NCBI GenBank assembly: GCA_029881255.1
Contig: JAOUMY010000010.1
Coordinates: 7,319-71,318, forward strand
DNA length: 64,000 nucleotides
Origin: Gammaproteobacteria bacterium
Lineage (GTDB): Bacteria > Pseudomonadota > Gammaproteobacteria > S012-40
Reading direction: 5' to 3'
How positions within the stretch are numbered: the stretch's first letter is position 1; each line of letters starts with the position of its first letter. The notes beneath the pieces are model-generated. The model searched no databases and was not told the DNA's origin. It worked only from the letters and a program-made list of their open reading frames with translations. The translations under genes and the position numbers were made by a program. This document shows, piece after piece, positions 1-64,000 of the stretch.

Positions 1-513
<513 letters not shown>

Positions 514-541
514 GCAACGGCGCTTATTGGGAGATTCGACC

Positions 542-3500
542 TTGAAAGATCTATTAAATTTACTGAAACAAGGCCAAGCTGAAGAGTTTGACAGCATACG
601 CATCGGCTTAGCTTCGCCTGAGAAGATTCGTTCCTGGTCTTACGGTGAAGTGCGTAAGCCTGAAACGATTAATTACCGTACCTTCAAGCCAGAGCGTGAT
701 GGTCTTTTCTGCGCCAAGATATTTGGTCCGACCAAAGACTACGAGTGTCTGTGTGGAAAGTACAAGCGTCTCAAGCATCGCGGCGTTATTTGTGAAAAAT
801 GCGGTGTTGAGGTTACGTTGGCCAAAGTTCGTCGCGAGCGCATGGGGCATATCGAACTTGCGAGCCCTGTTGCGCACATCTGGTTCTTGAAGTCATTGCC
901 ATCCCGTATGGGCTTGTTGCTCGACATGACTCTCCGTGATATCGAGCGCATTCTATACTTTGAAGCGTTTGTGGTAATTGAATCGGGCATGACAGATATG
1001 CAAACCGGTCAGTTGCTCTCTGATGAAGCGTATCTTGATGCCATCGAACAGTGGGGCGATGAATTCACTGCCAAGATGGGAGCAGAGGCGATACACGACT
1101 TGCTAAAGACTATCGATACGCCAGTTGAGATTGCCAAGATTCGCGACGAAATCGCAGCGACTAATTCAGAGACCAAGCTCAAGAAGTTATCCAAGCGCCT
1201 GAAGTTACTTGAAGCTTTGGAAGAATCAGGAAATAAAGCTGAGTGGATGGTAATGAGTGTATTGCCAGTGCTTCCACCGGAACTGCGCCCATTAGTACCG
1301 CTAGACGGTGGACGTTTCGCGACTTCGGATTTGAATGATTTGTATCGTCGCGTTATTAACCGTAATAACCGTCTCAAACGTCTACTTGATTTGAACGCGC
1401 CTGACATTATCGTGCGAAATGAAAAACGTATGTTGCAGGAAGCGGTTGATGCCTTGTTGGATAACGGTCGCCGTGGACGTGCCATCACTGGCACTAATAA
1501 GCGCCCGTTGAAATCACTCGCCGATATGATCAAAGGTAAGCAAGGTCGTTTCCGTCAGAACCTGTTGGGTAAGCGTGTCGACTATTCCGGTCGTTCGGTT
1601 ATCGTGGTTGGACCTACGCTGCGTTTACATCAGTGCGGTCTGCCTAAGAAGATGGCGCTTGAATTGTTCAAGCCGTTTATTTTTAGCAAGCTTGAGCGTC
1701 GCGGCCTGGCCACGACGATTAAAGCAGCCAAGAAAATGGTAGAGCGTGAAGGCCCAGAGGTTTGGGACGTACTCTCGGATGTCATCCGCGAGCATCCAGT
1801 TCTTCTGAACCGTGCGCCGACGCTGCACCGTCTTGGTATTCAGGCTTTCGAACCAGTGTTGATCGAAGGTAAAGCAATTCAGTTACACCCCTTGGTGTGT
1901 GCTGCCTATAACGCTGACTTTGACGGTGACCAGATGGCGGTCCACGTACCGTTGTCAATCGAAGCGCAGCTTGAAGCGCGTACCTTGATGATGTCATCTA
2001 ATAATGTTCTTTCGCCTGCTAACGGCGAACCGATCATCGTGCCTTCTCAGGACGTTGTACTAGGTTTGTATTATATGACCCGCGATCGCGTTAATGCGCG
2101 TGGTGAAGGTATGTTGTTCTCCAATCCTACCGAGGTGCATCGTGCCTACCATTCGGGCATGGTTGATCTGCATGCTCGCGTAAAGGTGCGTATCACCGAG
2201 ATCATTGAAGACGAGAACGGTCATAAGCAGGAAGTTAAACGCGTGGCTGACACAACTGTCGGGCGTGCGCTTTTGAACGATGTAATGCCAAAAGAAATGC
2301 CATTTGAACTGGTTAATCGCAGTTTGACGAAAAAGGCAATCTCAGGGTTGATCAATCAGTGCTATCGCCGATTAGGCCTTAAAGCAACGGTATTGTTTGC
2401 GGACAAGCTGATGTATACCGGTTTTGCTTACGCAACTCGCTCTGGCGTGTCTTTTGGCGCCGAGGATATGGTTATTCCTGAAGAAAAGGACAAGATCCTG
2501 GGTAAAGCCGAGGAAGAAGTTAAAGAGATTGAAAATCAATACGCTTCCGGTCTCGTTACCAATGGCGAACGTTATAACAAGGTTGTCGATATCTGGTCGC
2601 ATACCAATGACCAGGTTGCCAAAGCGATGATGGAAAAGTTGGGCTACGAATATGTCCAAGATAAAGAAGGAAAAGCGGCTCGTCAGGAGTCATTTAATTC
2701 CATCTTTATGATGGCCGATTCAGGAGCTCGCGGTAGTGCGGCACAGATTCGACAGCTGGCCGGTATGCGTGGTCTCATGGCCAAGCCAGACGGATCTATT
2801 ATCGAAACGCCAATTACTGCGAACTTCCGTGAGGGGTTAAACGTTCTCCAGTACTTTATCTCTACTCACGGTGCTCGAAAGGGTTTGGCTGATACGGCAT
2901 TGAAGACAGCGAACTCAGGTTATTTGACACGGCGTCTGGTGGATGTTGCCCAGGATTTGGTCGTAACTGATTTTGATTGCGGTACGAACCATGGTCTGTT
3001 AATGGAGCCTTTGATCGAAGGTGGTGACGTAGTTGAACCGCTGAGCGAGCGCGTACTTGGTCGTGTAGTAGCTGCAGATGTATGTAAGCCAGGAACAGAC
3101 GAAGTCGTTGCCCCTGCCGGTACTCTACTCGACGAACATTGGGTTGAGGTGCTGGAAGAAAATAGTATTGACCAGGTTTTTGTACGCTCGCCAATAACGT
3201 GTGAGACTCGATACGGTATCTGTGCAAGTTGTTATGGTCGTGACCTGGCGCGTGGCCACCAGGTAAATGCTGGTGAGGCGATTGGTGTTGTAGCGGCTCA
3301 GTCGATCGGTGAACCAGGTACTCAGCTGACCATGCGTACATTCCATATCGGTGGTGCGGCATCGCGATCTGCTGCTGTTAGCAGTGTCGAGGTTAAGGCG
3401 AAAGGAACGCTTCGCCTGCATAACCTGAAGACAGTAATGAACAAAGATAATCACTTGGTCGCTGTTTCTCGCTCCGGCGAAATCGGTGTCCTAGATGATT

Positions 3501-4723
3501 TTGGTCGTGAGCGTGAACGATACAAAGTTCCCTATGGTGCGATTCTGAAATACGGCGACGGTGAAGTGGTTGGCGCTGGTGAAGTCGTCGCAACATGGGA
3601 TCCACATACACACCCGGTTGTGACCGAGGTTGCAGGTAAGATCAAGCTGCATGACTTCGTCGACGGTGTGACTATCATTCGTCAGACAGACGACATCACC
3701 GGTTTGTCCAGCATGGTCATAACTGATCCTAAACAGCGTGGTACTCATGCAAAGGATCTACGACCTATGGTTAAGCTGGTAGACGAAAAAGGTAGTGACC
3801 TGATGCTCGCGGGTACCAATATTCCTGCGATGTACTTCTTGCCAACTGGCGCGATCGTTTCTTTGAGTGATGGTGCCCAGGTAGGTGTTGGTGACATCGT
3901 TGCACGTATTCCTCAGGAGTCATCAAAAACTCGTGACATCACCGGTGGTTTGCCACGTGTTGCTGACTTGTTTGAGGCACGTAAACCGAAAGAACCCGCT
4001 ATTTTGGCTGAAATTTCAGGGACCATTAGCTTCGGAAAGGAAACGAAAGATAAGCAACGTCTGGTAATCACTCCCAATGATGGTAGCGATCATTATGAAG
4101 AGTTGATACCCAAGTGGAGACACGTAACAGTGTTTGAAGGCGAGCATGTTGAAAAAGGTGAGGTGATCTGTGACGGACCCCCTGCGCCACACGATATTCT
4201 CCGTCTACTGGGTGTAAGTGAGCTTGCGCGTTATATCGTTAACGAAGTTCAGGATGTTTATCGTTTACAGGGTGTAAAGATTAACGATAAGCACATTGAA
4301 GTTATCGTTCGCCAAATGCTACGAAAAGTTGAAGTCGATAATCCTGGCGACACTCGTTTCCTCAAAGGTGAGCAAGTTGAACGAGCTAGATTGTTGGATG
4401 AAAACGATAAAATTGTCGCGGCTGGAAAGATGTCAGCAACATTCAATGAATTGTTGCTGGGTATCACTAAAGCATCATTGGCAACGGAGTCTTTCATTTC
4501 TGCAGCGTCCTTCCAGGAAACTACTCGAGTGCTCACCGAAGCTGCTGTTAGCGGCAAGCGCGATGATCTGAGAGGGCTGAAGGAAAACGTGATTGTTGGG
4601 CGCTTGATCCCGGCTGGAACCGGCTTGGCTTATCATGACCAGCGTCGTGGCCAGTCTGATGCTGGCGCGGGTAAAGTTGCATCCGAAATTCCGCAAGAAG
4701 GAACGGAACAGGTAATTAACTAG
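542..4723 (+). CDS. rpoC: DNA-directed RNA polymerase subunit beta'
   Basis: 1390+ aa ORF aligns with E. coli RpoC from the N-terminus (KDLLNLLK…[62 protein letters not shown] catalytic motif). TTG start at 542 preceded by GGAG at 530-533; the ORF track's longer TTG start at 527 is an alternative. Confidence 0.95.
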
Positions 4724-4742
4724 CGCCTGATCCTTTAAAAAA

Positions 4743-4779
4743 AGGCCGACCTAAGCAGTATCAGGGTCGGCTTTTTTTG
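4743..4779 (+). terminator. Rho-independent terminator after rpoC (A-tract upstream, so possibly bidirectional)
   Basis: GC stem GCCGACC(4745-4751)/GGTCGGC(4765-4771) with 13-nt loop followed by TTTTTTT (4772-4778). Confidence 0.6.
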
Positions 4780-4837
4780 TGTTGATTTTGTTGGTGATTT
4801 CATGCTGGCTGAAAACCCTTCGGGATTGAAGTTGTGC

Positions 4838-4866
4838 TTGACATCAATAGGGGGACTCTCTAAAAT
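4838..4866 (+). promoter_or_regulatory. sigma70-type promoter of the str operon (rpsL-rpsG-fusA-tuf)
   Basis: Consensus -35 TTGACA (4838-4843), exact 17-nt spacer, -10 TAAAAT (4861-4866), ~70 nt upstream of rpsL ATG. Confidence 0.55.
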
Positions 4867-4937
4867 TGCGCCTCCTTTGAATTCGCTGGTGACAGGCGAG
4901 GTTGCTTGTTGCTTATTTTTATGCCTTGGAGTGGTTG

Positions 4938-5312
4938 ATGGCTACAGTTAATCAATTAGTGCGGAGTCCCCGTAAGCGCAAGAGGGAAAAGACAAATGTA
5001 CCTGCGCTTGAAGGTTGTCCTCAGCGTCGTGGCGTGTGTACTCGTGTTTACACAACGACGCCAAAGAAGCCAAATTCGGCTCTGCGCAAGGTCGCGCGTG
5101 TTCGCCTGACTAATGGTATGGAAGTGACTTCCTATATTGGTGGTGAGGGGCATAATCTTCAGGAGCACTCGGTCATCTTGATTCGTGGTGGTCGTGTTAA
5201 AGATTTGCCAGGTGTGCGTTATCACACCGTGCGCGGAACTCTGGATACGTCAGGCGTGCAAAATCGTCGTCAGGGACGTTCCAAGTATGGCGCGAAGCGT
5301 CCTAAGTCGTAA
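4938..5312 (+). CDS. rpsL: 30S ribosomal protein S12
   Basis: [15 protein letters not shown]…[31 protein letters not shown] aligns along its full length with E. coli S12; ATG at 4938 (track ORF begins earlier at 4902). Confidence 0.95.
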
Positions 5313-5804
<492 letters not shown>

Positions 5805-5828
5805 TTTTCCGGCTCTGGAGATTTGGTC

Positions 5829-7928
5829 GTGGCACGCAAAACCCCAATTGAGCGCTACCGAAATATCGGGATTATGGCGCACATTGATGCGGGTAAGACC
5901 ACGACGACAGAGCGAGTTTTGTTTTATACCGGTTTGTCCCATAAGATCGGCGAGGTTCATGATGGCGCTGCCACTATGGACTGGATGGAGCAGGAGCAGG
6001 AAAGAGGTATAACCATAACCTCTGCTGCTACGACTTGTTTCTGGCGAGGGATGGACAAGCAGTTTGAAGAGCACCGTATCAATATAATTGATACGCCAGG
6101 GCACGTAGACTTCACTATTGAAGTCGAACGTTCACTTAGGGTCCTGGATGGAGCGTGCGCCGTTTTTTGTGCGGTAGGTGGTGTAGAGCCTCAGTCAGAG
6201 ACGGTCTGGCGGCAGGCGAACAAGTATCACGTTCCACGTCTGGCATTTGTGAATAAGATGGACCGTGCGGGCGCAAATTTTCTGCGTGTCGTTGGTCAGA
6301 TAAAAGATAGATTGGGGGCGAATCCAGTCCCCGTTCAGTTGCCAATAGGTGCTGAGGAAACGTTTCAAGGTGTTATTGACCTGATACGTATGAAGGCCAT
6401 CTTCTGGAATGAGGCTGATATGGGTCTAACCTATGATGCCCGTGAGATTCCCCAGGAGTTTATGGCTGAGGCTCGAAAGTATCGCGAAAAGATGCTTGAG
6501 TCCGCCGCAGAGGCCTCTGAAGAATTGATGGAGAAGTATCTCGAAGATGGAGATCTCTCCGAAGAGGATGTTGTTAGTGGTTTGCGTGTTCAGGCCCTGG
6601 CAAATGAAATCGTTCCCTGTTTGTGTGGTTCTGCTTTCAAGAACAAAGGCGTGCAGGCGCTGTTGGATGCGGTGGTTAAGTATCTTCCGTCCCCGACAGA
6701 GGTGCCCGCAATTAAAGGCACGCTGGATGACAAGGGCGAGACTGTGGCGGAGCGTCACGCTGATGATAGAGAGCCGTTTTCTGCACTGGCGTTCAAGATT
6801 GCAACAGATCCATTTGTTGGAACGTTGACCTTTTTTCGAGTTTATTCCGGTATGATATCGACCGGCGACGCGGTTTTTAACCCGGTCAAAGGCAAGCGGG
6901 AACGAATCGGGCGTCTGGTACAGATGCACGCTAACAGTCGAGAAGAAATTAAAGAGGTCTGTGCCGGCGATATCGCGGCGGCAATAGGGCTCAAAGATGT
7001 CACAACTGGCGACACTCTGTGTGACATGAATAAAGTTATTACGCTGGAGCGCATGGAATTTCCAGTGCCGGTTATCTCGGTAGCAATAGAACCGAAGACA
7101 ACTGCGGACCAAGAGAAAATGTCAATTGCGCTCGGCAAGCTTGCACAGGAAGATCCGTCTTTTCGAGTGCATACCGACGAAGAGTCGGGGCAGACGATAA
7201 TCTCAGGAATGGGTGAATTGCACCTCGAAATTATCGTTGATCGTATGAAGCGCGAATTCAAGGTAGAAGCCAATGTGGGTGCACCGCAAGTGGCATACCG
7301 GGAAACGATACGCGGTTCGGTCGAACAGGAAGGTAAGTTTGTTCGGCAGTCCGGAGGTCGCGGACAATACGGCCATGTGTGGCTAAAAATTGAGCCTCTG
7401 GAAGCGGGCGCTGGCTACGAATTCGTTAACGCGGTAGTTGGTGGAGTCATCCCGAAGGAATATATTCCGGCGGTAGACAAAGGCATCCAGGAGCAAATGG
7501 AGAACGGGATTCTCGCCGGATATCCGGTTGTTGATGTCAAGGTGACCTTGTTCGATGGTTCATACCATGACGTAGATTCCAATGAGATGGCATTTAAGAT
7601 TGCCGGCTCGATGGGATTTAGGGAAGGTGTCACCAAGGCTAACCCAGCACTGCTTGAGCCGATAATGAAGGTTGAGGTAGTTACCCCGGAAGAATATATG
7701 GGGGACGTTATGGGGGATCTGAATCGGAGACGCGGAATTGTTCAAGGTATGGACGATGCCCCGGCCGGGCGGATTATCAGAGCGGAAGTGCCGTTGGCAG
7801 AGATGTTTGGGTATGCCACCGATTTGAGGTCAGCAACCCAGGGGCGAGCCACGTATTCGATGGAATTCGCTAAGTATGCAGAAGCGCCGAATAATGTCGC
7901 TGATGCAGTGATTAAACGAGCGTCATAA
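5829..7928 (+). CDS. fusA: Elongation factor G
   Basis: GTPase motifs [21 protein letters not shown]; full-length alignment to EF-G. Likely GTG start at 5829 ([15 protein letters not shown]…; GGAG at 5816-5819); track gives TTG at 5823. Confidence 0.95.
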
Positions 7929-7959
7929 TTATTAACCTTTATAGTGATGAGGTAGAGCT

Positions 7960-9150
7960 GTGTCCAAGGAAAAATTTGAGCGTAAGAAGCCGCACGTAAA
8001 CGTCGGAACGATCGGTCACGTTGACCACGGTAAGACAACGCTGACAGCGGCGATTACCAAGGTAATGGCGGAAAAGTACGGTGGCGAGTTTAAAGACTAC
8101 GCAAACATCGACAGTGCACCGGAAGAGCGTGCCCGTGGAATCACGATCGCGACCGCCCACGTTGAGTATGAGTCAGCGGCGCGTCACTATGCGCACGTAG
8201 ACTGCCCTGGACACGCGGACTATGTAAAGAACATGATCACTGGTGCGGCACAGATGGACGGCGCGATCCTGGTATGCTCCGCTGCTGATGGCCCAATGCC
8301 ACAGACGCGTGAACACATTCTGTTGTCGCGTCAGGTAGGCGTACCGTATATCGTGGTGTTCCTGAATAAGGCAGACATGGTAGACGACGAAGAATTGATG
8401 GAACTGGTAGAGATGGAAGTGCGTGAACTGCTGTCTTCTTACGAATTCCCAGGTGATGACATTCCGGTAGTAAAAGGTTCAGCCCTGAAGGCACTGGAAG
8501 GCGACACTTCTGAAATCGGCGTACCGGCTGTAGAGGCGCTGGTAGCGGCAATGGACTCTTACTTCCCAGAGCCGGAGCGTGCGATTGATGGCGCATTCAT
8601 CCTGCCAATCGAAGACGTGTTCTCGATCTCCGGTCGTGGCACAGTGGTCACCGGTCGTATCGAGCGTGGCATCGTGAACGTGGGAGATGAAGTGGAAATC
8701 GTGGGCATCAGAGATACGACCAAGACCACGGTTACCGGTGTTGAGATGTTCCGCAAGTTGCTTGATCAAGGTCAGGCGGGTGATAACGTGGGTGTACTGC
8801 TGCGTGGAACCAAGCGTGAAGACGTTGAGCGTGGACAGGTATTGTGTAAGCCGGGCTCGATCAAGCCGCACACGAAGTTTGAAGCGGAAGTGTACGTGCT
8901 GAGCAAGGAAGAAGGTGGTCGTCACACGCCATTCTTCAAGGGATATCGTCCTCAGTTTTATTTCCGTACCACAGACGTAACCGGTGCGTGTGAGTTGCCA
9001 GACGGCGTAGAAATGGTAATGCCAGGTGACAACGTGAACATGAAGGTCGAGCTAATCGCCCCGATTGCAATGGAAGAAGGTCTGCGCTTTGCGATCCGTG
9101 AAGGCGGTCGTACAGTAGGTGCAGGTGTTGTTGCCAAGATTTTTGAGTGA
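7960..9150 (+). CDS. tuf: Elongation factor Tu
   Basis: 396-aa product with [23 protein letters not shown] motifs, near-identical to proteobacterial EF-Tu; GTG start at 7960 preceded by GAGGTAGAG. Confidence 0.95.
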
Positions 9151-9155
9151 AACAA

Positions 9156-9467
9156 ATGACTAATCAACGTATACGTATTCGTCTTAAAGGGTTTGATCAT
9201 CGTTTGATCGATCAATCTACAAAGGAAATTGTTGAGACTGCAAAGCGCACAGGTGCGCAGGTTCGCGGCCCGATTCCTTTGCCTACTAAGATCGAAAAGT
9301 TCACAATACTGATTTCACCACACGTAAACAAAGACGCGCGTGATCAGTATGAGATCCGTACGCACAAGCGTTTAATGGATATTGTCGATCCAACAGACAA
9401 AACCGTAGACGCGCTCATGAAGCTGGATCTTGCAGCTGGCGTAGACGTACAGATTAAACTTAATTAA
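9156..9467 (+). CDS. rpsJ: 30S ribosomal protein S10
   Basis: [44 protein letters not shown]… matches S10; ATG at 9156 lies only 5 nt after tuf stop (no long S10 leader). Confidence 0.95.
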
Positions 9468-9566
9468 TGTAATCGGTTGGGTAGGCTGGGTTTTGCCGGC
9501 CGCCCGGTTTTTTTAAATACTAGTTCAGTACCGATCAACCGTAATTGGTACGAAGAGGATAGAATA

Positions 9567-10211
9567 ATGGCAATAGGTGTCATCGGCCGCAAATGCGGTA
9601 TGACACGGATTTTTACACCTGAAGGTGTATCCGTGCCTGTAACCGTTATCGAAGTTGAGCCAAATCGTGTCACCCAGGTAAAGACAGTCGAAACTGACGG
9701 CTATAATGCTGTGCAGGTCACTGTGGGGACTCGCCGTGCTAACCGAGTCAACAAAGCGATGGCTGGTCACTTTGCAAAAGGTGGCGTAGAAGCTGGTCGT
9801 GGTCTGTGGGAATTCCGTCTGGATGAGCCCGCTGGTGACGACATGCAAGTTGGCTCTGAAATCAAAGTCGATAAGTTCTCTGAAGGTCAAACTGTAGACG
9901 TAACCGGCACCTCAATAGGTAAAGGTTTCGCAGGTACCATTAAGCGTCACCACTTCGCTGGTAAAGACGCAACTCATGGAAACTCCATATCTCATCGTAC
10001 TCCAGGATCTATCGGACAAAACCAAAGTCCGGGACGTGTCTTCAAAGGGAAGAAAATGTCCGGGCACTTGGGTAATGTGCGTCGCACTGTGCAGAATCTT
10101 GATGTTGTTCGCGTCGATGCGGAACGTAATCTGATTTTGGTCAGAGGCGCTGTACCTGGTTCTAAGGGCGGTGATGTTATTGTGCGCTCTGCTGTGAAAG
10201 CTGGGTCCTGA
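9567..10211 (+). CDS. rplC: 50S ribosomal protein L3
   Basis: [30 protein letters not shown]… aligns with E. coli L3 from residue 1; RBS GAAGAGGA at 9553-9560. Track ORF 9477 start is an upstream in-frame extension. Confidence 0.95.
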
Positions 10212-10222
10212 GGAGATAGACA

Positions 10223-10840
10223 ATGGAGTTAAAAGTAACCGCATACAATGGTGGCGCCGGATCCAATGTAACTGTCTCCGAAACAGTTTTTCAGCGCGAC
10301 TTTAATGAAGGCCTGATTCATCAGGTAGTGACTGCATATCTTGCTGGTGCACGCGCAGGTACAAGAGCACATAAAAGTCGCTCTGATGTAAGTGGCGGTG
10401 GCGCCAAACCATGGCGTCAAAAAGGTACAGGTCGCGCCCGTGCCGGTACCATCCGTAGTCCTATATGGCGCGGGGGCGGTAAGACTTTCGCTGCTCGCCC
10501 AGTTGATTATTCTCAGAAGGTTAATCGCAAGATGCATCGCGCAGCATTGTGTTCCATTCTGTCTGAATTGGTTCGTCAAGATCGTCTGGTTGTTCTGGAT
10601 AACGTATCTATTGATGCACCCAAAACGAAAGAGTTGGCAGCAAAATTAAAGGGTATGGGGATTGATAACGCGCTGATCGTATCCGCGAATTACGATCAAA
10701 ACCTGCATCTTTCTTCTAGAAACCTTCCATACATAGACGCAGTGGATGTCAGTAAAGTTAATCCTGTAAATCTGATTTCCCATGAGAAGGTTTTGATGTC
10801 AGCGGAAGCGATCAAAAAATTCGAGGAGATGTTGGGATGA
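10223..10840 (+). CDS. rplD: 50S ribosomal protein L4
   Basis: [11 protein letters not shown]…[25 protein letters not shown]… full-length match to L4. Confidence 0.95.
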
Positions 10841-11136
10841 AAAACGAAAAATTGATCAAGCTGATTAAAGCGCCCCATGTTTCTGAAAAAGCAACAAATG
10901 CAGCTGAGAGTAATAATCAGATTGTCCTTAAAGTCGAAAAAGATGCGACTAAAAAGGAAATAAAAGAAGCTGTGGAGCTGATGTTTGACACGAAAGTCGA
11001 CAAGGTTCGTGTCTGTAATATGAAGGCTAAGCGCAAAATGCGTGTCCGTGGCCAGGAAGGACGTCGTCCAGGCTGGAAGAAGGCGTATGTATCTCTGGCA
11101 GAAGGTCAGAACATCGACTTCATGAGTGCTGAATAA
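10837..11136 (+). CDS. rplW: 50S ribosomal protein L23
   Basis: 99-aa product (…[10 protein letters not shown]…[15 protein letters not shown]…) matches L23; ATGA start/stop overlap with rplD. Confidence 0.95.
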
Positions 11137-11157
11137 GACGCGAGAAGGTAAAAGACT

Positions 11158-11982
11158 ATGGCGGTTGTAAAGGCAAAACCAACATCGGCGGGACGTCGAT
11201 TCGTCGTTAAAGTTGTTAATCCAGATTTGCACAAGGGCAAGCCTTATGCTGGATTAGTGGAAAAACAAATTCAGAAATCCGGACGTAATAACGCGGGACG
11301 TGTTACCGTTCGTCACCGTGGGGGCGGTCATAAGCAACACTATCGTGTTGTGGATTTCAAGCGTGACAAAACTGGCATTCCTGCGGTTGTTGAGCGTCTG
11401 GAATATGACCCTAACCGTACTGCACATATTGCGCTGCTGAAATATGCAGATGGTGAGCGTCGCTACATAATCGCGCCCAATAATATCAAGACAGGTGACG
11501 CGATTTCGTCAGGCCCAGATTCGCCGATTAAGCCGGGTAATGCAATGCCGTTACGCAACATTCCGGTTGGTACCAATGTACACTGTGTTGAGTTAAAACC
11601 AGGTAAAGGCGCTCAATTCGCCAGAAGTGCAGGTGCTTCGGTGCAGTTAGTAGCGAAAGAAGGTCAGTACGCAATGATTCGTATGCGTTCCGGTGAACTT
11701 CGTAAGGTGCTGATTGATGGTATGGCGACAATTGGTGAAGTTAGCAACACTGAACACAATCTTCGTTCTCTCGGTAAAGCGGGTGCGAAGCGTTGGCGCG
11801 GTATAAGACCTACTGTACGTGGTGTAGCGATGAACCCGGTTGATCACCCACACGGCGGTGGTGAAGGACGTACTTCCGGCGGAAGACATCCTGTAACTCC
11901 TTGGGGTACGCCAACTAAGGGTTATAAGACTCGCACAAATAAGCGTACAAGTAAGTTAATCGTACGCAGACGCGGAAAATAA
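11158..11982 (+). CDS. rplB: 50S ribosomal protein L2
   Basis: [29 protein letters not shown]…[13 protein letters not shown]… classic L2. Confidence 0.95.
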
Positions 11983-11998
11983 GGTAAGAGGATAAGGT

Positions 11999-12271
11999 AT
12001 GCCACGTTCAATTAAGAAAGGTCCTTTTATTGATGCGCACCTGGCGAGTAAAGTACGCCAGGCGATAGAAACGAACAATAAGCGCCCAATCAAGACATGG
12101 TCCCGTCGTTCTATGGTATTTCCAGATATGGTTGGATTTACCATTGCCGTACATAACGGCAAACAGCACGTTCCTGTTCTGGTTACTGAGAACATGGTGG
12201 GTCATAAATTGGGTGAGTTCGCGTTGACACGTACATATCGTGGACATGCGGCGGATAAAAAGTCCAGGTAA
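11999..12271 (+). CDS. rpsS: 30S ribosomal protein S19
   Basis: [15 protein letters not shown]…[10 protein letters not shown]…GHKLGEF… matches S19. Confidence 0.95.
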
Positions 12272-12284
12272 TAGGTAAGGAATT

Positions 12285-12617
12285 ATGCAAGTTCAGGCGA
12301 AATTGAGATACGCACGGATTTCTCCGCAAAAGACCCGACTGGTAGCAGACCAGATTCGCGGAAAAGATGTTGAGAAGGCTCTACAGTTTTTAACTTTCAG
12401 TACTAAAAAAGCTTCAGCTATCGTGAAAAAGGTTTTGGAGTCAGCGATAGCTAATGCCGAGCACAATGAAGGTGCTGACATAGACGAGTTGAAAGTAAAG
12501 GCTATTACAGTAGATGAAGGTCCCGTTTATAAGCGCATACAAGCGCGCGCAAAGGGCCGAGCCAATCGAATTCTCAAGCGCACCAGTCACATCACTGTGA
12601 CCGTAGCAGATCAATAA
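12285..12617 (+). CDS. rplV: 50S ribosomal protein L22
   Basis: 110-aa product with …[10 protein letters not shown]…[22 protein letters not shown]… matches L22. Confidence 0.95.
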
Positions 12618-12629
12618 GAGGACGGTGAA

Positions 12630-13307
12630 ATGGGTCAAAAAGTACATCCAACTGGTATACGCTTAGGAATCGTTACTGATTGGAACTCTAAGTGGTTTGC
12701 TGAAACCAAGGATTATGCTGATAACCTGATTAACGATATTCAGGTTCGTGAGTTTTTGAAGAACAAACTCAAGCATGCTTCTGTAAGCAAAATCATAATC
12801 GAACGTCCTGCCAAGAACGCGCGTATCACAATACACAGTGCTCGCCCAGGTATCGTAATTGGCAAGAAAGGTGAAGATATCGAGAAGCTGAGAGCCGAAG
12901 TATCCAAAATGATGGGTATTCCGGTCCACATTAATATCGAAGAAGTGCGTAAACCTGAACTTGATGCGCAACTGGTTGCTGAAAGTGTCGCTCAGCAATT
13001 GGAAAAACGTATTATGTTTCGCCGTGCCATGAAGCGTGCTGTTACCAATGCGATGCGATTGGGTGCACAAGGTGTTCGAATTAATGTTTCAGGTCGATTG
13101 AACGGAGCTGAAATCGCACGTGCGGAATGGTATCGCGAAGGCCGCGTTCCTTTGCACACACTGCGCGCCGATATCGATTACGGCTTTGCCGAAGCTTTGA
13201 CGACATATGGCATCATCGGTGTCAAAGTCTGGATCTTCAAAGGTGAAGTTTTCGGCAAGGGCGCAGAAGAAGAAGCGCCTAGCTCCAAAAAGACGGCTAA
13301 CGCCTAA
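12630..13307 (+). CDS. rpsC: 30S ribosomal protein S3
   Basis: [24 protein letters not shown]… KH and S3-C domains, full-length S3. Confidence 0.95.
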
Positions 13308-13324
13308 GTAGGAAGGAGTTAGAG

Positions 13325-13738
13325 ATGTTACAGCCAAAACGTACAAAATTCCGTAAAGTCCACAAAGGTAGAAACCGTGGTTGGGCTCAAAATGGTAACA
13401 AGGTGAGTTTCGGAGAATATGGATTAAAAGCCACAGAGCGTGGGCGTTTAACTGCTCGTCAAATCGAAGCAGCGCGTCGTGCCATGACTCGTCACATCAA
13501 ACGTGGTGGTAAAATCTGGATTCGTGTTTTCCCAGATAAGCCGATTACAGAAAAGCCACTCGAAGTTCGTATGGGTAGTGGTAAGGGAAATGTTGAATAC
13601 TGGGTTTCACAGGTTCAGCCTGGTTCAATGCTCTATGAAATGGAAGGTGTGACTGAAGAGATCGCACGTGAAGCCTTCCGTTTGGCAGCAGCCAAGCTTC
13701 CAGTAAAAACCACATTCGTAACGCGTACGGTGATGTGA
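13325..13738 (+). CDS. rplP: 50S ribosomal protein L16
   Basis: [19 protein letters not shown]… matches L16. Confidence 0.95.
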
Positions 13739-13938
13739 TGAAAGCGAGTGAACTTCAATCAAAAGATACAAATGCGCTGAAGCAAGAGCTTGAAGGCTTG
13801 CTCAAGGAGCATTTTAATCTCCGGATGCAAAAAGCAACGGGGCAGCTAGGGCAGTCACATCTGCTCGGCACGGTAAAGCGAGATATAGCTCGAGTAAAAA
13901 CAGTACTTAACCAGAAAGCTAGGGGCGGTAAGAAATGA
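13738..13938 (+). CDS. rpmC: 50S ribosomal protein L29
   Basis: [37 protein letters not shown]…; ATG overlaps rplP TGA stop (ATGA). Track lists GTG at 13735. Confidence 0.9.
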
Positions 13939-14195
13939 GTGAACAGCATGATACCCAGCGCACATTAGTTGGTCGCGTCGTCAGCGATAAGATGGATAAA
14001 ACCATCACGGTATTAATTGAGCGCAAGGTTCCTCACCCTATTTATGGGAAGTATGTAAAACGCTCCACGAAGCTGAAGGCTCACGACGAGACAAATTCGG
14101 CAGGTCCCGGAGATACAGTTTCTATTATTCAGTGTCGTCCTCTTTCCAAGACCAAGACATGGCGTTTGGTTGAGGTGATTGAGAAGGCTAAGTAA
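13935..14195 (+). CDS. rpsQ: 30S ribosomal protein S17
   Basis: …[43 protein letters not shown]… matches S17; ATGA overlap with rpmC stop. Confidence 0.95.
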
Positions 14196-14316
14196 CTAGC
14201 TGATATTAAAGAAAATACTGGCTTGCTAGTATTAATATTGGGAAACTAGTTGTTTTGTGTTAGACTACGCCACCTTTTTTTTGGGTGTGTTGGTATAAGG
14301 ATCGGAGAAACCGACC

Positions 14317-14685
14317 ATGATTCAGATGCAGTCTGTTTTGGATATCGCGGACAACAGTGGCGCTCGACGCGTCATGTGTATAAAAGTGCTGGGAGGTTCC
14401 CGCCGCCGCTATGCCCATATTGGTGACATAATTAAAGTTAGCGTGAAAGAAGCAATTCCGCGCGGTAAGGTCAAAAAAGGCGATGTTTACAACGCCGTAG
14501 TTGTCCGTACTCGTAAAGGTGTTCGTCGTCAGGATGGATCTATCATCCGCTTCGATGGGAATGCTGCAGTTTTGCTGAACAACCAATTGCAACCAATTGG
14601 CACGCGTATATTTGGGCCGGTTACAAGAGAACTGCGCACCGAGAATTTTATGAAAATTATTTCTCTGGCACCTGAGGTGCTGTAG
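14317..14685 (+). CDS. rplN: 50S ribosomal protein L14
   Basis: [28 protein letters not shown]… matches L14; preceded by 120-nt intergenic region (expected location of spc operon promoter). Confidence 0.95.
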
Positions 14686-14707
14686 GTTTTTCGAGAGAGC
14701 TGAGAAA

Positions 14708-15025
14708 ATGCGTAAAATCAGAAAAGGCGATGACGTCATTGTTATTGCAGGTAAAGATAAAGGGAAGCGCGGAAGTGTGATGCGCGTTACCTCCGACAAT
14801 CGCGTATTTGTTGGTGGTGTCAATTTGGTTAAGCGCCACACCAAAGCGAATCCTAATATGGGAATTGCCGGCGGTATTATTGAAAAAGAAGCGTCGGTCG
14901 CTGCTTCTAATGTCATGCTTTTCAACCCGAAGACAAGCAAGGGCGAAAGAGTTGGTTTTAAAATGCTCGACGATGGCCGCAAAGTGCGCATTTTTAAATC
15001 TAGTGGCGACATCGTAGATGTGTAA
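14708..15025 (+). CDS. rplX: 50S ribosomal protein L24
   Basis: [24 protein letters not shown]… KOW motif, matches L24. Confidence 0.95.
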
Positions 15026-15037
15026 TGGTGAAAACTG

Positions 15038-15577
15038 ATGGCTAGGCTGAACGAATTTTATAAAGAAAGTGTAGTAAAGAAGCTCCAAGAGCAATTTAAC
15101 TACAAAAGTGCAATGGAAGTACCTCGCATAACCAAGATCACCCTGAATATGGGTGTTGGCGAAGCTGTTGGGGATAAAAAGGTTCTCGAAAGTGCGGTTA
15201 GCGATATGGTAGCGATCGCGGGTCAAAAGCCTGTTATTACCAAGGCTCGCAAATCTGAAGCGGGATTCAAGATTCGTGAAGGCTGGCCAATCGGCTGCAA
15301 GGTCACTCTTAGACGTGAACGTATGTTTGAATTTCTTGATCGTCTGATCAATATCTCTATTCCGCGTATTCGTGACTTCCGTGGTTTAAACCCAAAGTCT
15401 TTTGATGGTCGTGGTAACTACAGTATGGGTGTCAAGGAACAGATTATCTTTCCAGAAATAGATTACGACAGAATAGACAAGCTGCGTGGTATGGATATCA
15501 CTATAACCACTACGGCTAAAACTGACGAGGAAGGTCGCGCCCTGCTGGCGGCTTTCAACTTCCCGTTTAAGAATTGA
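15038..15577 (+). CDS. rplE: 50S ribosomal protein L5
   Basis: [43 protein letters not shown]… matches L5. Confidence 0.95.
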
Positions 15578-15590
15578 TCAGGATACCGTT

Positions 15591-15896
15591 ATGGCTAAAA
15601 AATCTATGATTAACAGAGAGTTAAAGCGCGCAAAAATGGTAAAGCAATATGCAGCCAAACGTGCAGCCCTTAAAGCTCAAATGACCAATGTCAATTTGTC
15701 AGATGAAGAAAGAGATGCAGCGGCGAAGAAATTTCATGCCTTGCCTCGTGACGCGAGCCCAGTACGTGCTCAGAATCGTTGTCGCGTAACAGGTCGCCCG
15801 CATGGTTTTTATCGTAAATTTGGTCTGGGCCGTAACAAGTTGCGTGAATATGCAATGCGTGGAGATGTTCCAGGTCTTGTGAAGTCCAGTTGGTAA
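15591..15896 (+). CDS. rpsN: 30S ribosomal protein S14 (long, non-zinc form)
   Basis: 101-aa product [29 protein letters not shown]… ending …[12 protein letters not shown], matches S14. Confidence 0.95.
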
Positions 15897-15914
15897 AGAA
15901 TTAGGAGAAGCACC

Positions 15915-16310
15915 GTGTCGATGTCAGATCCAATTGCGGATATGTTAACCAGAATTCGCAATGCACAGGCGGCAAATAAGTCCGAAGTCAGCATGCCGAA
16001 CTCTAAAGCGAAGCTTGCGATTGCAAACGTCCTGAAACAGGAAGGTTACATAAGTGATGTTCGGGCTCAAGAAGAGGATGGTAAGGCCTTAATGGTTGTT
16101 ACTCTCAAGTATTTCGAAGGAAAGCCTGTCATCGATATGGTTAAACGCGTTAGCCGACCAGGTCTTCGTATATATAAAGCGTCAGAAGAGTTGCCTAAGG
16201 TACAGGGCGGTCTTGGTGTCGCAGTTATATCAACTTCTAAAGGAATCATGACTGACCGTGCAGCGCGTAAAGCCGGAGTCGGTGGTGAAGTCCTTTGTGT
16301 TGTCGCGTAA
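15915..16310 (+). CDS. rpsH: 30S ribosomal protein S8
   Basis: GTG-initiated [22 protein letters not shown]… matches E. coli S8 ([16 protein letters not shown]…); AGGAG at 15903-15907. Confidence 0.95.
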
Positions 16311-16323
16311 CAGGTGAATTGAC

Positions 16324-16851
16324 ATGTCTCGTGTAGCAAAGAATCCAATTAACATTCCCAAAGGCGTAGATGTCTCGATTAGCGGACAGAATTTGTCTGT
16401 AAAGGGTCCTAAAGGCTCAATGGGTATGGAAGTTCATCAAGCCGTTAGTGTGTCTGTTGAAGAAAACCAAATTAGGTTTTCGGCTAATGAAGATAGCGGT
16501 CGTGCAATGGCCGGAACTATGCGTTCATTGGCGAACAACATCGTAACTGGCGTAGCAAATGGATTTGAAAAGAAATTGCAGCTTGTTGGTGTTGGTTATC
16601 GTGCACAAGCTCAAGGTAAGAATTTGAATCTCACTCTGGGTTTTTCTCATCCTGTGGTCTATGAAGCACCAGAAGGAATAACGATAGAAACACCCAGTCA
16701 GACTGAGATCCTTGTAAAGGGTGTAGATAAGCAAGCGGTAGGTCAGGTAGCGGCCAATATTAGGGCATACAGACCACCAGAGCCTTACAAGGGTAAGGGT
16801 GTCCGTTATGCGGATGAACAGATTAGCTTGAAAGAAGCGAAGAAGAAGTAG
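16324..16851 (+). CDS. rplF: 50S ribosomal protein L6
   Basis: [31 protein letters not shown]… matches L6. Confidence 0.95.
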
Positions 16852-16864
16852 GGGCGTACGACAT

Positions 16865-17218
16865 ATGGATAAGAAAACTGCACGTTTACGTAGAGCGAAA
16901 AAAGCTCGTGCGCGTATCCAGCAACTTGGCGTCACACGTCTTTGCGTTTATCGCACTCCTAAGCACATATATGCGCAAGTCATTGATGAAACCGGTAGCG
17001 TAGTCATAGCTGCAGCATCCACCACTGAAAAGGATGTTAAAGGCAACATCAAATACACCGGCAATGTCGATGCAGCGAAAGCAGTAGGAAAATTGATCGC
17101 AGAACGCGCCTCGCAAAAAGGTATTAAGAGCGTTGCATTCGATCGTTCTGGATTTAAGTATCATGGTCGTGTTAAAGCGTTGGCTGATGCTGCGCGTGAA
17201 GGCGGTCTGGAGTTCTAA
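16865..17218 (+). CDS. rplR: 50S ribosomal protein L18
   Basis: [39 protein letters not shown]… matches L18. Confidence 0.95.
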
Positions 17219-17229
17219 AAGGTTGGGAT

Positions 17230-17736
17230 ATGGCAAATCAAGACGTACAAACATCTGTTGATGATCTTCAGGAAAAGCTGGTAGCCGTAAATCGCGTTGC
17301 TAAGGTCGTAAAGGGCGGTCGCGTATTTAGTTTTTCAGCTCTAACGGTAATTGGTGATGGCAAAGGCCGCGTAGGTTTCGGTAGCGGAAAGGCAAGAGAA
17401 GTGCCCGTAGCTATTCAGAAAGCCCTGGAAAAGGCAAAAAAGAATATGGTGGATGTCGATCTTGATCGTAAGACGCTCCAGTATCCGGTAGTCGGACGTC
17501 ATGGGGCTGCTAAAGTCTATATGCAACCTGCATCGGATGGTACCGGTATTATTGCCGGCGGCGCCATGCGCGCGGTTTTGGAAGTGGTAGGCGTTCATGA
17601 TGTTTTAGCGAAATGTATCGGTACCAATAATCCATACAATGTTGTCCGAGCAACTATTCAAGGGTTGGCGTCGATGAATTCTCCGACACGGGTCGCGGCT
17701 AAGCGCGGAAAAACAGTAAAAGAGATTCTGGAATAA
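17230..17736 (+). CDS. rpsE: 30S ribosomal protein S5
   Basis: …[47 protein letters not shown]… matches S5. Confidence 0.95.
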
Positions 17737-17739
17737 GTT

Positions 17740-17925
17740 ATGAGTACCAAAAAACTTAGAGTGAAACTGATTCGTAGCGTACACGGCCGACTCGAAGCGC
17801 ATAAAGCATGTGTTAGAGGTCTAGGGCTGCGTCGTATGCACCACACAGTTGAAGTAATCGATACTCCTGAAAATCGCGGCATGATAAATAAAGTTTCTTA
17901 CATGCTGCAGGTAGAGGAAGCCTAA
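17740..17925 (+). CDS. rpmD: 50S ribosomal protein L30
   Basis: 61-aa product [39 protein letters not shown]… matches L30. Confidence 0.9.
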
Positions 17926-17926
17926 T

Positions 17927-18361
17927 ATGTACTTGAATTCTATTAAACCTCAGGAAGGCTCCAAGAAAGAAGGTAAGCGCGTAGGTCGCGGAATTGGTTC
18001 TGGCCTGGGTAAGACTTGCGGCCGTGGCCACAAAGGTGTCACGTCTCGTTCCGGTGGACGTGTTAGACGCGGTTTTGAGGGTGGTCAACAGCCTTTGCAT
18101 CGTCGTTTGCCAAAAGTTGGATTTAGCTCCAGGGTAGAGCGTATTACAGATGAAGTACGTTTGAACGAGCTATCCAAAGTCGATGGAGATACTATTGATC
18201 TGGCCGCGTTGAAAAAAGCAGGTGTTTTAAATAACAGCATACTGCGTGCAAAAATTATTTTGTCTGGAAAAATTGAAAAGGCTGTAACTGTGCGTGGCCT
18301 GGGAGTAACGCCTGGCGCCAAAGCAGCCATTGAAGCCGCTGGTGGAAAGGTAGAAGGATAA
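17927..18361 (+). CDS. rplO: 50S ribosomal protein L15
   Basis: [37 protein letters not shown]… matches L15. Confidence 0.95.
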
Positions 18362-18363
18362 GC

Positions 18364-19716
18364 GTGGCAGATTCCCGTTCAGCAATTGCAGCGAGTATGG
18401 CCGGAGGTAATCTGGTCGAGTTAAGACAGCGACTTTTCTTTGTCATTGGCGCATTAATCGTATTTCGAATTGGCGCCCATATTCCAGTTCCCGGAATAGA
18501 TCCTGTCGCACTCGCGCAATTGTTTGAACAGCAAAAAGGCACAATTCTGGACATGTTTAACATGTTTTCCGGGGGGGCGCTGGGGCGTTTGTCGGTGTTT
18601 GCTCTGGGTGTAATGCCGTATATCTCGGCATCAATTATCGTTCAGTTGCTTTCATCAGTTTGGCCAAAACTTGAACAGATAAAGAAAGAAGGTGAGTCGG
18701 GACGTCGCAAAATTACACAGTATACGCGGTATCTCACCGTGGTTCTGGCGACGTTTCAATCTATTGGGGTTTCGATTGCCCTACAAAGTCAGCGCATTGG
18801 CAATGTGTCTGTGGTAATCGAGCCAGGCCCATTGTTTGTGTTTACGGCAGTGGTCACGCTAGTCTGTGGCACTATCTTCTTAATGTGGCTGGGTGAGCAA
18901 GTTACAGAGAGAGGAATTGGAAACGGTATATCGCTGATAATTTTTGCCGGGATCGTAGCCGGATTGCCATCTGCCATCGGTGGCACTATGGAACTAGGGC
19001 GTACCGGGGAGCTTAACTGGTTTACCATTTTGTTCCTGTTCTTGATTGCTGCAGCGGTAACGTTCTTCGTAGTCTTTGTGGAAAGAGGGCAGCGTCGTAT
19101 TACCGTTAACTACGCCAAACGCCAGGTAGGCAACAAATTGTATTCGGGCGGAACGAGCTATTTTCCGCTCAAAGTAAATATGGCTGGTGTTATACCGCCG
19201 ATATTTGCTTCCAGTGTGATTTTATTTCCGGCAACAATGGCTGGATGGTTCGGAAGCGGTTCAGAATCGTTGGAGTGGTTAAAAGACCTAGCTCAGGCGA
19301 TTTCGCCGGGCCAGCCACTTTATGTAATGTTATACGCATTTGCGATTATATTTTTCTGCTTTTTCTATACGGCATTGGTGTTCAATCCGAAAGAAACTGC
19401 AGACAACTTAAAGCGCTCCGGCGCCTTTATACCGGGTGTTCGTCCAGGCGAGCATACCGCAAAACACATAGACAACATCATGTCGCGGCTCACGCTAGCT
19501 GGCGCGATCTACATCACCGCGGTGTGTCTATTGCCTGAATTTTTGATTTTGTATTGGAATGTACCATTCTATTTTGGCGGAACGTCATTGCTCATCGTTG
19601 TGGTGGTTGTTATGGATTTTATGTCACAAATTCAAGCACATATGATGTCTCACCAATATGAGGGTTTAATGAAGAAGGCCAACCTTAAAAGCCATGGACG
19701 TAGTGGCTTACGTTAG
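18364..19716 (+). CDS. secY: Preprotein translocase subunit SecY
   Basis: 450-aa, 10-TM protein aligning with E. coli SecY throughout (…[28 protein letters not shown]…[20 protein letters not shown]…); GTG start. Confidence 0.95.
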
Positions 19717-19747
19717 GTGAACCAGTTGTATTGATGAGGATATAGCG

Positions 19748-19861
19748 ATGAAGGTAAGAACGTCCGTTAAGAAATTGTGCCGCCACTGTCACGTGGTGAA
19801 ACGTAAAGGCGTAGTGCGAGTAATCTGCAAAGATGCGCGCCATAAGCAACGTCAGGGCTAA
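19748..19861 (+). CDS. rpmJ: 50S ribosomal protein L36
   Basis: Not in ORF track (37 aa). ATG at 19748 encodes [37 protein letters not shown], the conserved C-x2-C-x12-C-x4-H zinc-ribbon L36; expected position after secY. Confidence 0.9.
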
Positions 19862-19883
19862 TGTCGGATTTCCTATTCCGGCT

Positions 19884-19912
19884 TGATTTAACTATTTGAA
19901 AAGAGTAGAATT
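19884..19912 (+). promoter_or_regulatory. Candidate sigma70 promoter of the alpha operon (rpsM-rpsK-rpsD-rpoA-rplQ)
   Basis: -35 TTGATT (19884-19889), 17-nt spacer, -10 TAGAAT (19907-19912), 35 nt upstream of rpsM ATG. Confidence 0.45.
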
Positions 19913-19947
19913 CGGCGGCTTTAGCCCGTCGAAATGTGGAGATTGAA

Positions 19948-20304
19948 ATGGCGCGTATAGCGGGTATAAATATTCCTACGCAAAAACATACAGTTATCGC
20001 TTTGCGGTCAATTTATGGTATTGGATCGACACGTGCAAAATTAATTTGTAACGCGGCTGGTATTAGTCCGCAGACCAAAGTGCGCGATCTAAATGAAGAT
20101 CAGTTGGAAACGCTTCGCACAGAAGTGGGTAAATTTACTGTCGAAGGTGACTTACGTCGTGAAGTTTCCATGAATATCAAGCGACTCATGGACTTAGGAT
20201 GTTATCGTGGAATTCGTCATCGTCGCGGTCTGCCATTACGCGGCCAACGCACTCGAACTAACGCACGTACCCGTAAAGGGCCACGGCGCGCCATCAAGAA
20301 ATAA
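19948..20304 (+). CDS. rpsM: 30S ribosomal protein S13
   Basis: [31 protein letters not shown]… aligns from residue 1 with E. coli S13; GGAG at 19937-19940. Track ORF starts 12 nt earlier (19936). Confidence 0.95.
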
Positions 20305-20329
20305 CTAAGATTCGGAACCAGGTAAGATT

Positions 20330-20719
20330 ATGGCAAAGGCTTCAGCAAAAACTCGTAAACGCGTCAAAAAGAATGTATCGGACGCTCTGGCACATATCCA
20401 TGCGTCGTTTAACAACACTATCGTTACCATAACCGATCGCCAGGGCAATACTTTGTCTTGGGCGACATCAGGTGGTTCTGGATTTCGTGGATCGCGTAAA
20501 AGTACACCGTTTGCTGCACAGGTAGCATCCGAACGTGCGGCACGTGCAGCACAGGAATTTGGTGTAAAGAATGTTGATGTCTTTGTCAAAGGACCGGGAC
20601 CAGGTAGAGAGTCAGCGGTACGCGCATTGAATCTCGTTGGTTTCAAAATTAACAATATTACGGACGTAACGCCTATTCCTCATAACGGCTGTCGTCCTCC
20701 TAAGAAACGTAGAGTATAG
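20330..20719 (+). CDS. rpsK: 30S ribosomal protein S11
   Basis: [40 protein letters not shown]… matches S11. Confidence 0.95.
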
Positions 20720-20733
20720 GCAGGAGTTAAGCT

Positions 20734-21360
20734 GTGGCTAGATATATCGGTGCAAAGTGTCGTCAATGCCGTAGGGAAGGCACAAAGCTTTTCTTGAAGG
20801 GCGACAAATGTTTTAGCGATAAGTGTCCTATGGAAAATCGACCTTTCCCACCGGGGCAGCATGGACAGCGACGCGCCAGATTGTCGGACTATGCAACTCA
20901 GTTGCGTGAAAAGCAGAAAGTTCGGCGAATTTATGGCGTTTTGGAAAGCCAATTTCGCCTTTATTATAAAGAGGCGGACCGCCGTAAAGGTTCAACAGGT
21001 GAGAATTTGTTGCAGCTGCTTGAATGCCGTTTGGACAATGTAGCGTTCAGAATGGGCTTTGGAGCATCGCGCACAGAAGCAAGACAATTGGTGCGCCATA
21101 ACGGTGTTACTGTTAATGGTAAAAAGGTCAATATCCCCTCATACCAGGTAAAACCAAACGATGTTGTAGCCATAGCAGATGGTGCGAAAAATCAGTTACG
21201 CGTCAAAGCTTCGCTTGAAAGTGCAGAGCAACGTGGATTTTCTGATTGGGTAAGTGTAGACGCCAAAAAGATGGAAGGAACATTTAGAAGTATTCCTGAG
21301 CGATCGGAATTACCCACGGATATCAATGAGCAACTGATTGTTGAATTGTACTCCAAGTAA
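20734..21360 (+). CDS. rpsD: 30S ribosomal protein S4 (Cys4 zinc-ribbon form)
   Basis: [34 protein letters not shown]… full-length S4 with N-terminal C-x2-C…C-x4-C motif (absent from E. coli S4). Confidence 0.95.
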
Positions 21361-21380
21361 TAATTGAGAGAGGAACTTGC

Positions 21381-22376
21381 ATGCAAGGCGGACTAGGAGA
21401 CTTACTTAAACCCCGTTTGGTTGAAGTGCAGAAGGCGTCTGATACCAGAGCAAAAATTACGCTAGAGCCTCTCGAGCGTGGTTTCGGGCATACGTTAGGC
21501 AATGCGTTGAGACGTATTTTATTGTCTTCTATGCCGGGCTGTTCGGTCACCGAAGTAGAAATCGATGGCGTTTTGCATGAGTACAGCACAATCGAAGGCG
21601 TGCAGGAAGACGTTATCGAGATAATGCTTAATCTAAAAGAATTGGCCATAATTCTGCACACGCGTGACGAAGCTACTTTGACATTAAGCAAGAAAGGTCC
21701 CGGTCCTGTTACAGCCGGTGATATTACACTTGATCACGATGTAGAAGTAATTAAGCCGGATCAGGTTATCGCGAACCTGACTAAGTCAGGCGAATTGAAT
21801 ATGTCTATCAAGATTGCACGTGGACGTGGCTACCAGCCCGCGAGCTCACGTGGTGGGGATGAGGATCGTCCTATCGGAAGATTGCAATTGGACGCATCTT
21901 TTAGCCCAGTCAGAAAAGTAGCCTATGTGGTCGATAGTGCCCGCGTTGATCAAAGAACTGACCTCGATAAATTGATTATAGAGTTAGAGACCAACGGAAC
22001 AATTGATCCGGAAGAAGCAATTCGTCATGCAGCAACCATACTGCAAGACCAGTTGACGCACTTTATTGATCTAAAAGGAACAACTGAAGAGCGTCCGCGT
22101 CAGGAAGAGCCAGAAGTTGATCCAATACTGTTGCGGCCTGTTGATGATCTCGAACTTACAGTTAGATCAGCGAATTGCCTAAAAGCAGAGAATATCTATT
22201 ACATCGGTGATTTGATTCAGCGTACAGAAGTAGAGCTGTTAAAAACGCCAAATCTTGGTAAGAAGTCTTTGACAGAAATAAAAGACGTTCTTGCCTCAAA
22301 AGGGTTGTCATTGGGTATGCGTCTTGAAAATTGGCCTCCGGCGCAAATCAAGGATCGCTCAAAAGAAACAGCCTAA
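21381..22376 (+). CDS. rpoA: DNA-directed RNA polymerase subunit alpha
   Basis: 331-aa product near-colinear with E. coli RpoA (…[27 protein letters not shown]…, C-terminal …[59 protein letters not shown]). Confidence 0.95.
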
Positions 22377-22408
22377 AGCACACAATACGTTTTTATAGGT
22401 AAGAGACA

Positions 22409-22795
22409 ATGCGTCATAGAAATATAGGAAGACAGTTAGGCCGTACCAGTTCTCATCGTAAAGCGATGTTACAGAACATGGCGGTATCGCTGTTCAAGCA
22501 CGAAACAATCAAAACTACGGTCGCCAAGGCGAAAGAATTGCGAAGCGTAGTAGAGCCGTTAATCACACGCGCAAAGACGGACAGTGTAGCCAATCGACGT
22601 GTTGTTTTTTCCCGAATTCGCGACAAAGCAATGACTGGTAAGTTGTTTACCGATCTCGGTCCGCGCTTCAAGAGCCGTCCAGGTGGTTATATACGAATCG
22701 TACGCTGTGGTTTCCGCGCAGGTGACTCTGCTCCCATGGCAATAGTGCAATTAGTTGATCAAGCAGATAGTGCAGCCGAAACAACTTCTGCTTAG
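22409..22795 (+). CDS. rplQ: 50S ribosomal protein L17
   Basis: [45 protein letters not shown]… matches L17. Confidence 0.95.
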
Positions 22796-22821
22796 AATAT
22801 TTAAAAATTCGATTAAAAGAA

Positions 22822-22855
22822 ACGGCGCGTGTTCTACACGCGCCGTTTTTTTTTA
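22822..22855 (+). terminator. Rho-independent terminator closing the alpha operon
   Basis: Perfect 10-bp stem ACGGCGCGTG/CACGCGCCGT with 5-nt loop (22822-22846) followed by T9 (22847-22855). Confidence 0.8.
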
Positions 22856-22880
22856 ACTAAAAAAGTTCAAGGAGCAGAAG

Positions 22881-23603
22881 ATGATCGTGACTTTCACTGA
22901 TTTTGGCTGGCGTGGACCCTATATCGGAGAGTTAGAGTTATGCCTGAGTCGTGCTAAAGTACCAGTCATCCATCTTTTTAGAGATGCCCCTCGTTTTAAT
23001 CCAGGTCTTTCAGCGCATCTGATAGCGCCTTTTGTGTCAAGGTTTCCAAAACACACAGTTTTTCTTGGTGTGGTTGACCCAGGTGTTGGTACTGATTCGC
23101 GCAATCCGGTTGTTTTGTTTGCGGATGATCAATGGTTCGTTGGTCCGGGAAATGGTTTGTTTGATGTGATTGCGGCGCGTGCGACAAGTCAGGTTTGGTT
23201 TGATATACACTGGCGTCCAGAGCAGCTATCAAGTACTTTTCATGGCCGGGATCTGTTCGCGCCAATTGCCGTACATATTGCGCAAAAACATAATGTCGAC
23301 ACGGTTTGCAAAGAAAACAGTCTGCGCTTAGACGCGTCTTTTGGAAAAGGGATTAATCGCATTATTTACATAGACTCGTTTGGAAACTGCATCACAGGCG
23401 TAAGAGCGGAAGATCTGACCTCAGGTAGTACTATATCTGTGAATGGGCGACAAATTCGAATGATGGCAACATTTGGCGATGTTGCACAAGGTGAGGCACT
23501 TTGTTTTTTTAATTCAAGTGGACTCTTAGAGATAGCAGTAAACCAAGGTAGTGCGGAAGAAAAATTGGGATTGCGCGTTGGGTCAGATATTGAATTTATA
23601 TAG
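22881..23603 (+). CDS. SAM hydroxide adenosyltransferase family protein (DUF62; chlorinase/fluorinase-like fold)
   Basis: 240-aa product beginning MIVTFTDFGWRGPYIGELE… (the N-terminal TDFG…Y SAM-binding signature of DUF62), with …GVVDPGVGTDSR… downstream; RBS AAGGAG 8 nt upstream. Confidence 0.6.
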   Translation: MIVTFTDFGWRGPYIGELELCLSRAKVPVIHLFRDAPRFNPGLSAHLIAPFVSRFPKHTVFLGVVDPGVGTDSRNPVVLFADDQWFVGPGNGLFDVIAARATSQVWFDIHWRPEQLSSTFHGRDLFAPIAVHIAQKHNVDTVCKENSLRLDASFGKGINRIIYIDSFGNCITGVRAEDLTSGSTISVNGRQIRMMATFGDVAQGEALCFFNSSGLLEIAVNQGSAEEKLGLRVGSDIEFI

Positions 23604-23614
23604 ACTACGTCGGA

Positions 23615-25156
23615 CTACGCCAGCCACACTTTGTAAGTTTTACTTCCGTGTGAATATTCGAATACATTTTGCGGTGCTATACCGCTCTTTTTTACCCGGT
23701 CGAGAATTTGTTTCAAATTTATATCAGTGCTTGCATTTAGCTGCTCCAAAACTTCTTGGGGCATGATGTCCTCAATCTCTAGAATAGCGTTCGCAGGCAA
23801 GTGTACGCCGACTGTTTGTCGAGTGTTTTCCCATACTTCCACCTCTAGCGTCTTAGCCAGCGCACGCGTTGAAGTGGCGAGTATTTGAAGGTCATCAGAA
23901 ATAGGGGGGAGTTGAAAATTTCGCGCTGTGTGTGCTAAATCGGCACCTACAGCTTCGATTAATAGAGAGTACCAATCTGAAAATGCTTTTATAGTTACTA
24001 GATTTTGGCAAAGTCCCTGAAATGCACGAATGAGCAAAAACAGTTCAGCGGGCCCTGAGGACCTAAACCACCATTTTTCCTCTCCTAAAAGACTATCAAG
24101 CCCCTTTTGAACATGCCAGTCCACCACTCGGAAACGTCCATCTGCGAGAAAAGGGCGAAAAAGAACCTGGCACATCATCGGTAAAGCGTGATGTATATAG
24201 GAAAGCTTTTTACCGTCGAAACCCATTGCAACAAAGCATTGCATAGGCGAGATAGGCGTTTCTTCCTTTAGTGCGATTAAAAGTTTCAGTAGGGCAAGAC
24301 GCGCTGTCCGCGGTATGGGCACGGTACAACCATAATCGAGCAATATGACTTCGGGGTTATTTTGTGATCGCTTTCTGTAAAAGCTATTTCCAATATGGGG
24401 ATCACCATGAATCTCGCCGTGCACAAAAAGACTTTTAAATAACGTTTTTATTAGTATGCGCGCCACCGACTGTCGTTCTTCACTTGGCCAGTTTTCGATT
24501 TCTGTAATATTTTGCCCCTGTTCCCAGCTCTGTACCAAAACCTTTTCTGAACACAGCTCCTCGTATATTTTGGGCACAACAAGTCCGTCAACGCGTACTC
24601 CCTCGCAGAACTCTTTTTGCCTCTTAGCCTCCGAGCGATAGTCTAATTCTTTCGCCATATTTTTCCGGAGTTCAAGTTTATAGTTCTCGAGATTGAATCC
24701 CCATTTACGAACTGGCCCCATGCCTGGTAAGAGACCGGCTATCTTCAATTCACCTTCAACGGCGTCTTGTATGTTGGGGTATTGTATTTTTACAGCCACT
24801 TGTTCGCCGGTCTTCAATATTGCTTGATGAACCTGACCGAGTGAAGCGGCTGCATTCGCTTCCTCAATAGACTGAAATACATTTTCCACAGGTTGCCCCA
24901 GCGATTTCTGCAGGATGGGAAGCATGGTTTCGAGTGGATAGGGCTCTATATTGTCGAGGAGTTGGCGATAGGGTGAGCCCTCTGAATCGACCAGAAGTTG
25001 TCCGACCTTCATCATAATGCCACGGGCATTGGCAAATAGATTTGCCAATGCTTTGCGCGCGATTTCCTTTTTACGGTCATCGTCAGAGAGGCGTATTTGA
25101 GCGGCAGCCAGCCCAGCCTTGCCCAAGATGACGCCGCGTTTAAAGCCTTCTAACAT
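23615..25156 (-). CDS. ABC1/UbiB-family atypical protein kinase
   Basis: 513-aa product with ABC1 hallmarks (…MMKVGQLLV…, …AASLGQVHQAILKTGEQVAVKIQYPNI…, HGDPHIGN). Convergent with the DUF62 gene (11-nt gap). Confidence 0.7.
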   Translation of the reverse strand: MLEGFKRGVILGKAGLAAAQIRLSDDDRKKEIARKALANLFANARGIMMKVGQLLVDSEGSPYRQLLDNIEPYPLETMLPILQKSLGQPVENVFQSIEEANAAASLGQVHQAILKTGEQVAVKIQYPNIQDAVEGELKIAGLLPGMGPVRKWGFNLENYKLELRKNMAKELDYRSEAKRQKEFCEGVRVDGLVVPKIYEELCSEKVLVQSWEQGQNITEIENWPSEERQSVARILIKTLFKSLFVHGEIHGDPHIGNSFYRKRSQNNPEVILLDYGCTVPIPRTARLALLKLLIALKEETPISPMQCFVAMGFDGKKLSYIHHALPMMCQVLFRPFLADGRFRVVDWHVQKGLDSLLGEEKWWFRSSGPAELFLLIRAFQGLCQNLVTIKAFSDWYSLLIEAVGADLAHTARNFQLPPISDDLQILATSTRALAKTLEVEVWENTRQTVGVHLPANAILEIEDIMPQEVLEQLNASTDINLKQILDRVKKSGIAPQNVFEYSHGSKTYKVWLA

Positions 25157-25941
25157 GCCTGGCTTATCCTGTCTTCATCTGCCCAGAGTGGTAACAGAGT
25201 CGGGATTCTAGATTCAGGCTTCTCGGGATGAAATAGGAAGCACCTATTTAGCGGCCACTGTCTTTCTCCAAAATAGTCGATATAACGTGAAGTCCAGTGG
25301 CTCCAAACGCGCTCCCTTTTGTTGGCCCAGGCCCACGTTACTGCGGACAACGCTTCAAATGTATGTTGTGTATGTTTGCTATGTATAGCGTTGCTCTCAA
25401 AGGTCCACAAAGGCTCCTTTCTGCCTTCGTCATACGGGTCGACAAAGACGCGTATGCGTTGCAAGCCTGTGCTCTTGTTATCCACCACAGGTGACTCTAG
25501 GATTATATCCAGGCGATCTCGATAGCGTTTTTGTTGTACTCTTCCCAGGCTGATGGTCAGGGCTTCAAACGACGATCCGTCACTATCTGTAATTTCCTGT
25601 ACAAAGAGAAAGCCCATCAAATGGTTTTGATCGAGTAGCAGTTCATGGACCACGGAAATGACTTCTTCTGGAATGCCTATGCATTCATTTTCCAAAATAC
25701 GGATTGACTCGGATATCAGTTCTAGATCCTCACATGGCCGCACTCTTAGACTTAACGTGTTTAGAACGCCGTCCTTGTTCCACGGGCGAGACCAACCATA
25801 TTTCCTGGTGCTACGGTATCTTTCCATTGCCCGCATGAGCAATCGTAAGACCCCGGGCCTCTGCGTCTGTTTACTCAGGATGTCTCTGATTCCGTTGTAC
25901 TGTGACTCACTGTCTATTGTGTATTCGTCTTTGGGGGCCAT
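25150..25941 (-). CDS. Hypothetical protein, co-operonic with ABC1 kinase (stop overlaps kinase start by 7 nt)
   Basis: 263-aa ORF with no signal peptide or TM segment and no motif I can assign; 4-base-type overlap with downstream kinase gene suggests translational coupling. Confidence 0.45.
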   Translation of the reverse strand: MAPKDEYTIDSESQYNGIRDILSKQTQRPGVLRLLMRAMERYRSTRKYGWSRPWNKDGVLNTLSLRVRPCEDLELISESIRILENECIGIPEEVISVVHELLLDQNHLMGFLFVQEITDSDGSSFEALTISLGRVQQKRYRDRLDIILESPVVDNKSTGLQRIRVFVDPYDEGRKEPLWTFESNAIHSKHTQHTFEALSAVTWAWANKRERVWSHWTSRYIDYFGERQWPLNRCFLFHPEKPESRIPTLLPLWADEDRISQAC

Positions 25942-26319
25942 TACTGGTTTTGCCTTTGCTATTTATAGTCAGGAGAACGTTTTTGCGAATGTTGCAATGA
26001 CGGTGCCGTATAGCGACTTTTGTCAACAAAGCGAGGGGGAATAGGTTTGCGGAGGCATTTATTACGAGATGGTAATAGCGAAAAAAATACGGAAATTAGC
26101 AGGGTGGAATTGAGCGATAGCGTTATTTTTCAATCAATTAGCTTTTGTAAAATGAATTGAAAATGAAAAACCTTATTTGAATATTAAGCCCTTCGTAAGA
26201 CTGTGCTGTCTTACTTATGCCAAGTCAGTTTTTATGCAGAATTAGCTGTTGACAGGTTCTTTGGCGCTGCCTTACCCTGACCCAACAAATATTAAAAAAT
26301 TCTCCACGGGGAGGGAGAT

Positions 26320-29300
26320 ATGTTTAATCCGACACAATTGGGTGCGCGTACGCGTGCACCAATCAAGGCATTTTTGTTTTTAACTCTTGGCGCAAGCTTG
26401 GCGTCTTGTTCCTATCTTGGTTATGAAGAAGCCGGTTTGAGTGAACAAGATTTGCTAATCCAGGAACTCGATAATAACCAAATGGTGTGGGCGCAATCGG
26501 GTGTATCGGCATACAGCTTTGATATCGAAAAAGACTGTGACTGTCCTGATGAAATAAAGTCATCGCAGAAAATGACTATCCAGAGCGACGAGGCTCTGGA
26601 AGATAAAGAAGAGTTAGAAGCGGAGATTGATGCGGCGGCAGAAAAGGTTCGTGGCAAGATTGTAGCGCGTGAAGGCAGCGACAATAATCGTGCGCAGGCA
26701 AATCAATCTGTGCGTATGGAAACGGTTTTCTCTGATTTACGTCAAGCCATTCAGCAAGGATCAGTAAGAAGCGTTAATTACGATTCGCGATATGGATACC
26801 CCCAGACAGTTGTCTTGAATAACCAGTTCAGACAGTCTGGCGACGATAATGGCTCTTTTAGAGTTAATGGTTCGAACAACGGCGACAATCGCTCTTTCAA
26901 TACGTCTGCTGACGATGATGGCCGTGGTTTTAACAATGGCTTTACTGTCCGCACCAATAATTTTCAGGTTCGTCGCAGCGATGATGGCCGTCAAAACATT
27001 CCTCTTAGCGGGCAACTGATTCGCCAGGATAGTGATGATGCTAACCGCGTTGCTAACCCTTACTGGCTTGTTAGTAATGATGGACGCTGGAATCAATTGA
27101 ATGTTTCAGGCGATTTGGACAATCAATTCAGAGGCCTGCAAAATCGCTCATTCGTTCAACTAAATGGCCAATGGTTTCCTGGCGGAGCTAGTGGTCAAGG
27201 TGTATACATTCCGAACCAATTTCAAGTGCGGACAGACAGCGATGATAATCCCTTCCGTAATAACTTGAATGGAACCTTGTATTACTCAGTTGCCAACAAC
27301 ACATCTTACGATCTTGATGATTTTTATGTTAGCGACGATAGAGGCCGTAATGTCTTTTTGAACGTCCCTGCGAACCTGCGCAATCAAGCACTCGCCCTTT
27401 CAGGCCAACGAGTTAATCTTCAAGGTAACTGGTCGACAAACTATCTCGATCAAAATGCGCGTTTTAGTCCTAATGCATTCAATTCATTTGTCGCCAATGT
27501 ACGTTCCTTTCGCGGTATTCTGAATCGACCAAATACCTATCCCGTCCCCGGTGTTTTGCAAAATAACTACCTGCTTGTAGATGACTTCGGTGGAGTTCAG
27601 GAAGTTGAGATTCCTGCGAACCTGATCAACAATCTGGCTTATCTGATCGGTCAGCGTGTTGAAATACAGGGTTCGAATATCTATTCCGGATATTATGGAC
27701 AGCAGCGTGTTTATGCGCAGTCGGTTAGGCCGCTTCAGAATATTTTCACCAACAGCGTGGTGACTGGCGTCATCAGTACCATGTTGAGCTCTGGCGGGTA
27801 TAGCAATATAGATCAGGTATTATTGCAAACCGATCAGGGAACCTCGATTACCGTGCAGATTCCTTCGATCTATCGTAATCCATACAATACTTTGAGTGCA
27901 GGTATGCGCGTTCAAGTAAATGGGGCGTGGATTTCATCCGCATCGTATGGCAGCCAGGGTATTTTTGAGGCGCGGTCCCCAGTTCAGATTGTGAACTACG
28001 GATACAGCACAGCTACAACATATAGTGGTTACATCAATAATCTCGGGGCGTCCTTTGGTGGCGGCGTGAGTTGTACTGGTGCGCAAAACAACTACAGCTT
28101 CACCACTGACAACGGCCAGGTTTTGCAGTTGTACGTCAGTAATACGACACGCGTAAATGGACTCGCAAATGGACTGGTAAATATTCCTTATCAGTCACGC
28201 GTTCAGGTGTCTGGCACTATGCTCTCTCCCGGTGTATTGCAGGCCAATACGATCGATGTATACCAGCAAAACAACACAACAATTGTTGGTACCATTATTG
28301 AGATTGGTGCGCCTAGTGGAACATTTACCTGTACAGGCCAGTTGTTGAGCTATCGCTTGCTCGATCAATACGGCAATGCCTATTCGATTACTGTTTCACC
28401 TAGTAGCCAGGTGCAAGGTAGCCAGGGCACTAGCTTCCTGCGTATCGGTGACTATGTTCGTGTAACGGGTTCTTCAACCAATAACGGATATGGGTCAACT
28501 TTCTATGCGCGTCAGATCACTGCGATTTCAGTGGCGACGCCGGGAAGTGCGCTTCCGTTTCCCGGAACTATACCTGTGACCTATCCTAATCCTTTCACTG
28601 GTTCTCTGACTTCTTTCATGGGAACCGTGACTGGCTTGGATTGTTCCACTGGCCTGGATGAAACCTACATCTTTATAGATCAGTCAGGCGCGTTGTATAA
28701 GTTGCGCGTGAATATGAATCTGCTCGCAACAGGTATGCTGATCGATGTAGGTACTCAATTGTCGGTTACTGGCTCACTGGTTAATAACGAAATTGTTGCA
28801 CAACAAATCAACCCAATTGCAACATTTGCCGACCCGGTCAACCGCGTTCCACTATATGGAACTATTATGTCTCTGACTAATAGCGTCCAAACAACGTGTG
28901 GATTCCCGGTCAACACCTACCAGTTCCGAACTGACAATGGTCAGATCATGCAACTACGTATAACTAACGAAGCCGCTATGCATCAGCCAACGCAATTCGA
29001 CAATGGTACACGTCTCGTTGTCGTGCGTCGCGTGAGTGGTGCTAACCCACAAATCGTGGATGCGCTCGAAGTTCAATACTCCCCGATCGTCGGTGCTGGT
29101 CTGCCGGTGAACTTTGGAGTTGGTGGTCAACCGATTTCGGTCACTGGTACGATCACTTCGGTTGGTTGTACTAACGAATACTACTTCGTCGATCAAAATG
29201 GTACTGGCTATCAGTTACAGATGAACAACTCTTCGTTGCCGTCTACCGCCTTACTATCTGTTGGTACGAAGTTGAGTGTTACCGGGCAGATTCTCGGTAA

Positions 29301-29610
29301 TCGTTTGGTGGCAACCAGCGTTTATCCGAACACTTTGCCTGTGTATACGCCACCACCACCACCGGTTTCCGGAACGATCACAAATTTGATCAATACGGTA
29401 ACGCTTAGCTGTGGGGTCACAATCAATACATATAACTTCCAGAATGACAACGGTCGCGTACAACGTCTTCGCATCGGAAGTTCAGTCGGTGGATTGTTAC
29501 CAGGACAAACAGCTACAGGTTCAAGGCTCTATATCTCCAACCGCATAGAGTCATTTGATGGGCAGGTGATAGACGCGCTCAGCGTTAGCCAACAGAGCTA
29601 CTTTTACTGA
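26320..29610 (+). CDS. Large repetitive Asn/Gln/Gly/Ser/Thr-rich lipoprotein (1096 aa) with six C-terminal Cys-containing ~88-aa tandem repeats
   Basis: Strong RBS GGGAGGGAG before ATG; lipoprotein signal MFNPTQLGARTRAPIKAFLFLTLGASLAS|C. Six repeats at ~28070, 28330, 28640, 28900, 29165, 29410 nt share C…(Y/F)xFxxDNGQxxQLxxxN… then GxxVxVxGxL. The N-terminal half has degenerate N-F-x-V-R-x-D-S-D-D-N-type repeats, a PPPPP tract, and ends …QSYFY. Confidence 0.75.
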   Translation: MFNPTQLGARTRAPIKAFLFLTLGASLASCSYLGYEEAGLSEQDLLIQELDNNQMVWAQSGVSAYSFDIEKDCDCPDEIKSSQKMTIQSDEALEDKEELEAEIDAAAEKVRGKIVAREGSDNNRAQANQSVRMETVFSDLRQAIQQGSVRSVNYDSRYGYPQTVVLNNQFRQSGDDNGSFRVNGSNNGDNRSFNTSADDDGRGFNNGFTVRTNNFQVRRSDDGRQNIPLSGQLIRQDSDDANRVANPYWLVSNDGRWNQLNVSGDLDNQFRGLQNRSFVQLNGQWFPGGASGQGVYIPNQFQVRTDSDDNPFRNNLNGTLYYSVANNTSYDLDDFYVSDDRGRNVFLNVPANLRNQALALSGQRVNLQGNWSTNYLDQNARFSPNAFNSFVANVRSFRGILNRPNTYPVPGVLQNNYLLVDDFGGVQEVEIPANLINNLAYLIGQRVEIQGSNIYSGYYGQQRVYAQSVRPLQNIFTNSVVTGVISTMLSSGGYSNIDQVLLQTDQGTSITVQIPSIYRNPYNTLSAGMRVQVNGAWISSASYGSQGIFEARSPVQIVNYGYSTATTYSGYINNLGASFGGGVSCTGAQNNYSFTTDNGQVLQLYVSNTTRVNGLANGLVNIPYQSRVQVSGTMLSPGVLQANTIDVYQQNNTTIVGTIIEIGAPSGTFTCTGQLLSYRLLDQYGNAYSITVSPSSQVQGSQGTSFLRIGDYVRVTGSSTNNGYGSTFYARQITAISVATPGSALPFPGTIPVTYPNPFTGSLTSFMGTVTGLDCSTGLDETYIFIDQSGALYKLRVNMNLLATGMLIDVGTQLSVTGSLVNNEIVAQQINPIATFADPVNRVPLYGTIMSLTNSVQTTCGFPVNTYQFRTDNGQIMQLRITNEAAMHQPTQFDNGTRLVVVRRVSGANPQIVDALEVQYSPIVGAGLPVNFGVGGQPISVTGTITSVGCTNEYYFVDQNGTGYQLQMNNSSLPSTALLSVGTKLSVTGQILGNRLVATSVYPNTLPVYTPPPPPVSGTITNLINTVTLSCGVTINTYNFQNDNGRVQRLRIGSSVGGLLPGQTATGSRLYISNRIESFDGQVIDALSVSQQSYFY

Positions 29611-29683
29611 TTTGACCCCGGATGCGCTGGAGAAACTCACAGTTACTTCAGCGCGTCCACTTAGAGGTTAAATCGAATTAAGT

Positions 29684-32503
29684 CTACAAATATTGTCTAA
29701 GAAATCGCCCGGTATGAGAATGATCGTACCTGGCGATTTCTTCTGGCGTTCCTGCAGCGATAATCTTGCCGCCTTCGTTTCCACCCTCAGGGCCTAAGTC
29801 GATAACCCAGTCAGCTGTTTTAATGACATCAAGATTGTGCTCAATAATCACAACCGTATTTCCCTGGTCTCGAAGTCGGTGTAAGACTTCCAGTAATTGC
29901 TGTACATCATGAAAATGTAGACCGGTTGTTGGTTCGTCAAGAATGTAAAGCGTATTGCCGGTATCACGCTTGGACAGTTCTTTTGCAAGTTTTACGCGTT
30001 GCGCCTCTCCCCCGGAGAGTGTGGTAGCGCTTTGACCCAGACGGATATAGGAAAGCCCTACCTCGATCAGTGTTTGTAGCTTGCGTGCAATCACCGGTAT
30101 GTTCTCAAAGAACTTCAGCGCGTCTTCCACCGTTAACTCCAGTGCCTGGTTGATACTCAGTCCCTTGTATTTAATTTCCAGGGTCTCCCGGTTATAACGT
30201 TTTCCTTTGCACACGTCGCATTGCACATAGACATCGGGAAGAAAATGCATCTCAACCTTGATTAATCCGTCGCCCTGGCATGCCTCACACCGGCCCCCTT
30301 TTACATTAAAGCTATATCTGCCGGGACCATAACCTCTTGCACGCGACTCGGGTGTGTTGGAGAATAATTCTCGTAAGGGCGTGAATAGTCCAGTGTAAGT
30401 TGCAGGATTAGATCGGGGTGTGCGTCCTATCGGACTTTGATCGATATCAATTACTTTGTCGAAATGACTCAATCCCTCGATACGTTCAAAAGGAGATGGG
30501 TCGAGACTAGCCCTGTTTATCGCTTGTGCTGCATAGGGATAAAGTGTGTCATTGATCAAAGTGGATTTGCCCGAGCCGGAAACACCAGTGACGCAGGTGA
30601 GCAAGCCAATAGGAATTTCGGTCGTCACATGACAAAGATTATTTCCACTTGCACCGATAATGCGTAGCATGCGATGTTTGTTTGGTGTCATTCGTTTTCG
30701 AGGAATAGCAATTTTCAAAGTTCCATTCAGGTACTGTCCAGTCAACGAGTTTTTGTTTGCTGCAACGGCATCAGGAGTACCTTGCGCAACGACTTCTCCG
30801 CCGTGCACGCCAGCTCCTGGGCCAATGTCAATTACATAATCGGCACACCGTATAGCGTCTTCATCATGTTCTACGACGATTACCGTATTACCAAGATCTC
30901 GCAAATACTTGAGTGTTGTCAACAAACGCTCATTGTCCCTTTGGTGTAAACCGATTGATGGTTCGTCGAGCACATACATTACACCAACTAATCCGGCGCC
31001 AATCTGGCTAGCAAGGCGGATTCGTTGCGCTTCGCCGCCTGATAAGGTATCAGCTCGTCTGTCCAGACTGAGATAATTTAAACCAACATTGACTAGAAAC
31101 TGGAGTCGCTGCTTTATTTCTTTGATAATTTTTTCGGCTATTTTTGCGCGAGCACCTTCAAACTGTAGTTGTTGAAAAAAATCGTGTGCAACGCCGATAG
31201 GCATATGGGTGACCTGTGGGAGGGCATGATTGTCAATGAAGACATTGCGTGCCTCACGGTTCAGTCGAGTGCCTTCACAGTCTGGGCAAGGGTGAGTGCT
31301 AAGATATTTGCTCATTTCCTCGCGCACTGCACTGGAGTCTGTTTCGCGAAAACGTCTTTCCATATTTGGGATAATGCCCTCGAAAGGATGTTTTCTTTCG
31401 ATTTTCTTGTTGCGTTCGCTTTGATAAGAAAAGCTAATTTCTTCGCTTCCGCTACCAAAAAGTACAATTTGACGTATCTCGTCGGGCAGTTCACCAAATG
31501 GTGTGTCGAGATCGAATTTAAAATGCGTTGCCAATGCATCCAGCAATGCGGAATAGAAACCGTTGCGTCTGTCCCAGTTTCGAATCGCGCCTTCGCTGAG
31601 ACTTAATTCCGGGTGGGATACTACCCGCTTGGGATCGAAAAACTGTGTAACTCCCAGGCCGTCACAACTAGTACACGCTCCCGATGGATTGTTGAAAGAA
31701 AAAATTTTAGGTTCGAGTTCTTTCAGGCTGAATCCGCAGTGAGAACAGGCAAACTTCGCCGAGAAAGCTAGTTCCTTCTCTTTTTCATCGTCCAGTGATT
31801 GGATAATTGCTATTCCGTCGCTGAGTTGTAATGCCATCTCAAAAGACTCGGCGAGACGCTGTTTTATATCGTCGCGAATCTTGAAGCGATCAACAACAAC
31901 TTCAATATTGTGTTTCTGATTCTTATCCAGCTCAGGGATGACATCGAGTTCGAAAACTTCGCCATCAATGCGTGCTCGCACAAAACCCTGGGAGCGCAAT
32001 TCGCCCAGCAATTGAAGATGTTCGCCTTTTCGGTCGCGAACAATCGGCGCAAGCAACATATATCTGCCGCCTTCGGGGAGTTCAAGCGTATGATCGACCA
32101 TCTGGCTTACGGTTTGTGCCTGTAGCACTGTGTTGTGGTCAGGGCAGCGCGGTTCACCGGCTCGTGCAAACAGTAAACGCAGGTAATCATATATTTCCGT
32201 GATCGTACCGACTGTCGAGCGAGGGTTATGCGACGTCGATTTTTGCTCAATAGATATCGCCGGCGATAGACCTTCAATATGATCTATATCGGGCTTCTCC
32301 ATGACCGACAAAAATTGCCGAGCATAGCTGGACAGCGATTCAACATAACGGCGCTGTCCTTCCGCATAAATCGTGTCGAATGCAAGTGACGACTTGCCCG
32401 AACCGGACAGTCCGGTTAGTACCACAAGTTTGTCGCGAGGTATTTCGAGGTCGATATTCTTGAGATTGTGTGTTCGGGCACCGCGTAGGGTGATCTTGTC
32501 CAT
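29684..32503 (-). CDS. uvrA: Excinuclease ABC subunit A
   Basis: 939-aa product [64 protein letters not shown]… with two ABC ATPase modules and zinc fingers; full-length UvrA. Confidence 0.95.
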
Positions 32504-32552
32504 TGGAATTCCTGAGTCGAACCGAACCTGCTAATATACGGCGTTTCGCCGA

Positions 32553-34031
32553 ATGATGCCAAAACGAATTATGCCGGCTTTGTTACAGGGCGCACATCAG
32601 GCATCAATAGCAAGTCAAGTTATAGGTATATTAGTGAAACAAGAACATACACAAAATGAGGATTTCGATCCGGATATCATGACCGGAACAGAAAAACGTG
32701 CATCCGTTTCACTGGCGATGATTTATTCCTTGCGTATGCTTGGTCTGTTCATGATATTGCCTGTTTTTGCACTCTATGCGCAGCATCTTGAAGGCACGAC
32801 GCCCCTGTTGATTGGTGTTGCAATTGGGATATACGGTTTAACCCAGGCCTTTTTCCAGATTCCCTTTGGTATGGCGTCCGATCGTTTTGGACGCAAGAAA
32901 GTAATTGCCTTTGGCTTGCTGGTGTTTGCCGCGGGTAGTGTGGTAGCCGCCACAGCGGATAGCATGTGGGGCGTTATTGCGGGTCGGGCTTTGCAAGGTG
33001 CGGGCGCAATAGCCGCTGCGATTATGGCGCTTGCCGCAGATCTAACCCGTGAAGAGCACCGTACCAAAGCCATGGCGATGATCGGAGCCAGTATTGGATT
33101 GTCATTCGCCTTTTCTCTGGTCGCTGGTCCCGTCATCGATGGCTGGGTGGGAGTAAATGGGATCTTTTGGATTACTGCCGGTCTTGCCTTGGGCGGGATT
33201 GCTGTTCTGGCCTTTATTGTACCGACGCCAATAAATAGCCGTTTCCATCGTGACGCTGAACCCATCCCATCCCAATTTCGAACCGTGTTAGGGAATCCGG
33301 AATTGCTCAGGCTAGATGTGGGCATCTTTATATTGCATATGGCGTTGACGGCCAGTTTCGTCGTTTTGCCCCTGGTCTTGCGCGACAATCTGGGATTGGC
33401 GTCTTCTGAACATTGGAAAATCTACCTGCCGGTCTTGTTGTTGGCGTTAGTGGTAATGGTGCCCTTTGTCATCATCGCCGAGAAAAAACGGCGTATGAAA
33501 CAGGTATTCGTCAGCTCGATACTGATGCTTGCGGCTGGTGAGTTTGTCTTTTTGGTGGGTGCTGACTCACTTGCTATTGTTGTACTGGCGCTGCTTACTT
33601 TTTTTATTGGCTTTAACGTGCTGGAAGCGACACTGCCTTCGCTGATCTCGAAAACGGCGCCGCCGGATATTAAGGGGACGGCCATGGGAGTTTATTCGAG
33701 TTCGCAGTTTTTCGGCGCGTTTTGCGGTGGCGGGATAGGCGGCTGGATACATGGCCAATTTGGCATTCAAGGCGTGTTTCTTTTTATTCTGATGGCTTTA
33801 ATGCTGTGGTTTGCAGTGGCCGCGACGATGAAAAATCCCCGTTATCTTGCGAGTTATATGGTGAATATCGGTAAAGTCGATGATGAGACTGCCCGTCGGC
33901 TTGTTGGTGAGCTGACCGCAGTTACTGGGGTTGCCGAGGCCGTGGTGATAGCGGAAGAAGGTATTGCTTATCTGAAAGTAGATATTCACGCCCTGGATAA
34001 ACAACAGTTGAAGCGTTTTAGTCAGGTGTAG
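32553..34031 (+). CDS. MFS transporter with ~65-aa C-terminal cytoplasmic extension
   Basis: 12 predicted TM helices with the MFS loop motif (…GMASDRFGRKKV…). The tail after the last TM (…NIGKVDDETARRLVGELTAVTGVAEAVVIAEEGIAYLKVDIHALDKQQLKRF) looks like a small alpha/beta domain. The true start may be ATG at 32679 (MTGTEKRASVSLAMIYS…), since the 32553 start leaves only 49 nt to divergent uvrA. Sits between uvrA and ssb, as the MFS gene does in Pseudomonas. Confidence 0.75.
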   Translation: MMPKRIMPALLQGAHQASIASQVIGILVKQEHTQNEDFDPDIMTGTEKRASVSLAMIYSLRMLGLFMILPVFALYAQHLEGTTPLLIGVAIGIYGLTQAFFQIPFGMASDRFGRKKVIAFGLLVFAAGSVVAATADSMWGVIAGRALQGAGAIAAAIMALAADLTREEHRTKAMAMIGASIGLSFAFSLVAGPVIDGWVGVNGIFWITAGLALGGIAVLAFIVPTPINSRFHRDAEPIPSQFRTVLGNPELLRLDVGIFILHMALTASFVVLPLVLRDNLGLASSEHWKIYLPVLLLALVVMVPFVIIAEKKRRMKQVFVSSILMLAAGEFVFLVGADSLAIVVLALLTFFIGFNVLEATLPSLISKTAPPDIKGTAMGVYSSSQFFGAFCGGGIGGWIHGQFGIQGVFLFILMALMLWFAVAATMKNPRYLASYMVNIGKVDDETARRLVGELTAVTGVAEAVVIAEEGIAYLKVDIHALDKQQLKRFSQV

Positions 34032-34174
34032 TGGTGACAATCATATCGCCAATATTCGGTGCCGTTTAGACAATAGTGGACCGTCGTTGGCGCCGGTATG
34101 GTATGATGCCCGAATCTCTATTGGGATGAAAATAATAATATAAAAAATTCAATAAGTTATTATGCGAGGTGTAT

Positions 34175-34657
34175 ATGGCGCGAGGAATCAATAAAGTAAT
34201 CATTATCGGAAATCTGGGTAATGATCCGGATATCAGATACATGCCAAGTGGTGGCGCTGTGGCGAATCTGAGTATTGCCACTTCAGAAAGTTGGAAAGAC
34301 AAGAATTCAGGTGAACCCCAGGAGCGGACCGAGTGGCATCGAGTAGTGTTATTTGGACGTCTTGGTGAAATTGCAGGTGAATATCTGCGCAAAGGTTCCA
34401 AGGTCTATGTTGAAGGCCGTTTGCAGACGCGTAAATGGCAGGACCAAAATGGACAGGACCGTTATACAACGGAAATCATCGCTAACGATCTGCAAATGCT
34501 TGATAGTCGTGGTGGTGCAGGTGATCAAGCCTTTAGTGGCAGTGGCATGGCAAATCAACAGCCACGTGGCCAGTCTTCGGCGCCCTCAAACCGTTCTCAG
34601 CCGCAGGCAGCGCCAGCTGGAGACTTTGGCGATTTCGATGACGACATCCCGTTTTAG
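34175..34657 (+). CDS. ssb: Single-stranded DNA-binding protein
   Basis: [63 protein letters not shown]… OB fold; Gly/Gln-rich linker; acidic tail [11 protein letters not shown] at 34175 with GAGG 6 nt upstream (track begins at GTG 34169). Confidence 0.95.
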
Positions 34658-34682
34658 GTCGCGACAATCGTATAACAAAAAA

Positions 34683-34708
34683 GGGACAGCAATACTGTCC
34701 CTTTTTTT
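34683..34708. terminator. Bidirectional rho-independent terminator between ssb (+) and the CULT-domain gene (-)
   Basis: GGGACAG/CTGTCCC stem (34683-34701) flanked by A6 upstream and T7 downstream. Confidence 0.75.
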
Positions 34709-35105
34709 ATTCAGTCGATATTTGCAAACGATTTACGATTAAACCAAAAAAATTATCATTCCCGGAAAACTTCCAGCCTAACTGCAGTCCGCAGTTTTTA
34801 CACACGATAATTTGCCAGTGATAGCCTGGAAACCAGGTGTCTTGTGGTGTGCGTAATCCTTGCGTGCGACAGTTTTCCACCTCCGAAAAACAGGCGATAT
34901 GAAAGGTGATGGCTGCAGGGTTGGTGAAGCTGTGTGTGAAATCGCCTGCTATAACAACGCGAAAATGTGGCGACGTGATTAGTGTGTTGCAAGCAATGCA
35001 GCATAAGTTGTCATTATGTTCGGAATGTAGCGACATATCTGCTGGTGAGAAAAGACGCGTGTTTCTCTCCAATATTTTTTGCTTTAAAAGATGTATTGAA
35101 TTCAT
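34707..35105 (-). CDS. Cereblon-like CULT / Yippee-type zinc-binding beta-tent domain protein (132 aa)
   Basis: Two CxxC pairs (…NLCCIACNTL… and …VCKNCGLQLGWKF…) and the segment TWFPGYHWQIIVCKNCGLQLGWKFSGNDNFFGL, which aligns with human cereblon's thalidomide-binding domain ([24 protein letters not shown]…FWGL) including all three cage tryptophans and the Phe. Also resembles Yippee (TRLFS…CxxC…L…CKNCxxxLGWxY). Confidence 0.7.
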   Translation of the reverse strand: MNSIHLLKQKILERNTRLFSPADMSLHSEHNDNLCCIACNTLITSPHFRVVIAGDFTHSFTNPAAITFHIACFSEVENCRTQGLRTPQDTWFPGYHWQIIVCKNCGLQLGWKFSGNDNFFGLIVNRLQISTE

Positions 35106-35677
35106 GGTGGTAATTGTGAATCAGTTAAATTGATTTAGTATGCGCAAAAAAATATATTTCGCAAGTAACATGTAAAGTGAAAACGTCAGAAATATATACC
35201 TTCATTCATGAATAGTAATTTTTGCATGGGTTTATATTGGTATCTACAAAACTCAACGATGCTCTTTGCGTGTCAGTTGGGATGTTATAACGATGAGGAT
35301 GTAAGCCTAGCAATGCTTACTCTCTCTGCAAGGAGAAGTATGCTTGCTGCGAGTCGTGTGCTAATTCGTTTGTGGATGGTAATTGCCGAGTGTTGGGCAA
35401 GAATCTAATGATGATATGCGTGATTAGAATTGGAGATGCGGAGATAGTTTAGCGATTAAGGCATGACTGTCGTTTTTAGTCGGATTTGGATTTCGTGTAG
35501 GTGACGCGGTTACACTTTCTAACTGCTCGCGGAAAAAATTCAGTTTTCACAACACAAAGGTGCGTAGGTAAAGACTATGCGCAAAATTGGAAATACGACA
35601 GATGGATTGCCAGTAAGAAATTTACGTTCTACACTGCCAAGTATTACAGGAACGTTGTAACAAAAGGAGTTCATGAC

Positions 35678-36301
35678 ATGATGCGGCGTGAAACAACGAC
35701 AATATTTTTTCTTCTCGGTGTCTTCATTACTTTTTTCAGTGCGTGTGGAGGCGGCGCGTCGGGTGATCCCGACAAGAATGAGATCATGCTTTATGTTAGT
35801 CTTGGGCCGAGTAGTCACTACCCAGAAAATGCCACTGACAACCAGGATCGAATTTTTAATTATTGGGGAAGAACCGTTAGGTTTTCTGTGCAAGGATTGG
35901 ATGAAGATCTCAACAGTTCGATCAACCTGATAGCAACCAGCAATTTTGATTGGGAAGGTAGTAGTTACCAGGATGGTACGCTTTACGCAAACACCGTATT
36001 CAAGCTACAGACAAATGGCAAGTATCCTGGTGGTAGTTACAAGTTTAAATTCTATGTGGACTGGAATGACAATGCTGTGTTTGATGCAGGCGATGTGTTT
36101 ATGGGAAGCTACAGTCTTTATGCAGACCAGGATGAAGATCCAAAGACGCCGATAACGAAAGTCGCAGCAGCGGATTGGGGAACACAAATCCGTTATGACG
36201 ATTATGATAACTCCATCGTCGTCAACGACCCCCTGGATTCGACAACTGGCACGCCCTGGATAGTGCACAGTATTGGAGAAGGTGTGCTGCAAGTCTATTG
36301 A
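35678..36301 (+). CDS. Hypothetical lipoprotein
   Basis: RBS AAAAGGAG 8 nt upstream of ATG 35678; signal MMRRETTTIFFLLGVFITFFSA|CGGGASG (lipobox-like), Asp/Tyr/Trp-rich mature part. Track ORF begins further upstream at 35501. Confidence 0.55.
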   Translation: MMRRETTTIFFLLGVFITFFSACGGGASGDPDKNEIMLYVSLGPSSHYPENATDNQDRIFNYWGRTVRFSVQGLDEDLNSSINLIATSNFDWEGSSYQDGTLYANTVFKLQTNGKYPGGSYKFKFYVDWNDNAVFDAGDVFMGSYSLYADQDEDPKTPITKVAAADWGTQIRYDDYDNSIVVNDPLDSTTGTPWIVHSIGEGVLQVY

Positions 36302-36419
36302 ATCTAAGCCGTTTTCTTGCGCTTGGTCTCGGCATGCACAGGGGTTTGGGAATTGGGTGCGCCCAACTTCCTTGTTATAATCCCTGTCAGCTCCGATTCC
36401 TCAAACGCAAGGTAATGTC

Positions 36420-37655
36420 ATGACGAATGCTTATCCGGATTTTTCCCTGGCCTATTATTCCGGCGACCGTAAAACCGGCACACTGGTGCATATTAGAAAT
36501 AGTAATGGTCAAATCGAGGTCACAACACTACCGAGCGGAAAGGACTCCGGTCTCGATAAGGCCCTAAAACCAGTTATGGTAGGAACGACAGGTACTCAAG
36601 CTGTTTTGCTTGATCCGCAAAGCAAAGAGTTGAATGTCGTAAATGAATTTCCTGAAGACGCATTTGCTGCACACGTATACTCCGATCCTTATACAACACT
36701 AGACTGGTTTATGAATGATGGGGACAAGGAGACGGGTAACGATACCTTGAATTGTGGCAGTAACGGATCATCGGTGAGCGTAGTCGAAAACAGTAATTCG
36801 GGTGCGGCAAGATATCTTGGTACCGTCTGCGTAGGTCGAGGACATCATCAGGCGGCTTTTACGTGGCCATCTACAACAGTGCCCAATGCCCCCCGTCGGG
36901 CGGTTATTAGTAATCTCAAAGACGGCACTTTGAGTTTTGTCGGTAGTGACCCAAACGATAGCGCGACATTTTTAAAAGTACTTGCGACCTTGAATCTGTG
37001 TGAGCCAGATAAAGAGCAGGGCTTGCAAGCAGACGCCGTACCTAATAATGCATTCCCGCATGGGCTGGTTTACTCGTCAGTAACGGGGAAGCTTTATAAC
37101 CTCAACAACGGTTACGGTACGGTGGTTGTAATTGACCCCGCGACTGCCAAGATAGAGAAGCGGATTAACTTCAAAGGTCACAGCAATCTATTTATTTCCC
37201 GCGACGGACGCTATGTGATTGGACGCGGTGCCGACAGAAAATCCGACCCGGATCATGTAATTGCAAAATTGTCGGTATTGGATGTCACTGACAATACCGT
37301 AGTAGATAGTATCAATCTGTCCGATATTTATATCAGTAAGTATTTCTTCAACGTTGATGGAAGTCGTTTGTTTTTAACTACGAGCAGTTCCGGCAGCGAA
37401 GATCAACAAAAAAATCTAAAGACCGATGTAGTTGCCTGCTTCGACATGACGGCTTTGCCCAAGTTGAAACAAACCCATGAGCTGAAACTGGGTAGTGTTG
37501 GAACACTAGATTTTCTTTCGGATGGAACGGTGTTCAGTTCCGATGGCCCGAACGGTGAAGTAGTCGTGCTGGATGGGGGAAATCTGGAAATTGTCGAGCG
37601 TATCCGAGTTAATAGTGGTCAGCCGCATTCGCGTTTATGGCTACTGCCTAATTGA
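36420..37655 (+). CDS. Hypothetical protein, probable beta-propeller (YVTN-like) fold, no signal peptide
   Basis: 411-aa ORF rich in repeated …G(K/T)LY…N…V…VID… / …DG(R/S)…(F/Y)… beta-strand units; no N-terminal signal peptide detected. Confidence 0.4.
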   Translation: MTNAYPDFSLAYYSGDRKTGTLVHIRNSNGQIEVTTLPSGKDSGLDKALKPVMVGTTGTQAVLLDPQSKELNVVNEFPEDAFAAHVYSDPYTTLDWFMNDGDKETGNDTLNCGSNGSSVSVVENSNSGAARYLGTVCVGRGHHQAAFTWPSTTVPNAPRRAVISNLKDGTLSFVGSDPNDSATFLKVLATLNLCEPDKEQGLQADAVPNNAFPHGLVYSSVTGKLYNLNNGYGTVVVIDPATAKIEKRINFKGHSNLFISRDGRYVIGRGADRKSDPDHVIAKLSVLDVTDNTVVDSINLSDIYISKYFFNVDGSRLFLTTSSSGSEDQQKNLKTDVVACFDMTALPKLKQTHELKLGSVGTLDFLSDGTVFSSDGPNGEVVVLDGGNLEIVERIRVNSGQPHSRLWLLPN

Positions 37656-37674
37656 CATCGGAGTAATTGAGACA

Positions 37675-38745
37675 TTAATTATTCAATTGCTGAAACAACA
37701 ACATGACGTCCTTATGATTCTCTATTCGAGCAAGATCAATCGGCAGTTCACCTTGTTTGTTGCGTACATTGATATCGATACCAGCGTTGATGAGTTCAAA
37801 GGCAATTTGCCGGCTGCCATGTCTTGCTGCCAGATGTAGAGCTGTATTTCCGAGCCTGTTGCGTGCGTGAATGTCTATTCCTTCTTTGATAAGTATTTTG
37901 GCGGTTTCAATTTGTCGGTTGGCGGCGGCGAGGTGCAAAGCGGTGTTGCCCTGAAGGCTGGTTGACTGGATATCGACTCTTTTGGATAGCAAGGCGCGAA
38001 TGAGTTCGTCACGACCTTTGGCCGCGGCTAGATGAAGCAGGGTTTGACCTTCAATGTCTTTAAGATGGGCGGTTCTGGAGCGGCTTAGCAATAGGTTCGT
38101 TAAGTCTGGATAATTAAAGTGTATGACATGCCACAGAGGAGGGTGTCCCTGGGTGTCTCGGGTGTTGCTGTCAGCGCCACGTATGATTAGCGTTTTCGCC
38201 AGAGCGGTATGACCGTGTTGTAGCGCGGAGACTAATGGGGTGTTGCCCGCCTTGTTCGTTTTGTCAATGTTTGCCCCACGCGCCAACAAAAATAAGGCGG
38301 CCTCTTCGTAGTTGAGCGAGACCAGGTAGAAAAAAGCCGTATTGCCTCGATTGTCTTCGGCATCGACGTTGGCTTTGTGATTTACCAATAGTTTTACCGT
38401 TTCCAGGAATCCACCTTTGGCAGCCCAAATGAGGGGTGTTTTTCCTTCATTATCACGTGCGTGTATATCGGCGCCGTGTTTTAGTAGCATCTGCGCGATA
38501 TCGAGATATCCACCTTTTGCGGCATACATCAGCGGGGTGCGCAAATCCTCGTCCAGGACATCGACTTTTGATCCTTTTTTGAGCAAGGCTTCAATTGCGT
38601 TAGTTTCGCCTTTTGCAGCGGCCATATGCATCTTGTCCCAGCTCTGAAAAGGCGGGGTAGCTGCCGATACAGTAGCGCTAGGCAAATGCAATAAAACCAC
38701 AAAAAACAGGGTGAAATTAGGGATTAGACTACGATTGATCTTCAT
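37675..38745 (-). CDS. Secreted ankyrin-repeat protein (about 10 ANK repeats)
   Basis: Repeated 33-aa units with the ANK signature (…G.TPL..AA..GH…V..LL..GA…). Start placed at ATG 38745 (MKINRSLIPNFTLFFVVLLHLPSATVSA|ATPP, a Sec signal peptide); the track's longer ORF reaches 38880 with an acidic N-extension unlikely to precede a signal peptide. Confidence 0.7.
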   Translation of the reverse strand: MKINRSLIPNFTLFFVVLLHLPSATVSAATPPFQSWDKMHMAAAKGETNAIEALLKKGSKVDVLDEDLRTPLMYAAKGGYLDIAQMLLKHGADIHARDNEGKTPLIWAAKGGFLETVKLLVNHKANVDAEDNRGNTAFFYLVSLNYEEAALFLLARGANIDKTNKAGNTPLVSALQHGHTALAKTLIIRGADSNTRDTQGHPPLWHVIHFNYPDLTNLLLSRSRTAHLKDIEGQTLLHLAAAKGRDELIRALLSKRVDIQSTSLQGNTALHLAAANRQIETAKILIKEGIDIHARNRLGNTALHLAARHGSRQIAFELINAGIDINVRNKQGELPIDLARIENHKDVMLLFQQLNN

Positions 38746-39025
38746 AATACATGTATGAATACTATGGAATAAGCGAGTTCCAAAATTGTCAAAAAACATG
38801 TTTATACCGTATTGTGGTTCTAATTTATTCGAGGAATCTTCCGTCCAATCGGTGCAAGATTCCTGCATGGAATCGGACATTACCTGGCGAAGATGAAATA
38901 AAATTGTAAATACTTGTTTTTATTGAGAGGGGAAGGAAATTTGCCTAAAGCGTGGCAAAATTAGGACGAAATCCTATAAATGGCTGAGAAAGAAGCAAAT
39001 TTGAGCAAAAACCGAAAAGAGTTCT

Positions 39026-41833
39026 ATGCCTGTTATTACTAGACACATCGCAGTTGTCTTATTCCTGTTACTCGCGTCCCCCGTTTTTGCTGACGAGCTG
39101 GGAGATGCGAAGAATGCCTATGGCGCCGGTGAATTTGAAGAAGCGGCGGCGCTACTGCGTCCGCTCGCCCGTGATGGCAACCCGGAGGCGCTGTATCTCC
39201 TCGGTCGTATGTATGAGCAGGGAGACGGCGTAGGCAAAGATGAACAGGAAGCGCGCGATCTGTATCGCCAGGCCGCGGAAAAAGGTCATAACAATGCTGG
39301 CCAGCGGCTGGCGCTGTTTGAAAATTCCAATAGTGGTGACGAGTCCGTCGTGCTTGAGTGGTATCTGCCTTCCGCGGAGGAAGGCGATATGGAGGCACAA
39401 TACAATCTTGGTTTTATGTACGAAACGGGTTGGGGTATCGGAATTGATGAGCGCAAAGCAGTTCGCTGGTACAAAGAGGCGGCGGATCAACAACACGATA
39501 TGGCACAACTGCGCCTTGGCATGATGTATGTCGTCGGAAAAGGCGTGGAAAAAGATCAGGATGCTGGCGTGGAGCTGTTGCGTTTGTCGGCTGAGAATGG
39601 CAACCGTATCGCGGAGATTCTTGTCCAGGAGGTTTTTGATATAGGCGATGCCAAAAAGTTGAATGCCGAAAAACTCATCAGCGGTTTGCGTCGTGTCGTC
39701 GACGAGGGTGAGAAGGAAGCATTACGGACATTGAATGCCAGCCTAGACCGAGCCCGGTCACGCAATAGAAAACAGGAACGAGAGGCCGAGCCTGCGAAAG
39801 AGGACACACGTCGCGATACGCGGGTCTTGAACGAGCGTCAGCCAGTCGAAAGTGATGAGCGCTTGAGCTCGGCACAGCTCAATATTGCACGAGCGCTGGA
39901 CAAGGGGACTGGCGTGCCTGAAAACGAAGCCGAAATGGTGCGCTGGTATATATCCGCCGCTCGCCAGGGTAACGCCGATGCCCAGTTTAACCTGGGTGTG
40001 CTCTATATGCAGGGACGCGGTGTAAATCGAGATACTCAGGAGGGCTTGCGCTGGTTTAATGCCGCAGCCAGTCAGGGACACCAACTGTCAAAAGACTATC
40101 TTCAGCTGTGGAACAATGACCCAGATAATTCCTCCCTGGGTGGATCAATTGCGGTAACATGGCTGAAAGAAAATGCCCGCAACTGGGATCTCGAAAGCCT
40201 GTTTCTACTAGGGCAGATTTACGAGATGGGACGCGGGGTTAATCAAAACTTAAATGAAGCAAAGCTATGGTATCGCCTCGCAGCAGAGGGCGGGCATCGT
40301 GAAGCAAAGCGCCGATTGGACCAGATTGGTCAAGGTGTCGCATCACCGACTACGGCTACAACAGTTATAACGACTCCTGCCGATCGGGGAGTGGGTCAAG
40401 ATTCAACGTTAACGACGGGGAAGGCAGTGGCGTCTCAGTTTGACTGGTTTTGGATGATATTAGGAGTTGCCGGTATCGTCGGCCTGGGCTCAGTCGTATT
40501 TTTTCTTTTTCGCCGCAGCGGCGGTCAAATGCCGAGTTTTCAGCTGCAGCGGCCCGCTCAGAATACTATCGGTGCAAACCAGCTGCGCAGTGAAGATGTC
40601 GATTTCCTCAAGGGGCTTTGGGATGACAAGCCTGAACCCGAGAGGCCTGTCGCAGAAGTCAAAGCCAAACCCGCAGAGCCGGCGAAAGTTGCACCGGAGC
40701 CAGCAACCAATCGAGGTGGCGCGACTGAGGTGTTCAAAGCTGTTACCTGGGGCCCGGGGGGCAAGAAAAAACCGATAATTCCGGAAGACGATATTCAGTT
40801 GCCGGATATTCGCGCCTTAGTCAGTGACGAAGTAGTGCGTGACGAAGATACGGCAGTAGAAAAACCAGTCAGTGATGCTCCTCCACCTAAGGCTGTTTCA
40901 GAGCCCACGCGAGTCAAACATGTTGCACCCCCGGTACAGACGCCTCCGCCGCGACCGCCGTCTCAGCCGACTAAGTCAAGTGAACAGGGTGCTCCGGTAA
41001 AAGCCACTGAAACCAATATATCGGTTGAGCGAGTTAGGGGCGCAGGAGAAATGAGGGTAGAGCCGCCGAGGGTCAAACCGGCAGAATCACCAATTACTGG
41101 AAAACAAACCATTTCCGCCGAGGGAATTGCTGGCACCGCTATCAGTCGCGATGCCCTGGCATCCGGTAGAGTAAAAGCAGATAACTTGTTTGACGACGGT
41201 TTTGGTATTGATCGCGAGGGCAAGGTGTTGCCAAAGCGATCTGAGTCTCAGATAAGCGAAAAGCCTACCGAAGAAGCCAGACCTAGCGGACCAATAGACT
41301 TTGCAGATCTTGATCTCCATGCCATACGCCGCGGTGGAGAGTCTGTTCGGGCGCCGGTGATTAATATTAAATCTGAAGGACCGGTATCAGCTGAGAGATC
41401 ATCAATTCCAAGTATAGAGAAACCTTCAATTGCACGTGGCACTTCTCGTGTTTCCGCCAACAACCTGGGTACAAGCACTACGCCGCCACCGCCGCCTCCT
41501 CCTCTTGAGCCGAGCACTCAGCAAAGCGCCCAGGTAACGGACATATCTTCCGGTGGCGACGAGAGTCGCTCGCTTGCCGAAGTGCATTTCAATATTGGTC
41601 TTATGTTTGCGACAGGCGATGGCGTTCCTAAAAACGATGTGATGGCGGCCAAGTGGTTTCGCAAATCTGCAGATGAAGGCCTGCCCGAAGCGCAGTTTCG
41701 TCTGGGCGAATTCTATTTAAGTGGAACTGGTCTGGAAAAAGACATCGACCAGGGTATGCAATGGATACGTAAAGCGGCGAAACTGGGACATACCGCTGCT
41801 ATTGAGTTGCTAACCAAGCGTAACCAAGCGTAA
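39026..41833 (+). CDS. Sel1-repeat (TPR-like) protein, bipartite: signal peptide, N-terminal Sel1 array, one TM helix, ~350-aa Pro/Glu/Lys-rich disordered segment, C-terminal Sel1 pair
   Basis: Signal MPVITRHIAVVLFLLLASPVFA|DE. About 10 Sel1 units (…A.YNLG.MY..G.GV..D…A..WY.KAA.QG…). TM WFWMILGVAGIVGLGSVVFFLF; PPPPPPP and PRPP tracts; final Sel1 units …AQFRLGEFYLSGTGLEKDIDQGMQWIRKAAKLGH…. Confidence 0.8.
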   Translation: MPVITRHIAVVLFLLLASPVFADELGDAKNAYGAGEFEEAAALLRPLARDGNPEALYLLGRMYEQGDGVGKDEQEARDLYRQAAEKGHNNAGQRLALFENSNSGDESVVLEWYLPSAEEGDMEAQYNLGFMYETGWGIGIDERKAVRWYKEAADQQHDMAQLRLGMMYVVGKGVEKDQDAGVELLRLSAENGNRIAEILVQEVFDIGDAKKLNAEKLISGLRRVVDEGEKEALRTLNASLDRARSRNRKQEREAEPAKEDTRRDTRVLNERQPVESDERLSSAQLNIARALDKGTGVPENEAEMVRWYISAARQGNADAQFNLGVLYMQGRGVNRDTQEGLRWFNAAASQGHQLSKDYLQLWNNDPDNSSLGGSIAVTWLKENARNWDLESLFLLGQIYEMGRGVNQNLNEAKLWYRLAAEGGHREAKRRLDQIGQGVASPTTATTVITTPADRGVGQDSTLTTGKAVASQFDWFWMILGVAGIVGLGSVVFFLFRRSGGQMPSFQLQRPAQNTIGANQLRSEDVDFLKGLWDDKPEPERPVAEVKAKPAEPAKVAPEPATNRGGATEVFKAVTWGPGGKKKPIIPEDDIQLPDIRALVSDEVVRDEDTAVEKPVSDAPPPKAVSEPTRVKHVAPPVQTPPPRPPSQPTKSSEQGAPVKATETNISVERVRGAGEMRVEPPRVKPAESPITGKQTISAEGIAGTAISRDALASGRVKADNLFDDGFGIDREGKVLPKRSESQISEKPTEEARPSGPIDFADLDLHAIRRGGESVRAPVINIKSEGPVSAERSSIPSIEKPSIARGTSRVSANNLGTSTTPPPPPPPLEPSTQQSAQVTDISSGGDESRSLAEVHFNIGLMFATGDGVPKNDVMAAKWFRKSADEGLPEAQFRLGEFYLSGTGLEKDIDQGMQWIRKAAKLGHTAAIELLTKRNQA

Positions 41834-41844
41834 CCAAGCGTAAC
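41811..41844 (+). repeat. Perfect 10-bp tandem repeat (TAACCAAGCG x3 + TAAC) spanning the Sel1 gene stop codon
   Basis: taaccaagcg at 41811-41820, 41821-41830, 41831-41840, then taac; stop codon TAA is the first triplet of the third copy. Confidence 0.8.
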
Positions 41845-41957
41845 TACACACTTTTTCTTTCTCTTACTTTCCCATCCGCAACAAGCTCAAACCTCAACCT
41901 ACACCTGCTGCGTAAGAACTGACTAAGCACGATTTTGTAGTATGCTCGGATTTTCGA

Positions 41958-41988
41958 GGAACCTTTTTCAAGGTTGTGACGTGTCTAA
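41958..41988 (+). promoter_or_regulatory. Candidate ECF-type (sigmaE-like) autoregulated promoter upstream of the ECF sigma gene
   Basis: GGAACC (41958-41963) … GTCTAA (41983-41988) resembles the RpoE/AlgU GGAACTT-N16-TCTAA consensus, but the spacer here is 19 nt, longer than canonical. Confidence 0.25.
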
Positions 41989-42022
41989 CTAATTGACGGT
42001 CGCAAACTCTCAGCCACTAAGC

Positions 42023-42595
42023 ATGAGTCTATTTAACAAGCCCAGCACAAACAAACAGTTCGAAACACACATCAGACCGCATTTGGCTGATCTGTATCGG
42101 CTGGCCTTTCGTTTGACCGGTACGCGAGAGGATGCAGAAGACCTGGTGCAGGAGATGGTGCTCAAAGTCCATAAAGGACGTCACAAGCTACAAGAGCTTG
42201 ATAATCCCCGTACCTGGTTGGCGAAAGTAATGTATCGCATGTTTGTTGATGAATATCGCCGCGCGCAACGGCAGCCCGTACACAGTCTTGAGCAAGATGT
42301 AGAAGAATCAGAAATCCAATCAGTTTCGGTAGTTGATGCCGAGGAGTTAATCCAGCAACGACAACTTGTCGAACTGGTTGGCCGAGCTATTCAAATGTTG
42401 AGCGACGAGCATCGCATATTGATACTGATGTTCGAAGTAGAAGGGTATTCGCTTGCTGAAATGCAAGAGATTCTTGAGCTACCTCTGGGTACGTTGAAAT
42501 CCAGATTACATCGCGCGCGTCATCGGTTGCGCGAAATATTAGAAATTCACGGAACCTTTTCTGAAGCGTCCACGTGTAAGGAGCAGAGGGTTTAA
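42023..42595 (+). CDS. ECF (group IV) RNA polymerase sigma factor
   Basis: Region 2 (…LADLYRLAFRLTGTREDAEDLVQEMVLKV…) and region 4 HTH (…LSDEHRILILMFEVEGYSLAEMQEILELPLGTLKSRLHRARHRLR…). ATG at 42023; track ORF starts at an upstream TTG (41993). Confidence 0.8.
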   Translation: MSLFNKPSTNKQFETHIRPHLADLYRLAFRLTGTREDAEDLVQEMVLKVHKGRHKLQELDNPRTWLAKVMYRMFVDEYRRAQRQPVHSLEQDVEESEIQSVSVVDAEELIQQRQLVELVGRAIQMLSDEHRILILMFEVEGYSLAEMQEILELPLGTLKSRLHRARHRLREILEIHGTFSEASTCKEQRV

Positions 42596-42597
42596 AA

Positions 42598-43281
42598 ATG
42601 AGCTGCGATTCAATCAAAGATGTGATTATCGACTATGTTGGCGGACAACTGGACAGCGATAACATGGTACGGATTGAAAATCATATTAGTGATTGTGCTC
42701 AGTGTCAGCAAAGGGTTTTGAGGGAACGCGAAATTCGTAGAGCCTTGAGTGAACAGCCGACCGATGCTCCAGATAGTGAGTTTTTCGACAGGATAATGGA
42801 TGACATTGTCCGCAGTTCTGGAGGGCACAAGCATTTTGGGTTTTGGAACGGATTTGCTACAGCAATAGCGGCAGCACTATTCGCCTGGACCGTATTTACA
42901 CCGGCAACCTTAGTCAATACGGAGAACAGCGAATTAACTCAAGCTGTTGTGACACTGAACGCGCAAGTCGATCAGTTGAAAAATGTTCGGATATCATTCG
43001 ACTCTCCAGCGGATTTTGAACAAGTCAGTATGTCCTTATCTCTACCAGATCATGTGGAACTGGTTGGGTATGCTGGCGAACGAGAACTAACGTGGACAAC
43101 GACAATAAGCAAAGGAATAAATATATTAACTTTACCTATTATGGTTAAACATGAAGGAAAAGGGGTGCTGTACGCCACTGTGAGTCGCGCAGGTAAAACA
43201 AAAGTGTTTACCATCAATCTCGATGCGACTGCCAGACAGGAGACATTAATCGATGTCTCGATTAAAAACTTCAGTGTTTGA
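42598..43281 (+). CDS. Zinc-binding (ZAS-type) anti-sigma factor, single-pass membrane protein
   Basis: Starts 3 nt after the sigma gene; HxxxCxxC motif (ENHISDCAQCQ); TM helix FATAIAAALFAWTVFTPA; ~130-aa periplasmic domain. Confidence 0.7.
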   Translation: MSCDSIKDVIIDYVGGQLDSDNMVRIENHISDCAQCQQRVLREREIRRALSEQPTDAPDSEFFDRIMDDIVRSSGGHKHFGFWNGFATAIAAALFAWTVFTPATLVNTENSELTQAVVTLNAQVDQLKNVRISFDSPADFEQVSMSLSLPDHVELVGYAGERELTWTTTISKGINILTLPIMVKHEGKGVLYATVSRAGKTKVFTINLDATARQETLIDVSIKNFSV

Positions 43282-43300
43282 AAGTTACAGGGGAAGACAC

Positions 43301-44218
43301 ATGATGAAGCACACTAATTTAAATACTTTTTTCTTTGCGATGATAGGCGCGTTTTTTCTGAGTCCGGTTTCGGCGCTGGAGACGGCAGATGTCGAAGAGA
43401 TCAGCGTAAGCGTAATCGAAAGCGCTCAAGATGGAATTAAAGAATTCCGTGAACTTGCATTGCCTGCACGAGCATCGACTAGTGCTACTGAACATGCCAA
43501 AGGTTTGGAAAAAGCCAATGATGTGCGCACACGCAATGCGGAAAGATTCAACAGTCGAACAGACGACATGGAAGATGGTGTTGATACTGCGGCGACTCAG
43601 GCTGAAGAACGTAAAGAGGCGGCTATGGCAAAAGCCGCAGCAGCAAAAGCTGCCGGATTGGCAAAGGCTGAAGCAGCAAAAAATCGTGCTGAAGAACAAC
43701 GTGTCCGCGGTCAGGAGCGTGCTGAATTGGCGAAGGAACAGGCAGCTGAAGGTAGAGAGCTTGGTCAGGCCCGCGCCGAAGAGGCTCGACAGAAGCGTGA
43801 GGATGCTGAGGAGATCGCTACAGTCGTGAAGGAACAAGCAGAAACTGCCAAGGCGGCTGCACAGGATCATAAAGCTGCGGCGATGGAAATCGCAGAAACG
43901 GCCAAGGAGCAGGCTGGTGCGAACGCTGATGCAGCGAAGGACGCAGCAGAAGAGCATCGCGCAATAGCCAGTGAAGTTGCCGACCAGGCTCAAGCAATGG
44001 CAGACGATGCGAAAACCAATGCGGATGCTGCCAACGCAATTGCGGAAGAGGCCAAAGGAAATGCAGATGCGGCTAAAGCAAATGCTGACGCAGCCAAAGC
44101 CGCCGCTGGAGACGCACAGGCAAACGCAGATGCAGCCAAGGCCGCTGCGCAAGAAAAGAAAGAACAGGCTCAGACGCGCGCAGACAACGCAAAGAACAAT
44201 CGATTTTCGGCCAACTAG
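43301..44218 (+). CDS. Periplasmic Ala/Glu/Lys-rich low-complexity repeat protein (LEA-/apolipoprotein-like amphipathic helices)
   Basis: RBS AGGGGAAG then ATG 43301; signal MMKHTNLNTFFFAMIGAFFLSPVSA|LE; the rest is (A/K/E/D)-rich with degenerate repeats (…AKAAAAKAAGLAKAEAAKNRAEEQ…, …NADAAKANADAAKAAAGDAQANADAAKAAAQEKKEQ…). The long antisense ORF 43319-44152 is a repeat shadow. Confidence 0.65.
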   Translation: MMKHTNLNTFFFAMIGAFFLSPVSALETADVEEISVSVIESAQDGIKEFRELALPARASTSATEHAKGLEKANDVRTRNAERFNSRTDDMEDGVDTAATQAEERKEAAMAKAAAAKAAGLAKAEAAKNRAEEQRVRGQERAELAKEQAAEGRELGQARAEEARQKREDAEEIATVVKEQAETAKAAAQDHKAAAMEIAETAKEQAGANADAAKDAAEEHRAIASEVADQAQAMADDAKTNADAANAIAEEAKGNADAAKANADAAKAAAGDAQANADAAKAAAQEKKEQAQTRADNAKNNRFSAN

Positions 44219-44244
44219 TACAGCAGCCCTATTTTGGCCACCGA

Positions 44245-44270
44245 CCCTTCCCTCTGGGAAGGGTTTTTTT
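44245..44270 (+). terminator. Rho-independent terminator
   Basis: CCCTTCCC/GGGAAGGG stem with 4-nt loop (44245-44263) followed by T7. Confidence 0.7.
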
Positions 44271-44325
44271 ATGTCGAAAGAAAAGCGCTACAATAACGTC
44301 CGTCATTTAACGGAAGTATAAAAAG

Positions 44326-45606
44326 ATGTATTTTAGGGCTAGCATGCTCGCCATGATGCTAACAGGGATGTTTGGGTTTGCCAGTGCCCAGGGGTCAGAA
44401 GACCCGGATTACTTCCGCCTGGGCATAGACGCGTTCAAAAACAAGCAATATGCGCAGGCGATCGAACTGATGCGACTTGCGCGTGAATCAGGTGTTGATG
44501 ACGAAATCTTGGCCTTCAATCTCGGCTCCGCCTTATACCGTTTGCAGGACTATCCGTCTGCGCTCGACGAATTCTCACGTATTTCGACAAACTCCCCTCT
44601 ATTTCCTCGCGTTGAATTCAATCTGGCGTTGATCGCTGTAAAACGTGACAAACTGGATGAGGCGCGTGAGATATTTGTGCGCCTTGAGTCGCAAAACTTA
44701 CCGACACTTTCAGCGATGGCGAGAGAAATGATAATGCGTATTGACGGGGAGCAGAGTCAGTCTGTAGGAACGCATTATCTTTATGTTAGCGTCAGTGGCG
44801 GTATTGAAGATAAGACGCTAGAACCGGAAACAGGCACGCCGGGAGAAGAGACTAATGTGTTCTCCAATATATTGCTACTCGGGTCGACATCCATACTGCC
44901 ATCCCTTATTCGTCACGCCAGTGCCGAAGTCACGATGTTTGGTTTGGTGAACATGCGGCATCAAGAATACGATATCGATATGTTAAATGTGGATCTGGAG
45001 AAGTCCTTTCGCTTTTCAAACGTGTCATTAAAAATTGCACCAGGCGTTGGCGCTATGGGGATGGGCTACAAGCCGTATAGTGGAGACTTGCATATTGGAA
45101 CGGAAGCGAAAATTTCGATCGCAGATATCCTTGATATAAAACCAAGGTATAGTTTTTCGCGTATACAGCACATGTCGGACAATTCTGCGGTTTCCGGGAC
45201 TCAACAAAAAGTCGGTATTCAAACACAATCCGATTTGGAAGAAATACGGCTGCAAGCAGATGTCGTACTTGAGTCCAATAATCGTAATGATACTTCAGAC
45301 ACAACATATCGTATCTATTCACCGAAACGTATTACGGCCCAAGTTGATATTCAATTATTTCGCGAAAGACGGGCATCGCCGAAGTTTATGTTGGAATGGC
45401 GCATAAGTGACTATCCAGCAGTCTCTCACGAGAATCAGCGCAGAGACCAGCGAATCAGGTTCAGGAATGTATCAAATATAAAAATAAATCAGTGGTTAAC
45501 TGCAGTTGCCGATGTCTCGTACACAGAGAATAGCTCATCTCCAAAGACTTCTTTCTCATATAATAGATGGGAGTTTGTTCTCGGGCTCGAGGGAATGTAT
45601 TACTGA
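44326..45606 (+). CDS. Outer-membrane protein: N-terminal periplasmic TPR region + C-terminal beta-barrel (architecture like Slam/DUF560 surface-lipoprotein translocators)
   Basis: Signal MYFRASMLAMMLTGMFGFASA|QGS; ~130 aa of TPR-like helices (…YAQAIELMRLARESG…LGSALYRLQDYPSALDEF…); then ~290 aa of alternating-hydrophobic beta pattern ending …WEFVLGLEGMYY (terminal aromatic). Confidence 0.45.
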   Translation: MYFRASMLAMMLTGMFGFASAQGSEDPDYFRLGIDAFKNKQYAQAIELMRLARESGVDDEILAFNLGSALYRLQDYPSALDEFSRISTNSPLFPRVEFNLALIAVKRDKLDEAREIFVRLESQNLPTLSAMAREMIMRIDGEQSQSVGTHYLYVSVSGGIEDKTLEPETGTPGEETNVFSNILLLGSTSILPSLIRHASAEVTMFGLVNMRHQEYDIDMLNVDLEKSFRFSNVSLKIAPGVGAMGMGYKPYSGDLHIGTEAKISIADILDIKPRYSFSRIQHMSDNSAVSGTQQKVGIQTQSDLEEIRLQADVVLESNNRNDTSDTTYRIYSPKRITAQVDIQLFRERRASPKFMLEWRISDYPAVSHENQRRDQRIRFRNVSNIKINQWLTAVADVSYTENSSSPKTSFSYNRWEFVLGLEGMYY

Positions 45607-45611
45607 TTATT

Positions 45612-46964
45612 CTATGGTTCGCCGTGTTTGGTTTCCACCTGGATACCTATTTTTTTCAGGAAAGGTGTCGGTAATATACCCCCAGCGCTGACGATAACGG
45701 CTTGGTTTGGAATTTCCATGACTTCGCCTTCCTGTTCGATAACAACAGAGTCTTCTTTTATTTCTTTCACATTGGAATTGAGAAGTACGCTTAACCGTCC
45801 TTCGGCTTCCTGGGCAGCGACTTTTTCACGATTTTTTTCTGCCGCGCGACTAAAGGCATTGCTACGATAGGAGAGGGTGACGGTGCTTCCCTGTTCTTCT
45901 GCGATACTCGTTGCGGCTTCCAGCGCACTGTTACCACCACCCACCACCAGCACATGCATTCCCTTGTACTGTTCCGGGTCAATGAGGTTATATACGACTT
46001 TCGATTGTTGTTCTCCCGCGACGCCGAGCTTCCGTGGTGAGCCGCGTCGACCAATGGCAAGTAGTACCGCCTTAGTTTCGTATTCACCGTTGGTGCTTTT
46101 TACCAAATAGCCGCCACCGGGCAGAGGTGTAATATTTTCCATGCGCTCCTGGTAGTGGATCTGGACACCGGTTCTTTGCTCTACAGCGTTCCAAAACTCG
46201 AGCAAGGCTTCTTTGTGAGTCTGGTTTATTTTAATCTTTCCGACAATGGGTAACTCCATCGGCTGAGTCATAACCAGTTTACCGCGAGGAAAGTTAAAAA
46301 CGGTTCCGCCAAGAGAGTCCTGCTCGATCGTCACGTAGCGTAAGCCAGATTCGAGTGCGCCCAGGCTTGCAGAAAATCCCGCTGGACCTGCCCCCACGAT
46401 GACGACATCAATTTCCGGTCCGCTAACCGAAGGTAAATATTGCTTGATGTAATCCATTGCTTCTCGCCCCTGAGTCACGGCATTACGTATTAGTCCCATG
46501 CCGCCAAGTTCTCCCGCGATAAACAGGCCTTGCATATTGGTTTCGAAATTGGGCTTGAGTGTTGGGATCTCTACACCGCGTTTTTCTGTGCCAAAAACCA
46601 GAGTGATTGCATCAAGAGGACAGGCAGCTTTACACGCGCCGTGCCCTATGCAATGTGTGGGATTAATTAGTTTCGCTTTTTCTTCGATTAGCCCTAGCAC
46701 GCCACCTTCAGGGCAGGCGGTAACACAGGCTCCACAGCCTATGCATACATTGGGATCAATTATGGGATGTAGAGATGCGGGTTCCGTCAAACCGGCTTCT
46801 TGAACCTTGATATAGGTTTCCAGGCTTTGCTCACTGACGGTGTCACGGCCACGTTTATAGATATAAAAGATGATCGCGATGGGAACGCCGTAAATAAGCG
46901 CATCAACAACATAGGTAGTGAAGGTGGTCCAGATTATGGTGATGAAATCGAAAATTATCTGCAT
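45612..46964 (-). CDS. Membrane-anchored 2x[4Fe-4S] ferredoxin domain fused to FAD/NAD(P)-binding oxidoreductase (thioredoxin-reductase-like fold)
   Basis: N-terminal TM segment (MQIIFDFITIIWTTFTTYVVDALIYGVPIAIIFYIY). Two CxxCxxCxxxCP motifs (CIGCGACVTACP, CIGHGACKAACP). Dinucleotide-binding motifs VVIVGAGPAGFSASL and VLVVGGGNSALEAATSIA. ATG at 46964; track's TTG start at 47018 has no RBS. Confidence 0.65.
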   Translation of the reverse strand: MQIIFDFITIIWTTFTTYVVDALIYGVPIAIIFYIYKRGRDTVSEQSLETYIKVQEAGLTEPASLHPIIDPNVCIGCGACVTACPEGGVLGLIEEKAKLINPTHCIGHGACKAACPLDAITLVFGTEKRGVEIPTLKPNFETNMQGLFIAGELGGMGLIRNAVTQGREAMDYIKQYLPSVSGPEIDVVIVGAGPAGFSASLGALESGLRYVTIEQDSLGGTVFNFPRGKLVMTQPMELPIVGKIKINQTHKEALLEFWNAVEQRTGVQIHYQERMENITPLPGGGYLVKSTNGEYETKAVLLAIGRRGSPRKLGVAGEQQSKVVYNLIDPEQYKGMHVLVVGGGNSALEAATSIAEEQGSTVTLSYRSNAFSRAAEKNREKVAAQEAEGRLSVLLNSNVKEIKEDSVVIEQEGEVMEIPNQAVIVSAGGILPTPFLKKIGIQVETKHGEP

Positions 46965-47043
46965 ATAGGGATCAATATATAACCATTTGGCTTGGACATG
47001 GCGGACAAAGAAGTCCAAATGGAGTAATAACTGGTGCGACCTT

Positions 47044-47060
47044 GCAAATCATATATTTGC
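47044..47060. promoter_or_regulatory. Perfect palindrome GCAAAT-CATAT-ATTTGC in the divergent promoter region of the cytochrome locus (candidate operator)
   Basis: 6-bp arms with 5-bp spacer at 47044-47060, inside a 360-bp AT-rich intergenic region between the divergent oxidoreductase gene and the membrane-protein/cytochrome genes. Confidence 0.3.
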
Positions 47061-47382
47061 GTATCCGAAAAATTCCTTATGTCATGCCCGTTGTAAATTG
47101 TATCGGCTTTTTTCATCATAGAATCAAATAAAAAAACAATAATCTGCGTTTGTGGGGAGTCACTAACCTGCGTTGCCATTGGATATTCAATCCAGTCTAA
47201 ATCGATTCAATGCAACGTGTTACCTGCTGGCTCATCTAACTCATTGTTTTTAGTGTTCTTAATAATAAAGACTGTTGGACTGCTTTTTCAATCGAAAAAC
47301 GGATTCAAATTATTTACCGGGGGACCGATAAGAATATTAACCTCCTAATAATAATGAAAAAATACGCGGGAAGGGGACAGAC

Positions 47383-48378
47383 ATGGGAATACTTACAGAC
47401 TTGCCTGAAGCAGGCAAGATTTTGGCGCGTCTGAAATTTATAAGACGTAACGCAGGCAAGTCCGGATCGGGGGAAGGGCGAGCGAGTAGTGTTAAAGAGG
47501 ATGCGATACCTGAAACCGTGATACAGGAAGACAACAAAAAGTTTGGCCGTGAGGCGAAAATCGTTACCACAATATTTGCGGTGCTTGTCGCCGTACTATT
47601 GGTAACGTGGTATAGCTGGCGGGATGAGTATCTGATGAATGCTGAGGATCTGATCTATAACATGGGTCTGATCGGTGGCATCATGATGCTGTTGCAATTC
47701 GTCTATTCCATGCGCAAGCGTGTCGACAAGATGCGCCGTTGGGGCAATCTCCGTTTTTGGTTTCTGTTTCATACCTTCATTGGTTTGTCAGCGCCAACCA
47801 TCATTGTTATCCACAGCCGATTTAGTATTGAGTCCGTCAATGGAGGCGTCGCGTTTTTCTCGATGTTGCTAGTGGTGATTAGCGGTATCGTTGGGCGCTA
47901 CCTCTACAGCCAGGTCAACTTTGATCTAAAAACGGCGCGTCAGGAATTGAAGGAATTGCATCAAACCGTACATGCGGGCGTGTTACAGCACCATCCTGAT
48001 CAACTTCGCGAAATCGAGAATATGCTGAAGCTGTTTATGCTGCACGCATTCGCTAATTCGCACGGTGTGATTCATGCATTTTCTCGGGCGTTTGGGGTGA
48101 GTATCCGGTCTCGACAGTTGTACTGGGCGCTGATTCAGATGCGCCAGATGTCTGCCCCTGGACGAAACGATGGTGCAACGATGGCAATGGACGGAACGCC
48201 AGTGTTTGACAGGGAAGAGCGACGATTACTCAGGATTTATCTCAAGTCGCTGACAAAACTGGCCCGTTACAATGCTTTTAAACATCTGTTTAGTCTGTGG
48301 CGTATCGGACACGTGCCCGTCATCTATTTACTATTGATTACTGGTTTGGCACATGTATTAGCCGTGCACATGTATTGA
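47383..48378 (+). CDS. Integral membrane protein (5 TM), conserved His residues in TM3 and TM5; candidate b-type cytochrome/quinone-interacting subunit
   Basis: RBS GGGAAGGGGA before ATG. TM helices IVTTIFAVLVAVLLVTWY, LIYNMGLIGGIMMLLQFVY, FWFLFHTFIGLSAPTIIVIH, VAFFSMLLVVISGIVGRYLY, HVPVIYLLLITGLAHVLAVHMY. No Pfam-level assignment possible by eye. Confidence 0.5.
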   Translation: MGILTDLPEAGKILARLKFIRRNAGKSGSGEGRASSVKEDAIPETVIQEDNKKFGREAKIVTTIFAVLVAVLLVTWYSWRDEYLMNAEDLIYNMGLIGGIMMLLQFVYSMRKRVDKMRRWGNLRFWFLFHTFIGLSAPTIIVIHSRFSIESVNGGVAFFSMLLVVISGIVGRYLYSQVNFDLKTARQELKELHQTVHAGVLQHHPDQLREIENMLKLFMLHAFANSHGVIHAFSRAFGVSIRSRQLYWALIQMRQMSAPGRNDGATMAMDGTPVFDREERRLLRIYLKSLTKLARYNAFKHLFSLWRIGHVPVIYLLLITGLAHVLAVHMY

Positions 48379-48391
48379 ACAGGAGACATTA

Positions 48392-49966
48392 TTGGGGCTT
48401 GCGCGTTATTACGGGATTCTGGCGTTAATGTTTACTCTCTTTACATGGCATGGTCAGGCAATGGCCGGTCCAATGGACCGCTTCGAACGCATGGTTATGC
48501 CGGGTAAACTGAGTACGGGGCACGTCAAGTACGAAAAAGACTGCAACAACTGCCATAAACCTTTCGAAAAAGGGGCGCAAAGCGACCTCTGTCTTGATTG
48601 CCACAAGAAGGTCAATAAAGACGTTGTTGATAAAAAGGGTTTTCATGGTCGCGTCCCCAATATCGATACCCGAAAATGTAGTGATTGTCATAAAGAACAT
48701 CGTGGCAGGGATGCCGACATCGTAGCGTTTGATCGCGATACCTTCGATCATGATCGTTCAGACTTTAAGTTAAAAGGTTCTCACACCCGTTTAGGTTGTG
48801 TGAATTGCCATGATCCTAAAACGAAATACCGGGATGCAGGACAGGGATGTGTAGATTGTCATAAGACTGACGATGCCCACGAAAAGCGCTTGGGCGAAAA
48901 ATGCGGCAATTGTCATATTGAAACCGTTTGGGGTGAAGCGCATTACGATCACGACAAAACCAAATTCAAACTGGAGGCAAATCACAAACATGTTGCCTGT
49001 ATCGACTGCCATCCCAACCAGCGATACGAAGAAACACCGAAGGGTTGTTACACATGTCACCAGCTACGCGATGTCCATGAAGGGAATAATGGTAAGAAGT
49101 GTGAGTCCTGCCATAATGCCTATTTCTGGAACGAGATCAAATTTGATCACAATAAAGATACCAAGTATGAACTCGAAGGACGGCATGTTACTGTCGATTG
49201 CCAGTCATGTCATCGCGGCGACGTTTACAAGAAAATTGGCAAGGAGTGTATTAAGTGCCATAAGAAAGAGGATGCCCATCGGGGGTTGTTTGGCGAAAAG
49301 TGCCATGATTGCCATATTTCTCGCTCCTGGTCTAGAGCGACCTTTAATCACAATAAAGACACCAAGTTTGAATTGATTGGTGCACATCGTAAGGTTGATT
49401 GCGTCGCGTGTCATCGTGCGGACGTTTATGCCGATTTGAAAAAAGATTGCTATGCCTGTCACCGTAAGAATGATGTGCACGAAGGGCAGGAAGGAAAGGA
49501 TTGTAAGCATTGTCACAATGAAAAGGGTTGGACTAGTGAAGTGTTTTTCGATCATGATCTGACACGTTTCCCACTGCTAGACAGTCATGCGGTAACTGCA
49601 TGCGAGGAATGTCATTTAACGCCCGCGTTTAAGGATACCGATACCCAATGTTTTTCATGCCACAAAAAGGATGATGAAAAAATACACAAGTTGCGTTTGG
49701 GTGAGAACTGTAGTCTGTGTCATAACTCTAATGACTGGAAGAAATGGTTTTTTGATCACGACAAACAAACAGATTATAAATTGACAGGCGGGCACAAAGG
49801 GCTGGATTGTCATGCCTGTCATACCAAACCTGTAAAGAAAGAAATCAAGCTGAGTGATAAGTGCGTGGATTGTCATGAGCAGGATGACTACCACCACGGA
49901 GCCTTTGGTCGTGAATGCGCCAGATGCCACATAACAGAATCCTTTAAGAAAGTGATTATGAATTGA
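48392..49966 (+). CDS. Periplasmic multiheme cytochrome c, 21 CxxCH motifs arranged as seven tandem c7-type triheme modules
   Basis: Signal MGLARYYGILALMFTLFTWHGQAMA|GP. 21 CxxCH counted. Recurrent module FDH(D/N)K(T/D)xF(K/E)LxGxHxxVxCxxCH … CxxCH…D(A/V)H…G…CxxCH resembles Geobacter PpcA/c7 and the GSU1996-type c7 polymer. Confidence 0.85.
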   Translation: MGLARYYGILALMFTLFTWHGQAMAGPMDRFERMVMPGKLSTGHVKYEKDCNNCHKPFEKGAQSDLCLDCHKKVNKDVVDKKGFHGRVPNIDTRKCSDCHKEHRGRDADIVAFDRDTFDHDRSDFKLKGSHTRLGCVNCHDPKTKYRDAGQGCVDCHKTDDAHEKRLGEKCGNCHIETVWGEAHYDHDKTKFKLEANHKHVACIDCHPNQRYEETPKGCYTCHQLRDVHEGNNGKKCESCHNAYFWNEIKFDHNKDTKYELEGRHVTVDCQSCHRGDVYKKIGKECIKCHKKEDAHRGLFGEKCHDCHISRSWSRATFNHNKDTKFELIGAHRKVDCVACHRADVYADLKKDCYACHRKNDVHEGQEGKDCKHCHNEKGWTSEVFFDHDLTRFPLLDSHAVTACEECHLTPAFKDTDTQCFSCHKKDDEKIHKLRLGENCSLCHNSNDWKKWFFDHDKQTDYKLTGGHKGLDCHACHTKPVKKEIKLSDKCVDCHEQDDYHHGAFGRECARCHITESFKKVIMN

Positions 49967-52242
49967 TGTTGTCGATACGGAAAATTTATATCGTCATGTG
50001 TGTATTGCTTGCTGGACTGGGTCCAGTGCCAGTTTACGCAAGTACGATATTGACATCGGTGGATTACTCAAGTGACGAAAACTCCATCTATATCAAAGCG
50101 AATTTTGGCGACATCGTGAACTATGAAAAACACTTTCCGCGCAGCCGTGGGAAAATAATTCAAATTCAGATCAGCATGCCAGGTAAGGTTTTTACTGAAA
50201 CACAATTAAAGCGTCGAGAAACCATTGAGCCGGATGAAAATGCACCATCGGTGATACGTGACATCATATACGAAGGAAACGTTAGAGGTGGTCCGTATCT
50301 GGTTTTACGGTTTTCCTCTGTGGTGACGTTTAAACTCGACGAAAGCAAGGGCTCCAAGGTATTGACGGTAACAATTGATCGCAAAGAGCTCGAGGCGTTA
50401 CAGACGCCAGCTGTAACACAGCAGCCAAGCACGGATGTTAGTGAAGAAGAAAGTCGTGCAACCAGTCTAATGGATCAGGGGCGCAGAGCCTTAACTATGG
50501 GACAGAACAGTGAAGCCATTCTTTTCTTCAGTGACATACTGGGCATGCCGGAAAGTCGTTTTACGCAGGATGCCCGTGAGTATCTTGGATTGGCGCGTGA
50601 GCGAAATGGGCAATTGGATCTCGCAAAAAAGGAATATGAAGCCTATCTCAAAAGTTACGAAAAGAGTCCAAAGGCTAACACCGTCAGGCAGCGCTTGATG
50701 ACGCTAGAGGCGCGTATCGTACAGATGGAACGCCGGCTGAAGGACGGTAAGCGAACCGGAACCACTTCAGTTGCTGCGGCTAGACCTGCAGATTTATTTG
50801 GCCGCGTGGCTATTCAATCGTATAACGCAGGGCTGCGAAAAGAGGGTGAATCAACACCCGATTACGCTCAAGGGCGTATTCTGGCATTTACCGATCTCAA
50901 TCAGCGTTGGCGTGACAAGGACAAAGATGCGCGACTTAGTTTTAGCGGAACCATGGATTACGATCTAATCCGTTCTCGTTCCTCGTCAACAACATTGCAG
51001 GACACAGAAAAGCCCCGATACGAAGCACGTATACGCTCCCTATTCGGTGAATACAAAGGGCGAACAAATAATATACACGGCAGTTTCGGGCGTCAGTCTG
51101 TTAACAGTGGTGGTGTACTCGGTCGTTTCGACGGCGCGATGTTGGGGTATCAACTCAAGAATAAACTATCCGTTTATGGTGTTGTCGGTTTGCCGGTCGA
51201 CTATGAAGACAATCTCACCCCGCAAACCAATAAGCCCATGTTCGGCGGACGCCTAGACGTCAATGAGATCGCTAAGTATTGGAAGGCGTCGGTCTACGGT
51301 ATTCAGCAACAAGTTGATGGTATTCTCGAAAGACGGGCCGTCGGTGGAGATTTGCGCTATTTCTTCGAGAACAAGGTTTTTTACTCGCTGGTGGATTACG
51401 ATGCTTCATATGGAGTCTGGAATTTTCTCACTGGGCACTATGGCTGGCAGGTGAACAAGCGCCTGAAACTGGATGTGCATGCAGACCGGCGTCGTTCTCC
51501 TGTGATGTTGACAAGCAATGCGTTGCGTCGGCTTTCGGTTTTAACCAGTGCTTCAGATAAGAATAAAGCCATGGGAGAACTAGATATATCCGACGAGGCT
51601 GTATTCAACAGACTGACCAATGAGTCAACAATTAAAGATCTTCTAGACGCCAAAGTTTCCGAAGCGACTATCCGACAACTGGCGCTTGATCAAACCGGAG
51701 AATCGTCGTTATATACGGTAGGCATGAACTACGAACTTCGCAAAGATATCAGCCTTATCGCAAATCTCACTATATCAAGTTATGAGGCTGGTAAAGCGCA
51801 AGATATAGATGCTACTGAGGAAATGCCTGAGGAACCCGATCCTAAAGCGATCATTGAATCCCCGTTTTTAAAGGGCGATGTTGATATGATAGGTTCTGTC
51901 CAATTGGTGCGGCGCAATATGTACCGCGAGCGGGACGTCGTGCTTGCCGGATTGAGTTTTTCCATTAACGAACGCAATAAGCGTTATACCGGTAATGTCG
52001 CATTGCGCACACCTTATAAAGAAAAGTGGTGGTTGGATTTGCGTGGACGGGCGATCTATTCAGACAACATTGAACATGGTACTCAGGCGCTTAAGGTCTC
52101 GCCCACGGCGCGTACAGAATACCGCTATGACCGCCGCCTGACCTTTGAGTTGGAGGTGGGGGCGGACTATACCCGATCTACCGGTGCTAACGAGGATTTG
52201 TTTTGGTTTTTTGGCAATGCCGGCTTTCGCTACATGTTCTAA
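49966..52242 (+). CDS. Large outer-membrane beta-barrel (porin component of a porin-cytochrome conduit, MtrB/PioB-like role) with N-terminal soluble domain and TPR-like segment
   Basis: ATG overlaps cytochrome stop (TGATG). Signal MLSIRKIYIVMCVLLAGLGPVPVYA|ST. An N-terminal ~110-aa domain; an alpha-helical TPR-like stretch (…EAILFFSDILGMPESRFTQDAREYLGLARERNGQLDLAKKEYEAYLKSY…); then >450 aa of amphipathic beta-strand pattern ending …FGNAGFRYMF (C-terminal Phe). Confidence 0.6.
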   Translation: MLSIRKIYIVMCVLLAGLGPVPVYASTILTSVDYSSDENSIYIKANFGDIVNYEKHFPRSRGKIIQIQISMPGKVFTETQLKRRETIEPDENAPSVIRDIIYEGNVRGGPYLVLRFSSVVTFKLDESKGSKVLTVTIDRKELEALQTPAVTQQPSTDVSEEESRATSLMDQGRRALTMGQNSEAILFFSDILGMPESRFTQDAREYLGLARERNGQLDLAKKEYEAYLKSYEKSPKANTVRQRLMTLEARIVQMERRLKDGKRTGTTSVAAARPADLFGRVAIQSYNAGLRKEGESTPDYAQGRILAFTDLNQRWRDKDKDARLSFSGTMDYDLIRSRSSSTTLQDTEKPRYEARIRSLFGEYKGRTNNIHGSFGRQSVNSGGVLGRFDGAMLGYQLKNKLSVYGVVGLPVDYEDNLTPQTNKPMFGGRLDVNEIAKYWKASVYGIQQQVDGILERRAVGGDLRYFFENKVFYSLVDYDASYGVWNFLTGHYGWQVNKRLKLDVHADRRRSPVMLTSNALRRLSVLTSASDKNKAMGELDISDEAVFNRLTNESTIKDLLDAKVSEATIRQLALDQTGESSLYTVGMNYELRKDISLIANLTISSYEAGKAQDIDATEEMPEEPDPKAIIESPFLKGDVDMIGSVQLVRRNMYRERDVVLAGLSFSINERNKRYTGNVALRTPYKEKWWLDLRGRAIYSDNIEHGTQALKVSPTARTEYRYDRRLTFELEVGADYTRSTGANEDLFWFFGNAGFRYMF

Positions 52243-52284
52243 GCAGGACTATAATTTGGCTAAAACAGGTCGATAATTACAGTT

Positions 52285-52734
52285 ATGAATAGCGGATTTC
52301 TTAATTGGAAGAACATCATACTGGGTACGATAGCCATTCTGACTGTCGTGTCCGGTGTAAAAATGATGCAGACTCCGTCCAATATCCTGGCTGATGTGCT
52401 GGTGGCCGAACACCGAGGCAGCCTGGAGTTACAAATCAAGTTTAATATCCCTGTTCGTTATGAGGATCATACGCCCAAAAACTCCGGGCATATTGTCCAG
52501 ATCAAGGTGCGTCCGGTCAGTTTTAGCGATACAGGTAAGAACGAATACTTGGGCAGCGAAACGATTCTGCCTGGCTTTGCGGCACAGGTACCGATTACTG
52601 ATGTCGCCTATGAAGGCGCTGTGCCTGGCGGCCCTCTACTTACCCTGCGTTTTAGCAAGCCTGTGACGTTTACTGTTACAGAAGATGCTGATTTCTCAAG
52701 TATTATCCTTCATCTTCGACGAAGCGACAGCTAA
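52285..52734 (+). CDS. Small membrane-anchored protein paralogous to the N-terminal domain of the upstream beta-barrel
   Basis: N-terminal TM/signal anchor (NIILGTIAILTVVSGV). Residues 35-149 align with barrel residues ~30-140 (shared …I.QI…ETI.P…I.D..YEG.V.GGP.L.LRFS..VTF…E… pattern). Confidence 0.5.
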   Translation: MNSGFLNWKNIILGTIAILTVVSGVKMMQTPSNILADVLVAEHRGSLELQIKFNIPVRYEDHTPKNSGHIVQIKVRPVSFSDTGKNEYLGSETILPGFAAQVPITDVAYEGAVPGGPLLTLRFSKPVTFTVTEDADFSSIILHLRRSDS

Positions 52735-52949
52735 CGCCTTCGGTCTCATTTCTCAGTGTACTACTTGGTTTTAATATGTGATTAACCTCACCTCTCTATC
52801 CTTGTCGGTTGCTGTTCCCTGATTGGTTTTCAACGCTTTGGTGGGTGGGGTGAACAGCAAGACATGTCATCAACTGCGCTTTGGTGGGAGCAGAAAGTGA
52901 TGCCACGATTCGAAAACCATAGGCCTGTATACAAGACTGAAGTGAAGAC

Positions 52950-55900
52950 ATGGGGAAGGGGACGACTTTGTTCACCGAATTGGTGAAGCGCCCGCATTTC
53001 GGCTTTGCGCTTTACCCGCCTTTAGGCTTTATTTTTCTCCGAAAACTGTTAGTGGCAGTTGCAATGCCTGTTTTTTTGGCCTTGCTTATGTCGCTTGCTC
53101 CAGGCGTTGTATCGGCCGACGAAATCGTTGTTCCTGCGGATTTTGACCACAATGCCACTGGCTTTCCACTACAAGGCCAGCATGAACGCATCCGCTGCGA
53201 ATTTTGCCATAGAAACGAAGTTTTCCGCGGCACGCCAGTCAAATGCGATGCGTGCCATAACGATATCATCGCCCCCGGAAAACACGCCAAGCACATCCCT
53301 ACGCTGGAGCAATGTAGCGACTGCCATGTGCCCTCGGGGTTTGATATCTCCGCGCGCATGGATCACTCCCGTATTACGCGGCCTTGTGGCGCCTGCCACA
53401 ACGGCAATCTTGCCCAAGGTAAAACCGTCAATCATATACCCACCAATGAAACCTGTGATACCTGCCATACCACAGGCATTGCATGGAGCCCAAGTCTGTT
53501 CGATCACGTTGGTATTGTTGATGGGTGTCTGTTATGTCACAACAGCGTAAATGCGCGCGGCAAAGGCATGGGCCACATACTGGTGCAGGATGAATGTCAG
53601 GCCTGTCACACGACGCAGTTGTGGAGTGTGCCGTCCAATAGCGTCAATCATAACTTTGTAATCGGAAGCTGTGAGAGCTGTCATAACGGTGCCGTTGCCT
53701 CAGGAAAACCGGCTACGCATATCCCAACCACAGATTCCTGTGATACTTGCCACAAAGACATCGGCCGTAGTTGGCATAGTCAGGCAGGCTTTACAGAATT
53801 GCATGCGATGTTAACCGAAGGATGTCCCTTGTGTCATACCGGGGTTAGCGCGCGCGGAAAAACTATTGATCACATATTGTCGAGCGAACGCTGTGAGTCG
53901 TGTCATACCCCCACCAGTAGTTCATTTTTGGTGTTGCGTAATCCCAAACCAGACCACGCAGAAATCGTAGGGAGCTGCGTCAACTGTCATAACAACAGTC
54001 GCTCGGTTGGTAAGAATATCACTCACATCAACAGTACGAATCAATGTCAAGCCTGCCACGAAATCGTGACTTTCAGCATTGTTCCGAAAGTGGATCACAA
54101 TGAAGTCCTGGGAGTGTGCGGTGCTTGCCATAATAACGTGATTGCAACCGGTAAGGGGCCGAACCACATAGCGACACAAGAGGCGTGTGATGTATGCCAT
54201 GCAACCACGGCCTGGTTACCTACACAGTTCGATCACTCAAATTTTGATACCAGTAATTGCCAGAGTTGTCACAATGGCTTCCAGGCTACGGGCAAACAAA
54301 CGGGACACATCGCATCGACAGAAAAATGCGATGCCTGCCATACCACAGGTGTGTCGTGGACGGTATTGTTAGTAGATCACACGCAGACGCTTGGTGATAC
54401 CTGCGAGACGTGTCACAACAATGTTCTCGCTCGTGGTAAAGGACCTACGCATATCATTACGCAACAGGACTGCGGAATATGTCACACCCCCAACACTCCC
54501 TGGTTACAGAATGCGTTTGATCACCAGGGCGTAAGTGGTAATTGCGCGACATGTCATAACGGCTTGCTTGCTCGCGGCAAGTCACAGTCACACATATCGT
54601 CAACGGATGTGTGTGAAGCGTGTCATGCAATTGGAAACTGGGCCCCGTTGACGGTGGATCATACAGAAGTTGTAGGTGGGTGTGTCAATTGTCACAACGG
54701 CGCAATATCCACTGGAAAAAATAACGGACATATCAGTACCAGTAATGAATGTGGCGCTTGCCATAGTACGACGCAATGGAAACCTGCCGTACGCGTTGAT
54801 CACAATGAGGTGCAGGGAAAATGCGAAAGCTGTCACAATGGAAAAGTGTCACAGGGTAAAGATCTGCAGCACATCCTTTCCACAGGTGAATGTAACGCGT
54901 GTCACAATACTACGCAGTGGACTCCCGCCATTACTGTTGATCATCATGAGGTGATTGGCGAATGTGCCACGTGTCACAATGGCACGATTGCGCGAGGAAA
55001 GGGGGCGCAACATGTGCCCACGACTGAAAATTGTTCCGCATGTCACTCGACTACATTGTGGCAGCCAGTCACCAAGGTCGACCACTCTGAAATCGCTGAA
55101 AGCACAAGTTGCTTTGAATGTCACAACGGTGTATTGGCTCAAGGTAAATCCACGCTGCATATCGCTTCAACAAATGCTTGCGAAGCGTGTCACCTGGTCG
55201 CCGCGTGGATGCCTGCAAAATTTGTCGATCATAATGAGGTTTTGGGCAATTGTGTTACTTGTCACAACGGTGTTGTGACTAGAGGAAAATCTGCGTACCA
55301 CGTGAAAAGCACTGATGACTGTGACGGATGCCATAGCGTTACGGAGTGGTCGCCTGCAAAATTTGTCGATCATGAATTCATTCTTGGAACATGTGACGTT
55401 TGTCATAATGGCAGCATTGCAAGAGGCAAAGGTACTCTCCACTTTAATACGTCGAATACGTGCGAAGCCTGTCATTCAGTTACGCTTTGGACGCCAGTGA
55501 TTACAGTGGATCATAGTCAGGTGATTGGAAGTTGTTTTTCCTGCCACAACAACAATCCTGTACCTGGCAAAAGCAGACTACATATTGCGACCACTGATCT
55601 TTGCGAGGCCTGTCATAACACCACATCGTGGACGCCGGCAACAACAGTGGATCACAGTGAAGTTATTGGTGAATGCCAGAGCTGTCACGGACAGGGAGGG
55701 CGCGCCGCGGGTAAGAATCCTGGACACATGCAAACGACAGATGTGTGTGGAGCGTGTCATTTCACAACAGCATGGAAGCCAGTAGTGAGTGTCGATCACA
55801 AACAAGTTCTGGGGGAGTGCGAGACTTGCCACAATGGAGATATTGCCATTGGAAAAAATCCTGCGACGCATATTCTATCTTCCGATCAGTGTTCTGCCTG

Positions 55901-56498
55901 TCATATCACCAGTACCTGGATAACCATACGTGTCGATCATACGCAGGTCTTGGGGGCATGTGTTGATTGCCACAATATGCCTGTGCAACATATCAATACC
56001 ACCAATCTGTGCGTTGAATGTCACTCCACGACACGTTGGAGTCCAGTCGTACTAGTGGATCATGCTCAGGTGAATGGCGTGTGTTCCTCCTGCCATAATT
56101 TACCCGCAGGACATATTGCGTCGACCAATGTTTGTGATGCCTGCCATAACACCACGCGCTGGCGGCCAACAGTGGCTGTAGATCATGCCCAGGTATTGGG
56201 ATCGTGTGCCGATTGCCATTTTCTGCCGGCCTTTCACATTACCGCCACGACAGCATGTGATGCTTGTCATAGAACCGAATCCTGGGTTCCTTTTACTGTT
56301 GATCACAATGAAGTATTGGGATCATGTGAAAGCTGTCACCCAGCACCCGGTGACCACCTCGCCGCTGGCGTAACAAACAATTGTCAGAACTGCCATTCAA
56401 CAACGACCTGGACAGGTGCTACTAGTCCACTTCCCGGGGCAGCTGGCGCGAGCGTGTCGGGAGTATCGGCAACTGCGGCTGGTGGTGGTCATATGTAA
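52950..56498 (+). CDS. Giant multiheme cytochrome c with 47 CxxCH motifs, built from ~27-aa tandem repeats (candidate extracellular/outer-surface electron conduit)
   Basis: 1182-aa ORF; signal peptide (alt. start ATG 53064: MPVFLALLMSLAPGVVSA|DE). 47 CxxCH counted by eye. Near-periodic unit C-x-x-C-H-(N/T)-x5-7-W-x-P-x4-(V/F)-D-H-x-(E/Q)-V-x-G-x-C-x-x-C-H-N-G-x2-A-x-G-K-x3-H-I-x-(T/S)-x3-C. No TM segment after the signal. Confidence 0.85.
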   Translation: MGKGTTLFTELVKRPHFGFALYPPLGFIFLRKLLVAVAMPVFLALLMSLAPGVVSADEIVVPADFDHNATGFPLQGQHERIRCEFCHRNEVFRGTPVKCDACHNDIIAPGKHAKHIPTLEQCSDCHVPSGFDISARMDHSRITRPCGACHNGNLAQGKTVNHIPTNETCDTCHTTGIAWSPSLFDHVGIVDGCLLCHNSVNARGKGMGHILVQDECQACHTTQLWSVPSNSVNHNFVIGSCESCHNGAVASGKPATHIPTTDSCDTCHKDIGRSWHSQAGFTELHAMLTEGCPLCHTGVSARGKTIDHILSSERCESCHTPTSSSFLVLRNPKPDHAEIVGSCVNCHNNSRSVGKNITHINSTNQCQACHEIVTFSIVPKVDHNEVLGVCGACHNNVIATGKGPNHIATQEACDVCHATTAWLPTQFDHSNFDTSNCQSCHNGFQATGKQTGHIASTEKCDACHTTGVSWTVLLVDHTQTLGDTCETCHNNVLARGKGPTHIITQQDCGICHTPNTPWLQNAFDHQGVSGNCATCHNGLLARGKSQSHISSTDVCEACHAIGNWAPLTVDHTEVVGGCVNCHNGAISTGKNNGHISTSNECGACHSTTQWKPAVRVDHNEVQGKCESCHNGKVSQGKDLQHILSTGECNACHNTTQWTPAITVDHHEVIGECATCHNGTIARGKGAQHVPTTENCSACHSTTLWQPVTKVDHSEIAESTSCFECHNGVLAQGKSTLHIASTNACEACHLVAAWMPAKFVDHNEVLGNCVTCHNGVVTRGKSAYHVKSTDDCDGCHSVTEWSPAKFVDHEFILGTCDVCHNGSIARGKGTLHFNTSNTCEACHSVTLWTPVITVDHSQVIGSCFSCHNNNPVPGKSRLHIATTDLCEACHNTTSWTPATTVDHSEVIGECQSCHGQGGRAAGKNPGHMQTTDVCGACHFTTAWKPVVSVDHKQVLGECETCHNGDIAIGKNPATHILSSDQCSACHITSTWITIRVDHTQVLGACVDCHNMPVQHINTTNLCVECHSTTRWSPVVLVDHAQVNGVCSSCHNLPAGHIASTNVCDACHNTTRWRPTVAVDHAQVLGSCADCHFLPAFHITATTACDACHRTESWVPFTVDHNEVLGSCESCHPAPGDHLAAGVTNNCQNCHSTTTWTGATSPLPGAAGASVSGVSATAAGGGHM

Positions 56499-56561
56499 CC
56501 GTTATTATGTGCGGTAGTCTTTTTACTGAGAAAAATTTAGTTAAGTTTTAAGAGGGATGGC

Positions 56562-57329
56562 ATGATGAGATCAGTTTGGCCTCAAGCAGTTATTGTGTTG
56601 ATTTTACTGAATGCTTGTGGCGTTGTCATAGATAGTTTGGGCACGGAAAATAAATCGAGTATCAGTGTTGATGAACAGGATATCGATTTGTACAGCCGCG
56701 TGGTAGTGTCAAAACTGGATATTGATCGTGACAGCTTCCTGGTAATTCAGGAAAGTGACGCGTTGGATCTCCCGTCGACTGTATTATTCAGCAAGCGTTA
56801 CCTGGCTGGGCTTTACGATGATGAGATCATCGAATTAGAGAAACCAGTTGAAGCGTCAACATCTGGTGATGGCCTGTTTTTGCTACATGCGAGTGTTTTT
56901 TCGGATACCAATGAAAACGGTGTTTTTGATGAAGGAGTAGACAAAGTAGCTCGTGACGCTTCGGGAAACGCCATAGGCACCAGTTTTCGGATGAAAGAAA
57001 CGGATTTGTCGGCCCATGTTGCTGTGAGTCTTTCTTCCAACGGAAATTCGGATTATGTCTGGACAGAAGTATCAGACGTTCTGGACGCATTTGAAATCAA
57101 CACAGATACGCTAGCGATTACGATGGAGGAAGGGCGTAAGTATCGGATTATAAATACGCAATCCACGAGTCACCCTCTGTCATTTCGAGATGCTAGCGGT
57201 AATATTATCTGGCGGCAAGGAGCTGGAAGTGAATTCGTAGTGGACGTGAGCGAAGAGTTTGCGCAAAATGTAGCGTCTTATCGCTGTGTAACGCATTTCC
57301 TAATGAAGGGCGGCGTAGGAATAAAATAA
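56562..57329 (+). CDS. Hypothetical lipoprotein downstream of the 47-heme cytochrome
   Basis: RBS AAGAGGGATGG; signal MMRSVWPQAVIVLILLNA|CGVV (lipobox LLNAC); acidic, beta-rich mature protein; ends …CVTHFLMKGGVGIK. Confidence 0.55.
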   Translation: MMRSVWPQAVIVLILLNACGVVIDSLGTENKSSISVDEQDIDLYSRVVVSKLDIDRDSFLVIQESDALDLPSTVLFSKRYLAGLYDDEIIELEKPVEASTSGDGLFLLHASVFSDTNENGVFDEGVDKVARDASGNAIGTSFRMKETDLSAHVAVSLSSNGNSDYVWTEVSDVLDAFEINTDTLAITMEEGRKYRIINTQSTSHPLSFRDASGNIIWRQGAGSEFVVDVSEEFAQNVASYRCVTHFLMKGGVGIK

Positions 57330-57343
57330 AAAAGGCTTTATTC

Positions 57344-57472
57344 ATGAATTTCAATTACAACACCTTTATTTTGCTCATATTTCTTTTGGCGGCGTTTACT
57401 TTGGTGTCTGCCCAGGAATCTCCAGGAACAAATCCCGAGGCTGTTACGATGTTCCATTACAGTGGATTATAG
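57344..57472 (+). CDS. Possible small secreted peptide ORF (42 aa)
   Basis: ATG 57344 encodes MNFNYNTFILLIFLLAAFTLVSA|QESPGTNPEAVTMFHYSGL, a signal peptide plus 19-aa mature peptide; only a weak AAAGG RBS. Below the ORF-track size cutoff; speculative. Confidence 0.2.
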   Translation: MNFNYNTFILLIFLLAAFTLVSAQESPGTNPEAVTMFHYSGL

Positions 57473-57532
57473 ATTCACTGAACTAGCTCGACCTTGTTGG
57501 CAGGATAACAACAAAGATTTTTCGGGGAGTGC

Positions 57533-58678
57533 ATGAAGTCTTTTCTTTCTGGGATTCTAGCAGTTTTATCTCTGTCACCGGTCGCCTATGCCCAATCCGT
57601 TTCGATGCGTTATCTGGATCTGTTCATAGAGGGCGGCGCGACCGCTGGGTATTACTTTTCGGGCACAAGCTACGATAAAAATTTCAATACTTTCAGTTCG
57701 TATTCGCAATTTGAATTCAATCGCAATGCGGAAAATATTTTGTTAAATGATGCCTTGCTCGAGCTGCGCACAGGGCCATTACATGTCATGAATACTGAGT
57801 TCAGGATGGGGATGGGGCATTTGTCGAGGCTGACAATCCTGGATGGAAACGGCAATCTTGCGTTAGGGTCGCAGTACATACAGCAAGCACCTGTGAGCTC
57901 CACTTCCAGTCAGGACTTGAATGTCACGCGACGTCAACTCGAAGCGGAACTGATCCAATCTCAACGGGACGATGTCAATATCTATTACGCGCAGATGGCC
58001 ATATCTCCTGCGCCTTATGTGTTGTTGGAAGCGGGACGTTTGGCAACACATCTGGGTTATGAAGTCAGTCCCAGTTACACCAACTGGAATAGTGGTTTTG
58101 GCCTGGTGTGGATGAAGCAGCCGACGTACTACAATGGTTTTCGGTTGTCGTATGAGTTTGAAAAGTTGAATGCCTATCTTGAATTCAATCAGGACGACAG
58201 TTTCGCACGAACACCGGCGGTAGTTGCCGGTCTGTTCGGTAAATCGGCAGATATGCGCTATTCGGCGGCATTTTACTTTTCAGACTATGGGCATAATTTG
58301 TTTGACGCCATGGTGGAATCGGGATTTGATCGGGTAACGATTGCGGCGAATATCGATGTCCATATTGTTCAAGGCTCGGCGCAAGACATAAACAACCGTG
58401 TGAGTCTTGCCGCCGCCGTCTATTTAATCCCGCATATCATGCGATTTGATTTACCACTTCGATTGGAAATAATAAGAGATAGTCAGGCGGGTATGTATGA
58501 TATGAGTCGTGGATACTCTCTTACGTTTACCCCAACCGCACGGCTCGCAGAAAACTTTTTTGTACGTGCCGAGTTCGCTTTCATTTCCTCCTACAATGGT
58601 ATTTTTCGTGGTCTGCAAGACGAGCTCGTTTACTATGAAAAAACCGATTACTCCCTTCAGTTCGGCTACTACTTCTAA
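57533..58678 (+). CDS. Hypothetical outer-membrane beta-barrel protein (381 aa)
   Basis: RBS GGGGAG; signal MKSFLSGILAVLSLSPVAYA|QS; Tyr/Gly/Ser-rich alternating pattern throughout; C-terminus …DYSLQFGYYF (terminal Phe). Confidence 0.55.
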   Translation: MKSFLSGILAVLSLSPVAYAQSVSMRYLDLFIEGGATAGYYFSGTSYDKNFNTFSSYSQFEFNRNAENILLNDALLELRTGPLHVMNTEFRMGMGHLSRLTILDGNGNLALGSQYIQQAPVSSTSSQDLNVTRRQLEAELIQSQRDDVNIYYAQMAISPAPYVLLEAGRLATHLGYEVSPSYTNWNSGFGLVWMKQPTYYNGFRLSYEFEKLNAYLEFNQDDSFARTPAVVAGLFGKSADMRYSAAFYFSDYGHNLFDAMVESGFDRVTIAANIDVHIVQGSAQDINNRVSLAAAVYLIPHIMRFDLPLRLEIIRDSQAGMYDMSRGYSLTFTPTARLAENFFVRAEFAFISSYNGIFRGLQDELVYYEKTDYSLQFGYYF

Positions 58679-58680
58679 GG

Positions 58681-60249
58681 CTATTCCGCTTCGCTGGAAA
58701 CCGCCTCAGGCTTCGACTTGGATTTTGAATCCGTTGGTGTAAGTTGCGCTTTTACCAATTGCGTCGTTGTACGAAAATCTATTTTACCGCTGCCCATTTT
58801 CGGCATTTCTTCCAGCACGACATAGTGTTTAGGAAGTGCAATCGGTGGGAGTTTTTCAGATGCCTGTTTCTTGATCGGTGTAACATCAATTTCCGCATTT
58901 GTCGCTACAGCAATAACGGCGCCTTTGCGTGCATCCGGGATTTCTACAACACAACACTCGACGCCTTCCGGAAGTAATTCCTCAATGACGCTTTCGACAT
59001 GAACGAGTGAAACCATTTCGCCGCCAATTTTTACAAATCGTTTCAGACGGCCTTTGTGCCACAAATAACCTTCATCATCGAGCAATCCCATATCGCCGGT
59101 TTCATACCAGCCGTTCTCGATTTTTAGCGAGGTCTCTTCCACGTCGCCAAAATATCCTTTCATGATATTGTCGCCGCGCGCGAGAATCTTGCCTTCTTTT
59201 CCTGGTGGCAGTGTTTCACCCGTGTCGAGATCGGTAATTTTTACTTCCACGTTATACAGCGGTCTGCCGATACTTCCGCGTTTGCTTTCACCAGGTGGAT
59301 TTACGCTAATAACCGGGCTGGTTTCGGTGGCGCCATAGCCTTCGATTACCTGAATGTTGTGGTTGCGTTGAAAACTGTCAAACAACCACTCGGGCATTTT
59401 ATCTGCACCGGCAACCACTAAACGTAACGATGAAAAATCGCCGGGCTTGGCGAAGCGTTCATAACTCATCAAAAAGAAGGGCGTACCTATCATGATCGTA
59501 GGTTTTTGTTCCTTGATAATTCCCGCAATCGTTTTTGCATCTAGTGGATTGGCATAGGTGACGGCGGTCATACCGAGATACACCGGCAGCCACAGATTGG
59601 TCGTGAATCCGAACACGTGAAAAAACGGCAATATCGACATCATGATGTCGTCTGAAGTCAGCTTGGTTACGTGTACGATGCCGTCCAGATTGGCCGTGAT
59701 GTTTCGATGCGACAGCTCAACGCCTTTCGGCGCTTTTTCACTGCCGCTGGTAAATAGAATTACAGCGGTATCATCCGGGCTAGGGTTGGCTGTGCTGGCG
59801 ATAATCACCGAGGTCGGGAGCTTGGAGCGTAGGGCTGCGCCTATTTTGTCCGTGGTACTGATGCGTTTTAGCAAGTCCTCAACAAAAATCATTCCCGGCA
59901 TCTCCGGGCATCCGACTTTGCTCAATACCGTGCGCGATGTGATTACGGTGTTAAACCCACATTTTTCACGCGCATACTCGACGTTTTGTTCCGCACCGGT
60001 GGAATAATTAATCATCACTGGGATCTTGCCAGCATATTGCGTCGCGAGAACTGAAAGATAGCAACCTGCTGAGGTAGGCAACATAATTCCGATATATTTT
60101 TCATCGAAGTTGCGGACAAAGCGGGAAAGAATAAGCGAGGCGATCAAAGCCTGACTATAGGTCAAATCACGCCCGGTGGTCTTGTCGATAAAAGCCAGCT
60201 TACTTCCCTGATTTTTCGCCGTTTTTATAAACTGATGATGTAGAATCAT
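58681..60249 (-). CDS. AMP-dependent synthetase/ligase (acyl-CoA or acyl-ACP synthetase-like)
   Basis: 522-aa product with AMP-binding signature …ILFTSGSEKAPKGVELSHRNI… and C-terminal …IPDARKGAVIAVAT… adenylate-forming enzyme motifs. Confidence 0.75.
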   Translation of the reverse strand: MILHHQFIKTAKNQGSKLAFIDKTTGRDLTYSQALIASLILSRFVRNFDEKYIGIMLPTSAGCYLSVLATQYAGKIPVMINYSTGAEQNVEYAREKCGFNTVITSRTVLSKVGCPEMPGMIFVEDLLKRISTTDKIGAALRSKLPTSVIIASTANPSPDDTAVILFTSGSEKAPKGVELSHRNITANLDGIVHVTKLTSDDIMMSILPFFHVFGFTTNLWLPVYLGMTAVTYANPLDAKTIAGIIKEQKPTIMIGTPFFLMSYERFAKPGDFSSLRLVVAGADKMPEWLFDSFQRNHNIQVIEGYGATETSPVISVNPPGESKRGSIGRPLYNVEVKITDLDTGETLPPGKEGKILARGDNIMKGYFGDVEETSLKIENGWYETGDMGLLDDEGYLWHKGRLKRFVKIGGEMVSLVHVESVIEELLPEGVECCVVEIPDARKGAVIAVATNAEIDVTPIKKQASEKLPPIALPKHYVVLEEMPKMGSGKIDFRTTTQLVKAQLTPTDSKSKSKPEAVSSEAE

Positions 60250-60342
60250 GAACCGTGTCTCCTTTTTGGGTTACGCGATTTTTTTTCTTATGTGGGCGGA
60301 TACGGTATCATTGCCAGCAAATTCATGCCAAGGATAAATTGA

Positions 60343-61569
60343 ATGAGTGTTTCGGTCCCAGTGCAGCGTCGTAAGTGTGTTCCGGTCAAGATCGGTCAGG
60401 TCGTGGTAGGTGGTGATTCCCCCGTCATTGTGCAGTCTATGACCAATACTGATACGGCAGACGCGGTTGGGACTGCGGTGCAGGTGGCACAATTGGCCAA
60501 AGCCGGTTCGGAACTGGTACGTATTACCGTCAACTCTGAAGAGGCGGCCGCCGCCGTCCCTGAGATACGCGAGCGCCTGGATGCCATGGGAGTGAACGTG
60601 CCGCTGGTCGGCGATTTTCACTTCAATGGCCACAAATTGTTGGAAGGTAATCCGGCCTGCGCAGAGGCGCTGGCAAAGTATCGCATCAATCCCGGTAATG
60701 TCGGCAAGGGTTCAAAGCGAGATGTTCAGTTCGCACGCATGATTGAGTTCGCCTGTCGCTACGATAAGCCTGTACGCATCGGGGTGAACTGGGGCAGCCT
60801 GGATCAAGATCTGTTGGCGCGCTTAATGGACGAAAACGGCAAACTGGCGGAGCCCAGGGAGCCGGAAGAAGTGATGCACGATGCACTCATCCGTTCCGCA
60901 CTGGATTCAGCGGCTCGTGCAGAAGAGCTGGGCCTGGGCCACGACAAGATCATCATCTCCTGCAAAATGAGCCATGTGCAAGACTTGATCAGCGTATACC
61001 GTGACCTGGCTGGCCGTTGTGACTATCCCTTGCATTTGGGCTTGACCGAAGCCGGCATGGGCTCCAAAGGCATTGTGGCTTCAACCGCCGCTCTGTCCGT
61101 ATTATTGCAGGAAGGAATAGGCGACACGATTCGAATTTCACTGACCCCGGAACCGGGCGGTGATCGTAGCAATGAAGTCATCGTAGCGCAGGAGATATTG
61201 CAGTGTATGGGGCTACGTTCCTTTACGCCTATGGTCGTCGCTTGTCCTGGATGTGGTCGCACGACCTCCACGTTTTTCCAGCAGCTAGCCAAGGACATTC
61301 AGTCCTACATCCGACACCAGATGCCAGAGTGGCGCAAAAACCATCCTGGTGTAGAGAACATGAATGTCGCGGTAATGGGCTGTGTGGTTAACGGTCCCGG
61401 CGAAAGCAAGCATGCCAATATCGGCATTAGTCTTCCTGGCACCGGCGAGAAACCAGTCGCACCAGTTTACGAAGATGGTGTTAAAACCGTCACCCTGAAA
61501 GGCGACTCCATCGCGCAGGATTTTCAGCACATTATTGACGCCTATATCGAACGTACCTATCGCGCCTAA
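60343..61569 (+). CDS. ispG: 4-hydroxy-3-methylbut-2-enyl diphosphate synthase (flavodoxin)
   Basis: 408-aa product aligns with E. coli IspG/GcpE (…[32 protein letters not shown]…, …ACPGCGRT…, …GCVVNGPGE… Cys ligands of the 4Fe-4S cluster). Confidence 0.9.
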
Positions 61570-61742
61570 ATACCTGCCGAAAGGCTGTGTGGTATCTCCC
61601 TTGCAATAATTCCCTTAGGAATGCCTGTTTTGTGTAGGAGTCTTAAACAAAACAGTAAGTTACAAGTGAATATGCGATACACACCAGAATAAACGTGCAA
61701 GTGATTGCCGCCATTTGGATTAAGTCAAACAATGGTGAGTTT

Positions 61743-62582
61743 ATGCAAACACAGTCTTTTGATATGGCGACTTTTCAGACCCTGGTCGCCAATGTTTACG
61801 ATATGTCGATGCGCATGGATAACCGCGAAGCCTTTCTCGAAAGGGTGGCGGATCTGTGTGGCGTTTCCACCCAGGCGCTCTTCGATGGAGGAATTGCCGA
61901 ATCCCTGATGCCTAATGCGATGCTCTCGGCCTTGTTGCCGCACATCGAACAGGCCGTCAATATAGGCCAGCGTTTTCGACAGGCCGATCATCTGCAGCAA
62001 ATGTCCATGCAACTCCTGGACAATCTGAGTTGTGGTGTCATTCTGTTTTCAGACGACGGTATACCGCGGGTATACAATCGGATAGCAGAACGACTTTGTG
62101 CGGATGCTGCCCTCGGTATTACGCTTGATGACAAACAGGATTTGAGTACGCTTCCTGCGATGTTAAGTCAGGCAATCCGTAATGCCAGTCCGACATATTC
62201 CAGTGAAAGCAAGGTTAGCGCTTTTCATCTCGGTGAAGGTGATGACCAATTAAGTGTTTTCGTTTCTCCTATGTCGCAACTGGAAGCATTCCGCGGCACT
62301 GATCAGACAATGATTGCGGTATGTATTTCCAAGGCCAATGTCGAAGAAACAGGGATGTCTAGTTCTTTAGTTGCGCTATTCGGTTTGAGTCGCGCAGAAA
62401 CGAGATTGGTGAACGCGCTCTTGGATGGTGACTCGATAGAGCAGGCGGCGGAAAAGTTTTTTGTGAGCAAGAATACTTTACGTGTTCAACTGCGTTCTGT
62501 ATTTCGCAAGACGCAAACCCGCAATCAGGCCGATTTAATGCGGCGAATTTTAAACTTGCCACTCAAAATTAAAGCAGCATAA
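61743..62582 (+). CDS. LuxR-family transcriptional regulator (C-terminal HTH; N-terminal domain of unknown type)
   Basis: C-terminal …LSRAETRLVNALLDGDSIEQAAEKFFVSKNTLRVQLRSVFRKTQTRNQADLMRRIL is a LuxR/GerE-type HTH; the N-terminal ~200 aa lack obvious autoinducer-binding or receiver signatures. ATG 61743; the track lists an upstream GTG at 61695. Confidence 0.65.
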   Translation: MQTQSFDMATFQTLVANVYDMSMRMDNREAFLERVADLCGVSTQALFDGGIAESLMPNAMLSALLPHIEQAVNIGQRFRQADHLQQMSMQLLDNLSCGVILFSDDGIPRVYNRIAERLCADAALGITLDDKQDLSTLPAMLSQAIRNASPTYSSESKVSAFHLGEGDDQLSVFVSPMSQLEAFRGTDQTMIAVCISKANVEETGMSSSLVALFGLSRAETRLVNALLDGDSIEQAAEKFFVSKNTLRVQLRSVFRKTQTRNQADLMRRILNLPLKIKAA

Positions 62583-62590
62583 AAAAAGAT

Positions 62591-62616
62591 AGGCGCACCT
62601 TGGTGCGCCTTATTTT
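62591..62616 (+). terminator. Rho-independent terminator after the LuxR-family gene
   Basis: A7 then AGGCGCACC/GGTGCGCCT 9-bp stem with 2-nt loop (62591-62610) followed by TATTTT. Confidence 0.7.
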
Positions 62617-63063
62617 CGTAGTCCACTCTTATTTTAATTTTGCCGCAGTTTCCATGCTCTGCAGTATTGTAAATACCTGTTGGGAGCCGCTTGTGTTCCG
62701 TCTGTCTCCACTACCAGTATCAGATTGTGTCTAATAGATCGGGCTTGCTCCGTTGTTACTTTAGTAAGTTCATCGGGCACAATTTGGCCCCATCAAAACA
62801 ATATCCCCAGGCGCTAATTGGATGATGTAGGTTTCGCATTTTCAATCAAAGCCAAGTACTGATCGCCGACATTACTTTGTCGAGATGTCTGATATCTATC
62901 CAAGCGTCGTCAAGTTTGTAGCGACGACAACAGGCCGGGACTTAAGTGCTGCGCTGATAAAGTCTGCAGAAAATTAAATGCAAGTAGGAGGGTGGGTTGA
63001 TACTAAAGAGTTTGGTCATTGAAACCGGTTCTAACAATTCCAGCCTTGGAGGCCTCTTTGGCG

Positions 63064-64000
63064 CTATGGCGGAGTCGGCAGTGTGGGATCTGGATGACAT
63101 TCCACGCAACGTGCTTCAGTCTCATTGTGATCGAAGAAATACACCGGCTTGAATGAGATGATGTTGTGGCAGTATTCGCAGCGATTAGACACTGGTTTAT
63201 GTGTCGGTCCCTTCCCTTTTGTGATGTTGCCGTTATGGCAGTAGTAACATTCGTTGAAGAAATCGAGATGATTATTCTGGGTGTTCGGTATCCAGGTCGT
63301 GGTGGTGTGGCAGTTTTCACAACGGTCTCCGAACACGTCGTGGAAATCATGGAAGGCGTTTAGTTTTACATCATGGCAGGATGAGCAAGGTTTAGGTGCA
63401 GATATATGCGCGTTATTGAAAATGGTTCCCCAGGCGGTAATGTCATGACACAGTCCGCAGTCTGCGAAAGTTTGTGGGTGTGTGGGGGGCATGCCGGTAT
63501 TGTGGCAATTTAGGCAACTACCTAGTGCCTTGGAGTGCTCCATCTTCTGTCGAGTCTGCCAGCTAGTAATTGAGTGACAGGCATTGCAACGCGTCGAGGT
63601 AGAAGGGTGTTTGTTGCCCAGTTTCTCATACTTGGTTAAATGACATTCTACGCAGCGAGAGTTTACATCGCTATGCATGCTTGAAGGTTGCGGTACCGGG
63701 CCTAGGCTTCCTTGTGTAACTTTGTCGAACAAACTATTCCCGGGAATCAGTGCGCCGGTCTTCCACGAGGATATTTTATGGCATCTGCCACAATCCCATG
63801 CGAGTTCTCTAACGATGTCTGGGTGATTGAGCGGGCCGGTGGCAATTTCGCCATCATGGCAATCTGCACAATGCAAACCCAGGCGTTTATCAGTAACTGT
63901 GACAGTGTCTCTCGAGCTGAGACCAGCGGAATTCGTTGCTGTCAATTGAAACACATAACTACCTCTGACATCGGCAGTAAAACGAGGTGTGGCTGAGTTT
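63064..64000 (-). CDS. Multiheme cytochrome c (at least 11 CxxCH), C-terminal part; gene continues beyond window end
   Basis: Minus-strand frame is open from 64000 down to stop at 63064. 11 CxxCH motifs (CADCH, CGRCH, CVECH, CNACH, CLNCH, CGLCH, CSSCH, CENCH, CYYCH, CEYCH, CVECH) preceded by a Thr/Ser-rich beta-like segment (…VFQLTATNSAGLSSRDTVTVTDK…); Pro-rich C-terminus PDPTLPTPP. The track's Met is a GTG inside the frame. Confidence 0.8.
   Translation of the reverse strand, partial: NSATPRFTADVRGSYVFQLTATNSAGLSSRDTVTVTDKRLGLHCADCHDGEIATGPLNHPDIVRELAWDCGRCHKISSWKTGALIPGNSLFDKVTQGSLGPVPQPSSMHSDVNSRCVECHLTKYEKLGNKHPSTSTRCNACHSITSWQTRQKMEHSKALGSCLNCHNTGMPPTHPQTFADCGLCHDITAWGTIFNNAHISAPKPCSSCHDVKLNAFHDFHDVFGDRCENCHTTTTWIPNTQNNHLDFFNECYYCHNGNITKGKGPTHKPVSNRCEYCHNIISFKPVYFFDHNETEARCVECHPDPTLPTPP

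What the first reader, a model, noticed from the sequence alone, without database searches (positions are those of the whole stretch)
34707..35105. Bacterial cereblon-like CULT domain with an intact tri-Trp ligand cage, next to ssb
The 132-aa protein aligns convincingly by eye with the thalidomide-binding CULT domain of human cereblon. It has both zinc-binding CxxC pairs, and the stretch TWFPGYHWQIIVCKNCGLQLGWKF…FFGL matches [24 protein letters not shown]…FWGL, conserving the three tryptophans and the phenylalanine that form cereblon's aromatic cage. Stand-alone bacterial CULT proteins are known from a minority of genomes (e.g. Magnetospirillum) and their physiological ligand and function are unknown. 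Here it shares a bidirectional terminator with ssb and sits at the edge of an island encoding other eukaryote-like domains (ankyrin, Sel1).
Basis: partly seen in the sequence, partly recalled or inferred. Interest (0 to 1): 0.6.

Follow-up and report, generated by a model that had tools for sequence, protein, structure and literature searches.

The report
Bacterial cereblon-like (CULT) ligand-binding protein
This small gene in an uncultured gammaproteobacterium encodes a genuine bacterial relative of the thalidomide-binding domain of human cereblon with its binding pocket intact, but it is one more member of an already described and already annotated family whose bacterial role is still unknown.

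Summary
Window 34707..35105 (-) encodes a 132-aa protein that matches the solved bacterial cereblon homologue MsCI4 (E 1.5e-17) and the cereblon thalidomide-binding domain (E ~1e-9). No other beta-tent branch scores (YPEL5 E 1.1). An AlphaFold model (pLDDT 87-97 over blocks 31-130, except 80 for 81-90) superposes on MsCI4 at 1.0-1.5 A over about 100 residues. Both CxxC zinc pairs, the three cage tryptophans (W91, W97, W111) and the fourth aromatic residue (F113, as in human F402) are present. They are invariant or nearly so in 151 single-domain relatives. The shared hairpin terminator with ssb is real.

The context claims are weaker. No gene family recurs next to CULT genes in 51 loci, and no other copy lies beside ssb. 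There is no clear compositional island. The host is a Gammaproteobacteria MAG that also encodes multihaem cytochromes, which does not suggest an intracellular, eukaryote-mimicking organism.

Most likely it is a cytoplasmic, zinc-stabilised, single-domain receptor for a uracil- or cyclic-imide-type ring. The physiological ligand is not determined.

Verdict: a new member of a known family (NCBI already names relatives "cereblon family protein"). Interest is modest.

The parts
34707..35105 (-). Gene for the 132-aa single-domain CULT (bacterial cereblon-family) protein, including the TAA stop at 34707-34709
   Evidence: ORF list. An identical protein was called on the same contig in JGI, Logan and ENA. 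It is the only match in the window to the family profile, E 1.1e-68.
34719..35006 (-). CULT domain proper (residues 34-129), a beta-tent fold. Residues 1-29 are predicted disordered.
   Evidence: AF2 block-mean pLDDT is 87-97 for residues 31-130 (80 for block 81-90), and below 50 for residues 1-29. Foldseek gives MsCI4 at rmsd 1.0-1.5 A over 99-105 columns, target TM about 0.9. phmmer aligns residues 36-127 to MsCI4.
34989..35000 (-). First zinc-binding CxxC (C36-I-A-C39)
   Evidence: C36 and C39 are present in 150/151 relatives and align to the first CxxC of MsCI4.
34911..34922 (-). Sensor-loop motif N62-P63-A64-A65 (the family NPxG motif, here with Gly replaced by Ala)
   Evidence: N62 is 151/151 and P63 is 147/151. 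Position 65 is Gly in 139/151 and Ala in 6/151. The NPxG motif and the sensor-loop Asn are described for MsCI4.
34767..34835 (-). Aromatic-cage segment W91...W97...C102xxC105...W111-K-F113, which holds the three cage Trp, the second CxxC and the fourth aromatic residue
   Evidence: W91, W97, W111, C102 and C105 are 151/151. Position 113 is F in 105 and Y in 46. They map to MsCI4 W79, W85, W99 and Y101, the last being human F402 (alignment). The codons were checked by eye.
34677..34708 (.). Bidirectional intrinsic terminator hairpin shared by the convergent ssb and CULT genes. Its T-run overlaps the CULT stop codon.
   Evidence: Folding energies are -20.4 (+) and -21.4 (-) kcal/mol, z -5.8 and -5.4, with 0 of 200 shuffles as stable. 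Sequence read.
35149..35176 (-). Weak sigma-70-like promoter match (TTTACA-16-TATTTT) 44-71 nt upstream of the ATG. It is only a candidate.
   Evidence: The consensus scan scores it 9/12, and the number of such sites in the region is no greater than in shuffles.

Best explanation
The gene encodes a stand-alone, cytoplasmic CULT-domain protein of the bacterial 'cereblon family'. Shown here: it has the CULT sequence and predicted fold, a four-cysteine site equivalent to the structural zinc site of MsCI4 and cereblon, and an intact pocket made of W91, W97, W111 and F113, closed by the N62-P63 sensor loop. Inferred from experiments on the homologue MsCI4 and on cereblon: the pocket accepts a small five- or six-membered imide, lactam or uracil ring. 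Examples are uridine or deoxyuridine, glutarimide or aspartimide, and therefore possibly C-terminal cyclic imides that arise on damaged proteins. The backbone around W91 makes the hydrogen bonds, and the pocket region folds on binding. The protein has no Lon-like or DDB1-binding module, no signal peptide and no conserved partner gene. It would therefore act as an autonomous reader or binder of that moiety rather than as part of an operon-encoded machine. It is transcribed on its own, convergently with ssb, and ends at a shared hairpin terminator. Which ligand is physiological, and what happens after binding, is not known for any bacterial member.
For: Sequence: MsCI4 E 1.5e-17 and cereblon TBD about 1e-9. 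Structure: the top 30 Foldseek hits are all MsCI4, at rmsd 1.0-1.5 A. Conservation: the four Cys, three Trp, the F/Y position, N62 and G110 are invariant or nearly so in 151 relatives and in the five closest. Residue-for-residue mapping to the experimentally defined MsCI4 pocket: W79, W85, W99, Y101 and the sensor-loop Asn. MsCI4 binds thalidomide and uridine but not thymidine or cytidine, and folds on binding. Cereblon's natural degron is the C-terminal cyclic imide (abstracts). Single-domain architecture: 2800 library representatives match, the best mostly 120-180 aa, and the longer ones carry no extra Pfam domain. No hydrophobic N-terminus. No recurrent neighbour in 51 loci. Terminator.
Against: No binding experiment exists for this protein. 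It deviates from the family majority at several positions near the pocket: D89 where MsCI4 has F77 and human has H378, Q108 where 136/151 have His, F56 where 122/151 have His, and NPAA instead of NPxG. These could change affinity or specificity. The N-terminal 29 residues are unmodelled, and no clear ribosome-binding site precedes the ATG (read), so the true start is uncertain. The downstream function is pure inference.
Confidence: 0.6

Rival explanations
1. It is specifically a reader of C-terminal cyclic imides (aspartimide or glutarimide) on damaged bacterial proteins. It marks or hands them to a protease or repair system, making it a prokaryotic forerunner of the cereblon degron pathway.
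For: The cage is conserved from bacteria to humans. Cereblon recognises C-terminal cyclic imides formed by spontaneous or PCMT1-driven protein damage, chemistry that is not restricted to eukaryotes. The MsCI4 group treats C-terminal cyclic imides as the known physiological recognition principle.
Against: No protease, chaperone or Pcm-type gene recurs beside CULT genes. No domain fusions were found. No bacterial data appear in the papers searched.
Confidence: 0.2
2. It belongs to another beta-tent branch (Yippee/Mis18, MsrB, Mss4, GFA) and only superficially resembles CULT.
For: The only Pfam hit is Yippee-Mis18, at 22.7 bits and below the cut-off.
Against: PDB-wide phmmer gives CULT proteins at 1e-17 to 6e-8 and YPEL5 at E 1.1, with no MsrB, Mss4 or RIG-I match. 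All 50 listed fold hits are MsCI4 or cereblon. The tri-Trp cage is intact and invariant.
Confidence: 0.01
3. It is a eukaryote-derived effector acquired by horizontal transfer as part of an ankyrin/Sel1 'eukaryote-like' island, and is delivered to a host cell.
For: Ankyrin and Sel1 repeat proteins lie 2.5-4 kb away. F113 and K112 (GWKF) match the human sequence rather than MsCI4's GWHY.
Against: It is closer to bacterial MsCI4 than to animal cereblon, and all its best relatives are single-domain proteins from bacterial MAGs. Phe at position 113 is the bacterial majority state, 105/151. GC3 is like the neighbours and there is no compositional step. There is no signal peptide. The genome encodes multihaem cytochromes and a porin typical of free-living environmental bacteria and is labelled Gammaproteobacteria.
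Confidence: 0.03
4. It functions with its neighbours ssb and uvrA in DNA metabolism, for example by sensing uracil or deoxyuridine.
For: It is adjacent to ssb with a shared terminator. MsCI4 binds uridine and deoxyuridine. The closest relative's gene overlaps an NdpA nucleoid-protein gene.
Against: The genes are convergent and so not co-transcribed. No other CULT locus of the 50 examined has ssb or a recurrent DNA-repair neighbour. RecD2-type helicases occur in only 3/92 neighbours. No LexA-box consensus occurs anywhere in the window.
Confidence: 0.05
5. It is an enzyme that acts on the bound ring (imide or lactam hydrolase, or a redox enzyme like its fold relative MsrB), not merely a binder.
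For: The beta-tent superfamily includes the enzymes MsrB and GFA. Several MsCI4 crystal structures contain hydrolysis products of ligands (entries 6r0s and 6r0v). Some relatives sit beside AhpC and VIT1.
Against: No catalytic activity is reported for MsCI4 or cereblon in the papers read. Imide ligands are described as hydrolytically unstable on their own (abstract of PMC10641816). The conserved residues are aromatic or structural rather than an obvious catalytic set.
Confidence: 0.06

Closest known systems
MsCI4 (MGR_0879, 'cereblon isoform 4') of Magnetospirillum gryphiswaldense, the structurally characterised bacterial single-domain CULT protein
   Same: Both are single-domain proteins with two CxxC zinc motifs, a tri-Trp cage and a sensor-loop Asn-Pro. 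The alignment runs gap-free from C36 to about residue 117. Sequence E is 1.5e-17 to 3.7e-17, with 32-35% identity in the structural alignment and rmsd 1.0-1.5 A.
   Different: The fourth cage residue is Phe (F113), as in human F402, where MsCI4 has Y101. D89 replaces F77, Q108 replaces the His of CGSHLGW, and the motif is NPAA instead of NPAG. The N-terminal extension is unrelated and disordered, and MsCI4 has a 3-residue longer loop after the last Trp.
Thalidomide-binding (CULT) domain of human and animal cereblon (CRBN)
   Same: Same fold and pocket. 13 of 24 residues are identical across the core cage segment, including W380, W386, W400, F402 and the second CxxC.
   Different: There is no Lon-like N-terminal domain and no DDB1-binding region, so no link to a cullin-RING ligase. 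Similarity is lower (E about 1e-9, 25-27% identity in structural alignments). Asp replaces H378 and Gln replaces H397.
Bacterial CULT group of Lupas, Zhu and Korycinski 2015 (PMC4287342); NCBI name 'cereblon family protein'
   Same: The protein consists entirely of the CULT domain. The taxonomic spread found here matches the description: Desulfobacterota, some alpha- and gammaproteobacteria, spirochaetes. A Burkholderiales relative is already named 'cereblon family protein' by NCBI.
   Different: It belongs to a small subgroup, at most 66% identical in the core to anything in the databases searched. That subgroup carries D89 (12/151) and Q108 (12/151) together in 7 sequences. The exact protein is not in the NCBI protein set.
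Yippee / Mis18 (Pfam PF03226)
   Same: Nearest other beta-tent family, with the same two CxxC zinc motifs. Weak profile match of 22.7 bits.
   Different: The match is below the Pfam cut-off, YPEL5 scores only E 1.1, and the yippee family is not defined by the tri-Trp cage.

Membership tests
CULT domain (cereblon family) | Significant sequence similarity to CULT domains, stronger than to other beta-tent families | tested here: met
   MsCI4 E 1.5e-17 and CRBN about 1e-9, against YPEL5 E 1.1 and no MsrB, Mss4 or RIG-I hit.
CULT domain (cereblon family) | Beta-tent fold superposable on solved CULT structures | tested here: met
   AF2 model with block-mean pLDDT 87-97 over residues 31-130 (80 for block 81-90). 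All 50 listed Foldseek hits are MsCI4 or CRBN, at rmsd 1.0-2.5 A and target TM 0.85-0.92. This is a prediction, not an experimental structure.
CULT domain (cereblon family) | Two CxxC motifs forming the structural zinc site | tested here: met
   C36/C39 and C102/C105 are present and aligned. They occur in 150-151 of 151 relatives. Zinc binding itself is not testable here.
CULT domain (cereblon family) | Three invariant tryptophans forming the aromatic cage | tested here: met
   W91, W97 and W111 align to MsCI4 W79, W85 and W99. The human equivalents W380, W386 and W400 follow from the position of the quoted segment. All three are 151/151 in relatives.
CULT domain (cereblon family) | Fourth aromatic residue (Phe or Tyr) two positions after the third Trp | tested here: met
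   F113 corresponds to human F402 and MsCI4 Y101. The family has F in 105 and Y in 46.
CULT domain (cereblon family) | [quoted passage not shown] | tested here: inconclusive
   N62 and P63 are present, but Gly is replaced by Ala (NPAA). Ala occurs in 6/151 relatives. The loop is modelled with high confidence.
CULT domain (cereblon family) | Binding of glutarimide- or uracil-type ligands in the cage | not testable with these tools
   Inferred only from MsCI4 and CRBN experiments.
Bacterial single-domain CULT group | Protein consists of the CULT domain only: no Lon domain, no secretion signal | tested here: met
   132 aa, with no other Pfam or NCBIfam domain. The N-terminus is hydrophilic and disordered.
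Cereblon proper (CRL4 substrate receptor) | N-terminal Lon-like domain and DDB1-binding helices | tested here: not met
   Only 33 residues precede the domain and they show no Lon match. It is not a cereblon orthologue in the E3-ligase sense.
Yippee/Mis18 (PF03226) | Score above the Pfam gathering threshold | tested here: not met
   22.7 bits against a cut-off of 26.6.

The most novel reading that the evidence does not exclude
The window protein represents a distinct subgroup of bacterial CULT proteins. In it the pocket-rim residues are changed together: Asp at the position of human H378 / MsCI4 F77, Gln at the position of the conserved His before the third Trp, and NPAA in the sensor loop. This subgroup may have a ligand preference different from MsCI4 and cereblon. 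More broadly, bacterial CULT proteins may read cyclic-imide damage marks (or a uracil-type metabolite) in prokaryotes, making them the ancestral form of the cereblon degron-recognition module.
Probability: 0.15. Interest if true: 0.65.

Novelty: new member of a known kind. Interest (0 to 1): 0.25.

Why it matters
The CULT pocket is the most heavily exploited ligand site in targeted protein degradation, and the bacterial homologue MsCI4 is a standard surrogate for screening. What these proteins do in bacteria is still unknown. This locus adds a divergent member with a human-like Phe at the fourth cage position and an unusual Asp/Gln pocket rim, which could be a useful comparison protein for ligand-specificity studies. 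It does not offer a contextual clue to the physiological function. The survey of 51 loci shows no conserved partner gene, which suggests that gene neighbourhood will not solve the question.

Tried and rejected
(1) Conserved gene neighbourhood. I clustered all ORFs of 51 CULT loci all-against-all and ran Pfam on the two genes on each side. No family occurred in more than 3 of 92 neighbours on either side. The one large cluster (13 loci, about 620 aa) lies at scattered distances of 0.3-6.7 kb and is not a partner; I did not annotate it.

(2) Link to the SOS response or DNA repair through ssb and uvrA. No CTGT-N8-ACAG box occurs anywhere in the window, and no other locus has ssb beside CULT.

(3) Domain fusions as functional hints. 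Ten longer relatives (176-236 aa) have no extra Pfam domain. The apparent 22-repeat and 4-repeat proteins P0006 and P0013 are eukaryote-type cereblon gene models with perfect tandem duplications, most likely assembly artefacts.

(4) Horizontal-transfer island. Composition and GC3 show nothing clear.

The 49 loci are therefore a lower bound, biased towards relatives of the query.

(7) Rfam and tRNA scans of the window found nothing. The sample accession is not mentioned in the paper library.

(8) The consensus terminator scan missed the hairpin. Direct folding was needed.

(9) Small repeats in the upstream intergenic region are short two-copy matches of no evident significance.

Full report
**The object**

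The same protein is called on the same contig in JGI, Logan and ENA assemblies. A profile of the family finds no second copy in any of the six frames of the window. No convincing Shine-Dalgarno sequence precedes the ATG (read). The first 29 residues are predicted disordered. The exact start is therefore uncertain, but the domain itself is unaffected.

**Is it a CULT domain?**

Yes, by every test available.

- phmmer against all PDB sequences returns only cereblon-type chains below E 1e-7. The Magnetospirillum single-domain protein MsCI4 scores E 1.5e-17 to 3.7e-17, and animal cereblon thalidomide-binding domains score about 1e-9 to 6e-8. The only other hit is YPEL5 at E 1.1.
- Pfam gives only a sub-threshold Yippee-Mis18 match, 22.7 bits against a cut-off of 26.6. 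NCBIfam gives nothing meaningful. Of ten other bacterial CULT proteins, none passes the Pfam cut-off. This explains why precomputed annotation shows '-' for all of them.
- An AlphaFold2 model built on five sequences has block-mean pLDDT of 87-97 for residues 31-130, except 80 for residues 81-90.
- In a Foldseek search of the PDB, the top 30 hits are all MsCI4, at rmsd 1.0-1.5 A over about 100 residues and target TM about 0.9. Cereblon follows.

**Residue-level check**

The phmmer alignment is gap-free from C36 to about residue 117, so the mapping is unambiguous.

| Window | MsCI4 | Note |
|---|---|---|
| C36/C39, C102/C105 | the two CxxC zinc motifs | structural zinc site |
| W91, W97, W111 | W79, W85, W99 | aromatic cage |
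| F113 | Y101 | human F402 |
| N62-P63 | sensor-loop Asn-Pro | NPxG motif |
| Y95 | Y83 | human Y384 |

The mapping rests, with residue roles taken from the papers read.

It matches solved cereblon chains 24/24, at residues 379-402 of a 442-residue chain. By my count it shares 13 of 24 residues with the window protein.

**Conservation in relatives**

The word-index search found only four relatives, 43-56% identical. In these, all the residues above are invariant.

The exhaustive HMMER search with that alignment found:

- 2800 cluster representatives at E <= 1e-3
- 1524 at E <= 1e-10
- 124 at E <= 1e-30
- the best hits almost all 120-180 aa

In a MAFFT alignment of 151 single-domain relatives:

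- W91, W97, W111, C102, C105, N62, G110 and F119 are 151/151
- C36 and C39 are 150/151
- position 113 is Phe in 105 and Tyr in 46

The MsCI4 tyrosine is thus the minority state, and the 'human-like' Phe of the window protein is the bacterial norm.

The window protein departs from the family majority at several positions:

- F56, where 122 have His
- A65, where 139 have Gly, so NPxG becomes NPAA
- D89, where relatives have F/H/W/Y and only 12 have Asp
- Q108, where 136 have His and only 12 have Gln

D89 and Q108 occur together in seven sequences, including the closest relatives. This marks a small subgroup with an altered pocket rim. Whether it changes ligand preference is unknown.

**Surroundings**

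- Upstream on the plus strand lie uvrA (-), an MFS transporter and ssb.
- ssb ends at 34657. The CULT gene converges on it.
- The 49-bp gap holds a hairpin, A6-GGGACAG-CAATA-CTGTCCC-T7, at 34677-34708. It is very stable on both strands (z -5.8 and -5.4).
- On the other side, after a 395-bp AT-rich spacer, come a lipoprotein-like ORF and a 411-aa ORF, neither with a Pfam match. Then follow an ankyrin-repeat protein, a Sel1-repeat protein and an ECF sigma/anti-sigma pair.

**Is the context meaningful?**

A scan of one genome per GTDB species returned 49 loci with relatives. These come from Desulfobacterota, Spirochaetota/Leptospirales, Rickettsiales MAGs, Endozoicomonas, Magnetococcales, Sulfuricaulis, a Burkholderiales MAG and others. 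The best is 47% identical, and the window's own genome is not among them. This spread matches the published description of the bacterial group.

I clustered all ORFs of 51 loci and scanned the two genes on each side against Pfam. No family occurs in more than 3 of 92 neighbours on either side, and none of the other loci has ssb next to CULT.

The closest relatives differ again in their contexts:

- P0003's gene overlaps the end of an NdpA nucleoid-protein gene.
- P0002 is beside a cNMP-binding gene.
- The P0004 group lies between FecR/IclR and VIT1/AhpC genes.

Adjacency to ssb is therefore incidental.

There is no E. coli-type LexA box in the window. There is no clear compositional step, and GC3 of the gene is 0.444, like its neighbours.

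The contig belongs to an NCBI MAG labelled 'Gammaproteobacteria bacterium' (S12 is MDH5547151.1 and SSB is MDH5547189.1). The window also encodes multihaem c-type cytochromes of the c7/MtrC type and an OmpL-like porin. This points to a free-living environmental bacterium rather than an intracellular one. The 'eukaryote-like island' idea is not supported.

**How it most likely works**

Shown here: the CULT sequence and predicted fold, the zinc-site cysteines, an intact cage, single-domain architecture, no signal peptide, a monocistronic layout and no conserved partner.

Inferred from MsCI4 and cereblon work:

- The cage binds uracil- or imide-type rings. MsCI4 binds thalidomide and uridine but not thymidine or cytidine.
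- The pocket folds on binding.
- Cereblon's natural recognition motif is the C-terminal cyclic imide, produced by protein damage or by PCMT1.
- The ligand space may be wider still.

My best reading is an autonomous cytoplasmic reader or binder of such a ring. Confidence that it is a CULT protein is about 0.97. Confidence in the binding mechanism as stated is about 0.6.

The rivals are each unlikely. They are another beta-tent family, a eukaryote-derived effector, a DNA-repair partner of ssb, and an enzyme.

The sharper version, a reader of cyclic-imide damage coupled to proteolysis, is attractive but has no support from gene context or domain fusions. No paper in the library addresses bacterial function.

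**Novelty and interest**

The family was defined in 2015. Its bacterial representative has dozens of crystal structures. NCBI already names relatives 'cereblon family protein'.

This is a new and fairly divergent member, at most about 66% core identity to anything found, with a minor subgroup signature. It does not make the open question about bacterial CULT function more tractable, because its context is uninformative. I score interest at 0.25.

Noticed in passing
P0006 and P0013 (library proteins): The apparent 22-domain (1737 aa) and 4-domain (1022 aa) 'multi-CULT' proteins are eukaryote-type cereblons (Lon-like N-terminus plus CULT). Their C-terminal part is a perfect tandem repeat of a partial CULT segment, so they are almost certainly assembly or gene-model artefacts.
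   Followed up: partly
L020 7842-8321 and 8441-8974 (Desulfovibrionaceae MAG): Two CULT genes lie in tandem on the same strand. This is the only locus of 51 with a duplication.
   Followed up: no
L053 1-534 / 527-934: In the closest relative (P0003, 56% identical), the CULT gene start overlaps by 8 nt the end of an NdpA/NA37 nucleoid-associated protein gene, which suggests co-transcription there. The contig is only 1.5 kb.
   Followed up: partly
L002, L010, L011 (P0004 group; Sulfuricaulis and other Pseudomonadota MAGs): In this sub-lineage the CULT gene is consistently followed by convergent VIT1 (iron/manganese transporter family) and AhpC/peroxiredoxin genes. In L002 it is also preceded by IclR and FecR-domain genes. 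The context is conserved only within this lineage.
   Followed up: partly
window 34707-35105 versus the NCBI record: Neighbouring proteins of this contig are in NCBI (S12 MDH5547151.1, SSB MDH5547189.1). The exact 132-aa CULT protein is held only by JGI, Logan and ENA. It may be uncalled or called with another start in GenBank. A 154-aa near-identical member (P0173) exists on a 770-bp ENA contig.
   Followed up: partly
window 48392-49966, 49963-52242, 52950-56498, 57533-58678: A cluster of multihaem c-type cytochromes (cytochrome c7/c3 and MtrC/MtrF-like domains), a 759-aa ORF without a Pfam match and an OmpL-like beta-barrel porin. It looks like an extracellular electron-transfer module.
   Followed up: no
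window 35501-36301 and 36420-37655 (+): Two ORFs without any Pfam match lie divergent from the CULT gene across a 395-bp AT-rich spacer. The first has a lipoprotein-like signal (…FFSACGGG) when started at the internal Met, which is the 207-aa call in L001. The second is 411 aa.
   Followed up: no
window 26320-29610 (+): A 1096-aa protein with DUF6174 and DUF5666 matches, next to uvrA.
   Followed up: no
window 34677-34708: The consensus terminator scan failed to report a textbook bidirectional terminator, probably because the flanking A6/T7 runs extend the stem and leave no free T tail.
   Followed up: yes
window 1-25000: The left part of the window is the rpoC / S12 / S7 / EF-G / EF-Tu region followed by a run of ORFs the size of ribosomal-protein genes. 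Only the S12-to-EF-Tu stretch was read. S12 sits in a 90% cluster of 1042 members that includes Legionellales and 'Candidatus Eutrophobiaceae' MAG proteins, whereas S7, EF-Tu and SSB are singletons or nearly so. This indicates a poorly sampled gammaproteobacterial lineage.
   Followed up: partly

Follow-up and report, generated by a model that had tools for sequence, protein, structure and literature searches.

A divergent membrane-tethered Fe–S flavoprotein gene adjoins the inner membrane protein gene of a PCC3-type porin–cytochrome cluster and may link the cluster to cytoplasmic NAD(P)H

He et al. (2017, Front Microbiol 8:1584; PMC5566968) described the PCC3 porin–cytochrome cluster, in which a conserved protein of the inner membrane (IMP) is encoded alongside a multihaem cytochrome of the periplasm (median 21 haems), a porin, and an extracellular cytochrome of very large size, as at Slit_0867-0870 and Slit_1446-1449 of Sideroxydans lithotrophicus ES-1. 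The IMP has about 300 amino acids, five transmembrane (TM) helices, an SGXXG motif in TM4, and a WX3HX13H motif in both TM3 and TM5; the same authors proposed, as a hypothesis only, that it is a dihaem-b, ferric-reductase-like protein, and they also proposed a quinone link for it (PMC5566968).

We analysed a window of 64,000 nucleotides from a gammaproteobacterium (GCA_029881255.1 JAOUMY010000010.1:7319-71318), whose relevant features are listed in Table 1. Judging from its length and motifs, the 5-TM protein encoded there is the conserved IMP of PCC3 clusters: it has 331 amino acids, five TM helices, W126/H130/H144 and W306/H310/H324, and S167-G168-I-V-G171. The gene order is also that of PCC3 (He et al., 2017): after the IMP come the approximately 21-haem cytochrome, then the porin, and last the very large extracellular cytochrome. 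The parts of the cluster are homologous to those of Sideroxydans, Gallionellaceae, and Amphritea PCC3 loci, the 21-haem cytochrome sharing 40-46% identity with its equivalents in all three and the porin 26-28% with those of Sideroxydans and Gallionellaceae over about 730-760 aa, and Amphritea locus L053 encodes a 21- and 63-haem pair as He et al. describe. The published PCC3 comprises four genes, whereas the window and most related loci add a fifth, encoding a divergent membrane-tethered Fe–S flavoprotein, and often a Sel1/ankyrin gene. No mention of this flavoprotein was found in the PCC3 descriptions examined, including He et al. (2017; PMC5566968) and PMC8788666. Because a dihaem-b role was proposed earlier, the IMP half of our finding is already known as a hypothesis; the new point is that the flavoprotein adjoins the IMP in ~85% of PCC3 clusters.

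Table 1. Features of the window around the divergent gene pair
Feature	Coordinates	Strand	Basis
Ankyrin-repeat protein, 401 aa	37675..38880	-	Pfam Ank_2 1e-58
Sel1-repeat protein, 935 aa	39026..41833	+	Pfam Sel1 3e-77; phmmer match with Sel1+Ank protein of locus L001
Membrane-tethered Fe–S flavoprotein CDS, 450 aa	45612..46964	-	ORF; identical to database protein P0070; Pfam Fer4_10, Pyr_redox_3, Pyr_redox_2; closest solved structures YpdA/Bdr, TrxR, TrxR-like FNR
FAD (GAGPAG) and NAD(P)H (GGGNSALEAA, YRSxxFSR) Rossmann domains, Cys-free	45630..46409	-	Pyr_redox_3 over residues 206-463 of the 468-aa ORF
FETNxxGxFIAGELGG...QGRxA motif, the TrxR/YpdA C-terminal FAD-binding motif, here before GxGxxG	46455..46553	-	HMMER second domain
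Ferredoxin-type dicluster domain, CIGCGACVTACP and CIGHGACKAACP, second motif Cys to His	46599..46769	-	Pfam Fer4 families, Cys positions
Single N-terminal TM anchor, residues 17-35, predicted N-out/C-in	46860..46916	-	Kyte-Doolittle scan, K/R counts
Divergent intergenic region, 418 bp, AT-rich	46965..47382		Sequence reading
PCC3-type IMP, 331 aa, 5 TM, predicted dihaem b	47383..48378	+	ORF; identical to P0001; motifs of He et al. 2017
TM3, W126-x3-H130-x13-H144	47755..47814	+	H130/H144 invariant, TM prediction
TM4, S167-G-I-V-G171-R172 (SGxxG)	47824..47907	+	G168, G171, R172 invariant; motif named in PMC5566968
TM4-TM5 insert, ~125 aa, helical, predicted cytoplasmic, poorly conserved	47908..48285	+	AF2 helices 152-199, 208-222, 229-251, 277-304
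TM5, W306-x3-H310-x13-H324 and H329; periplasmic-face end …HVLAVHMY	48286..48375	+	Residues invariant
Periplasmic 21-haem cytochrome c, c7-type repeats, signal peptide	48392..49966	+	21 CxxCH; Pfam Cytochrome_C7
PCC3 porin-like outer-membrane protein, 759 aa, N-terminal TPR	49963..52242	+	Homology to other loci; weak TPR match
47-haem cytochrome c, 1182 aa, predicted extracellular PCC3 cytochrome	52950..56498	+	47 CxxCH; Pfam Cytochrome_C7, MtrC/MtrF domain II/IV

The original prediction had read the locus as an electron entry or exit module in which the flavoprotein and a His-rich 5-TM protein serve a 21-haem periplasmic relay. Its conserved pair tied to the cytochrome and porin genes and its histidine pattern stood, and its dihaem-b idea is plausible, but it did not recognise the published PCC3 system. 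Its haem count was borne out by the 21 CxxCH motifs counted in the cytochrome downstream of the IMP, as was its statement that this is no CymA/NapC-type quinol dehydrogenase: the window contains no 4-haem NapC/CymA-like ORF, its ORFs with at least four CxxCH motifs carrying 21, 47, and at least 11 of them, and the IMP has no CxxCH motif and is thus not a tetrahaem protein of the NapC/NirT/CymA type.

The IMP belongs to a family with 3363 representatives at E<=1e-3, and the pattern [LIC]xHV[LVI][AV]VH[ML]Y retrieved 544 relatives from metagenomes. Five hydrophobic segments were found by Kyte-Doolittle analysis, in agreement with the helices of the AF2 model (pLDDT = 80.5), and positive-inside counts indicated an N-in/C-out topology. 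In an alignment of 28 homologues with 26-65% identity to the window protein, exactly five of its 13 His residues were invariant (H130 and H144 in TM3; H310, H324, and H329 in TM5), as was W306. The conserved histidines that had been predicted in TM3 and TM5 are thus present, with the H-x13-H spacing of dihaem-b proteins in both helices, and two b haems, one close to each face of the membrane, are the most likely cofactors of the IMP. The loop between TM4 and TM5 (135 residues, residues 167-301) contains 19 K+R, and L215 is its sole nearly invariant residue; owing to the poor conservation of this predicted cytoplasmic insert, no obvious docking surface is visible. The ferric reductase family PF01794 did not match the window IMP at E<=0.01 and was sub-threshold in four of the 28 family members (best 0.016). 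PF01292 (cytochrome b561/hydrogenase cytochrome b) was sub-threshold in six of the 28 (best 1.4e-4), and the unrelated Cation_ATPase_C scored similarly, in 10 of them. Comparison of the IMP family with E. coli MsrQ and HyaC by hhalign gave probabilities of 0.1% and 0.3%, respectively, and Foldseek returned no match with E<1. The relationship to the cytochrome b561 family that the original prediction suggested checking was therefore not borne out (hhalign probability <1%, Pfam sub-threshold). A transporter fold with non-conserved His, which would have spoken against the prediction, did not appear either, no transporter fold or family match being found and the His residues being invariant.

Both genes proposed earlier were found as ORFs. 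The mechanical ORF of the flavoprotein spans 45612-47018 (TTG start, 468 aa); both the gene call in the database and the alignment of homologues begin at an ATG at 46964, 18 codons inside, giving 450 aa. Pfam searches identified Fer4_10 dicluster (4e-13), Pyr_redox_3 (4e-38), and Pyr_redox_2 (2e-24) domains. The claimed TM anchor and FAD and NAD(P) Rossmann motifs were recovered as one hydrophobic helix and as Pyr_redox domains in which GxGxxG (VVIVGAGPAG) and GxGxxA (VVGGGNSALEAA) are invariant among the homologues. K/R residues are absent before the helix and KRGRD follows it, residues 2-56 form one long helix in the AF2 model, and the catalytic domains are predicted to be cytoplasmic. Of the two 4Fe-4S ferredoxin motifs claimed, the first is canonical (C74xxC77xxC80xxxC84P), whereas the second carries a His substitution that had been overlooked (C105xxH108xxC111xxxC115P), bringing the total to seven Cys and one His. 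C74, C80, C84, C105, H108, C111, and C115 are invariant across the homologues; C77 is variable and is Ser in some. With these ligands, either a His-ligated [4Fe-4S] or a [3Fe-4S] cluster is possible.

The order of its motifs indicates that the FAD domain of the flavoprotein is circularly permuted, the C-terminal FAD motif having moved to the front. This motif is invariant across the homologue alignments, and the second HMMER domain aligned query residues 127-169 with YpdA residues 277-323 at a weak score (-0.1 and 3.3 bits). The best sequence and fold matches, over residues ~186-445 (E 3e-35; Foldseek 2e-19), were YpdA/Bdr and the thioredoxin reductase (TrxR)-like ferredoxin-NADP+ reductases (FNRs) (PDB 7a7b/7apr, 3ab1, 5ygq, 2zbw). 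Foldseek matched 3ab1, 5ygq, 2zbw, and 6gar at E ~1e-15 to 1e-16, the fold resembling that of TrxR-like NADPH enzymes, among them ferredoxin-NADP reductases and IruO. The window flavoprotein shares with YpdA/Bdr and the TrxR-like FNRs an FAD/NADPH architecture of two Rossmann domains that lacks the CxxC of true TrxR, the combination that marks TrxR-like FNRs; however, it differs from them in its permuted FAD motif, its TM anchor, and a ferredoxin domain fused to the reductase, and its use of NADPH is a prediction. A YR...FxR sequence after the GGGxxA motif is invariant among the homologues and resembles the NADPH 2'-phosphate site of TrxR (HRRxxxR). Assignment as thioredoxin reductase (TIGR01292) was rejected, with a score of 81.7 bits (cut-off 343), no CxxC, and no Cys past residue 115, as was assignment as YpdA/Bdr bacillithiol disulfide reductase (TIGR04018, NCBIfam), with 153.7 bits against 339.9. 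The Cys of YpdA GGGPCG aligns with Ala in GAGPAG, and the lack of Cys in the flavin domain excludes a disulfide reductase role.

Among metagenome loci anchored on the IMP and having at least 1.2 kb of upstream flank, 48 of 56 (~85%) contained the divergent flavoprotein; the other eight (~14%) had unrelated genes upstream and no flavoprotein nearby. When genome loci were anchored on the flavoprotein, the IMP and an 18-27-haem cytochrome were present in 61 of 80. Among the 70 flavoprotein loci whose upstream flank reached at least 2 kb, the IMP directly adjoined the flavoprotein in divergent orientation in 48, the ORF frames lying a median of 297 bp apart, and was out of reach in 15 (~21%), whose upstream neighbours were of housekeeping type, e.g. 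hemA/prfA, ccmBC, and sucC (from N-termini). The co-conservation of both genes with the cytochrome and porin genes that was to be checked is thus seen in most loci; occurrence of the orthologs away from the cytochrome cluster, the finding that would count against it, concerns the minority of flavoprotein loci that lack a nearby IMP. The pair occurs in Gamma-, Beta-, and Alphaproteobacteria, Myxococcota-labelled Deltaproteobacteria, and Gemmatimonadaceae MAGs, and is kept even where the IMPs share just 26-32% identity with the window IMP. Furthermore, the flavoprotein is the best-conserved part of the cluster, at 57-67% identity, where the IMP reaches 28-34% and the porin 25-31%. No fusion of the two proteins was found among long IMP homologues, and no 9-mer was common to at least four of 11 intergenic regions (the window and ten related loci). 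The separate Sel1 and ankyrin genes of the window are counterparts of a Sel1+ankyrin protein encoded after the flavoprotein in other genomes.

The pairing suggests that the PCC3 conduit is not connected to quinones alone but to NAD(P)H in the cytoplasm, and we propose that the two genes encode the inner-membrane end of this conduit. The flavoprotein may be tethered by its one helix, with the Fe–S and TrxR-like FAD/NAD(P)H domains facing the cytoplasm and in contact with the IMP, in which H130/H310 would ligate a haem on the cytoplasmic side and H144/H324 one on the periplasmic side. Electrons would pass from NAD(P)H, the presumed donor, to FAD, the two Fe–S clusters, the inner haem b, and the outer haem b, and then to the 21-haem periplasmic cytochrome and the porin with the 47-haem cytochrome. 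Flow would thus be outward, to an extracellular acceptor, a direction favoured because of thermodynamics. Positive-inside counts place the Fe–S/FAD domains and the TM4-TM5 loop of the IMP on the same, cytoplasmic side, and the IMP (N-in, 5 TM, C-out) together with the flavoprotein (N-out, 1 TM) would reproduce the layout of a 6-TM-plus-dehydrogenase NADPH oxidase (NOX). We consider such a split, NADPH-oxidase-like chain from NAD(P)H to the multihaem wire to be the best reading, with about an even chance of being correct. Against it, export from NAD(P)H would dissipate membrane potential and its benefit to lithoautotrophs is not obvious; in addition, the usual operon partner of the flavoprotein, the secreted Sel1/ankyrin protein, could point to a role in biogenesis instead.

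In the published hypothesis (He et al., 2017; PMC5566968), which we regard as unlikely, the IMP would be a quinol/quinone-reactive dihaem cytochrome b through which the quinone pool communicates with the 21-haem cytochrome, and the flavoprotein would be accessory, e.g. serving as a second input for NAD(P)H electrons or regulating the redox state of the IMP. The eight of 56 IMP loci without a nearby flavoprotein suggest that the IMP may function alone. Dihaem-b membrane proteins with H-x13-H pairs often react with quinones (bc1, FdnI, HyaC), so the design of the IMP is also consistent with this hypothesis. However, the searches revealed neither a quinone-site motif in the IMP nor any homology to cytochromes b that react with quinones, and a quinone link leaves unexplained both the retention of the flavoprotein in ~86% of loci across phyla and its top conservation.

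Alternatively, an extracellular donor (Fe(II) minerals, a cathode, or reduced sulfur minerals) might supply electrons that travel inward over the 47- and 21-haem cytochromes and the IMP haems to the flavoprotein, which would reduce NAD(P)+ or a ferredoxin-like acceptor as reductant for CO2 fixation. Many hosts are lithoautotrophs (Gallionellaceae/Sideroxydans, Thiodiazotropha, Sedimenticola, Thiogranum), uptake or oxidation is assumed in the PCC3 literature, and the IMP of PCC3 copy 2 is up in iron-oxidising cells of Sideroxydans CL21, all of which is in line with such uptake. Nevertheless, we consider it quite improbable: inward electron movement opposes the membrane potential, the step from Fe(II) to NAD(P)+ (-0.32 V) is at least another 0.3 V uphill, and the haem/Fe–S wire has no evident coupling device. 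Moreover, the PCC3 genes of S. lithotrophicus ES-1 are down on Fe(II) versus thiosulfate (PMC8788666), in keeping with a function different from Fe(II) oxidation.

The association with Sel1/ankyrin proteins could point to biogenesis or maintenance, in which the flavoprotein and IMP would send NAD(P)H electrons to the periplasm for assembly or repair of the very large cytochromes, e.g. keeping haem iron reduced during attachment, with the Sel1/ankyrin protein as a periplasmic scaffold. A secreted Sel1+ankyrin repeat protein is co-transcribed with the flavoprotein in 28 of 69 loci, Sel1 and Ank matches occur in 49 and 56 of the 80 flavoprotein loci, respectively, and the flavoprotein–Sel1/ankyrin pair is retained where PCC3 genes do not adjoin; Fre-MsrQ-MsrP is a precedent for delivery of reductant from cytoplasm to periplasm. 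However, the IMP is the first gene of the cytochrome operon and matches a respiratory-type dihaem design, DsbD/CcdA-type redox cysteines are absent from both proteins, and general cytochrome c maturation systems already serve the assembly need, and we judge a biogenesis role very improbable. That a housekeeping thioredoxin-reductase-like enzyme lies by the cluster by chance, as the database label 'thioredoxin reductase' of the homologues and the housekeeping-type genes replacing the IMP upstream in 15 of 70 loci would allow, is hardly credible and already disfavoured by a divergent pairing that holds from either anchor, in several phyla, and down to IMPs of 26-32% identity, and by the missing TrxR CxxC and scores far under the YpdA and TrxR cut-offs.

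The preferred chain from NAD(P)H to the multihaem wire can be compared with three known electron-transfer systems. In Tmc/Hmc of sulfate reducers, a periplasmic multihaem cytochrome c, a membrane cytochrome b, and a cytoplasmic Fe–S protein are combined, possibly bypassing quinones. Compared by layout alone, these complexes follow the same overall logic as the window system, but their cytoplasmic subunit is HdrD-like (CCG) without a flavin/NAD(P)H domain, and they have no porin or extracellular cytochrome. In E. coli, cytosolic Fre feeds the haem-b membrane protein MsrQ (YedZ, annotated in databases as 'membrane-bound flavocytochrome'), which supplies periplasmic MsrP. This is likewise a two-protein arrangement of a cytoplasmic NAD(P)H flavoenzyme and a haem-b membrane protein with a periplasmic partner; however, Fre is soluble and lacks Fe–S clusters, and the partner is a molybdoenzyme, not a 21-haem wire. 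NOX/FRE proteins (PF01794 plus an FAD/NADPH dehydrogenase) move electrons across the membrane from NAD(P)H through flavin, inner haem, and outer haem to the acceptor, and they share with the IMP two His pairs on TM3 and TM5 with i/i+14 spacing. Because no homology of the ferric-reductase or HyaC type was detected by Pfam, hhalign (<1%), or Foldseek, this resemblance is an analogy only. In NOX/FRE, a sixth, out-to-in helix precedes the flavin/NAD(P)H module of the cytoplasmic side; the counterpart of this helix in the window would be the flavoprotein anchor, the IMP alone having five helices and the count reaching six only when the anchor is included. The window system also differs from NOX/FRE in being split over two divergent genes, in having a TrxR-like rather than FNR-like dehydrogenase with two predicted Fe–S clusters inserted, and in its proposed acceptor, a multihaem cytochrome instead of O2 or Fe(III).

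The gene following the five-transmembrane (5-TM) protein encodes a cytochrome with 21 CxxCH motifs, and is itself followed by two further genes, for a porin homologue of 759 aa and a cytochrome with 47 haems. The porin–cytochrome gene cluster type PCC3 of He et al. (2017; PMC5566968) comprises four genes, encoding a porin, extracellular and periplasmic multihaem cytochromes, the latter with a median of 21 haems, and an inner membrane protein (IMP). IMP was described there as a conserved hypothetical protein of ~300 aa with five TM segments, of which TM4 carries SGXXG and both TM3 and TM5 carry WX3HX13H. By analogy with cytochrome b or ferric-reductase domains, it was proposed to be a dihaem-b protein. 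The 5-TM protein exhibits all of these features (W126/H130/H144, S167GIVG171 and W306/H310/H324). The genes of the cluster have homologues in the loci of Sideroxydans, Gallionellaceae and Amphritea; identity is 30–34% for IMP and 39–46% for the 21-haem cytochrome; the porin is 26–28% identical to the Sideroxydans and Gallionellaceae counterparts only, and the Amphritea locus carries a pair of 21- and 63-haem cytochromes, as He et al. describe. PCC3 is a known but functionally uncharacterised family, of which this locus is a new member.

The original prediction proposed an inner-membrane electron entry or exit module, consisting of a ferredoxin-type flavoprotein divergent from the 5-TM protein. 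Because the latter has every PCC3 IMP feature, that half of the proposal, including bis-His haem-b ligation, had already been published as a hypothesis, whereas the flavoprotein appears to be new as a conserved fifth component of PCC3. Neither ferredoxin nor thioredoxin reductase is mentioned by He et al. (2017) or in the preprint on Sideroxydans CL21; a lone match to 'FAD' in these two texts is unrelated. In the parts of the PCC3 publications available to us, the cluster is always given as four genes, and the association with the flavoprotein is apparently unreported.

IMP has five hydrophobic segments, and positive-inside counts indicate an N-in/C-out topology with a cytoplasmic loop of 135 residues between TM4 and TM5, which forms a helical bundle in the AF2 model (pLDDT 80.5). 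Exactly five of its 13 His residues are invariant across 28 homologues (26–65% identity to the window protein), namely H130 and H144 on TM3 and H310, H324 and H329 on TM5, with H-x13-H spacing in both helices, in agreement with the predicted conservation of His in TM3 and TM5. The C-terminus always lies a few residues past TM5, on the periplasmic face (…HVLAVHMY). The family is large (3363 representatives at E ≤ 1e-3), and neither a Pfam nor an NCBIfam model exists for it. Pfam scans of all 28 homologues gave only sub-threshold, noise-level matches, and hhalign of the family against Escherichia coli MsrQ and HyaC gave probabilities <1%; no relationship to cytochromes b of the ferric-reductase or HyaC type was thus detectable. 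When PDB sequences were searched with the profile of IMP, nothing meaningful was returned and no solved structural relative emerged, and Foldseek of the model against the PDB gave no match at E < 1, the top matches being helical sensor domains and ABC transporters (TM-scores ≤0.38). A transporter reading was rejected, as no transporter family or fold was matched and conservation is concentrated on His, Trp and Gly of TM3–TM5. Ten database homologues (P0047, P0049–P0052, P0193, P0194, P0223, P0232 and P0268) carry N-terminal extensions of 170–400 residues before the 5-TM core. The extensions contain TPR, SPOR or no known domain, and a search for Rosetta-stone fusions found no redox domain in them.

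The flavoprotein starts at the ATG at 46964 (450 aa), where both database gene call P0070 and the aligned homologues begin. Its single hydrophobic helix (residues 17–35) has no K/R before it and KRGRD after it, which predicts a cytoplasmic location for the remainder of the chain. Next come a dicluster domain of ferredoxin type (Pfam Fer4_10, 4e-13) and a two-Rossmann flavoprotein domain (Pfam Pyr_redox_3, 4e-38). Of the two 4Fe-4S motifs originally predicted, the first (CIGCGACVTACP) is canonical, whereas in the second (CIGHGACKAACP) the second Cys is replaced by His. In some homologues, Ser takes the position of the second Cys in motif 1. Judging from these motifs, each cluster may be a His-ligated [4Fe-4S] or a [3Fe-4S] cluster.

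Residues ~186–445 match YpdA/Bdr, thioredoxin reductases (TrxR) and TrxR-like ferredoxin-NADP+ reductases by sequence (7a7b, 3e-35), and the predicted fold (pLDDT 82) matches the same families (Foldseek, 2e-19). An identity as TrxR or disulfide reductase was rejected: the scores fall far short of the curated TrxR and YpdA cut-offs, the Cys of the YpdA GGGPCG motif aligns with Ala, and the flavin domain contains no Cys, so that disulfide reduction can be excluded. Elimination and the predicted fold point to a resemblance of the flavoprotein to the NAD(P)H:ferredoxin-reductase type, to which an Fe–S domain of its own is fused. Because the FAD-binding motif precedes the first GxGxxG instead of ending the protein as in TrxR and YpdA, the sequence suggests that the domain is circularly permuted, the Fe–S domain having been inserted where its two parts meet; the supporting alignment of the second domains is weak, but the motif is invariant.

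Features of the window and of two related loci
Feature	Position	Strand	Remark
Ankyrin gene, 401 aa	37675-38880	minus	
Sel1 gene, 935 aa	39026-41833	plus	
ECF sigma factor	41993-42595	plus	
zf-HC2 anti-sigma factor	42598-43281	plus	
Ala/Glu/Lys-rich repetitive protein, 321 aa	43253-44218	plus	
426-aa protein, signal peptide, N-terminal TPR repeats	44326-45606	plus	convergent with flavoprotein
Flavoprotein, mechanical ORF	45612-47018	minus	TTG start
FAD-binding motif of flavoprotein (…T-x-x-G-x-F-x-A-G-D/E…)	46455-46553	minus	ahead of first GxGxxG; invariant; TrxR/YpdA end with it
Ferredoxin-type dicluster domain of flavoprotein with His-substituted Fe–S motif 2, C105-H108-C111-C115 (CxxHxxCxxxCP)	46599-46769	minus	His invariant
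IMP, 331 aa	47383-48378	plus	
DUF7282 protein	56562-57329	plus	directly after 47-haem cytochrome gene
OmpL-like beta-barrel porin (BBP2)	57533-58678	plus	after DUF7282 gene
Multihaem cytochrome c, at least 11 CxxCH, c7-type repeats	63064-63954	minus	runs off right end of window
Sel1+ankyrin protein, related locus L001	11328-13268		
Sel1+ankyrin protein, related locus L165	4779-6551		

The flavoprotein and IMP genes are divergent, with 418 bp between them. The conservation of this pairing was analysed in two independent scans, one starting from the flavoprotein across species-representative genomes and the other from IMP across metagenome contigs. In the former, relatives occurred in no fewer than 592 places, of which 80 (57–67% identical) were kept; the hosts include Gamma-, Beta- and Alphaproteobacteria, Deltaproteobacteria labelled Myxococcota, and Gemmatimonadaceae MAGs. 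IMP and an 18–27-haem cytochrome lay within 10 kb in 61 of these 80 loci. Among the 70 loci with at least 2 kb upstream, IMP was directly adjacent and divergent in 48 (median gap 297 bp between ORF frames), and none was within reach in 15. In the IMP-anchored scan (544 relatives, 80 kept), a divergent flavoprotein was present in 48 of the 56 loci with at least 1.2 kb upstream, and unrelated genes lay upstream in the other eight. The expected co-conservation of flavoprotein and IMP thus holds from both anchors, and that with the cytochrome from the flavoprotein anchor, though flavoprotein relatives with no IMP nearby, which the original prediction would read as a sign of a housekeeping role, do occur in a minority (15 of 70 loci). 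The same arrangement surrounds IMPs 26–32% identical to the window IMP, including that of Thiogranum longum, based on independent gene calls and precomputed Pfam. Across the related loci L002–L081, identity to the window was 57–67% for the flavoprotein, 28–34% for IMP, 25–31% for the porin and 30–49% for the 21-haem cytochrome, the flavoprotein being the best-conserved gene of the neighbourhood. No 9-mer was common to four or more of 11 divergent intergenic regions (the window and ten related loci) searched for a shared regulatory motif.

In 28 of 69 related loci, the gene directly after that of the flavoprotein encodes a secreted Sel1+ankyrin protein of ~600–700 aa, an unusual case in bacteria of ankyrin repeats with a signal peptide. 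Sel1 or Ank genes are present in 49–56 of 80 loci; in the window, the two parts are separate genes, 4–8 kb from the flavoprotein. The 426-aa TPR protein, whose C-terminal half might form a beta-barrel judging from its sequence, was rejected as a counterpart because it shows no similarity, and tblastn found no homologue of it in 160 related loci. The sigma factor, anti-sigma factor and 321-aa protein genes lie just upstream of the locus, and an ECF sigma gene also adjoins PCC3 in the distant locus L164. Of 160 related loci, however, only three have the ECF gene and none has either of the others, so the three genes are not conserved as a set. The DUF7282 protein and BBP2 porin may be additional outer-membrane parts of the conduit, and the multihaem cytochrome at the right edge is possibly part of another cytochrome locus.

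The predicted topology places the Fe–S and FAD/NAD(P)H domains of the flavoprotein and the large loop of IMP all in the cytoplasm, with H130 and H310 near the cytoplasmic face and H144, H324 and H329 near the periplasmic face; the flavoprotein is predicted to begin with a short uncharged periplasmic tail followed by an out-to-in helix. We propose that electrons would pass from NAD(P)H through FAD, the two Fe–S clusters, the inner and then the outer haem b, the 21-haem cytochrome and the porin to the 47-haem cytochrome. This chain through the flavoprotein and IMP, with predicted cofactors and a predicted complex, has in our judgement an even chance of being correct. Outward flow is favoured because it is downhill in both redox gradient and membrane potential. 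Only tentatively do we suggest that PCC3 as a whole is a quinone-independent, trans-envelope 'split NADPH oxidase' of NAD(P)H-oxidising flavoprotein, dihaem-b IMP of its own family, 21-haem wire across the periplasm, porin and 47-haem cytochrome. The conserved flavoprotein points to a possible electron route around the quinone pool. The published model of a quinone-linked IMP, with the flavoprotein as an accessory, is unlikely; it leaves the conservation of the flavoprotein unexplained.

Electron uptake through PCC3 to NAD(P)+ is rather improbable. PCC3 recurs in the literature available to us among candidate iron oxidases, and the IMP of PCC3 copy 2 rises in iron-oxidising cells of strain CL21 (Sideroxydans CL21 preprint). 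Uptake is thermodynamically difficult: carrying electrons inward from Fe(II) to NAD(P)+ would run against both gradients with no visible coupling device. The PCC3 genes of Sideroxydans lithotrophicus ES-1 are down-regulated on Fe(II) (PMC8788666), fitting a non-oxidase role. Slit_0871 and Slit_1445, which flank the two ES-1 PCC3 clusters, were not among the genes listed in the ES-1 transcriptome supplement. A role in biogenesis or maintenance, suggested by the frequent co-transcription of the flavoprotein with the secreted Sel1+ankyrin protein and by the persistence of this pair where PCC3 is not adjacent, is likewise rather improbable. That the adjacency of flavoprotein and IMP is meaningless is barely credible, as conservation runs both ways, from flavoprotein- and IMP-anchored scans alike.

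PCC3 is widespread, with IMP forming 3363 representative clusters and relatives of the flavoprotein occurring at 592 or more places in species-representative genomes. A fifth, highly conserved, cytoplasm-facing NAD(P)H/Fe–S flavoprotein provides a concrete, testable inner-membrane mechanism and a testable account of the link between PCC3 and metabolism; being 57–67% identical across phyla, its gene could be a better, sensitive marker for PCC3-type clusters. If the tentative 'split NADPH oxidase' reading is true, PCC3 would serve as an outlet for electrons and not as an iron oxidase, and in diverse Proteobacteria and some other phyla it would wire the pyridine-nucleotide pool straight to extracellular acceptors or partner cells; PCC3 genes would have to be reread in iron-, sulfur- and methane-cycling organisms and symbionts.

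The distal cluster of [NiFe] hydrogenases is His-substituted, and the His-substituted cluster of the flavoprotein might, speculatively, serve likewise as the exit cluster. In NADPH oxidases and ferric reductases, six helices precede a cytoplasmic flavin dehydrogenase, and the His residues that ligate haem lie in pairs on the third and fifth helices. By comparison, IMP and the flavoprotein placed end to end would reproduce this layout, so that a bacterial route of extracellular electron transfer would, if the chain is true, be organised like the eukaryotic NADPH oxidases.

What the first reader, a model, noticed from the sequence alone, without database searches (positions are those of the whole stretch)
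48392..49966. 21-heme cytochrome is a polymer of seven c7-type triheme domains
The 21 CxxCH motifs group into seven ~70-aa units, each with three hemes and the F-D-H-x-K-T-x-F-x-L-x-G-x-H…CxxCH signature of cytochrome c7 (PpcA) and the Geobacter c7-polymer cytochromes. Geobacter polymers such as GSU1996 have four such domains; seven in one chain would be an unusually long periplasmic heme relay. Its length fits a protein that inserts into or spans toward the adjacent porin.
Basis: partly seen in the sequence, partly recalled or inferred. Interest (0 to 1): 0.6.

Follow-up and report, generated by a model that had tools for sequence, protein, structure and literature searches.

The report
PCC3 periplasmic 21-heme cytochrome wire
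This gene encodes a 21-heme cytochrome built from repeated three-heme modules; it belongs to an already described but functionally untested "PCC3" gene cluster proposed to carry electrons across the bacterial cell envelope, and seven modules is the usual short form of the family, not a record.

Summary
ORF 48392..49966 (+) encodes a 524-aa secreted protein with 21 CxxCH motifs in a strict 67-aa, three-heme period. It also has 21 invariant extra histidines, so all hemes are probably bis-His.

Every central module passes Pfam Cytochrome_C7. A profile of the modules finds the Geobacter c7-type polymer GSU1996 (3OV0) as the best solved relative (E 1.6e-7). NrfB, NapC/NirT and MtrA-type assignments fail.

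Four corrections apply:
- **Boundaries.** This gives six full domains, a c3-like N-terminal cap and a lone C-terminal heme.
- **Specific model.** The Geobacter domain model TIGR04257 is not reached (21 vs 40 bits). The N-terminal hairpin and the His-Met heme are missing, and PpcA itself is not matched.
- **Length.** Seven modules is not unusual. Close homologues carry 21 to 39 hemes, distant ones up to 94, and Geobacter GSU2210 has 27.
- **Known cluster.** The gene sits in a complete PCC3 cluster (He et al. 2017), whose periplasmic cytochrome has a median of 21 hemes.

It is most likely a periplasm-spanning heme wire. This is a new member of a known, functionally unverified kind. A conserved, sometimes fused, Fe-S flavoprotein neighbour is the most interesting side lead.

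The parts
48392..49966 (+). Gene for the 21-heme c-type cytochrome (524 aa plus stop), the periplasmic multiheme cytochrome of a PCC3 cluster
   Evidence: ORF; 21 CxxCH; Pfam Cytochrome_C7 at 88 bits; 100% identical NCBI protein
48392..48466 (+). Predicted Sec signal peptide (aa 1-25, ...GQAMA|GP). No lipobox cysteine and no other hydrophobic segment.
   Evidence: Read from the sequence; hydropathy scan finds no TM segment in the mature part; model helix 2-23. The cleavage site is inferred.
48500..48712 (+). N-terminal cap (aa 37-107, hemes 1-3): a divergent, c3-like module without the FDH string
   Evidence: Pfam Cytochrom_c3_2 and Cytochrom_CIII match aa 44-107. Profile positions 34-105 align to the dimeric cytochrome c3 1GYO, E 8e-4. 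The module is position-specific and conserved in all homologues.
48641..49882 (+). Array of six complete c7-type triheme domains (aa 84-497, hemes 3-20). Each reads DDxH-x7-CxxCH / W..FDH..T.F.L.G.H-x4-CxxCH / x11 / CxxCH.
   Evidence: Pfam best stretch 228-291 maps to model positions 7-67. Module profile A2 aligns end to end with all four GSU1996 domains. 55 of 55 modules hit PF14522.
49883..49963 (+). C-terminal tail (aa 498-524) with the lone heme 21 (DDYHHGAFGRECARCH), equivalent to heme I of a truncated eighth domain
   Evidence: Sequence and unit alignment. H501 is invariant; C509, C512 and H513 are conserved in at least 90% of sequences.
47383..48378 (+). PCC3 inner-membrane protein (331 aa): five TM helices, two WX3HX13H motifs (aa 126 and 306) and SGIVG (aa 167). 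Putative di-heme b protein.
   Evidence: Motifs and hydropathy match the definition in PMC5566968. It sits immediately upstream of the cytochrome gene in 11 related loci; in one further locus (L006) it lies about 2.6 kb downstream of the cytochrome genes, and in L007 it is fused to the flavoprotein.
49966..52242 (+). Outer-membrane protein (758 aa): signal peptide, about 100-aa N-terminal domain, TPR-like stretch and a C-terminal putative beta-barrel ending ...GFRYMF. Its ATG overlaps the cytochrome's TGA stop.
   Evidence: ORF and gene call. Homologous to the large OMP in Gallionella, Burkholderiales, Uliginosibacterium and Nitrospira clusters. The barrel fold itself was not tested.
52285..52734 (+). 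Small 149-aa protein homologous to the N-terminal domain of the outer-membrane protein
   Evidence: BLASTP 38% identity over 104 aa, E 5e-16. Also present in L002.
52950..56498 (+). Extracellular-type multiheme cytochrome (1182 aa, 47 CxxCH, alternating 23/24 spacing, rich in T, G, A and S)
   Evidence: Pfam Cytochrome_C7, Paired_CXXCH_1 and MtrC/MtrF II-IV. Matches the PCC3 extracellular MHC description.
45612..47018 (-). Divergently transcribed, membrane-anchored 2x[4Fe-4S] plus FAD/NAD(P) oxidoreductase. Candidate cytoplasmic partner of the inner-membrane protein; not part of the published PCC3 definition.
   Evidence: Pfam Fer4_10 plus Pyr_redox_3. One N-terminal TM helix. Conserved next to IMP and MHC genes in 9 of 11 loci and fused to the IMP in L007.

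Best explanation
The protein is the periplasmic multiheme cytochrome of a PCC3-type porin-cytochrome cluster.

- **Maturation.** After Sec export and Ccm heme attachment it would carry 21 low-spin bis-His c-type hemes. These would lie along one slim chain of about 25 residues per heme.
- **Build.** The chain has a c3-like N-terminal cap, six compact c7-type triheme domains and one terminal heme. The domains are distantly related to those of the Geobacter 'nanowire' cytochrome GSU1996.
- **Proposed function.** Its most likely job is to act as a fixed electron wire across the periplasm. One conserved end would dock on the di-heme-b inner-membrane protein encoded 14 bp upstream. The other end would enter the large outer-membrane protein encoded by the overlapping downstream gene, where it would meet the 47-heme extracellular cytochrome.
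- **Unknowns.** The direction of electron flow (uptake from, or delivery to, extracellular minerals) and the physiological substrate are unknown.

Shown here: the heme motifs, periodicity, conserved ligand histidines, family membership, synteny and modular expansion. Inferred: heme packing, length, docking partners, and the wire function itself.
For: - **Heme chain.** 21 CxxCH at a 67-aa period. 21 invariant non-motif His in a 46-sequence alignment. A signal peptide and no TM segment.
- **Fold family.** PF14522 at 88 bits. The module profile hits GSU1996 (3OV0) at E 1.6e-7 across all four domains. Other heme-rich structures score far worse with that profile, for example the 16-heme HmcA 1Z1N at E 9.
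- **Cluster.** The IMP has 5 TM helices, two WX3HX13H motifs and SGxxG. The downstream OMP ends in F. The 47-heme cytochrome is T/G/A/S-rich. This matches the PCC3 definition, in which the periplasmic MHC has a median of 21 hemes (PMC5566968) and 21/24/27 hemes in Gallionellaceae (PMC9900912).
- **Synteny.** The same gene set occurs around homologues of 41-61% identity in a gammaproteobacterial MAG, Gallionella, a Burkholderiales MAG and Uliginosibacterium.
- **Coupling.** The TGA/ATG overlap with the OMP gene suggests co-translation.
- **Modular length.** End modules 1-2 and 6-7 are kept in nearly all homologues, while the middle varies by whole triheme modules from 21 to 39 hemes. Same-position modules are 58-65% identical between orthologues, against 24-47% between positions. 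That fits specific docking ends joined by a length-adjustable middle.
- **Shape.** The AF2 model has mean pLDDT 77.8 and a low pTM of 0.34, as expected for an elongated chain. Published AF2 models of PCC3 cytochromes are 'long and mostly linear'.
Against: - No experiment has shown any function for PCC3.
- In Sideroxydans lithotrophicus ES-1 both PCC3 clusters were down-regulated on Fe(II) (PMC8788666) and poorly detected in proteomes on magnetite (PMC11429942).
- The barrel fold of the OMP and any contact between these proteins are untested.
- The closest solved relative, GSU1996, is thought to act as a soluble capacitor, not a fixed wire.
Confidence: 0.6

Rival explanations
1. Periplasmic electron capacitor. 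The cytochrome is a soluble, freely diffusing store of up to 21 electrons, as proposed for GSU1996, and is not a fixed bridge to the porin.
For: The closest solved relative is GSU1996, for which a capacitor role is the prevailing view (PMC10138318). Hoover et al. also mention charge storage for PCC3. There is no membrane anchor.
Against: There is strict gene adjacency with the inner-membrane protein in 11 related loci, and stop/start overlap with the OMP gene. Position-specific conserved end modules suggest fixed partners. The two roles are not mutually exclusive.
Confidence: 0.15
2. The chain is itself exported through the outer-membrane protein. It would then form part of the extracellular wire together with the 47-heme cytochrome, while a different carrier crosses the periplasm.
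For: Localisation rests only on a signal peptide and on the published prediction. Several related loci in Acidobacteriota, Myxococcota and Ignavibacteria encode two such cytochromes side by side with no recognisable homologue of this OMP within the flanks fetched.
Against: Its composition is K/D-rich (K 11.8%, D 10.1%), unlike the T/G/A/S-rich extracellular partner. The invariant pairing with the inner-membrane protein gene argues for an inner-membrane contact.
Confidence: 0.07
3. The modules belong to a different multiheme family (MtrA/DmsE, NrfB or NapC/NirT) with a different heme packing, and the c7 resemblance is only CxxCH composition.
For: Weak sub-threshold hits exist: the DmsE model at 17 bits and HmcA at 16 bits; Paired_CXXCH_1 in 12 of 55 modules and NNT in 1 of 55. 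No structural superposition could be obtained.
Against: PF14522 is passed by all 55 modules. GSU1996 scores E 1.6e-7 with all three hemes of each domain in register, against NrfB at E 0.53, NrfH at 0.13 and no MtrA hit. TIGR04257 is the most frequent NCBIfam match among modules, 16 of 55.
Confidence: 0.04

Closest known systems
PCC3 periplasmic multiheme cytochrome (e.g. Slit_0869 of Sideroxydans lithotrophicus ES-1, and the Uliginosibacterium gangwonense and Amphritea atlantica homologues; He et al. 2017, PMC5566968)
   Same: The cluster matches: a WX3HX13H inner-membrane protein, a 21-heme secreted cytochrome, a large OMP and a very heme-rich extracellular cytochrome. The ratio is about 25 aa per heme. 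Identity is 41% (E 1.4e-215) to the Uliginosibacterium protein and 45% to 21-heme Gallionella proteins with the same neighbours.
   Different: Only details differ. The gene order here is IMP, MHC, OMP, small protein, exMHC, whereas Gallionella and Burkholderiales loci place the exMHC before the OMP. The extracellular partner has 47 hemes here against 25 in Gallionella. The host is an uncultured gammaproteobacterium.
Geobacter sulfurreducens c7-type polymer ('nanowire') cytochromes GSU1996 (12 hemes, PDB 3OV0), GSU0592 and GSU2210 (27 hemes)
   Same: A single chain of tandem triheme domains. It is the best solved sequence relative of the module profile (E 1.6e-7), with hemes I, III and IV aligned in all four domains. 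Both are periplasmic, with a similar residue-to-heme ratio (25 vs 26.5).
   Different: The period is 67 aa against about 81 aa. The first ~18 positions of the domain model, which in GSU1996 hold the FSHxxH segment, are absent (TIGR04257 alignment starts at position 19 of 75). One distal His has moved into the I-III loop, where GSU1996 has FDL and this protein has FDH. A conserved His replaces the Met region, so no His-Met heme is expected. TIGR04257 is below cutoff. The protein is encoded with a porin, an inner-membrane protein and an extracellular cytochrome, which is not part of the description of GSU1996 as a soluble periplasmic cytochrome.
MtrA/MtoA decaheme cytochromes of MtrCAB/MtoAB porin-cytochrome complexes
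   Same: The proposed role is the same: a slim multiheme chain threaded into an outer-membrane barrel to hand electrons to or from an extracellular cytochrome. This is analogy, from established knowledge of MtrCAB.
   Different: No detectable family relationship: TIGR03508 scores 17 bits against a 192 cutoff, and no MtrA chain appears in either PDB profile search. This protein has twice as many hemes and a triheme rather than a pentaheme module.
Triheme cytochrome c7 (PpcA, PDB 1OS6/2LDO)
   Same: Same Pfam family (PF14522) and all-bis-His ligation.
   Different: PpcA is a single 71-aa domain. Direct profile matches are not significant (E 1.4-9; NF043011 hit by 1 of 55 modules). The order of free His and CxxCH motifs differs: c7 has H,H,I,H,III,IV, whereas this module has H,I,H,H,III,IV.

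Membership tests
PCC3 porin-cytochrome cluster, periplasmic MHC (He et al. 2017) | Adjacent conserved ~300-aa inner-membrane protein with 5 TM helices, WX3HX13H on TM3 and TM5, and SGxxG on TM4 | tested here: met
   ORF 47383..48378: TM segments at 54-79, 90-108, 125-143, 147-175 and 308-331. WFLFH..x13..H at aa 126, WRIGH..x13..H at aa 306, SGIVG at aa 167. Definition.
PCC3 porin-cytochrome cluster, periplasmic MHC (He et al. 2017) | Secreted cytochrome with a very high heme count (median 21) and a low residue-to-heme ratio, made of repeats | tested here: met
   21 CxxCH, 25.0 aa per heme, 67-aa repeat.
PCC3 porin-cytochrome cluster, periplasmic MHC (He et al. 2017) | Adjacent large outer-membrane beta-barrel (porin) gene | tested here: inconclusive
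   The 758-aa protein has a signal peptide and a C-terminal ...GFRYMF. It is homologous to the OMP in Gallionella, Uliginosibacterium and Nitrospira clusters. No Pfam barrel family matched, and no structure prediction was run for it.
PCC3 porin-cytochrome cluster, periplasmic MHC (He et al. 2017) | Adjacent extracellular MHC, rich in T/S/A/G, with tens of hemes | tested here: met
   1182 aa, 47 CxxCH, T 10.1%, G 8.1%, A 8.0%, S 7.4%.
PCC3 porin-cytochrome cluster, periplasmic MHC (He et al. 2017) | Sequence homology to the periplasmic MHC of an organism listed as PCC3-bearing | tested here: met
   Uliginosibacterium gangwonense protein P0032, E 1.4e-215, 41% identity, with IMP, exMHC and OMP neighbours. 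The organism is named among PCC3 hosts.
Pfam PF14522 Cytochrome_C7 (cytochrome c7 and related) | Score at or above the gathering threshold of 24.8 bits | tested here: met
   Whole protein 88 bits with 5 stretches. The isolated module scores 31.7 bits, and 55 of 55 modules match at E <= 0.01.
NCBIfam TIGR04257 nanowire_3heme (c7-type triheme domain of Geobacter polymer cytochromes) | Score at or above the 40-bit cutoff | tested here: not met
   21.5 bits for the protein and at most 20.8 bits for single modules. The alignment covers only model positions 19-75.
NCBIfam TIGR04257 nanowire_3heme (c7-type triheme domain of Geobacter polymer cytochromes) | One His-Met coordinated heme per domain | tested here: not met
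   No conserved Met in any module. Three invariant free His per module instead. The His aligns next to the Met-bearing segment of GSU1996. The feature is described. This was tested by sequence only.
NCBIfam TIGR04257 nanowire_3heme (c7-type triheme domain of Geobacter polymer cytochromes) | c7 heme-core geometry (hemes I, III, IV) and linear inter-domain heme stacking | not testable with these tools
Cytochrome c7 proper (PpcA; NF043011) | Significant match to PpcA-type sequences | tested here: not met
   PpcA chains score E 1.4-9 with the module profile. NF043011 is hit by 1 of 55 modules at E 0.004.
MtrA/DmsE decaheme family (TIGR03508) | Score at or above 192 bits | tested here: not met
   17.1 bits. 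No MtrA structure appears among the PDB profile hits.
NrfB / NapC-NirT families | Significant profile match | tested here: not met
   NrfB 2OZY at E 0.53 and NrfH 2J7A at E 0.13. Pfam Cytochrom_NNT is hit by 1 of 55 modules.

The most novel reading that the evidence does not exclude
PCC3 may not be a quinone-linked conduit as published. It may instead be a NOX/ferric-reductase-like, NAD(P)H-linked trans-envelope circuit. In this reading, a membrane-anchored cytoplasmic 2x[4Fe-4S]/FAD protein feeds, or is fed by, the di-heme-b inner-membrane protein. That protein hands electrons directly to the conserved end of the 21-heme wire. The wire's variable middle (7 to 13 or more triheme modules) would act as a ruler matched to the envelope width of the host. 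The flavoprotein gene is divergent from the IMP gene here. It is conserved next to IMP and MHC genes in 9 of 11 loci across five phyla, and it is fused to the IMP in one Myxococcota genome.
Probability: 0.25. Interest if true: 0.65.

Novelty: new member of a known kind. Interest (0 to 1): 0.3.

Why it matters
PCC3 clusters are widespread in iron-oxidising and other Proteobacteria, and related clusters occur in other phyla. They encode some of the most heme-rich proteins known, yet they have no solved structure and no demonstrated function.

This instance adds nothing categorically new, but the analysis sharpens the picture in three ways:
- It ties the repeating unit to the solved GSU1996 c7-type domain and defines the correct domain boundaries and likely axial ligands. 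That helps anyone planning domain-wise expression or heme-aware modelling.
- It shows conserved end modules with an expandable middle, which gives a testable 'docking ends plus ruler' model.
- It flags a conserved Fe-S flavoprotein partner that is absent from published PCC3 models. If real, this would change the proposed inner-membrane electron entry or exit point.

Tried and rejected
- **Single-sequence PDB search** gave only a marginal hit to 3OUQ (E 0.089). Profiles were needed.
- **Foldseek against the PDB** returned nothing at E <= 10 for the full AF2 model. The single-module model (pLDDT 83) gave only noise: HpaB at TM 0.13. Heme-scaffold folds modelled without hemes carry too little secondary structure for this method.
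- **Promoter and terminator scan** of 46900..58800 found no more sites than shuffled sequence, so operon limits rest on gene spacing alone.
Pfam, TIGR04257 and GSU1996 alignments all place that string between hemes I and III.
- **MtrA/DmsE, NrfB, NapC/NirT and HmcA assignments** were considered and rejected on score.
- **Recent internal duplication** was considered and rejected. Modules group by position across orthologues: 58-65% identity at the same position against 24-47% between positions.
Full report
**What is there**

The ORF at 48392..49966 (+) is real. It starts at TTG, 7 nt after a GGAGA ribosome-binding site. It is deposited with the same start at NCBI as 'MAG: cytochrome C [Gammaproteobacteria bacterium]'. 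It was also found on a 66-kb contig assembled from run SRR7132271.

The 524-aa product has a Sec-type signal peptide and no other hydrophobic segment. It carries exactly 21 CxxCH motifs with a repeating 33/16/18 spacing. Shuffled versions of the protein contain 0.3 motifs on average and 3 at most. Self-identity peaks at offsets of 67 and 134 residues.
- Units 2-7 are 33-49% identical to each other.
- Six of the seven units carry the FDH...F.L.G.H....CxxCH string.
- Unit 1 is divergent.

**Ligands**

An alignment of the protein with 45 homologues (A1) has all 21 CxxCH motifs conserved. It also has exactly 21 further invariant histidines, three per unit. No methionine is conserved. The simplest reading, by inference, is 21 bis-His low-spin hemes.

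**Which family the module belongs to**

- **Pfam.** Cytochrome_C7 (PF14522) matches the whole protein at 88 bits against a gathering score of 24.8. Cytochrom_c3_2 and Cytochrom_CIII match only the N-terminal unit.
- **Solved structures.** A profile of 55 central modules (A2) searched against all PDB sequences finds the Geobacter dodecaheme cytochrome GSU1996 (3OV0) first, at E 1.6e-7. All four of its c7-type domains align end to end. Its fragments 3OUQ, 3OUE and 1RWJ follow.
- **Specificity.** Other heme-rich structures score orders of magnitude worse with this profile: nine-heme c at 0.003, c3 at 0.03-0.4, NrfH at 0.13, NrfB at 0.53 and 16-heme HmcA at 9. No MtrA chain is hit. The match is therefore not just CxxCH composition.
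- **Per-module checks.** All 55 modules hit PF14522 individually. Among NCBIfam models, the c7-type polymer domain TIGR04257 is the most frequent match (16 of 55). It reaches only about 21 bits against a cutoff of 40, and only over model positions 19-75.
- **PpcA.** It is not significantly matched (E 1.4-9).

The modules therefore belong to the c3/c7 superfamily, and their nearest solved relative is the Geobacter c7-type polymer domain. They form a distinct, more compact subfamily.

**Register**

The Pfam best stretch (aa 228-291 on model positions 7-67), the TIGR04257 alignment and the GSU1996 alignments all agree. They place the c7-type domain as follows:
- W....FDH..T.F.L.G.H-x4-CxxCH is heme III.
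- x11-CxxCH is heme IV.

It aligns with the FDL...YTMLDMEKGKS-CGACH segment of GSU1996. It is not the N-terminal FxHxxH of c7.

In this register the chain has three parts:
- a c3-like N-terminal cap, where hemes 1-3 align with hemes I-III of the dimeric c3 1GYO (E 8e-4);
- six complete c7-type domains (hemes 3-20);
- a lone C-terminal heme.

Compared with GSU1996, the period is 67 rather than about 81 residues. One of the two N-terminal histidines is missing, and a new one (FDH) sits in the I-III loop. A histidine also sits next to the methionine-bearing segment that supplies the His-Met heme in GSU1996.

**Is seven modules unusual? No**

- Among the 120 best homologues, heme counts are 21 (15 proteins), 24 (52), 27 (37), 30, 33, 36 and 39. 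Almost all are multiples of three.
- An exhaustive search of 1.84 billion cluster representatives finds 1003 clusters at E <= 1e-30. It includes proteins with the same spacing pattern and up to 94 CxxCH in 2321 aa.
- G. sulfurreducens itself has the 27-heme GSU2210 (PMC10138318).

**Module architecture**

Assigning each module of each homologue to its most similar window module gives 1-2-[variable 3/4/5-type middle]-6-7 in nearly all proteins. Some also carry extra 6-7 pairs. Among 21-heme orthologues, modules at the same position are 58-65% identical, against 24-47% between positions. The duplication is therefore old, the ends are position-specific, and length changes by whole triheme modules in the middle.

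**Context**

The gene lies in a complete PCC3 cluster as defined by He et al. 2017 (PMC5566968):
- **Upstream (47383..48378).** A 331-aa inner-membrane protein with five TM helices, two WX3HX13H motifs and SGIVG. This is exactly the published signature of the putative di-heme-b protein.
- **Downstream (49966..52242).** Overlapping the stop codon is a 758-aa outer-membrane protein ending in ...GFRYMF.
- **52285..52734.** A 149-aa protein homologous to that protein's N-terminal domain (E 5e-16).
- **52950..56498.** A 1182-aa cytochrome with 47 CxxCH, rich in T, G, A and S.

He et al. report a median of 21 hemes for the PCC3 periplasmic cytochrome. Hoover et al. report 21, 24 or 27 hemes in Gallionellaceae and note that it may span the periplasm (PMC9900912). 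The same gene set surrounds homologues in a related gammaproteobacterial MAG, in Gallionella (21 hemes, 45% identity), in a Burkholderiales MAG (42%), in Uliginosibacterium (41%) and in Nitrospira.

**Mechanism**

The best-supported reading is a fixed heme wire across the periplasm. It would link the inner-membrane protein to the outer-membrane protein and the extracellular cytochrome. From my own knowledge, GSU1996 holds 12 hemes in about 12 nm, and MtrA holds 10 hemes in about 8 nm. On that basis 21 hemes would cover roughly 17-21 nm, which is of the order of a periplasm.

This remains inference for three reasons:
- PCC3 function has never been tested.
- Expression data in Sideroxydans do not link it to Fe(II) oxidation.
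- I could not measure the model or superpose it on any structure.

**Side lead**

A membrane-anchored 2x[4Fe-4S] plus FAD/NAD(P) oxidoreductase (45612..47018, minus strand) sits divergently next to the inner-membrane protein gene. It recurs next to IMP and MHC genes in 9 of 11 informative loci, including Acidobacteriota and Ignavibacteria.

In a Myxococcota genome it is fused to the IMP. That 762-aa protein carries both WX3HX13H motifs, an extra TM helix, Fer4 and Pyr_redox domains. The TM count places the flavoprotein domain in the cytoplasm.

The PCC3 papers I read describe four genes and do not mention it. It suggests a NOX/ferric-reductase-like, NAD(P)H-linked entry or exit point rather than, or besides, the quinone pool. 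It is absent from the Nitrospira and Nitrospinaceae loci.

**Verdict**

The finding is a correct reading of the sequence, and the family guess is largely correct. However, the protein is an ordinary member of the already described PCC3 periplasmic cytochrome family, in its short and common 21-heme form.

Noticed in passing
window 45612..47018 (-); L007 13853..16141; L002-L006, L011, L012, L019: A membrane-anchored 2x[4Fe-4S] plus FAD/NAD(P) oxidoreductase is conserved next to the PCC3 inner-membrane protein and periplasmic cytochrome genes in 9 of 11 loci. In a Myxococcota MAG it is fused to the inner-membrane protein. The PCC3 papers read here do not mention it.
   Followed up: partly
window 52285..52734 (+) and 49966..52242 (+): A 149-aa protein between the OMP gene and the 47-heme cytochrome gene is a paralogue of the OMP's own N-terminal ~100-aa domain (38% identity, E 5e-16). 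The same arrangement occurs in L002. No Pfam or NCBIfam family matched either copy.
   Followed up: partly
window 52950..56498 (+): A 1182-aa cytochrome has 47 CxxCH motifs in a very regular alternating 23/24-residue spacing, i.e. a ~47-aa diheme repeat. It is the extracellular partner of the cluster. The annotated start is probably too far upstream: a signal-peptide-like stretch begins about aa 38.
   Followed up: partly
window 63064..63999 (-), runs towards the window end: A second multiheme cytochrome ORF has 11 CxxCH motifs. It gives only weak sub-threshold matches to the TmcA, DmsE and GSU2203 decaheme models. Its N-terminus may lie beyond the window.
   Followed up: partly
window 41993..44218 (+) and 44326..45606 (+): Just upstream of the cluster lie four genes: an ECF sigma factor, a zf-HC2 anti-sigma-like protein, an alanine- and glutamate-rich 321-aa protein of low sequence complexity, and a 426-aa TPR protein. 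The TPR protein has a weak match to the Slam N-terminal TPR family. These are possible regulators or assembly factors of the cluster.
   Followed up: no
window 56562..58678 (+): Downstream of the 47-heme cytochrome gene are a DUF7282 protein (255 aa) and a BBP2/OmpL-like beta-barrel porin (381 aa). Whether they belong to the system is unknown.
   Followed up: no
P0122 (2321 aa), P0124, P0139, P0121: Metagenomic proteins are built from the same triheme module (spacing 32/16/25) repeated about 26 to 31 times, giving 78-94 CxxCH in one chain. These are among the largest heme counts I am aware of.
   Followed up: no
L017 1..2450 and L019 14534..17743: Cytochrome c maturation (ccm) genes sit directly beside the PCC3-like clusters in the Nitrospira and Uliginosibacterium loci.
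   Followed up: no

Follow-up and report, generated by a model that had tools for sequence, protein, structure and literature searches.

Why would a porin-cytochrome operon carry the N-terminal domain of its porin twice, once fused to the barrel and once as a small protein of its own? The operon in question lies in the window, a stretch of 64,000 nucleotides from a gammaproteobacterial contig, for which the original prediction had described a large barrel protein followed by a short protein resembling its N-terminus. Both open reading frames are present as described (barrel 49963/49966-52242 and small protein 52285-52734, both on the plus strand). Translation of the porin is likely to begin with an ATG at position 49966; in the sequence TGATG this codon overlaps with the stop of the cytochrome gene before it.

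We assign the operon to the PCC3 type of porin-cytochrome clusters (He et al. 2017, Front Microbiol 8:1584; reference cluster Sideroxydans lithotrophicus Slit_1446-1449), since the motifs of its inner-membrane protein and the 21 and 47 hemes of its two cytochromes fit the published definition. PCC3 clusters occur widely and are candidate systems for the uptake of extracellular electrons or for iron oxidation, and the models in the literature have four parts. According to He et al. (2017), the inner-membrane protein has about 300 residues and five transmembrane helices, with a WX3HX13H motif on TM3 and TM5 and SGXXG on TM4. The window's counterpart has five hydrophobic segments, WX3HX13H at residues 126-144 (W126-H130-H144) and 306-324 (W306-H310-H324), and SGXXG in the form SGIVG at residue 167. 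The cytochrome upstream of the porin, predicted to be a 21-heme protein, contains exactly 21 CXXCH motifs, equal to the median heme number of periplasmic PCC3 cytochromes, and its gene stands beside the porin gene as the definition demands. The extracellular cytochrome of PCC3 is very large, repetitive and rich in small residues, with a median of 34 hemes (He et al. 2017); the 1182-aa protein of the window, whose extracellular location is predicted, has 47 CXXCH motifs and 24 Cytochrome_C7 stretches detected with Pfam.

The window thus shares with the published clusters their four components (inner-membrane protein, 21-heme cytochrome, large porin and very large low-complexity cytochrome) and, like many published carriers, comes from a gammaproteobacterium. 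The PCC3 gene set recurs in about 50 related loci, among them loci of Sedimenticolaceae, Hyphomicrobium and Methylococcaceae, where the barrel homologs stand in the published order of inner-membrane protein, periplasmic (21-heme) cytochrome, large extracellular cytochrome and porin. The order here is different, running from the inner-membrane protein and the 21-heme cytochrome through the porin and the small protein to the 47-heme cytochrome, and the large cytochrome gene also comes after the small gene in four related loci (L005, L087, L089 and L090). Published descriptions of PCC3 make no mention of a porin N-terminal domain, a TPR segment or a small fifth gene. MtrCAB and MtoAB follow a similar overall plan, in which a periplasmic multiheme cytochrome runs through a barrel in the outer membrane and a further cytochrome sits outside the cell, but the heme counts of the window cluster are far higher. 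The MtrB barrel has 26 strands and is not known to carry a periplasmic AMIN-like or TPR arm.

Table 1. Positions of the cluster genes and protein segments within the window
Feature	Position	Strand	Evidence
Membrane-anchored 4Fe-4S ferredoxin + FAD/NAD(P) reductase	45612..47018	-	NCBIfam matches (YpdA-like reductase, ferredoxin models)
PCC3-type inner-membrane protein, 331 aa, predicted di-heme b-type	47383..48378	+	Motifs, hydropathy
Periplasmic multiheme cytochrome, 524 aa	48392..49966	+	21 CXXCH; Pfam Cytochrome_C7 and c3 matches
PCC3-type porin, 758/759 aa	49966..52242	+	AlphaFold model (pLDDT 87.3); homologs; conserved position
Fused domain copy, porin residues ~27-140	50041..50382	+	BLASTP, hhalign, AlphaFold strands 30-139 (pLDDT ~90)
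TPR-like helical segment, porin residues ~161-255	50443..50727	+	Pfam TPR_16, AlphaFold helices 161-255
Beta-barrel, porin residues ~277-758	50791..52239	+	DSSP of AlphaFold model
Small protein, 149 aa: N-terminal hydrophobic segment, then free copy	52285..52734	+	14 homologs
N-terminal hydrophobic segment, small-protein residues ~8-28	52306..52368	+	Hydropathy peak 10-28; model helix 8-28
Free domain copy, small-protein residues ~32-147, eight-strand beta-sandwich	52378..52725	+	AlphaFold pLDDT 85; Foldseek
Very large multiheme cytochrome, 1182 aa, predicted extracellular PCC3 component	52950..56498	+	47 CXXCH; Pfam

The porin consists of a signal peptide, an AMIN-like domain, TPR-like helices and a beta-barrel of about 22 strands in the AlphaFold model, as compared with the up to 42 transmembrane regions predicted for PCC3 porins in 2017. 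It has at least 794 homologs, a count of representative clusters came to 2887, and its position beside multiheme cytochrome genes is conserved in related loci. The barrel has helical inserts at residues 517-577 and 611-632. It had been likened to Mtr-type porins, an assignment that we replace with the PCC3 porin family: the barrel protein gave no MtrB/PioB Pfam match at E<=0.1, and MtrB-type barrels were absent from the top 50 Foldseek matches of the barrel, which included generic porins, AlgE, ushers (FimD) and BcsC. The helical segment predicted between domain and barrel was recovered as a TPR_16 match at residues 171-236 (E=0.0038, below threshold), with weak matches to BamD and YbgF, TPR matches on record in porin homologs and a run of modelled helices. 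It had been called unusual, but it is constant across the PCC3 porin family and no oddity.

That the N-terminal domain is duplicated was confirmed both by BLASTP and by profile-profile comparison. Residues 27-127 of the barrel protein, where the fused copy starts directly after a VYA|S signal-peptide cleavage site, aligned with residues 32-133 of the small protein at 38% identity and 52% positives (E=5e-16), and the motifs IxQI, ETIxP and YEGxVxGGPxLxLRFSxxVTF all fall inside the aligned region. When 58 barrel N-termini were compared with 14 small-protein homologs using hhalign, the match reached 99.9% probability (E=3e-33) over 120 columns. Judged by these alignments, the two reading frames carry paralogous copies of an unannotated periplasmic domain of about 115 residues, for which no Pfam or PDB sequence match was found.

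What kind of domain this may be is suggested by its predicted structure. In the AlphaFold model of the small protein the free copy forms a beta-sandwich, and Foldseek returned AMIN domains as its top three matches and again at rank 24, in line with the fold that the original prediction had proposed for checking. The best was 4aqz (PilQ B2; E=3.3e-3, probability 1.00, TM 0.44-0.46, moderate scores for a predicted-structure query); the others were 4bin (AmiC), 4av2 and 3jc8 (3jc8_Qa), the latter two from PilQ. The domain thus has its best structural matches among AMIN-like folds, a moderate likeness confined to structure (TM 0.44 over the whole chain, E=3e-3). At the sequence level none of the 39 domain members examined matched the AMIN family PF11741 at E<=1, two of the 39 gave weak matches to the AMIN-like family PF24837 (best E=0.042), and hhalign probabilities were 0.3% against AmiC alone and 1.4% (P=0.036) against a three-sequence AMIN profile.

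By its placement the domain nevertheless resembles AMIN (PF11741; AmiC PDB 4bin, PilQ B2 PDB 4aqz). Both would be eight-strand periplasmic sandwiches of about 100-115 residues, and both form the N-terminal part of a channel protein in the outer membrane. The window's domain stands directly after the signal peptide in porins as well as in free proteins, in solo and TPR-fused forms, and known AMIN architectures likewise include solo proteins and fusions to TPR repeats (de Souza et al. 2008). The two differ in that there is no significant sequence or profile similarity and in that the HFP and YEGxVxGGPxLxLRF motifs, which are very strongly conserved here, have no AMIN counterpart; they could belong to a binding site for some other ligand, such as a cytochrome.

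We surveyed 85 places, comprising 84 related loci and the window itself. Almost all porins of the survey carry the N-terminal domain. A free copy stands beside the porin in 39 of the 85 places, while the fused domain occurs without a free copy in 42. About 13 porins lack the fused copy; these have signal peptides of their own and keep the free gene. Since some porins have a free copy only, the domain would seem, from its distribution, to work in cis or in trans. In one instance at least (L022) the pair arose by an independent, recent duplication (87% bootstrap, 43% identity), and free copies in other phyla form a much larger lineage. Further domains join the arm in some relatives: long porins have a SPOR domain between the AMIN-like domain and the TPR segment, P0097 and L023 have SH3_3 in the periplasmic arm, and the porin of L064 has a canonical AMIN domain (PF11741, E=2e-13) in the N-terminal slot.

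The small protein has been kept beside the barrel in related genomes, in at least 8 independent contigs, and adjoins the porin gene wherever the context is visible. Its 14 homologs (35-74% identity) are intact reading frames of 142-155 aa with 29 invariant positions. It begins with a single uncharged hydrophobic run of 15 residues without an AxA cleavage motif, a feature conserved across the window's clade. Between this segment and the domain lie only 8 residues, and the protein is not extended at its C-terminus. In related loci the majority of free copies carry a classical AxA|Q signal peptide and are expected, as far as this motif can tell, to be soluble periplasmic proteins. The window's clade has no such motif, so that a membrane anchor is possible there, and the segment may be either a signal anchor or a non-canonical signal peptide.

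Taking these results together, we give a probability of roughly 0.5 to the reading that the paralogous AMIN-like domain is the characteristic N-terminal module of PCC3 porins and that the arm positions or scaffolds the conduit at the peptidoglycan, with the free copy acting in trans. The arm, made of domain and TPR segment, would lie in the periplasm beneath the barrel, where it may anchor or position the conduit at the peptidoglycan, scaffold the long cytochromes that cross the peptidoglycan layer, or both. The free copy would act as an accessory subunit, performing this task in trans and binding the partner that the fused copy binds; one binding partner for both copies would fit the cis-or-trans pattern. 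It would not primarily be an inner-membrane bridge, and in the window's clade it may in addition remain tethered to the inner membrane through an uncleaved signal anchor. The positioning or scaffolding role is our best inference. The SPOR domain is mostly added to the AMIN-like domain and does not substitute for it, and therefore the latter need not itself bind peptidoglycan.

Known systems offer parallels for such an arm. BcsC, PgaA and AlgK/AlgE also combine a barrel in the outer membrane with a TPR arm in the periplasm, and the secretin accessories GspB/OutB and PilP are small proteins of the general kind that link a channel in the outer membrane with the cell wall or inner membrane (OutB paper). 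None of these is related in sequence to the window proteins, and they export polysaccharide or protein, whereas the window porin sits among multiheme cytochrome genes.

The original prediction had favoured a different arrangement, in which an inner-membrane-anchored small protein pairs with the fused copy of the porin and links both membranes around the cytochrome wire. The conserved AxA-less segment, modelled as a helix, is what such an anchor would look like, fused-plus-free pairs recur, and the free copy of the window resembles the fused copy of its own locus (34-38%) more than those from elsewhere (27%). However, the short linker leaves nothing long enough to span the periplasm, and the hydrophobic run (15-17 residues) is as long as the one in the cleavable signal peptides of other free copies. 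Since AxA|Q signal peptides predominate among the free copies, and given the linker and the survey pattern, a periplasm-spanning bridge is unlikely as a general mechanism. Moreover, free copies accompany the approximately 13 porins without a fused domain, so that the free copy cannot depend on docking to a fused one, and in 42 places the bridge would lack its small partner; we regard the docking bridge as improbable. A further reading takes the small frame for a decaying, non-functional leftover from a tandem duplication that copied part of the porin gene, since it consists of a leader and the first domain of its neighbour. Intact homologs down to 35% identity with their invariant positions, the conserved location in independent contigs and the larger free-copy lineage in other phyla effectively refute this, and we give it next to no credence.

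Alternatively, both copies may bind the 21-heme cytochrome, or the large cytochrome in transit, and serve as a dock or assembly chaperone at the barrel mouth, a suggestion we consider doubtful while granting that gene arrangement speaks for it. Whichever the gene order, the free gene is always found with the large cytochrome gene on one side and the porin gene on the other, and in L087, where an insertion has parted the small gene from the porin, it is still the neighbour of the large cytochrome gene. Translation of the porin gene is coupled to that of the 21-heme cytochrome gene, and a nearly invariant His-x-Pro and a YEG...GGP loop are common to both copies. Yet L001-L004 have an intact small gene where only a remnant is left of the large cytochrome, and the His is replaced in the free copies of that clade; in addition, both the fold and the domains that accompany it (SPOR, SH3, AMIN) suggest the cell wall instead.

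The cell-wall positioning reading can be extended, by analogy with the placing of type IV pilus secretins by AMIN domains, to a structure in which free copy, fused copy and TPR arm would form a peptidoglycan collar round the 21-heme cytochrome at its crossing of the cell wall, pinned in the window's clade to the inner membrane as well by an uncleaved anchor. This is a long shot; if true, the electron conduit would have in the collar a device dedicated to its passage through the cell wall and to its localisation. To the four-part models the present results add a conserved periplasmic arm of the porin, built from an AMIN-like domain and TPR repeats and often SPOR, SH3 or AMIN too, as well as a fifth small protein, the free domain copy, in nearly half of the surveyed clusters. 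Together, the conserved arm and the free fifth protein imply that these conduits are tied to the cell wall, perhaps sited in the manner of pilus secretins. The unannotated domain family could also help in recognising PCC3 porins and correcting their gene models.

Upstream of the cluster, and outside the duplication, a divergently transcribed gene encodes the ferredoxin/reductase protein (Table 1). About 30 related loci have a homolog of it next to the gene for the inner-membrane protein, making it a conserved neighbour.

The N-terminal periplasmic domain of the 759-residue outer-membrane porin (the fused copy) recurs in the 149-residue small protein encoded downstream (the free copy), as had been proposed from the sequence. 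Porin residues 27-127 and small-protein residues 32-133 align at 38% identity (BLASTP, E=5e-16), and a profile of the barrel N-termini matched the small-protein family profile with 99.9% probability across 120 columns (E=3e-33; alignments of 58 barrel and 14 small-protein homologs), so that the significance of the alignment is upheld at the profile level. By these comparisons the domain duplication is real and far above chance.

The genes lie in a plus-strand run with spacings of 13, -1, 42 and 215 bases, between which a promoter and terminator scan gave no signal above chance. The run encodes a 331-aa membrane protein (five hydrophobic segments, WX3HX13H at 126-144 and 306-324, SGIVG at 167), a 524-aa cytochrome with exactly 21 CXXCH motifs, the porin, the small protein, and an 1182-aa cytochrome with 47 CXXCH motifs. 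The genes for the 21-heme cytochrome and the porin meet in a TGATG junction, where the stop codon of the former overlaps the ATG of the latter; this suggests that their translation is coupled. The public gene model of the porin (P0015, 738 aa) begins 21 residues after this ATG, and would therefore lack the signal peptide. By gene content, the operon has the features defining the PCC3 porin-cytochrome cluster (He et al. 2017). Later papers describe PCC3 as a four-gene cluster whose function is untested, with the gene for the inner-membrane protein first, followed by those for the periplasmic cytochrome, the extracellular cytochrome and the porin. A Pfam search with the barrel found no MtrB/PioB match, and the porin is therefore not of the Mtr type to which it had been assigned. 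The divergent gene adjoining that for the PCC3 inner-membrane protein encodes a membrane-anchored 4Fe-4S ferredoxin and FAD/NAD(P) reductase, and is similarly placed in about 30 related loci; He et al. (2017) do not name it among the PCC3 components in their main text, where an Fe-S gene is mentioned for PCC4. No homolog of the 426-aa TPR protein encoded in the window was found near the porin in other loci.

Coordinates of features in the window and in related loci (nucleotide positions are relative to the window or to the named locus; cleavage sites are marked by arrows)
Feature	Residues	Nucleotides	Strand	Remarks
Ala/Lys/Glu-rich low-complexity protein	321 aa	43253-44218	+	Signal peptide; directly upstream of the cluster
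TPR protein	426 aa	44326-45606	+	N-terminal TPR repeats (weak TPR_Slam match, E=6.7e-4), strand-rich C-terminal part
Ferredoxin-reductase gene		45612-47018	-	Divergent
Operon genes		47383-56498	+	
TGATG junction		49961-49970	+	
Porin ORF	759 aa	49963-52242	+	Likely start ATG at 49966
Porin signal peptide				Ends VYA↓S; AlphaFold model
Porin beta-sandwich (fused copy)	30-139			Followed by disordered linker; AlphaFold model
Porin TPR-like helices	161-255			AlphaFold model
Porin barrel	277-758			About 22 strands; AlphaFold model
Helical inserts in barrel	517-577, 611-632	51511-51693, 51793-51858		AlphaFold model
Small-protein ORF (free copy)	149 aa	52285-52734	+	
DUF7282 protein		56562-57329	+	Lipoprotein signal (LLNA↓C); downstream of 47-heme cytochrome
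BBP2/OmpL-like porin		57533-58678	+	Downstream of 47-heme cytochrome
L087 inserted gene	1042 aa	4664-7792	-	
L001/L002 ORF after small gene	about 100 aa	10434-10733		
L064 porin		8482-10578		
L061 ORF with domain match	914 aa	5694-8438		

The AlphaFold model of the porin (pLDDT 87.3) bears out the TPR-like segment predicted between the domain and the barrel. The two helical inserts follow roughly strands 13 and 15 of the barrel; they are partly conserved and may form a plug or a subdomain of surface loops. A Foldseek search with the full-length porin model retrieved generic barrels only, BcsC among them, and was uninformative on the N-terminal domain. The small-protein model (pLDDT 85) consists of a helix (residues 8-28) and an eight-strand sandwich (35-145), and its best PDB matches were all AMIN domains, namely PilQ B2 (4aqz; E=3.3e-3, probability 1.00, TM 0.44-0.46), AmiC (4bin) and PilQ (4av2, 3jc8_Qa). 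Pfam and NCBIfam searches returned nothing significant for either copy, a PDB sequence search with the domain profile gave no match, and PF24837 ("AMIN-like") matched just 2 of 39 domain members (E=0.042). Comparison by hhalign yielded 0.3% probability against the AMIN domain of E. coli AmiC, and 1.4% (P=0.036, in register across the first four strands) against a profile built from three AMIN sequences. The AMIN-like fold raised in the original prediction is thus favored by the structural matches of the model and not by sequence or profile searches; since sequence-level support is absent, we describe the predicted fold as AMIN-like and do not assign the domain to the AMIN family.

Scanning a single genome for each species identified 530 barrel relatives, and the best 80 loci were studied; they derive from Gammaproteobacteria, Nitrospirota, Nitrospinaceae, Desulfuromonadales, Thermodesulfobacteriota, Omnitrophota, Hyphomicrobium, Planctomycetales and Verrucomicrobiota. 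An exhaustive search (E<=1e-3) gave 2887 representative clusters, a number that shows only how large the porin family is and is not a census of the domain, because the search profile grew to span the whole barrel (716 positions). A word-index search with the domain alignment retrieved 20 proteins only. Most loci studied have the published PCC3 gene order, often with the divergent ferredoxin-reductase gene, and by HMM scans nearly all porins have the domain N-terminally.

Arrangements were counted in 85 places (84 related loci and the window, a few being duplicates or truncated). The fused copy occurs alone in 42 places, and together with a free copy of 150-170 aa directly upstream of the porin in 18, among them a locus with free copies both upstream and downstream (L023); 17 of these 18 porins contain a SPOR domain. 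In about 13 places a free copy lies upstream of a porin that has no fused copy; such porins begin with a signal peptide of their own and continue with one or two SPOR domains, marking these as genuine two-gene arrangements. The window's own arrangement (fused copy, no SPOR, free copy directly downstream) was seen in 6 places, plus 2 truncated ones. As judged from these layouts, the domain can be supplied in cis, in trans, or both. In long porins SPOR sits between the domain and the TPR segment (Pfam coordinates); SPOR as a replacement for the domain was rejected, this being its usual position and the domain being lost in some porins only. SH3_3 is additionally present in the L023 porin and in the porin homolog P0097, and in the L064 porin the N-terminal position is taken not by the domain but by a canonical AMIN domain (PF11741, E=2e-13), a free domain copy lying upstream. 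The SPOR, SH3 and AMIN domains of related porins indicate that the periplasmic arm of this family repeatedly recruits modules known to bind peptidoglycan.

Free copies of SPOR-type loci often have a conserved Cys in a short C-terminal tail (e.g. ..SPCDP..; L018, L019, L031, L057, L064, L066, L070, L076); this Cys could be disulfide-bonded to a partner, and the window's clade lacks it. In L061 the domain matches the C-terminal end of an ORF that overlaps, in a different frame, the gene for the large cytochrome; rather than a fusion, this is probably a free-copy gene that starts within the ORF.

In the window, L005, L089 and L090 the porin gene is followed by that of the small protein and then by that of the large cytochrome. 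L087 has this order too, with an opposite-strand gene inserted between porin and small gene; the product is a predicted lipoprotein containing an fn3 domain and 4 CXXCH motifs. In L001-L004 the small gene is intact, and of the large cytochrome either nothing or a remnant of 100 aa persists; the ORF in L001/L002 keeps the N-terminal FDHxxTGFPL of the large cytochrome with no CXXCH, and looks like what is left of a lost extracellular cytochrome. The small ORF is conserved in all of these loci, next to the porin except for the inserted gene of L087, and its conservation excludes a decaying remnant. A neighbor-joining distance tree groups the free and fused copies of the window's clade with a bootstrap of just 10%, and an independent recent duplication is supported for L022 only (bootstrap 87%); the small gene may have arisen by local duplication, or may belong to an older free lineage and have been relocated.

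The leader of most free copies elsewhere ends in a classical xxA↓QP site, so these should be soluble periplasmic proteins. Leaders of the window's clade have an uncharged run of 15-17 residues, within the 12-26 of other free copies, and no AxA at the aligned position, and in the window's small protein only eight residues separate the hydrophobic run from the domain. Hydrophobicity and AxA rules did not separate a signal anchor from a cleaved signal peptide, and an uncleaved anchor is possible for this protein.

The docking of the free copy onto the fused copy, put forward originally as a bridge from inner to outer membrane, did not hold as a general mechanism, since a domain supplied in cis or in trans across the 85 places cannot in general act in this manner; we regard such a bridge as improbable. 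More likely, both copies bind a common partner at the porin's periplasmic face. Peptidoglycan is the best candidate, because the predicted fold is AMIN-like and the companion domains are SPOR, SH3 and AMIN. The fused and free copies would bind peptidoglycan, thereby positioning or anchoring the conduit, and the cytochrome would be scaffolded where it crosses the cell wall; we assign this role a probability of about 0.5. The main rival is that the domain binds the cytochrome, as gene position and the strongly conserved HFP and YEG...GGP motifs might suggest; however, some loci retain the small gene in the absence of the large cytochrome, and we consider cytochrome binding rather unlikely, if less so than the bridge.

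While the cluster type is already known, the domain family is undescribed. We found no mention of the porin's AMIN-like domain, the TPR arm or the small fifth gene in the searchable literature, and the supplementary files of He et al. contain no porin sequences and no domain information; AMIN-TPR and solo AMIN architectures were already listed in general terms in a 2008 AMIN survey. The relevance of these results to the field of extracellular electron transfer is moderate. Very large cytochromes adjoin the porin in several loci, with 73 CXXCH motifs in 1825 aa (L075), 62 in 1574 aa (L069) and 89 in 2148 aa in L016 from Omnitrophota, the last being above the record of 85 hemes given in He et al. 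(2017).
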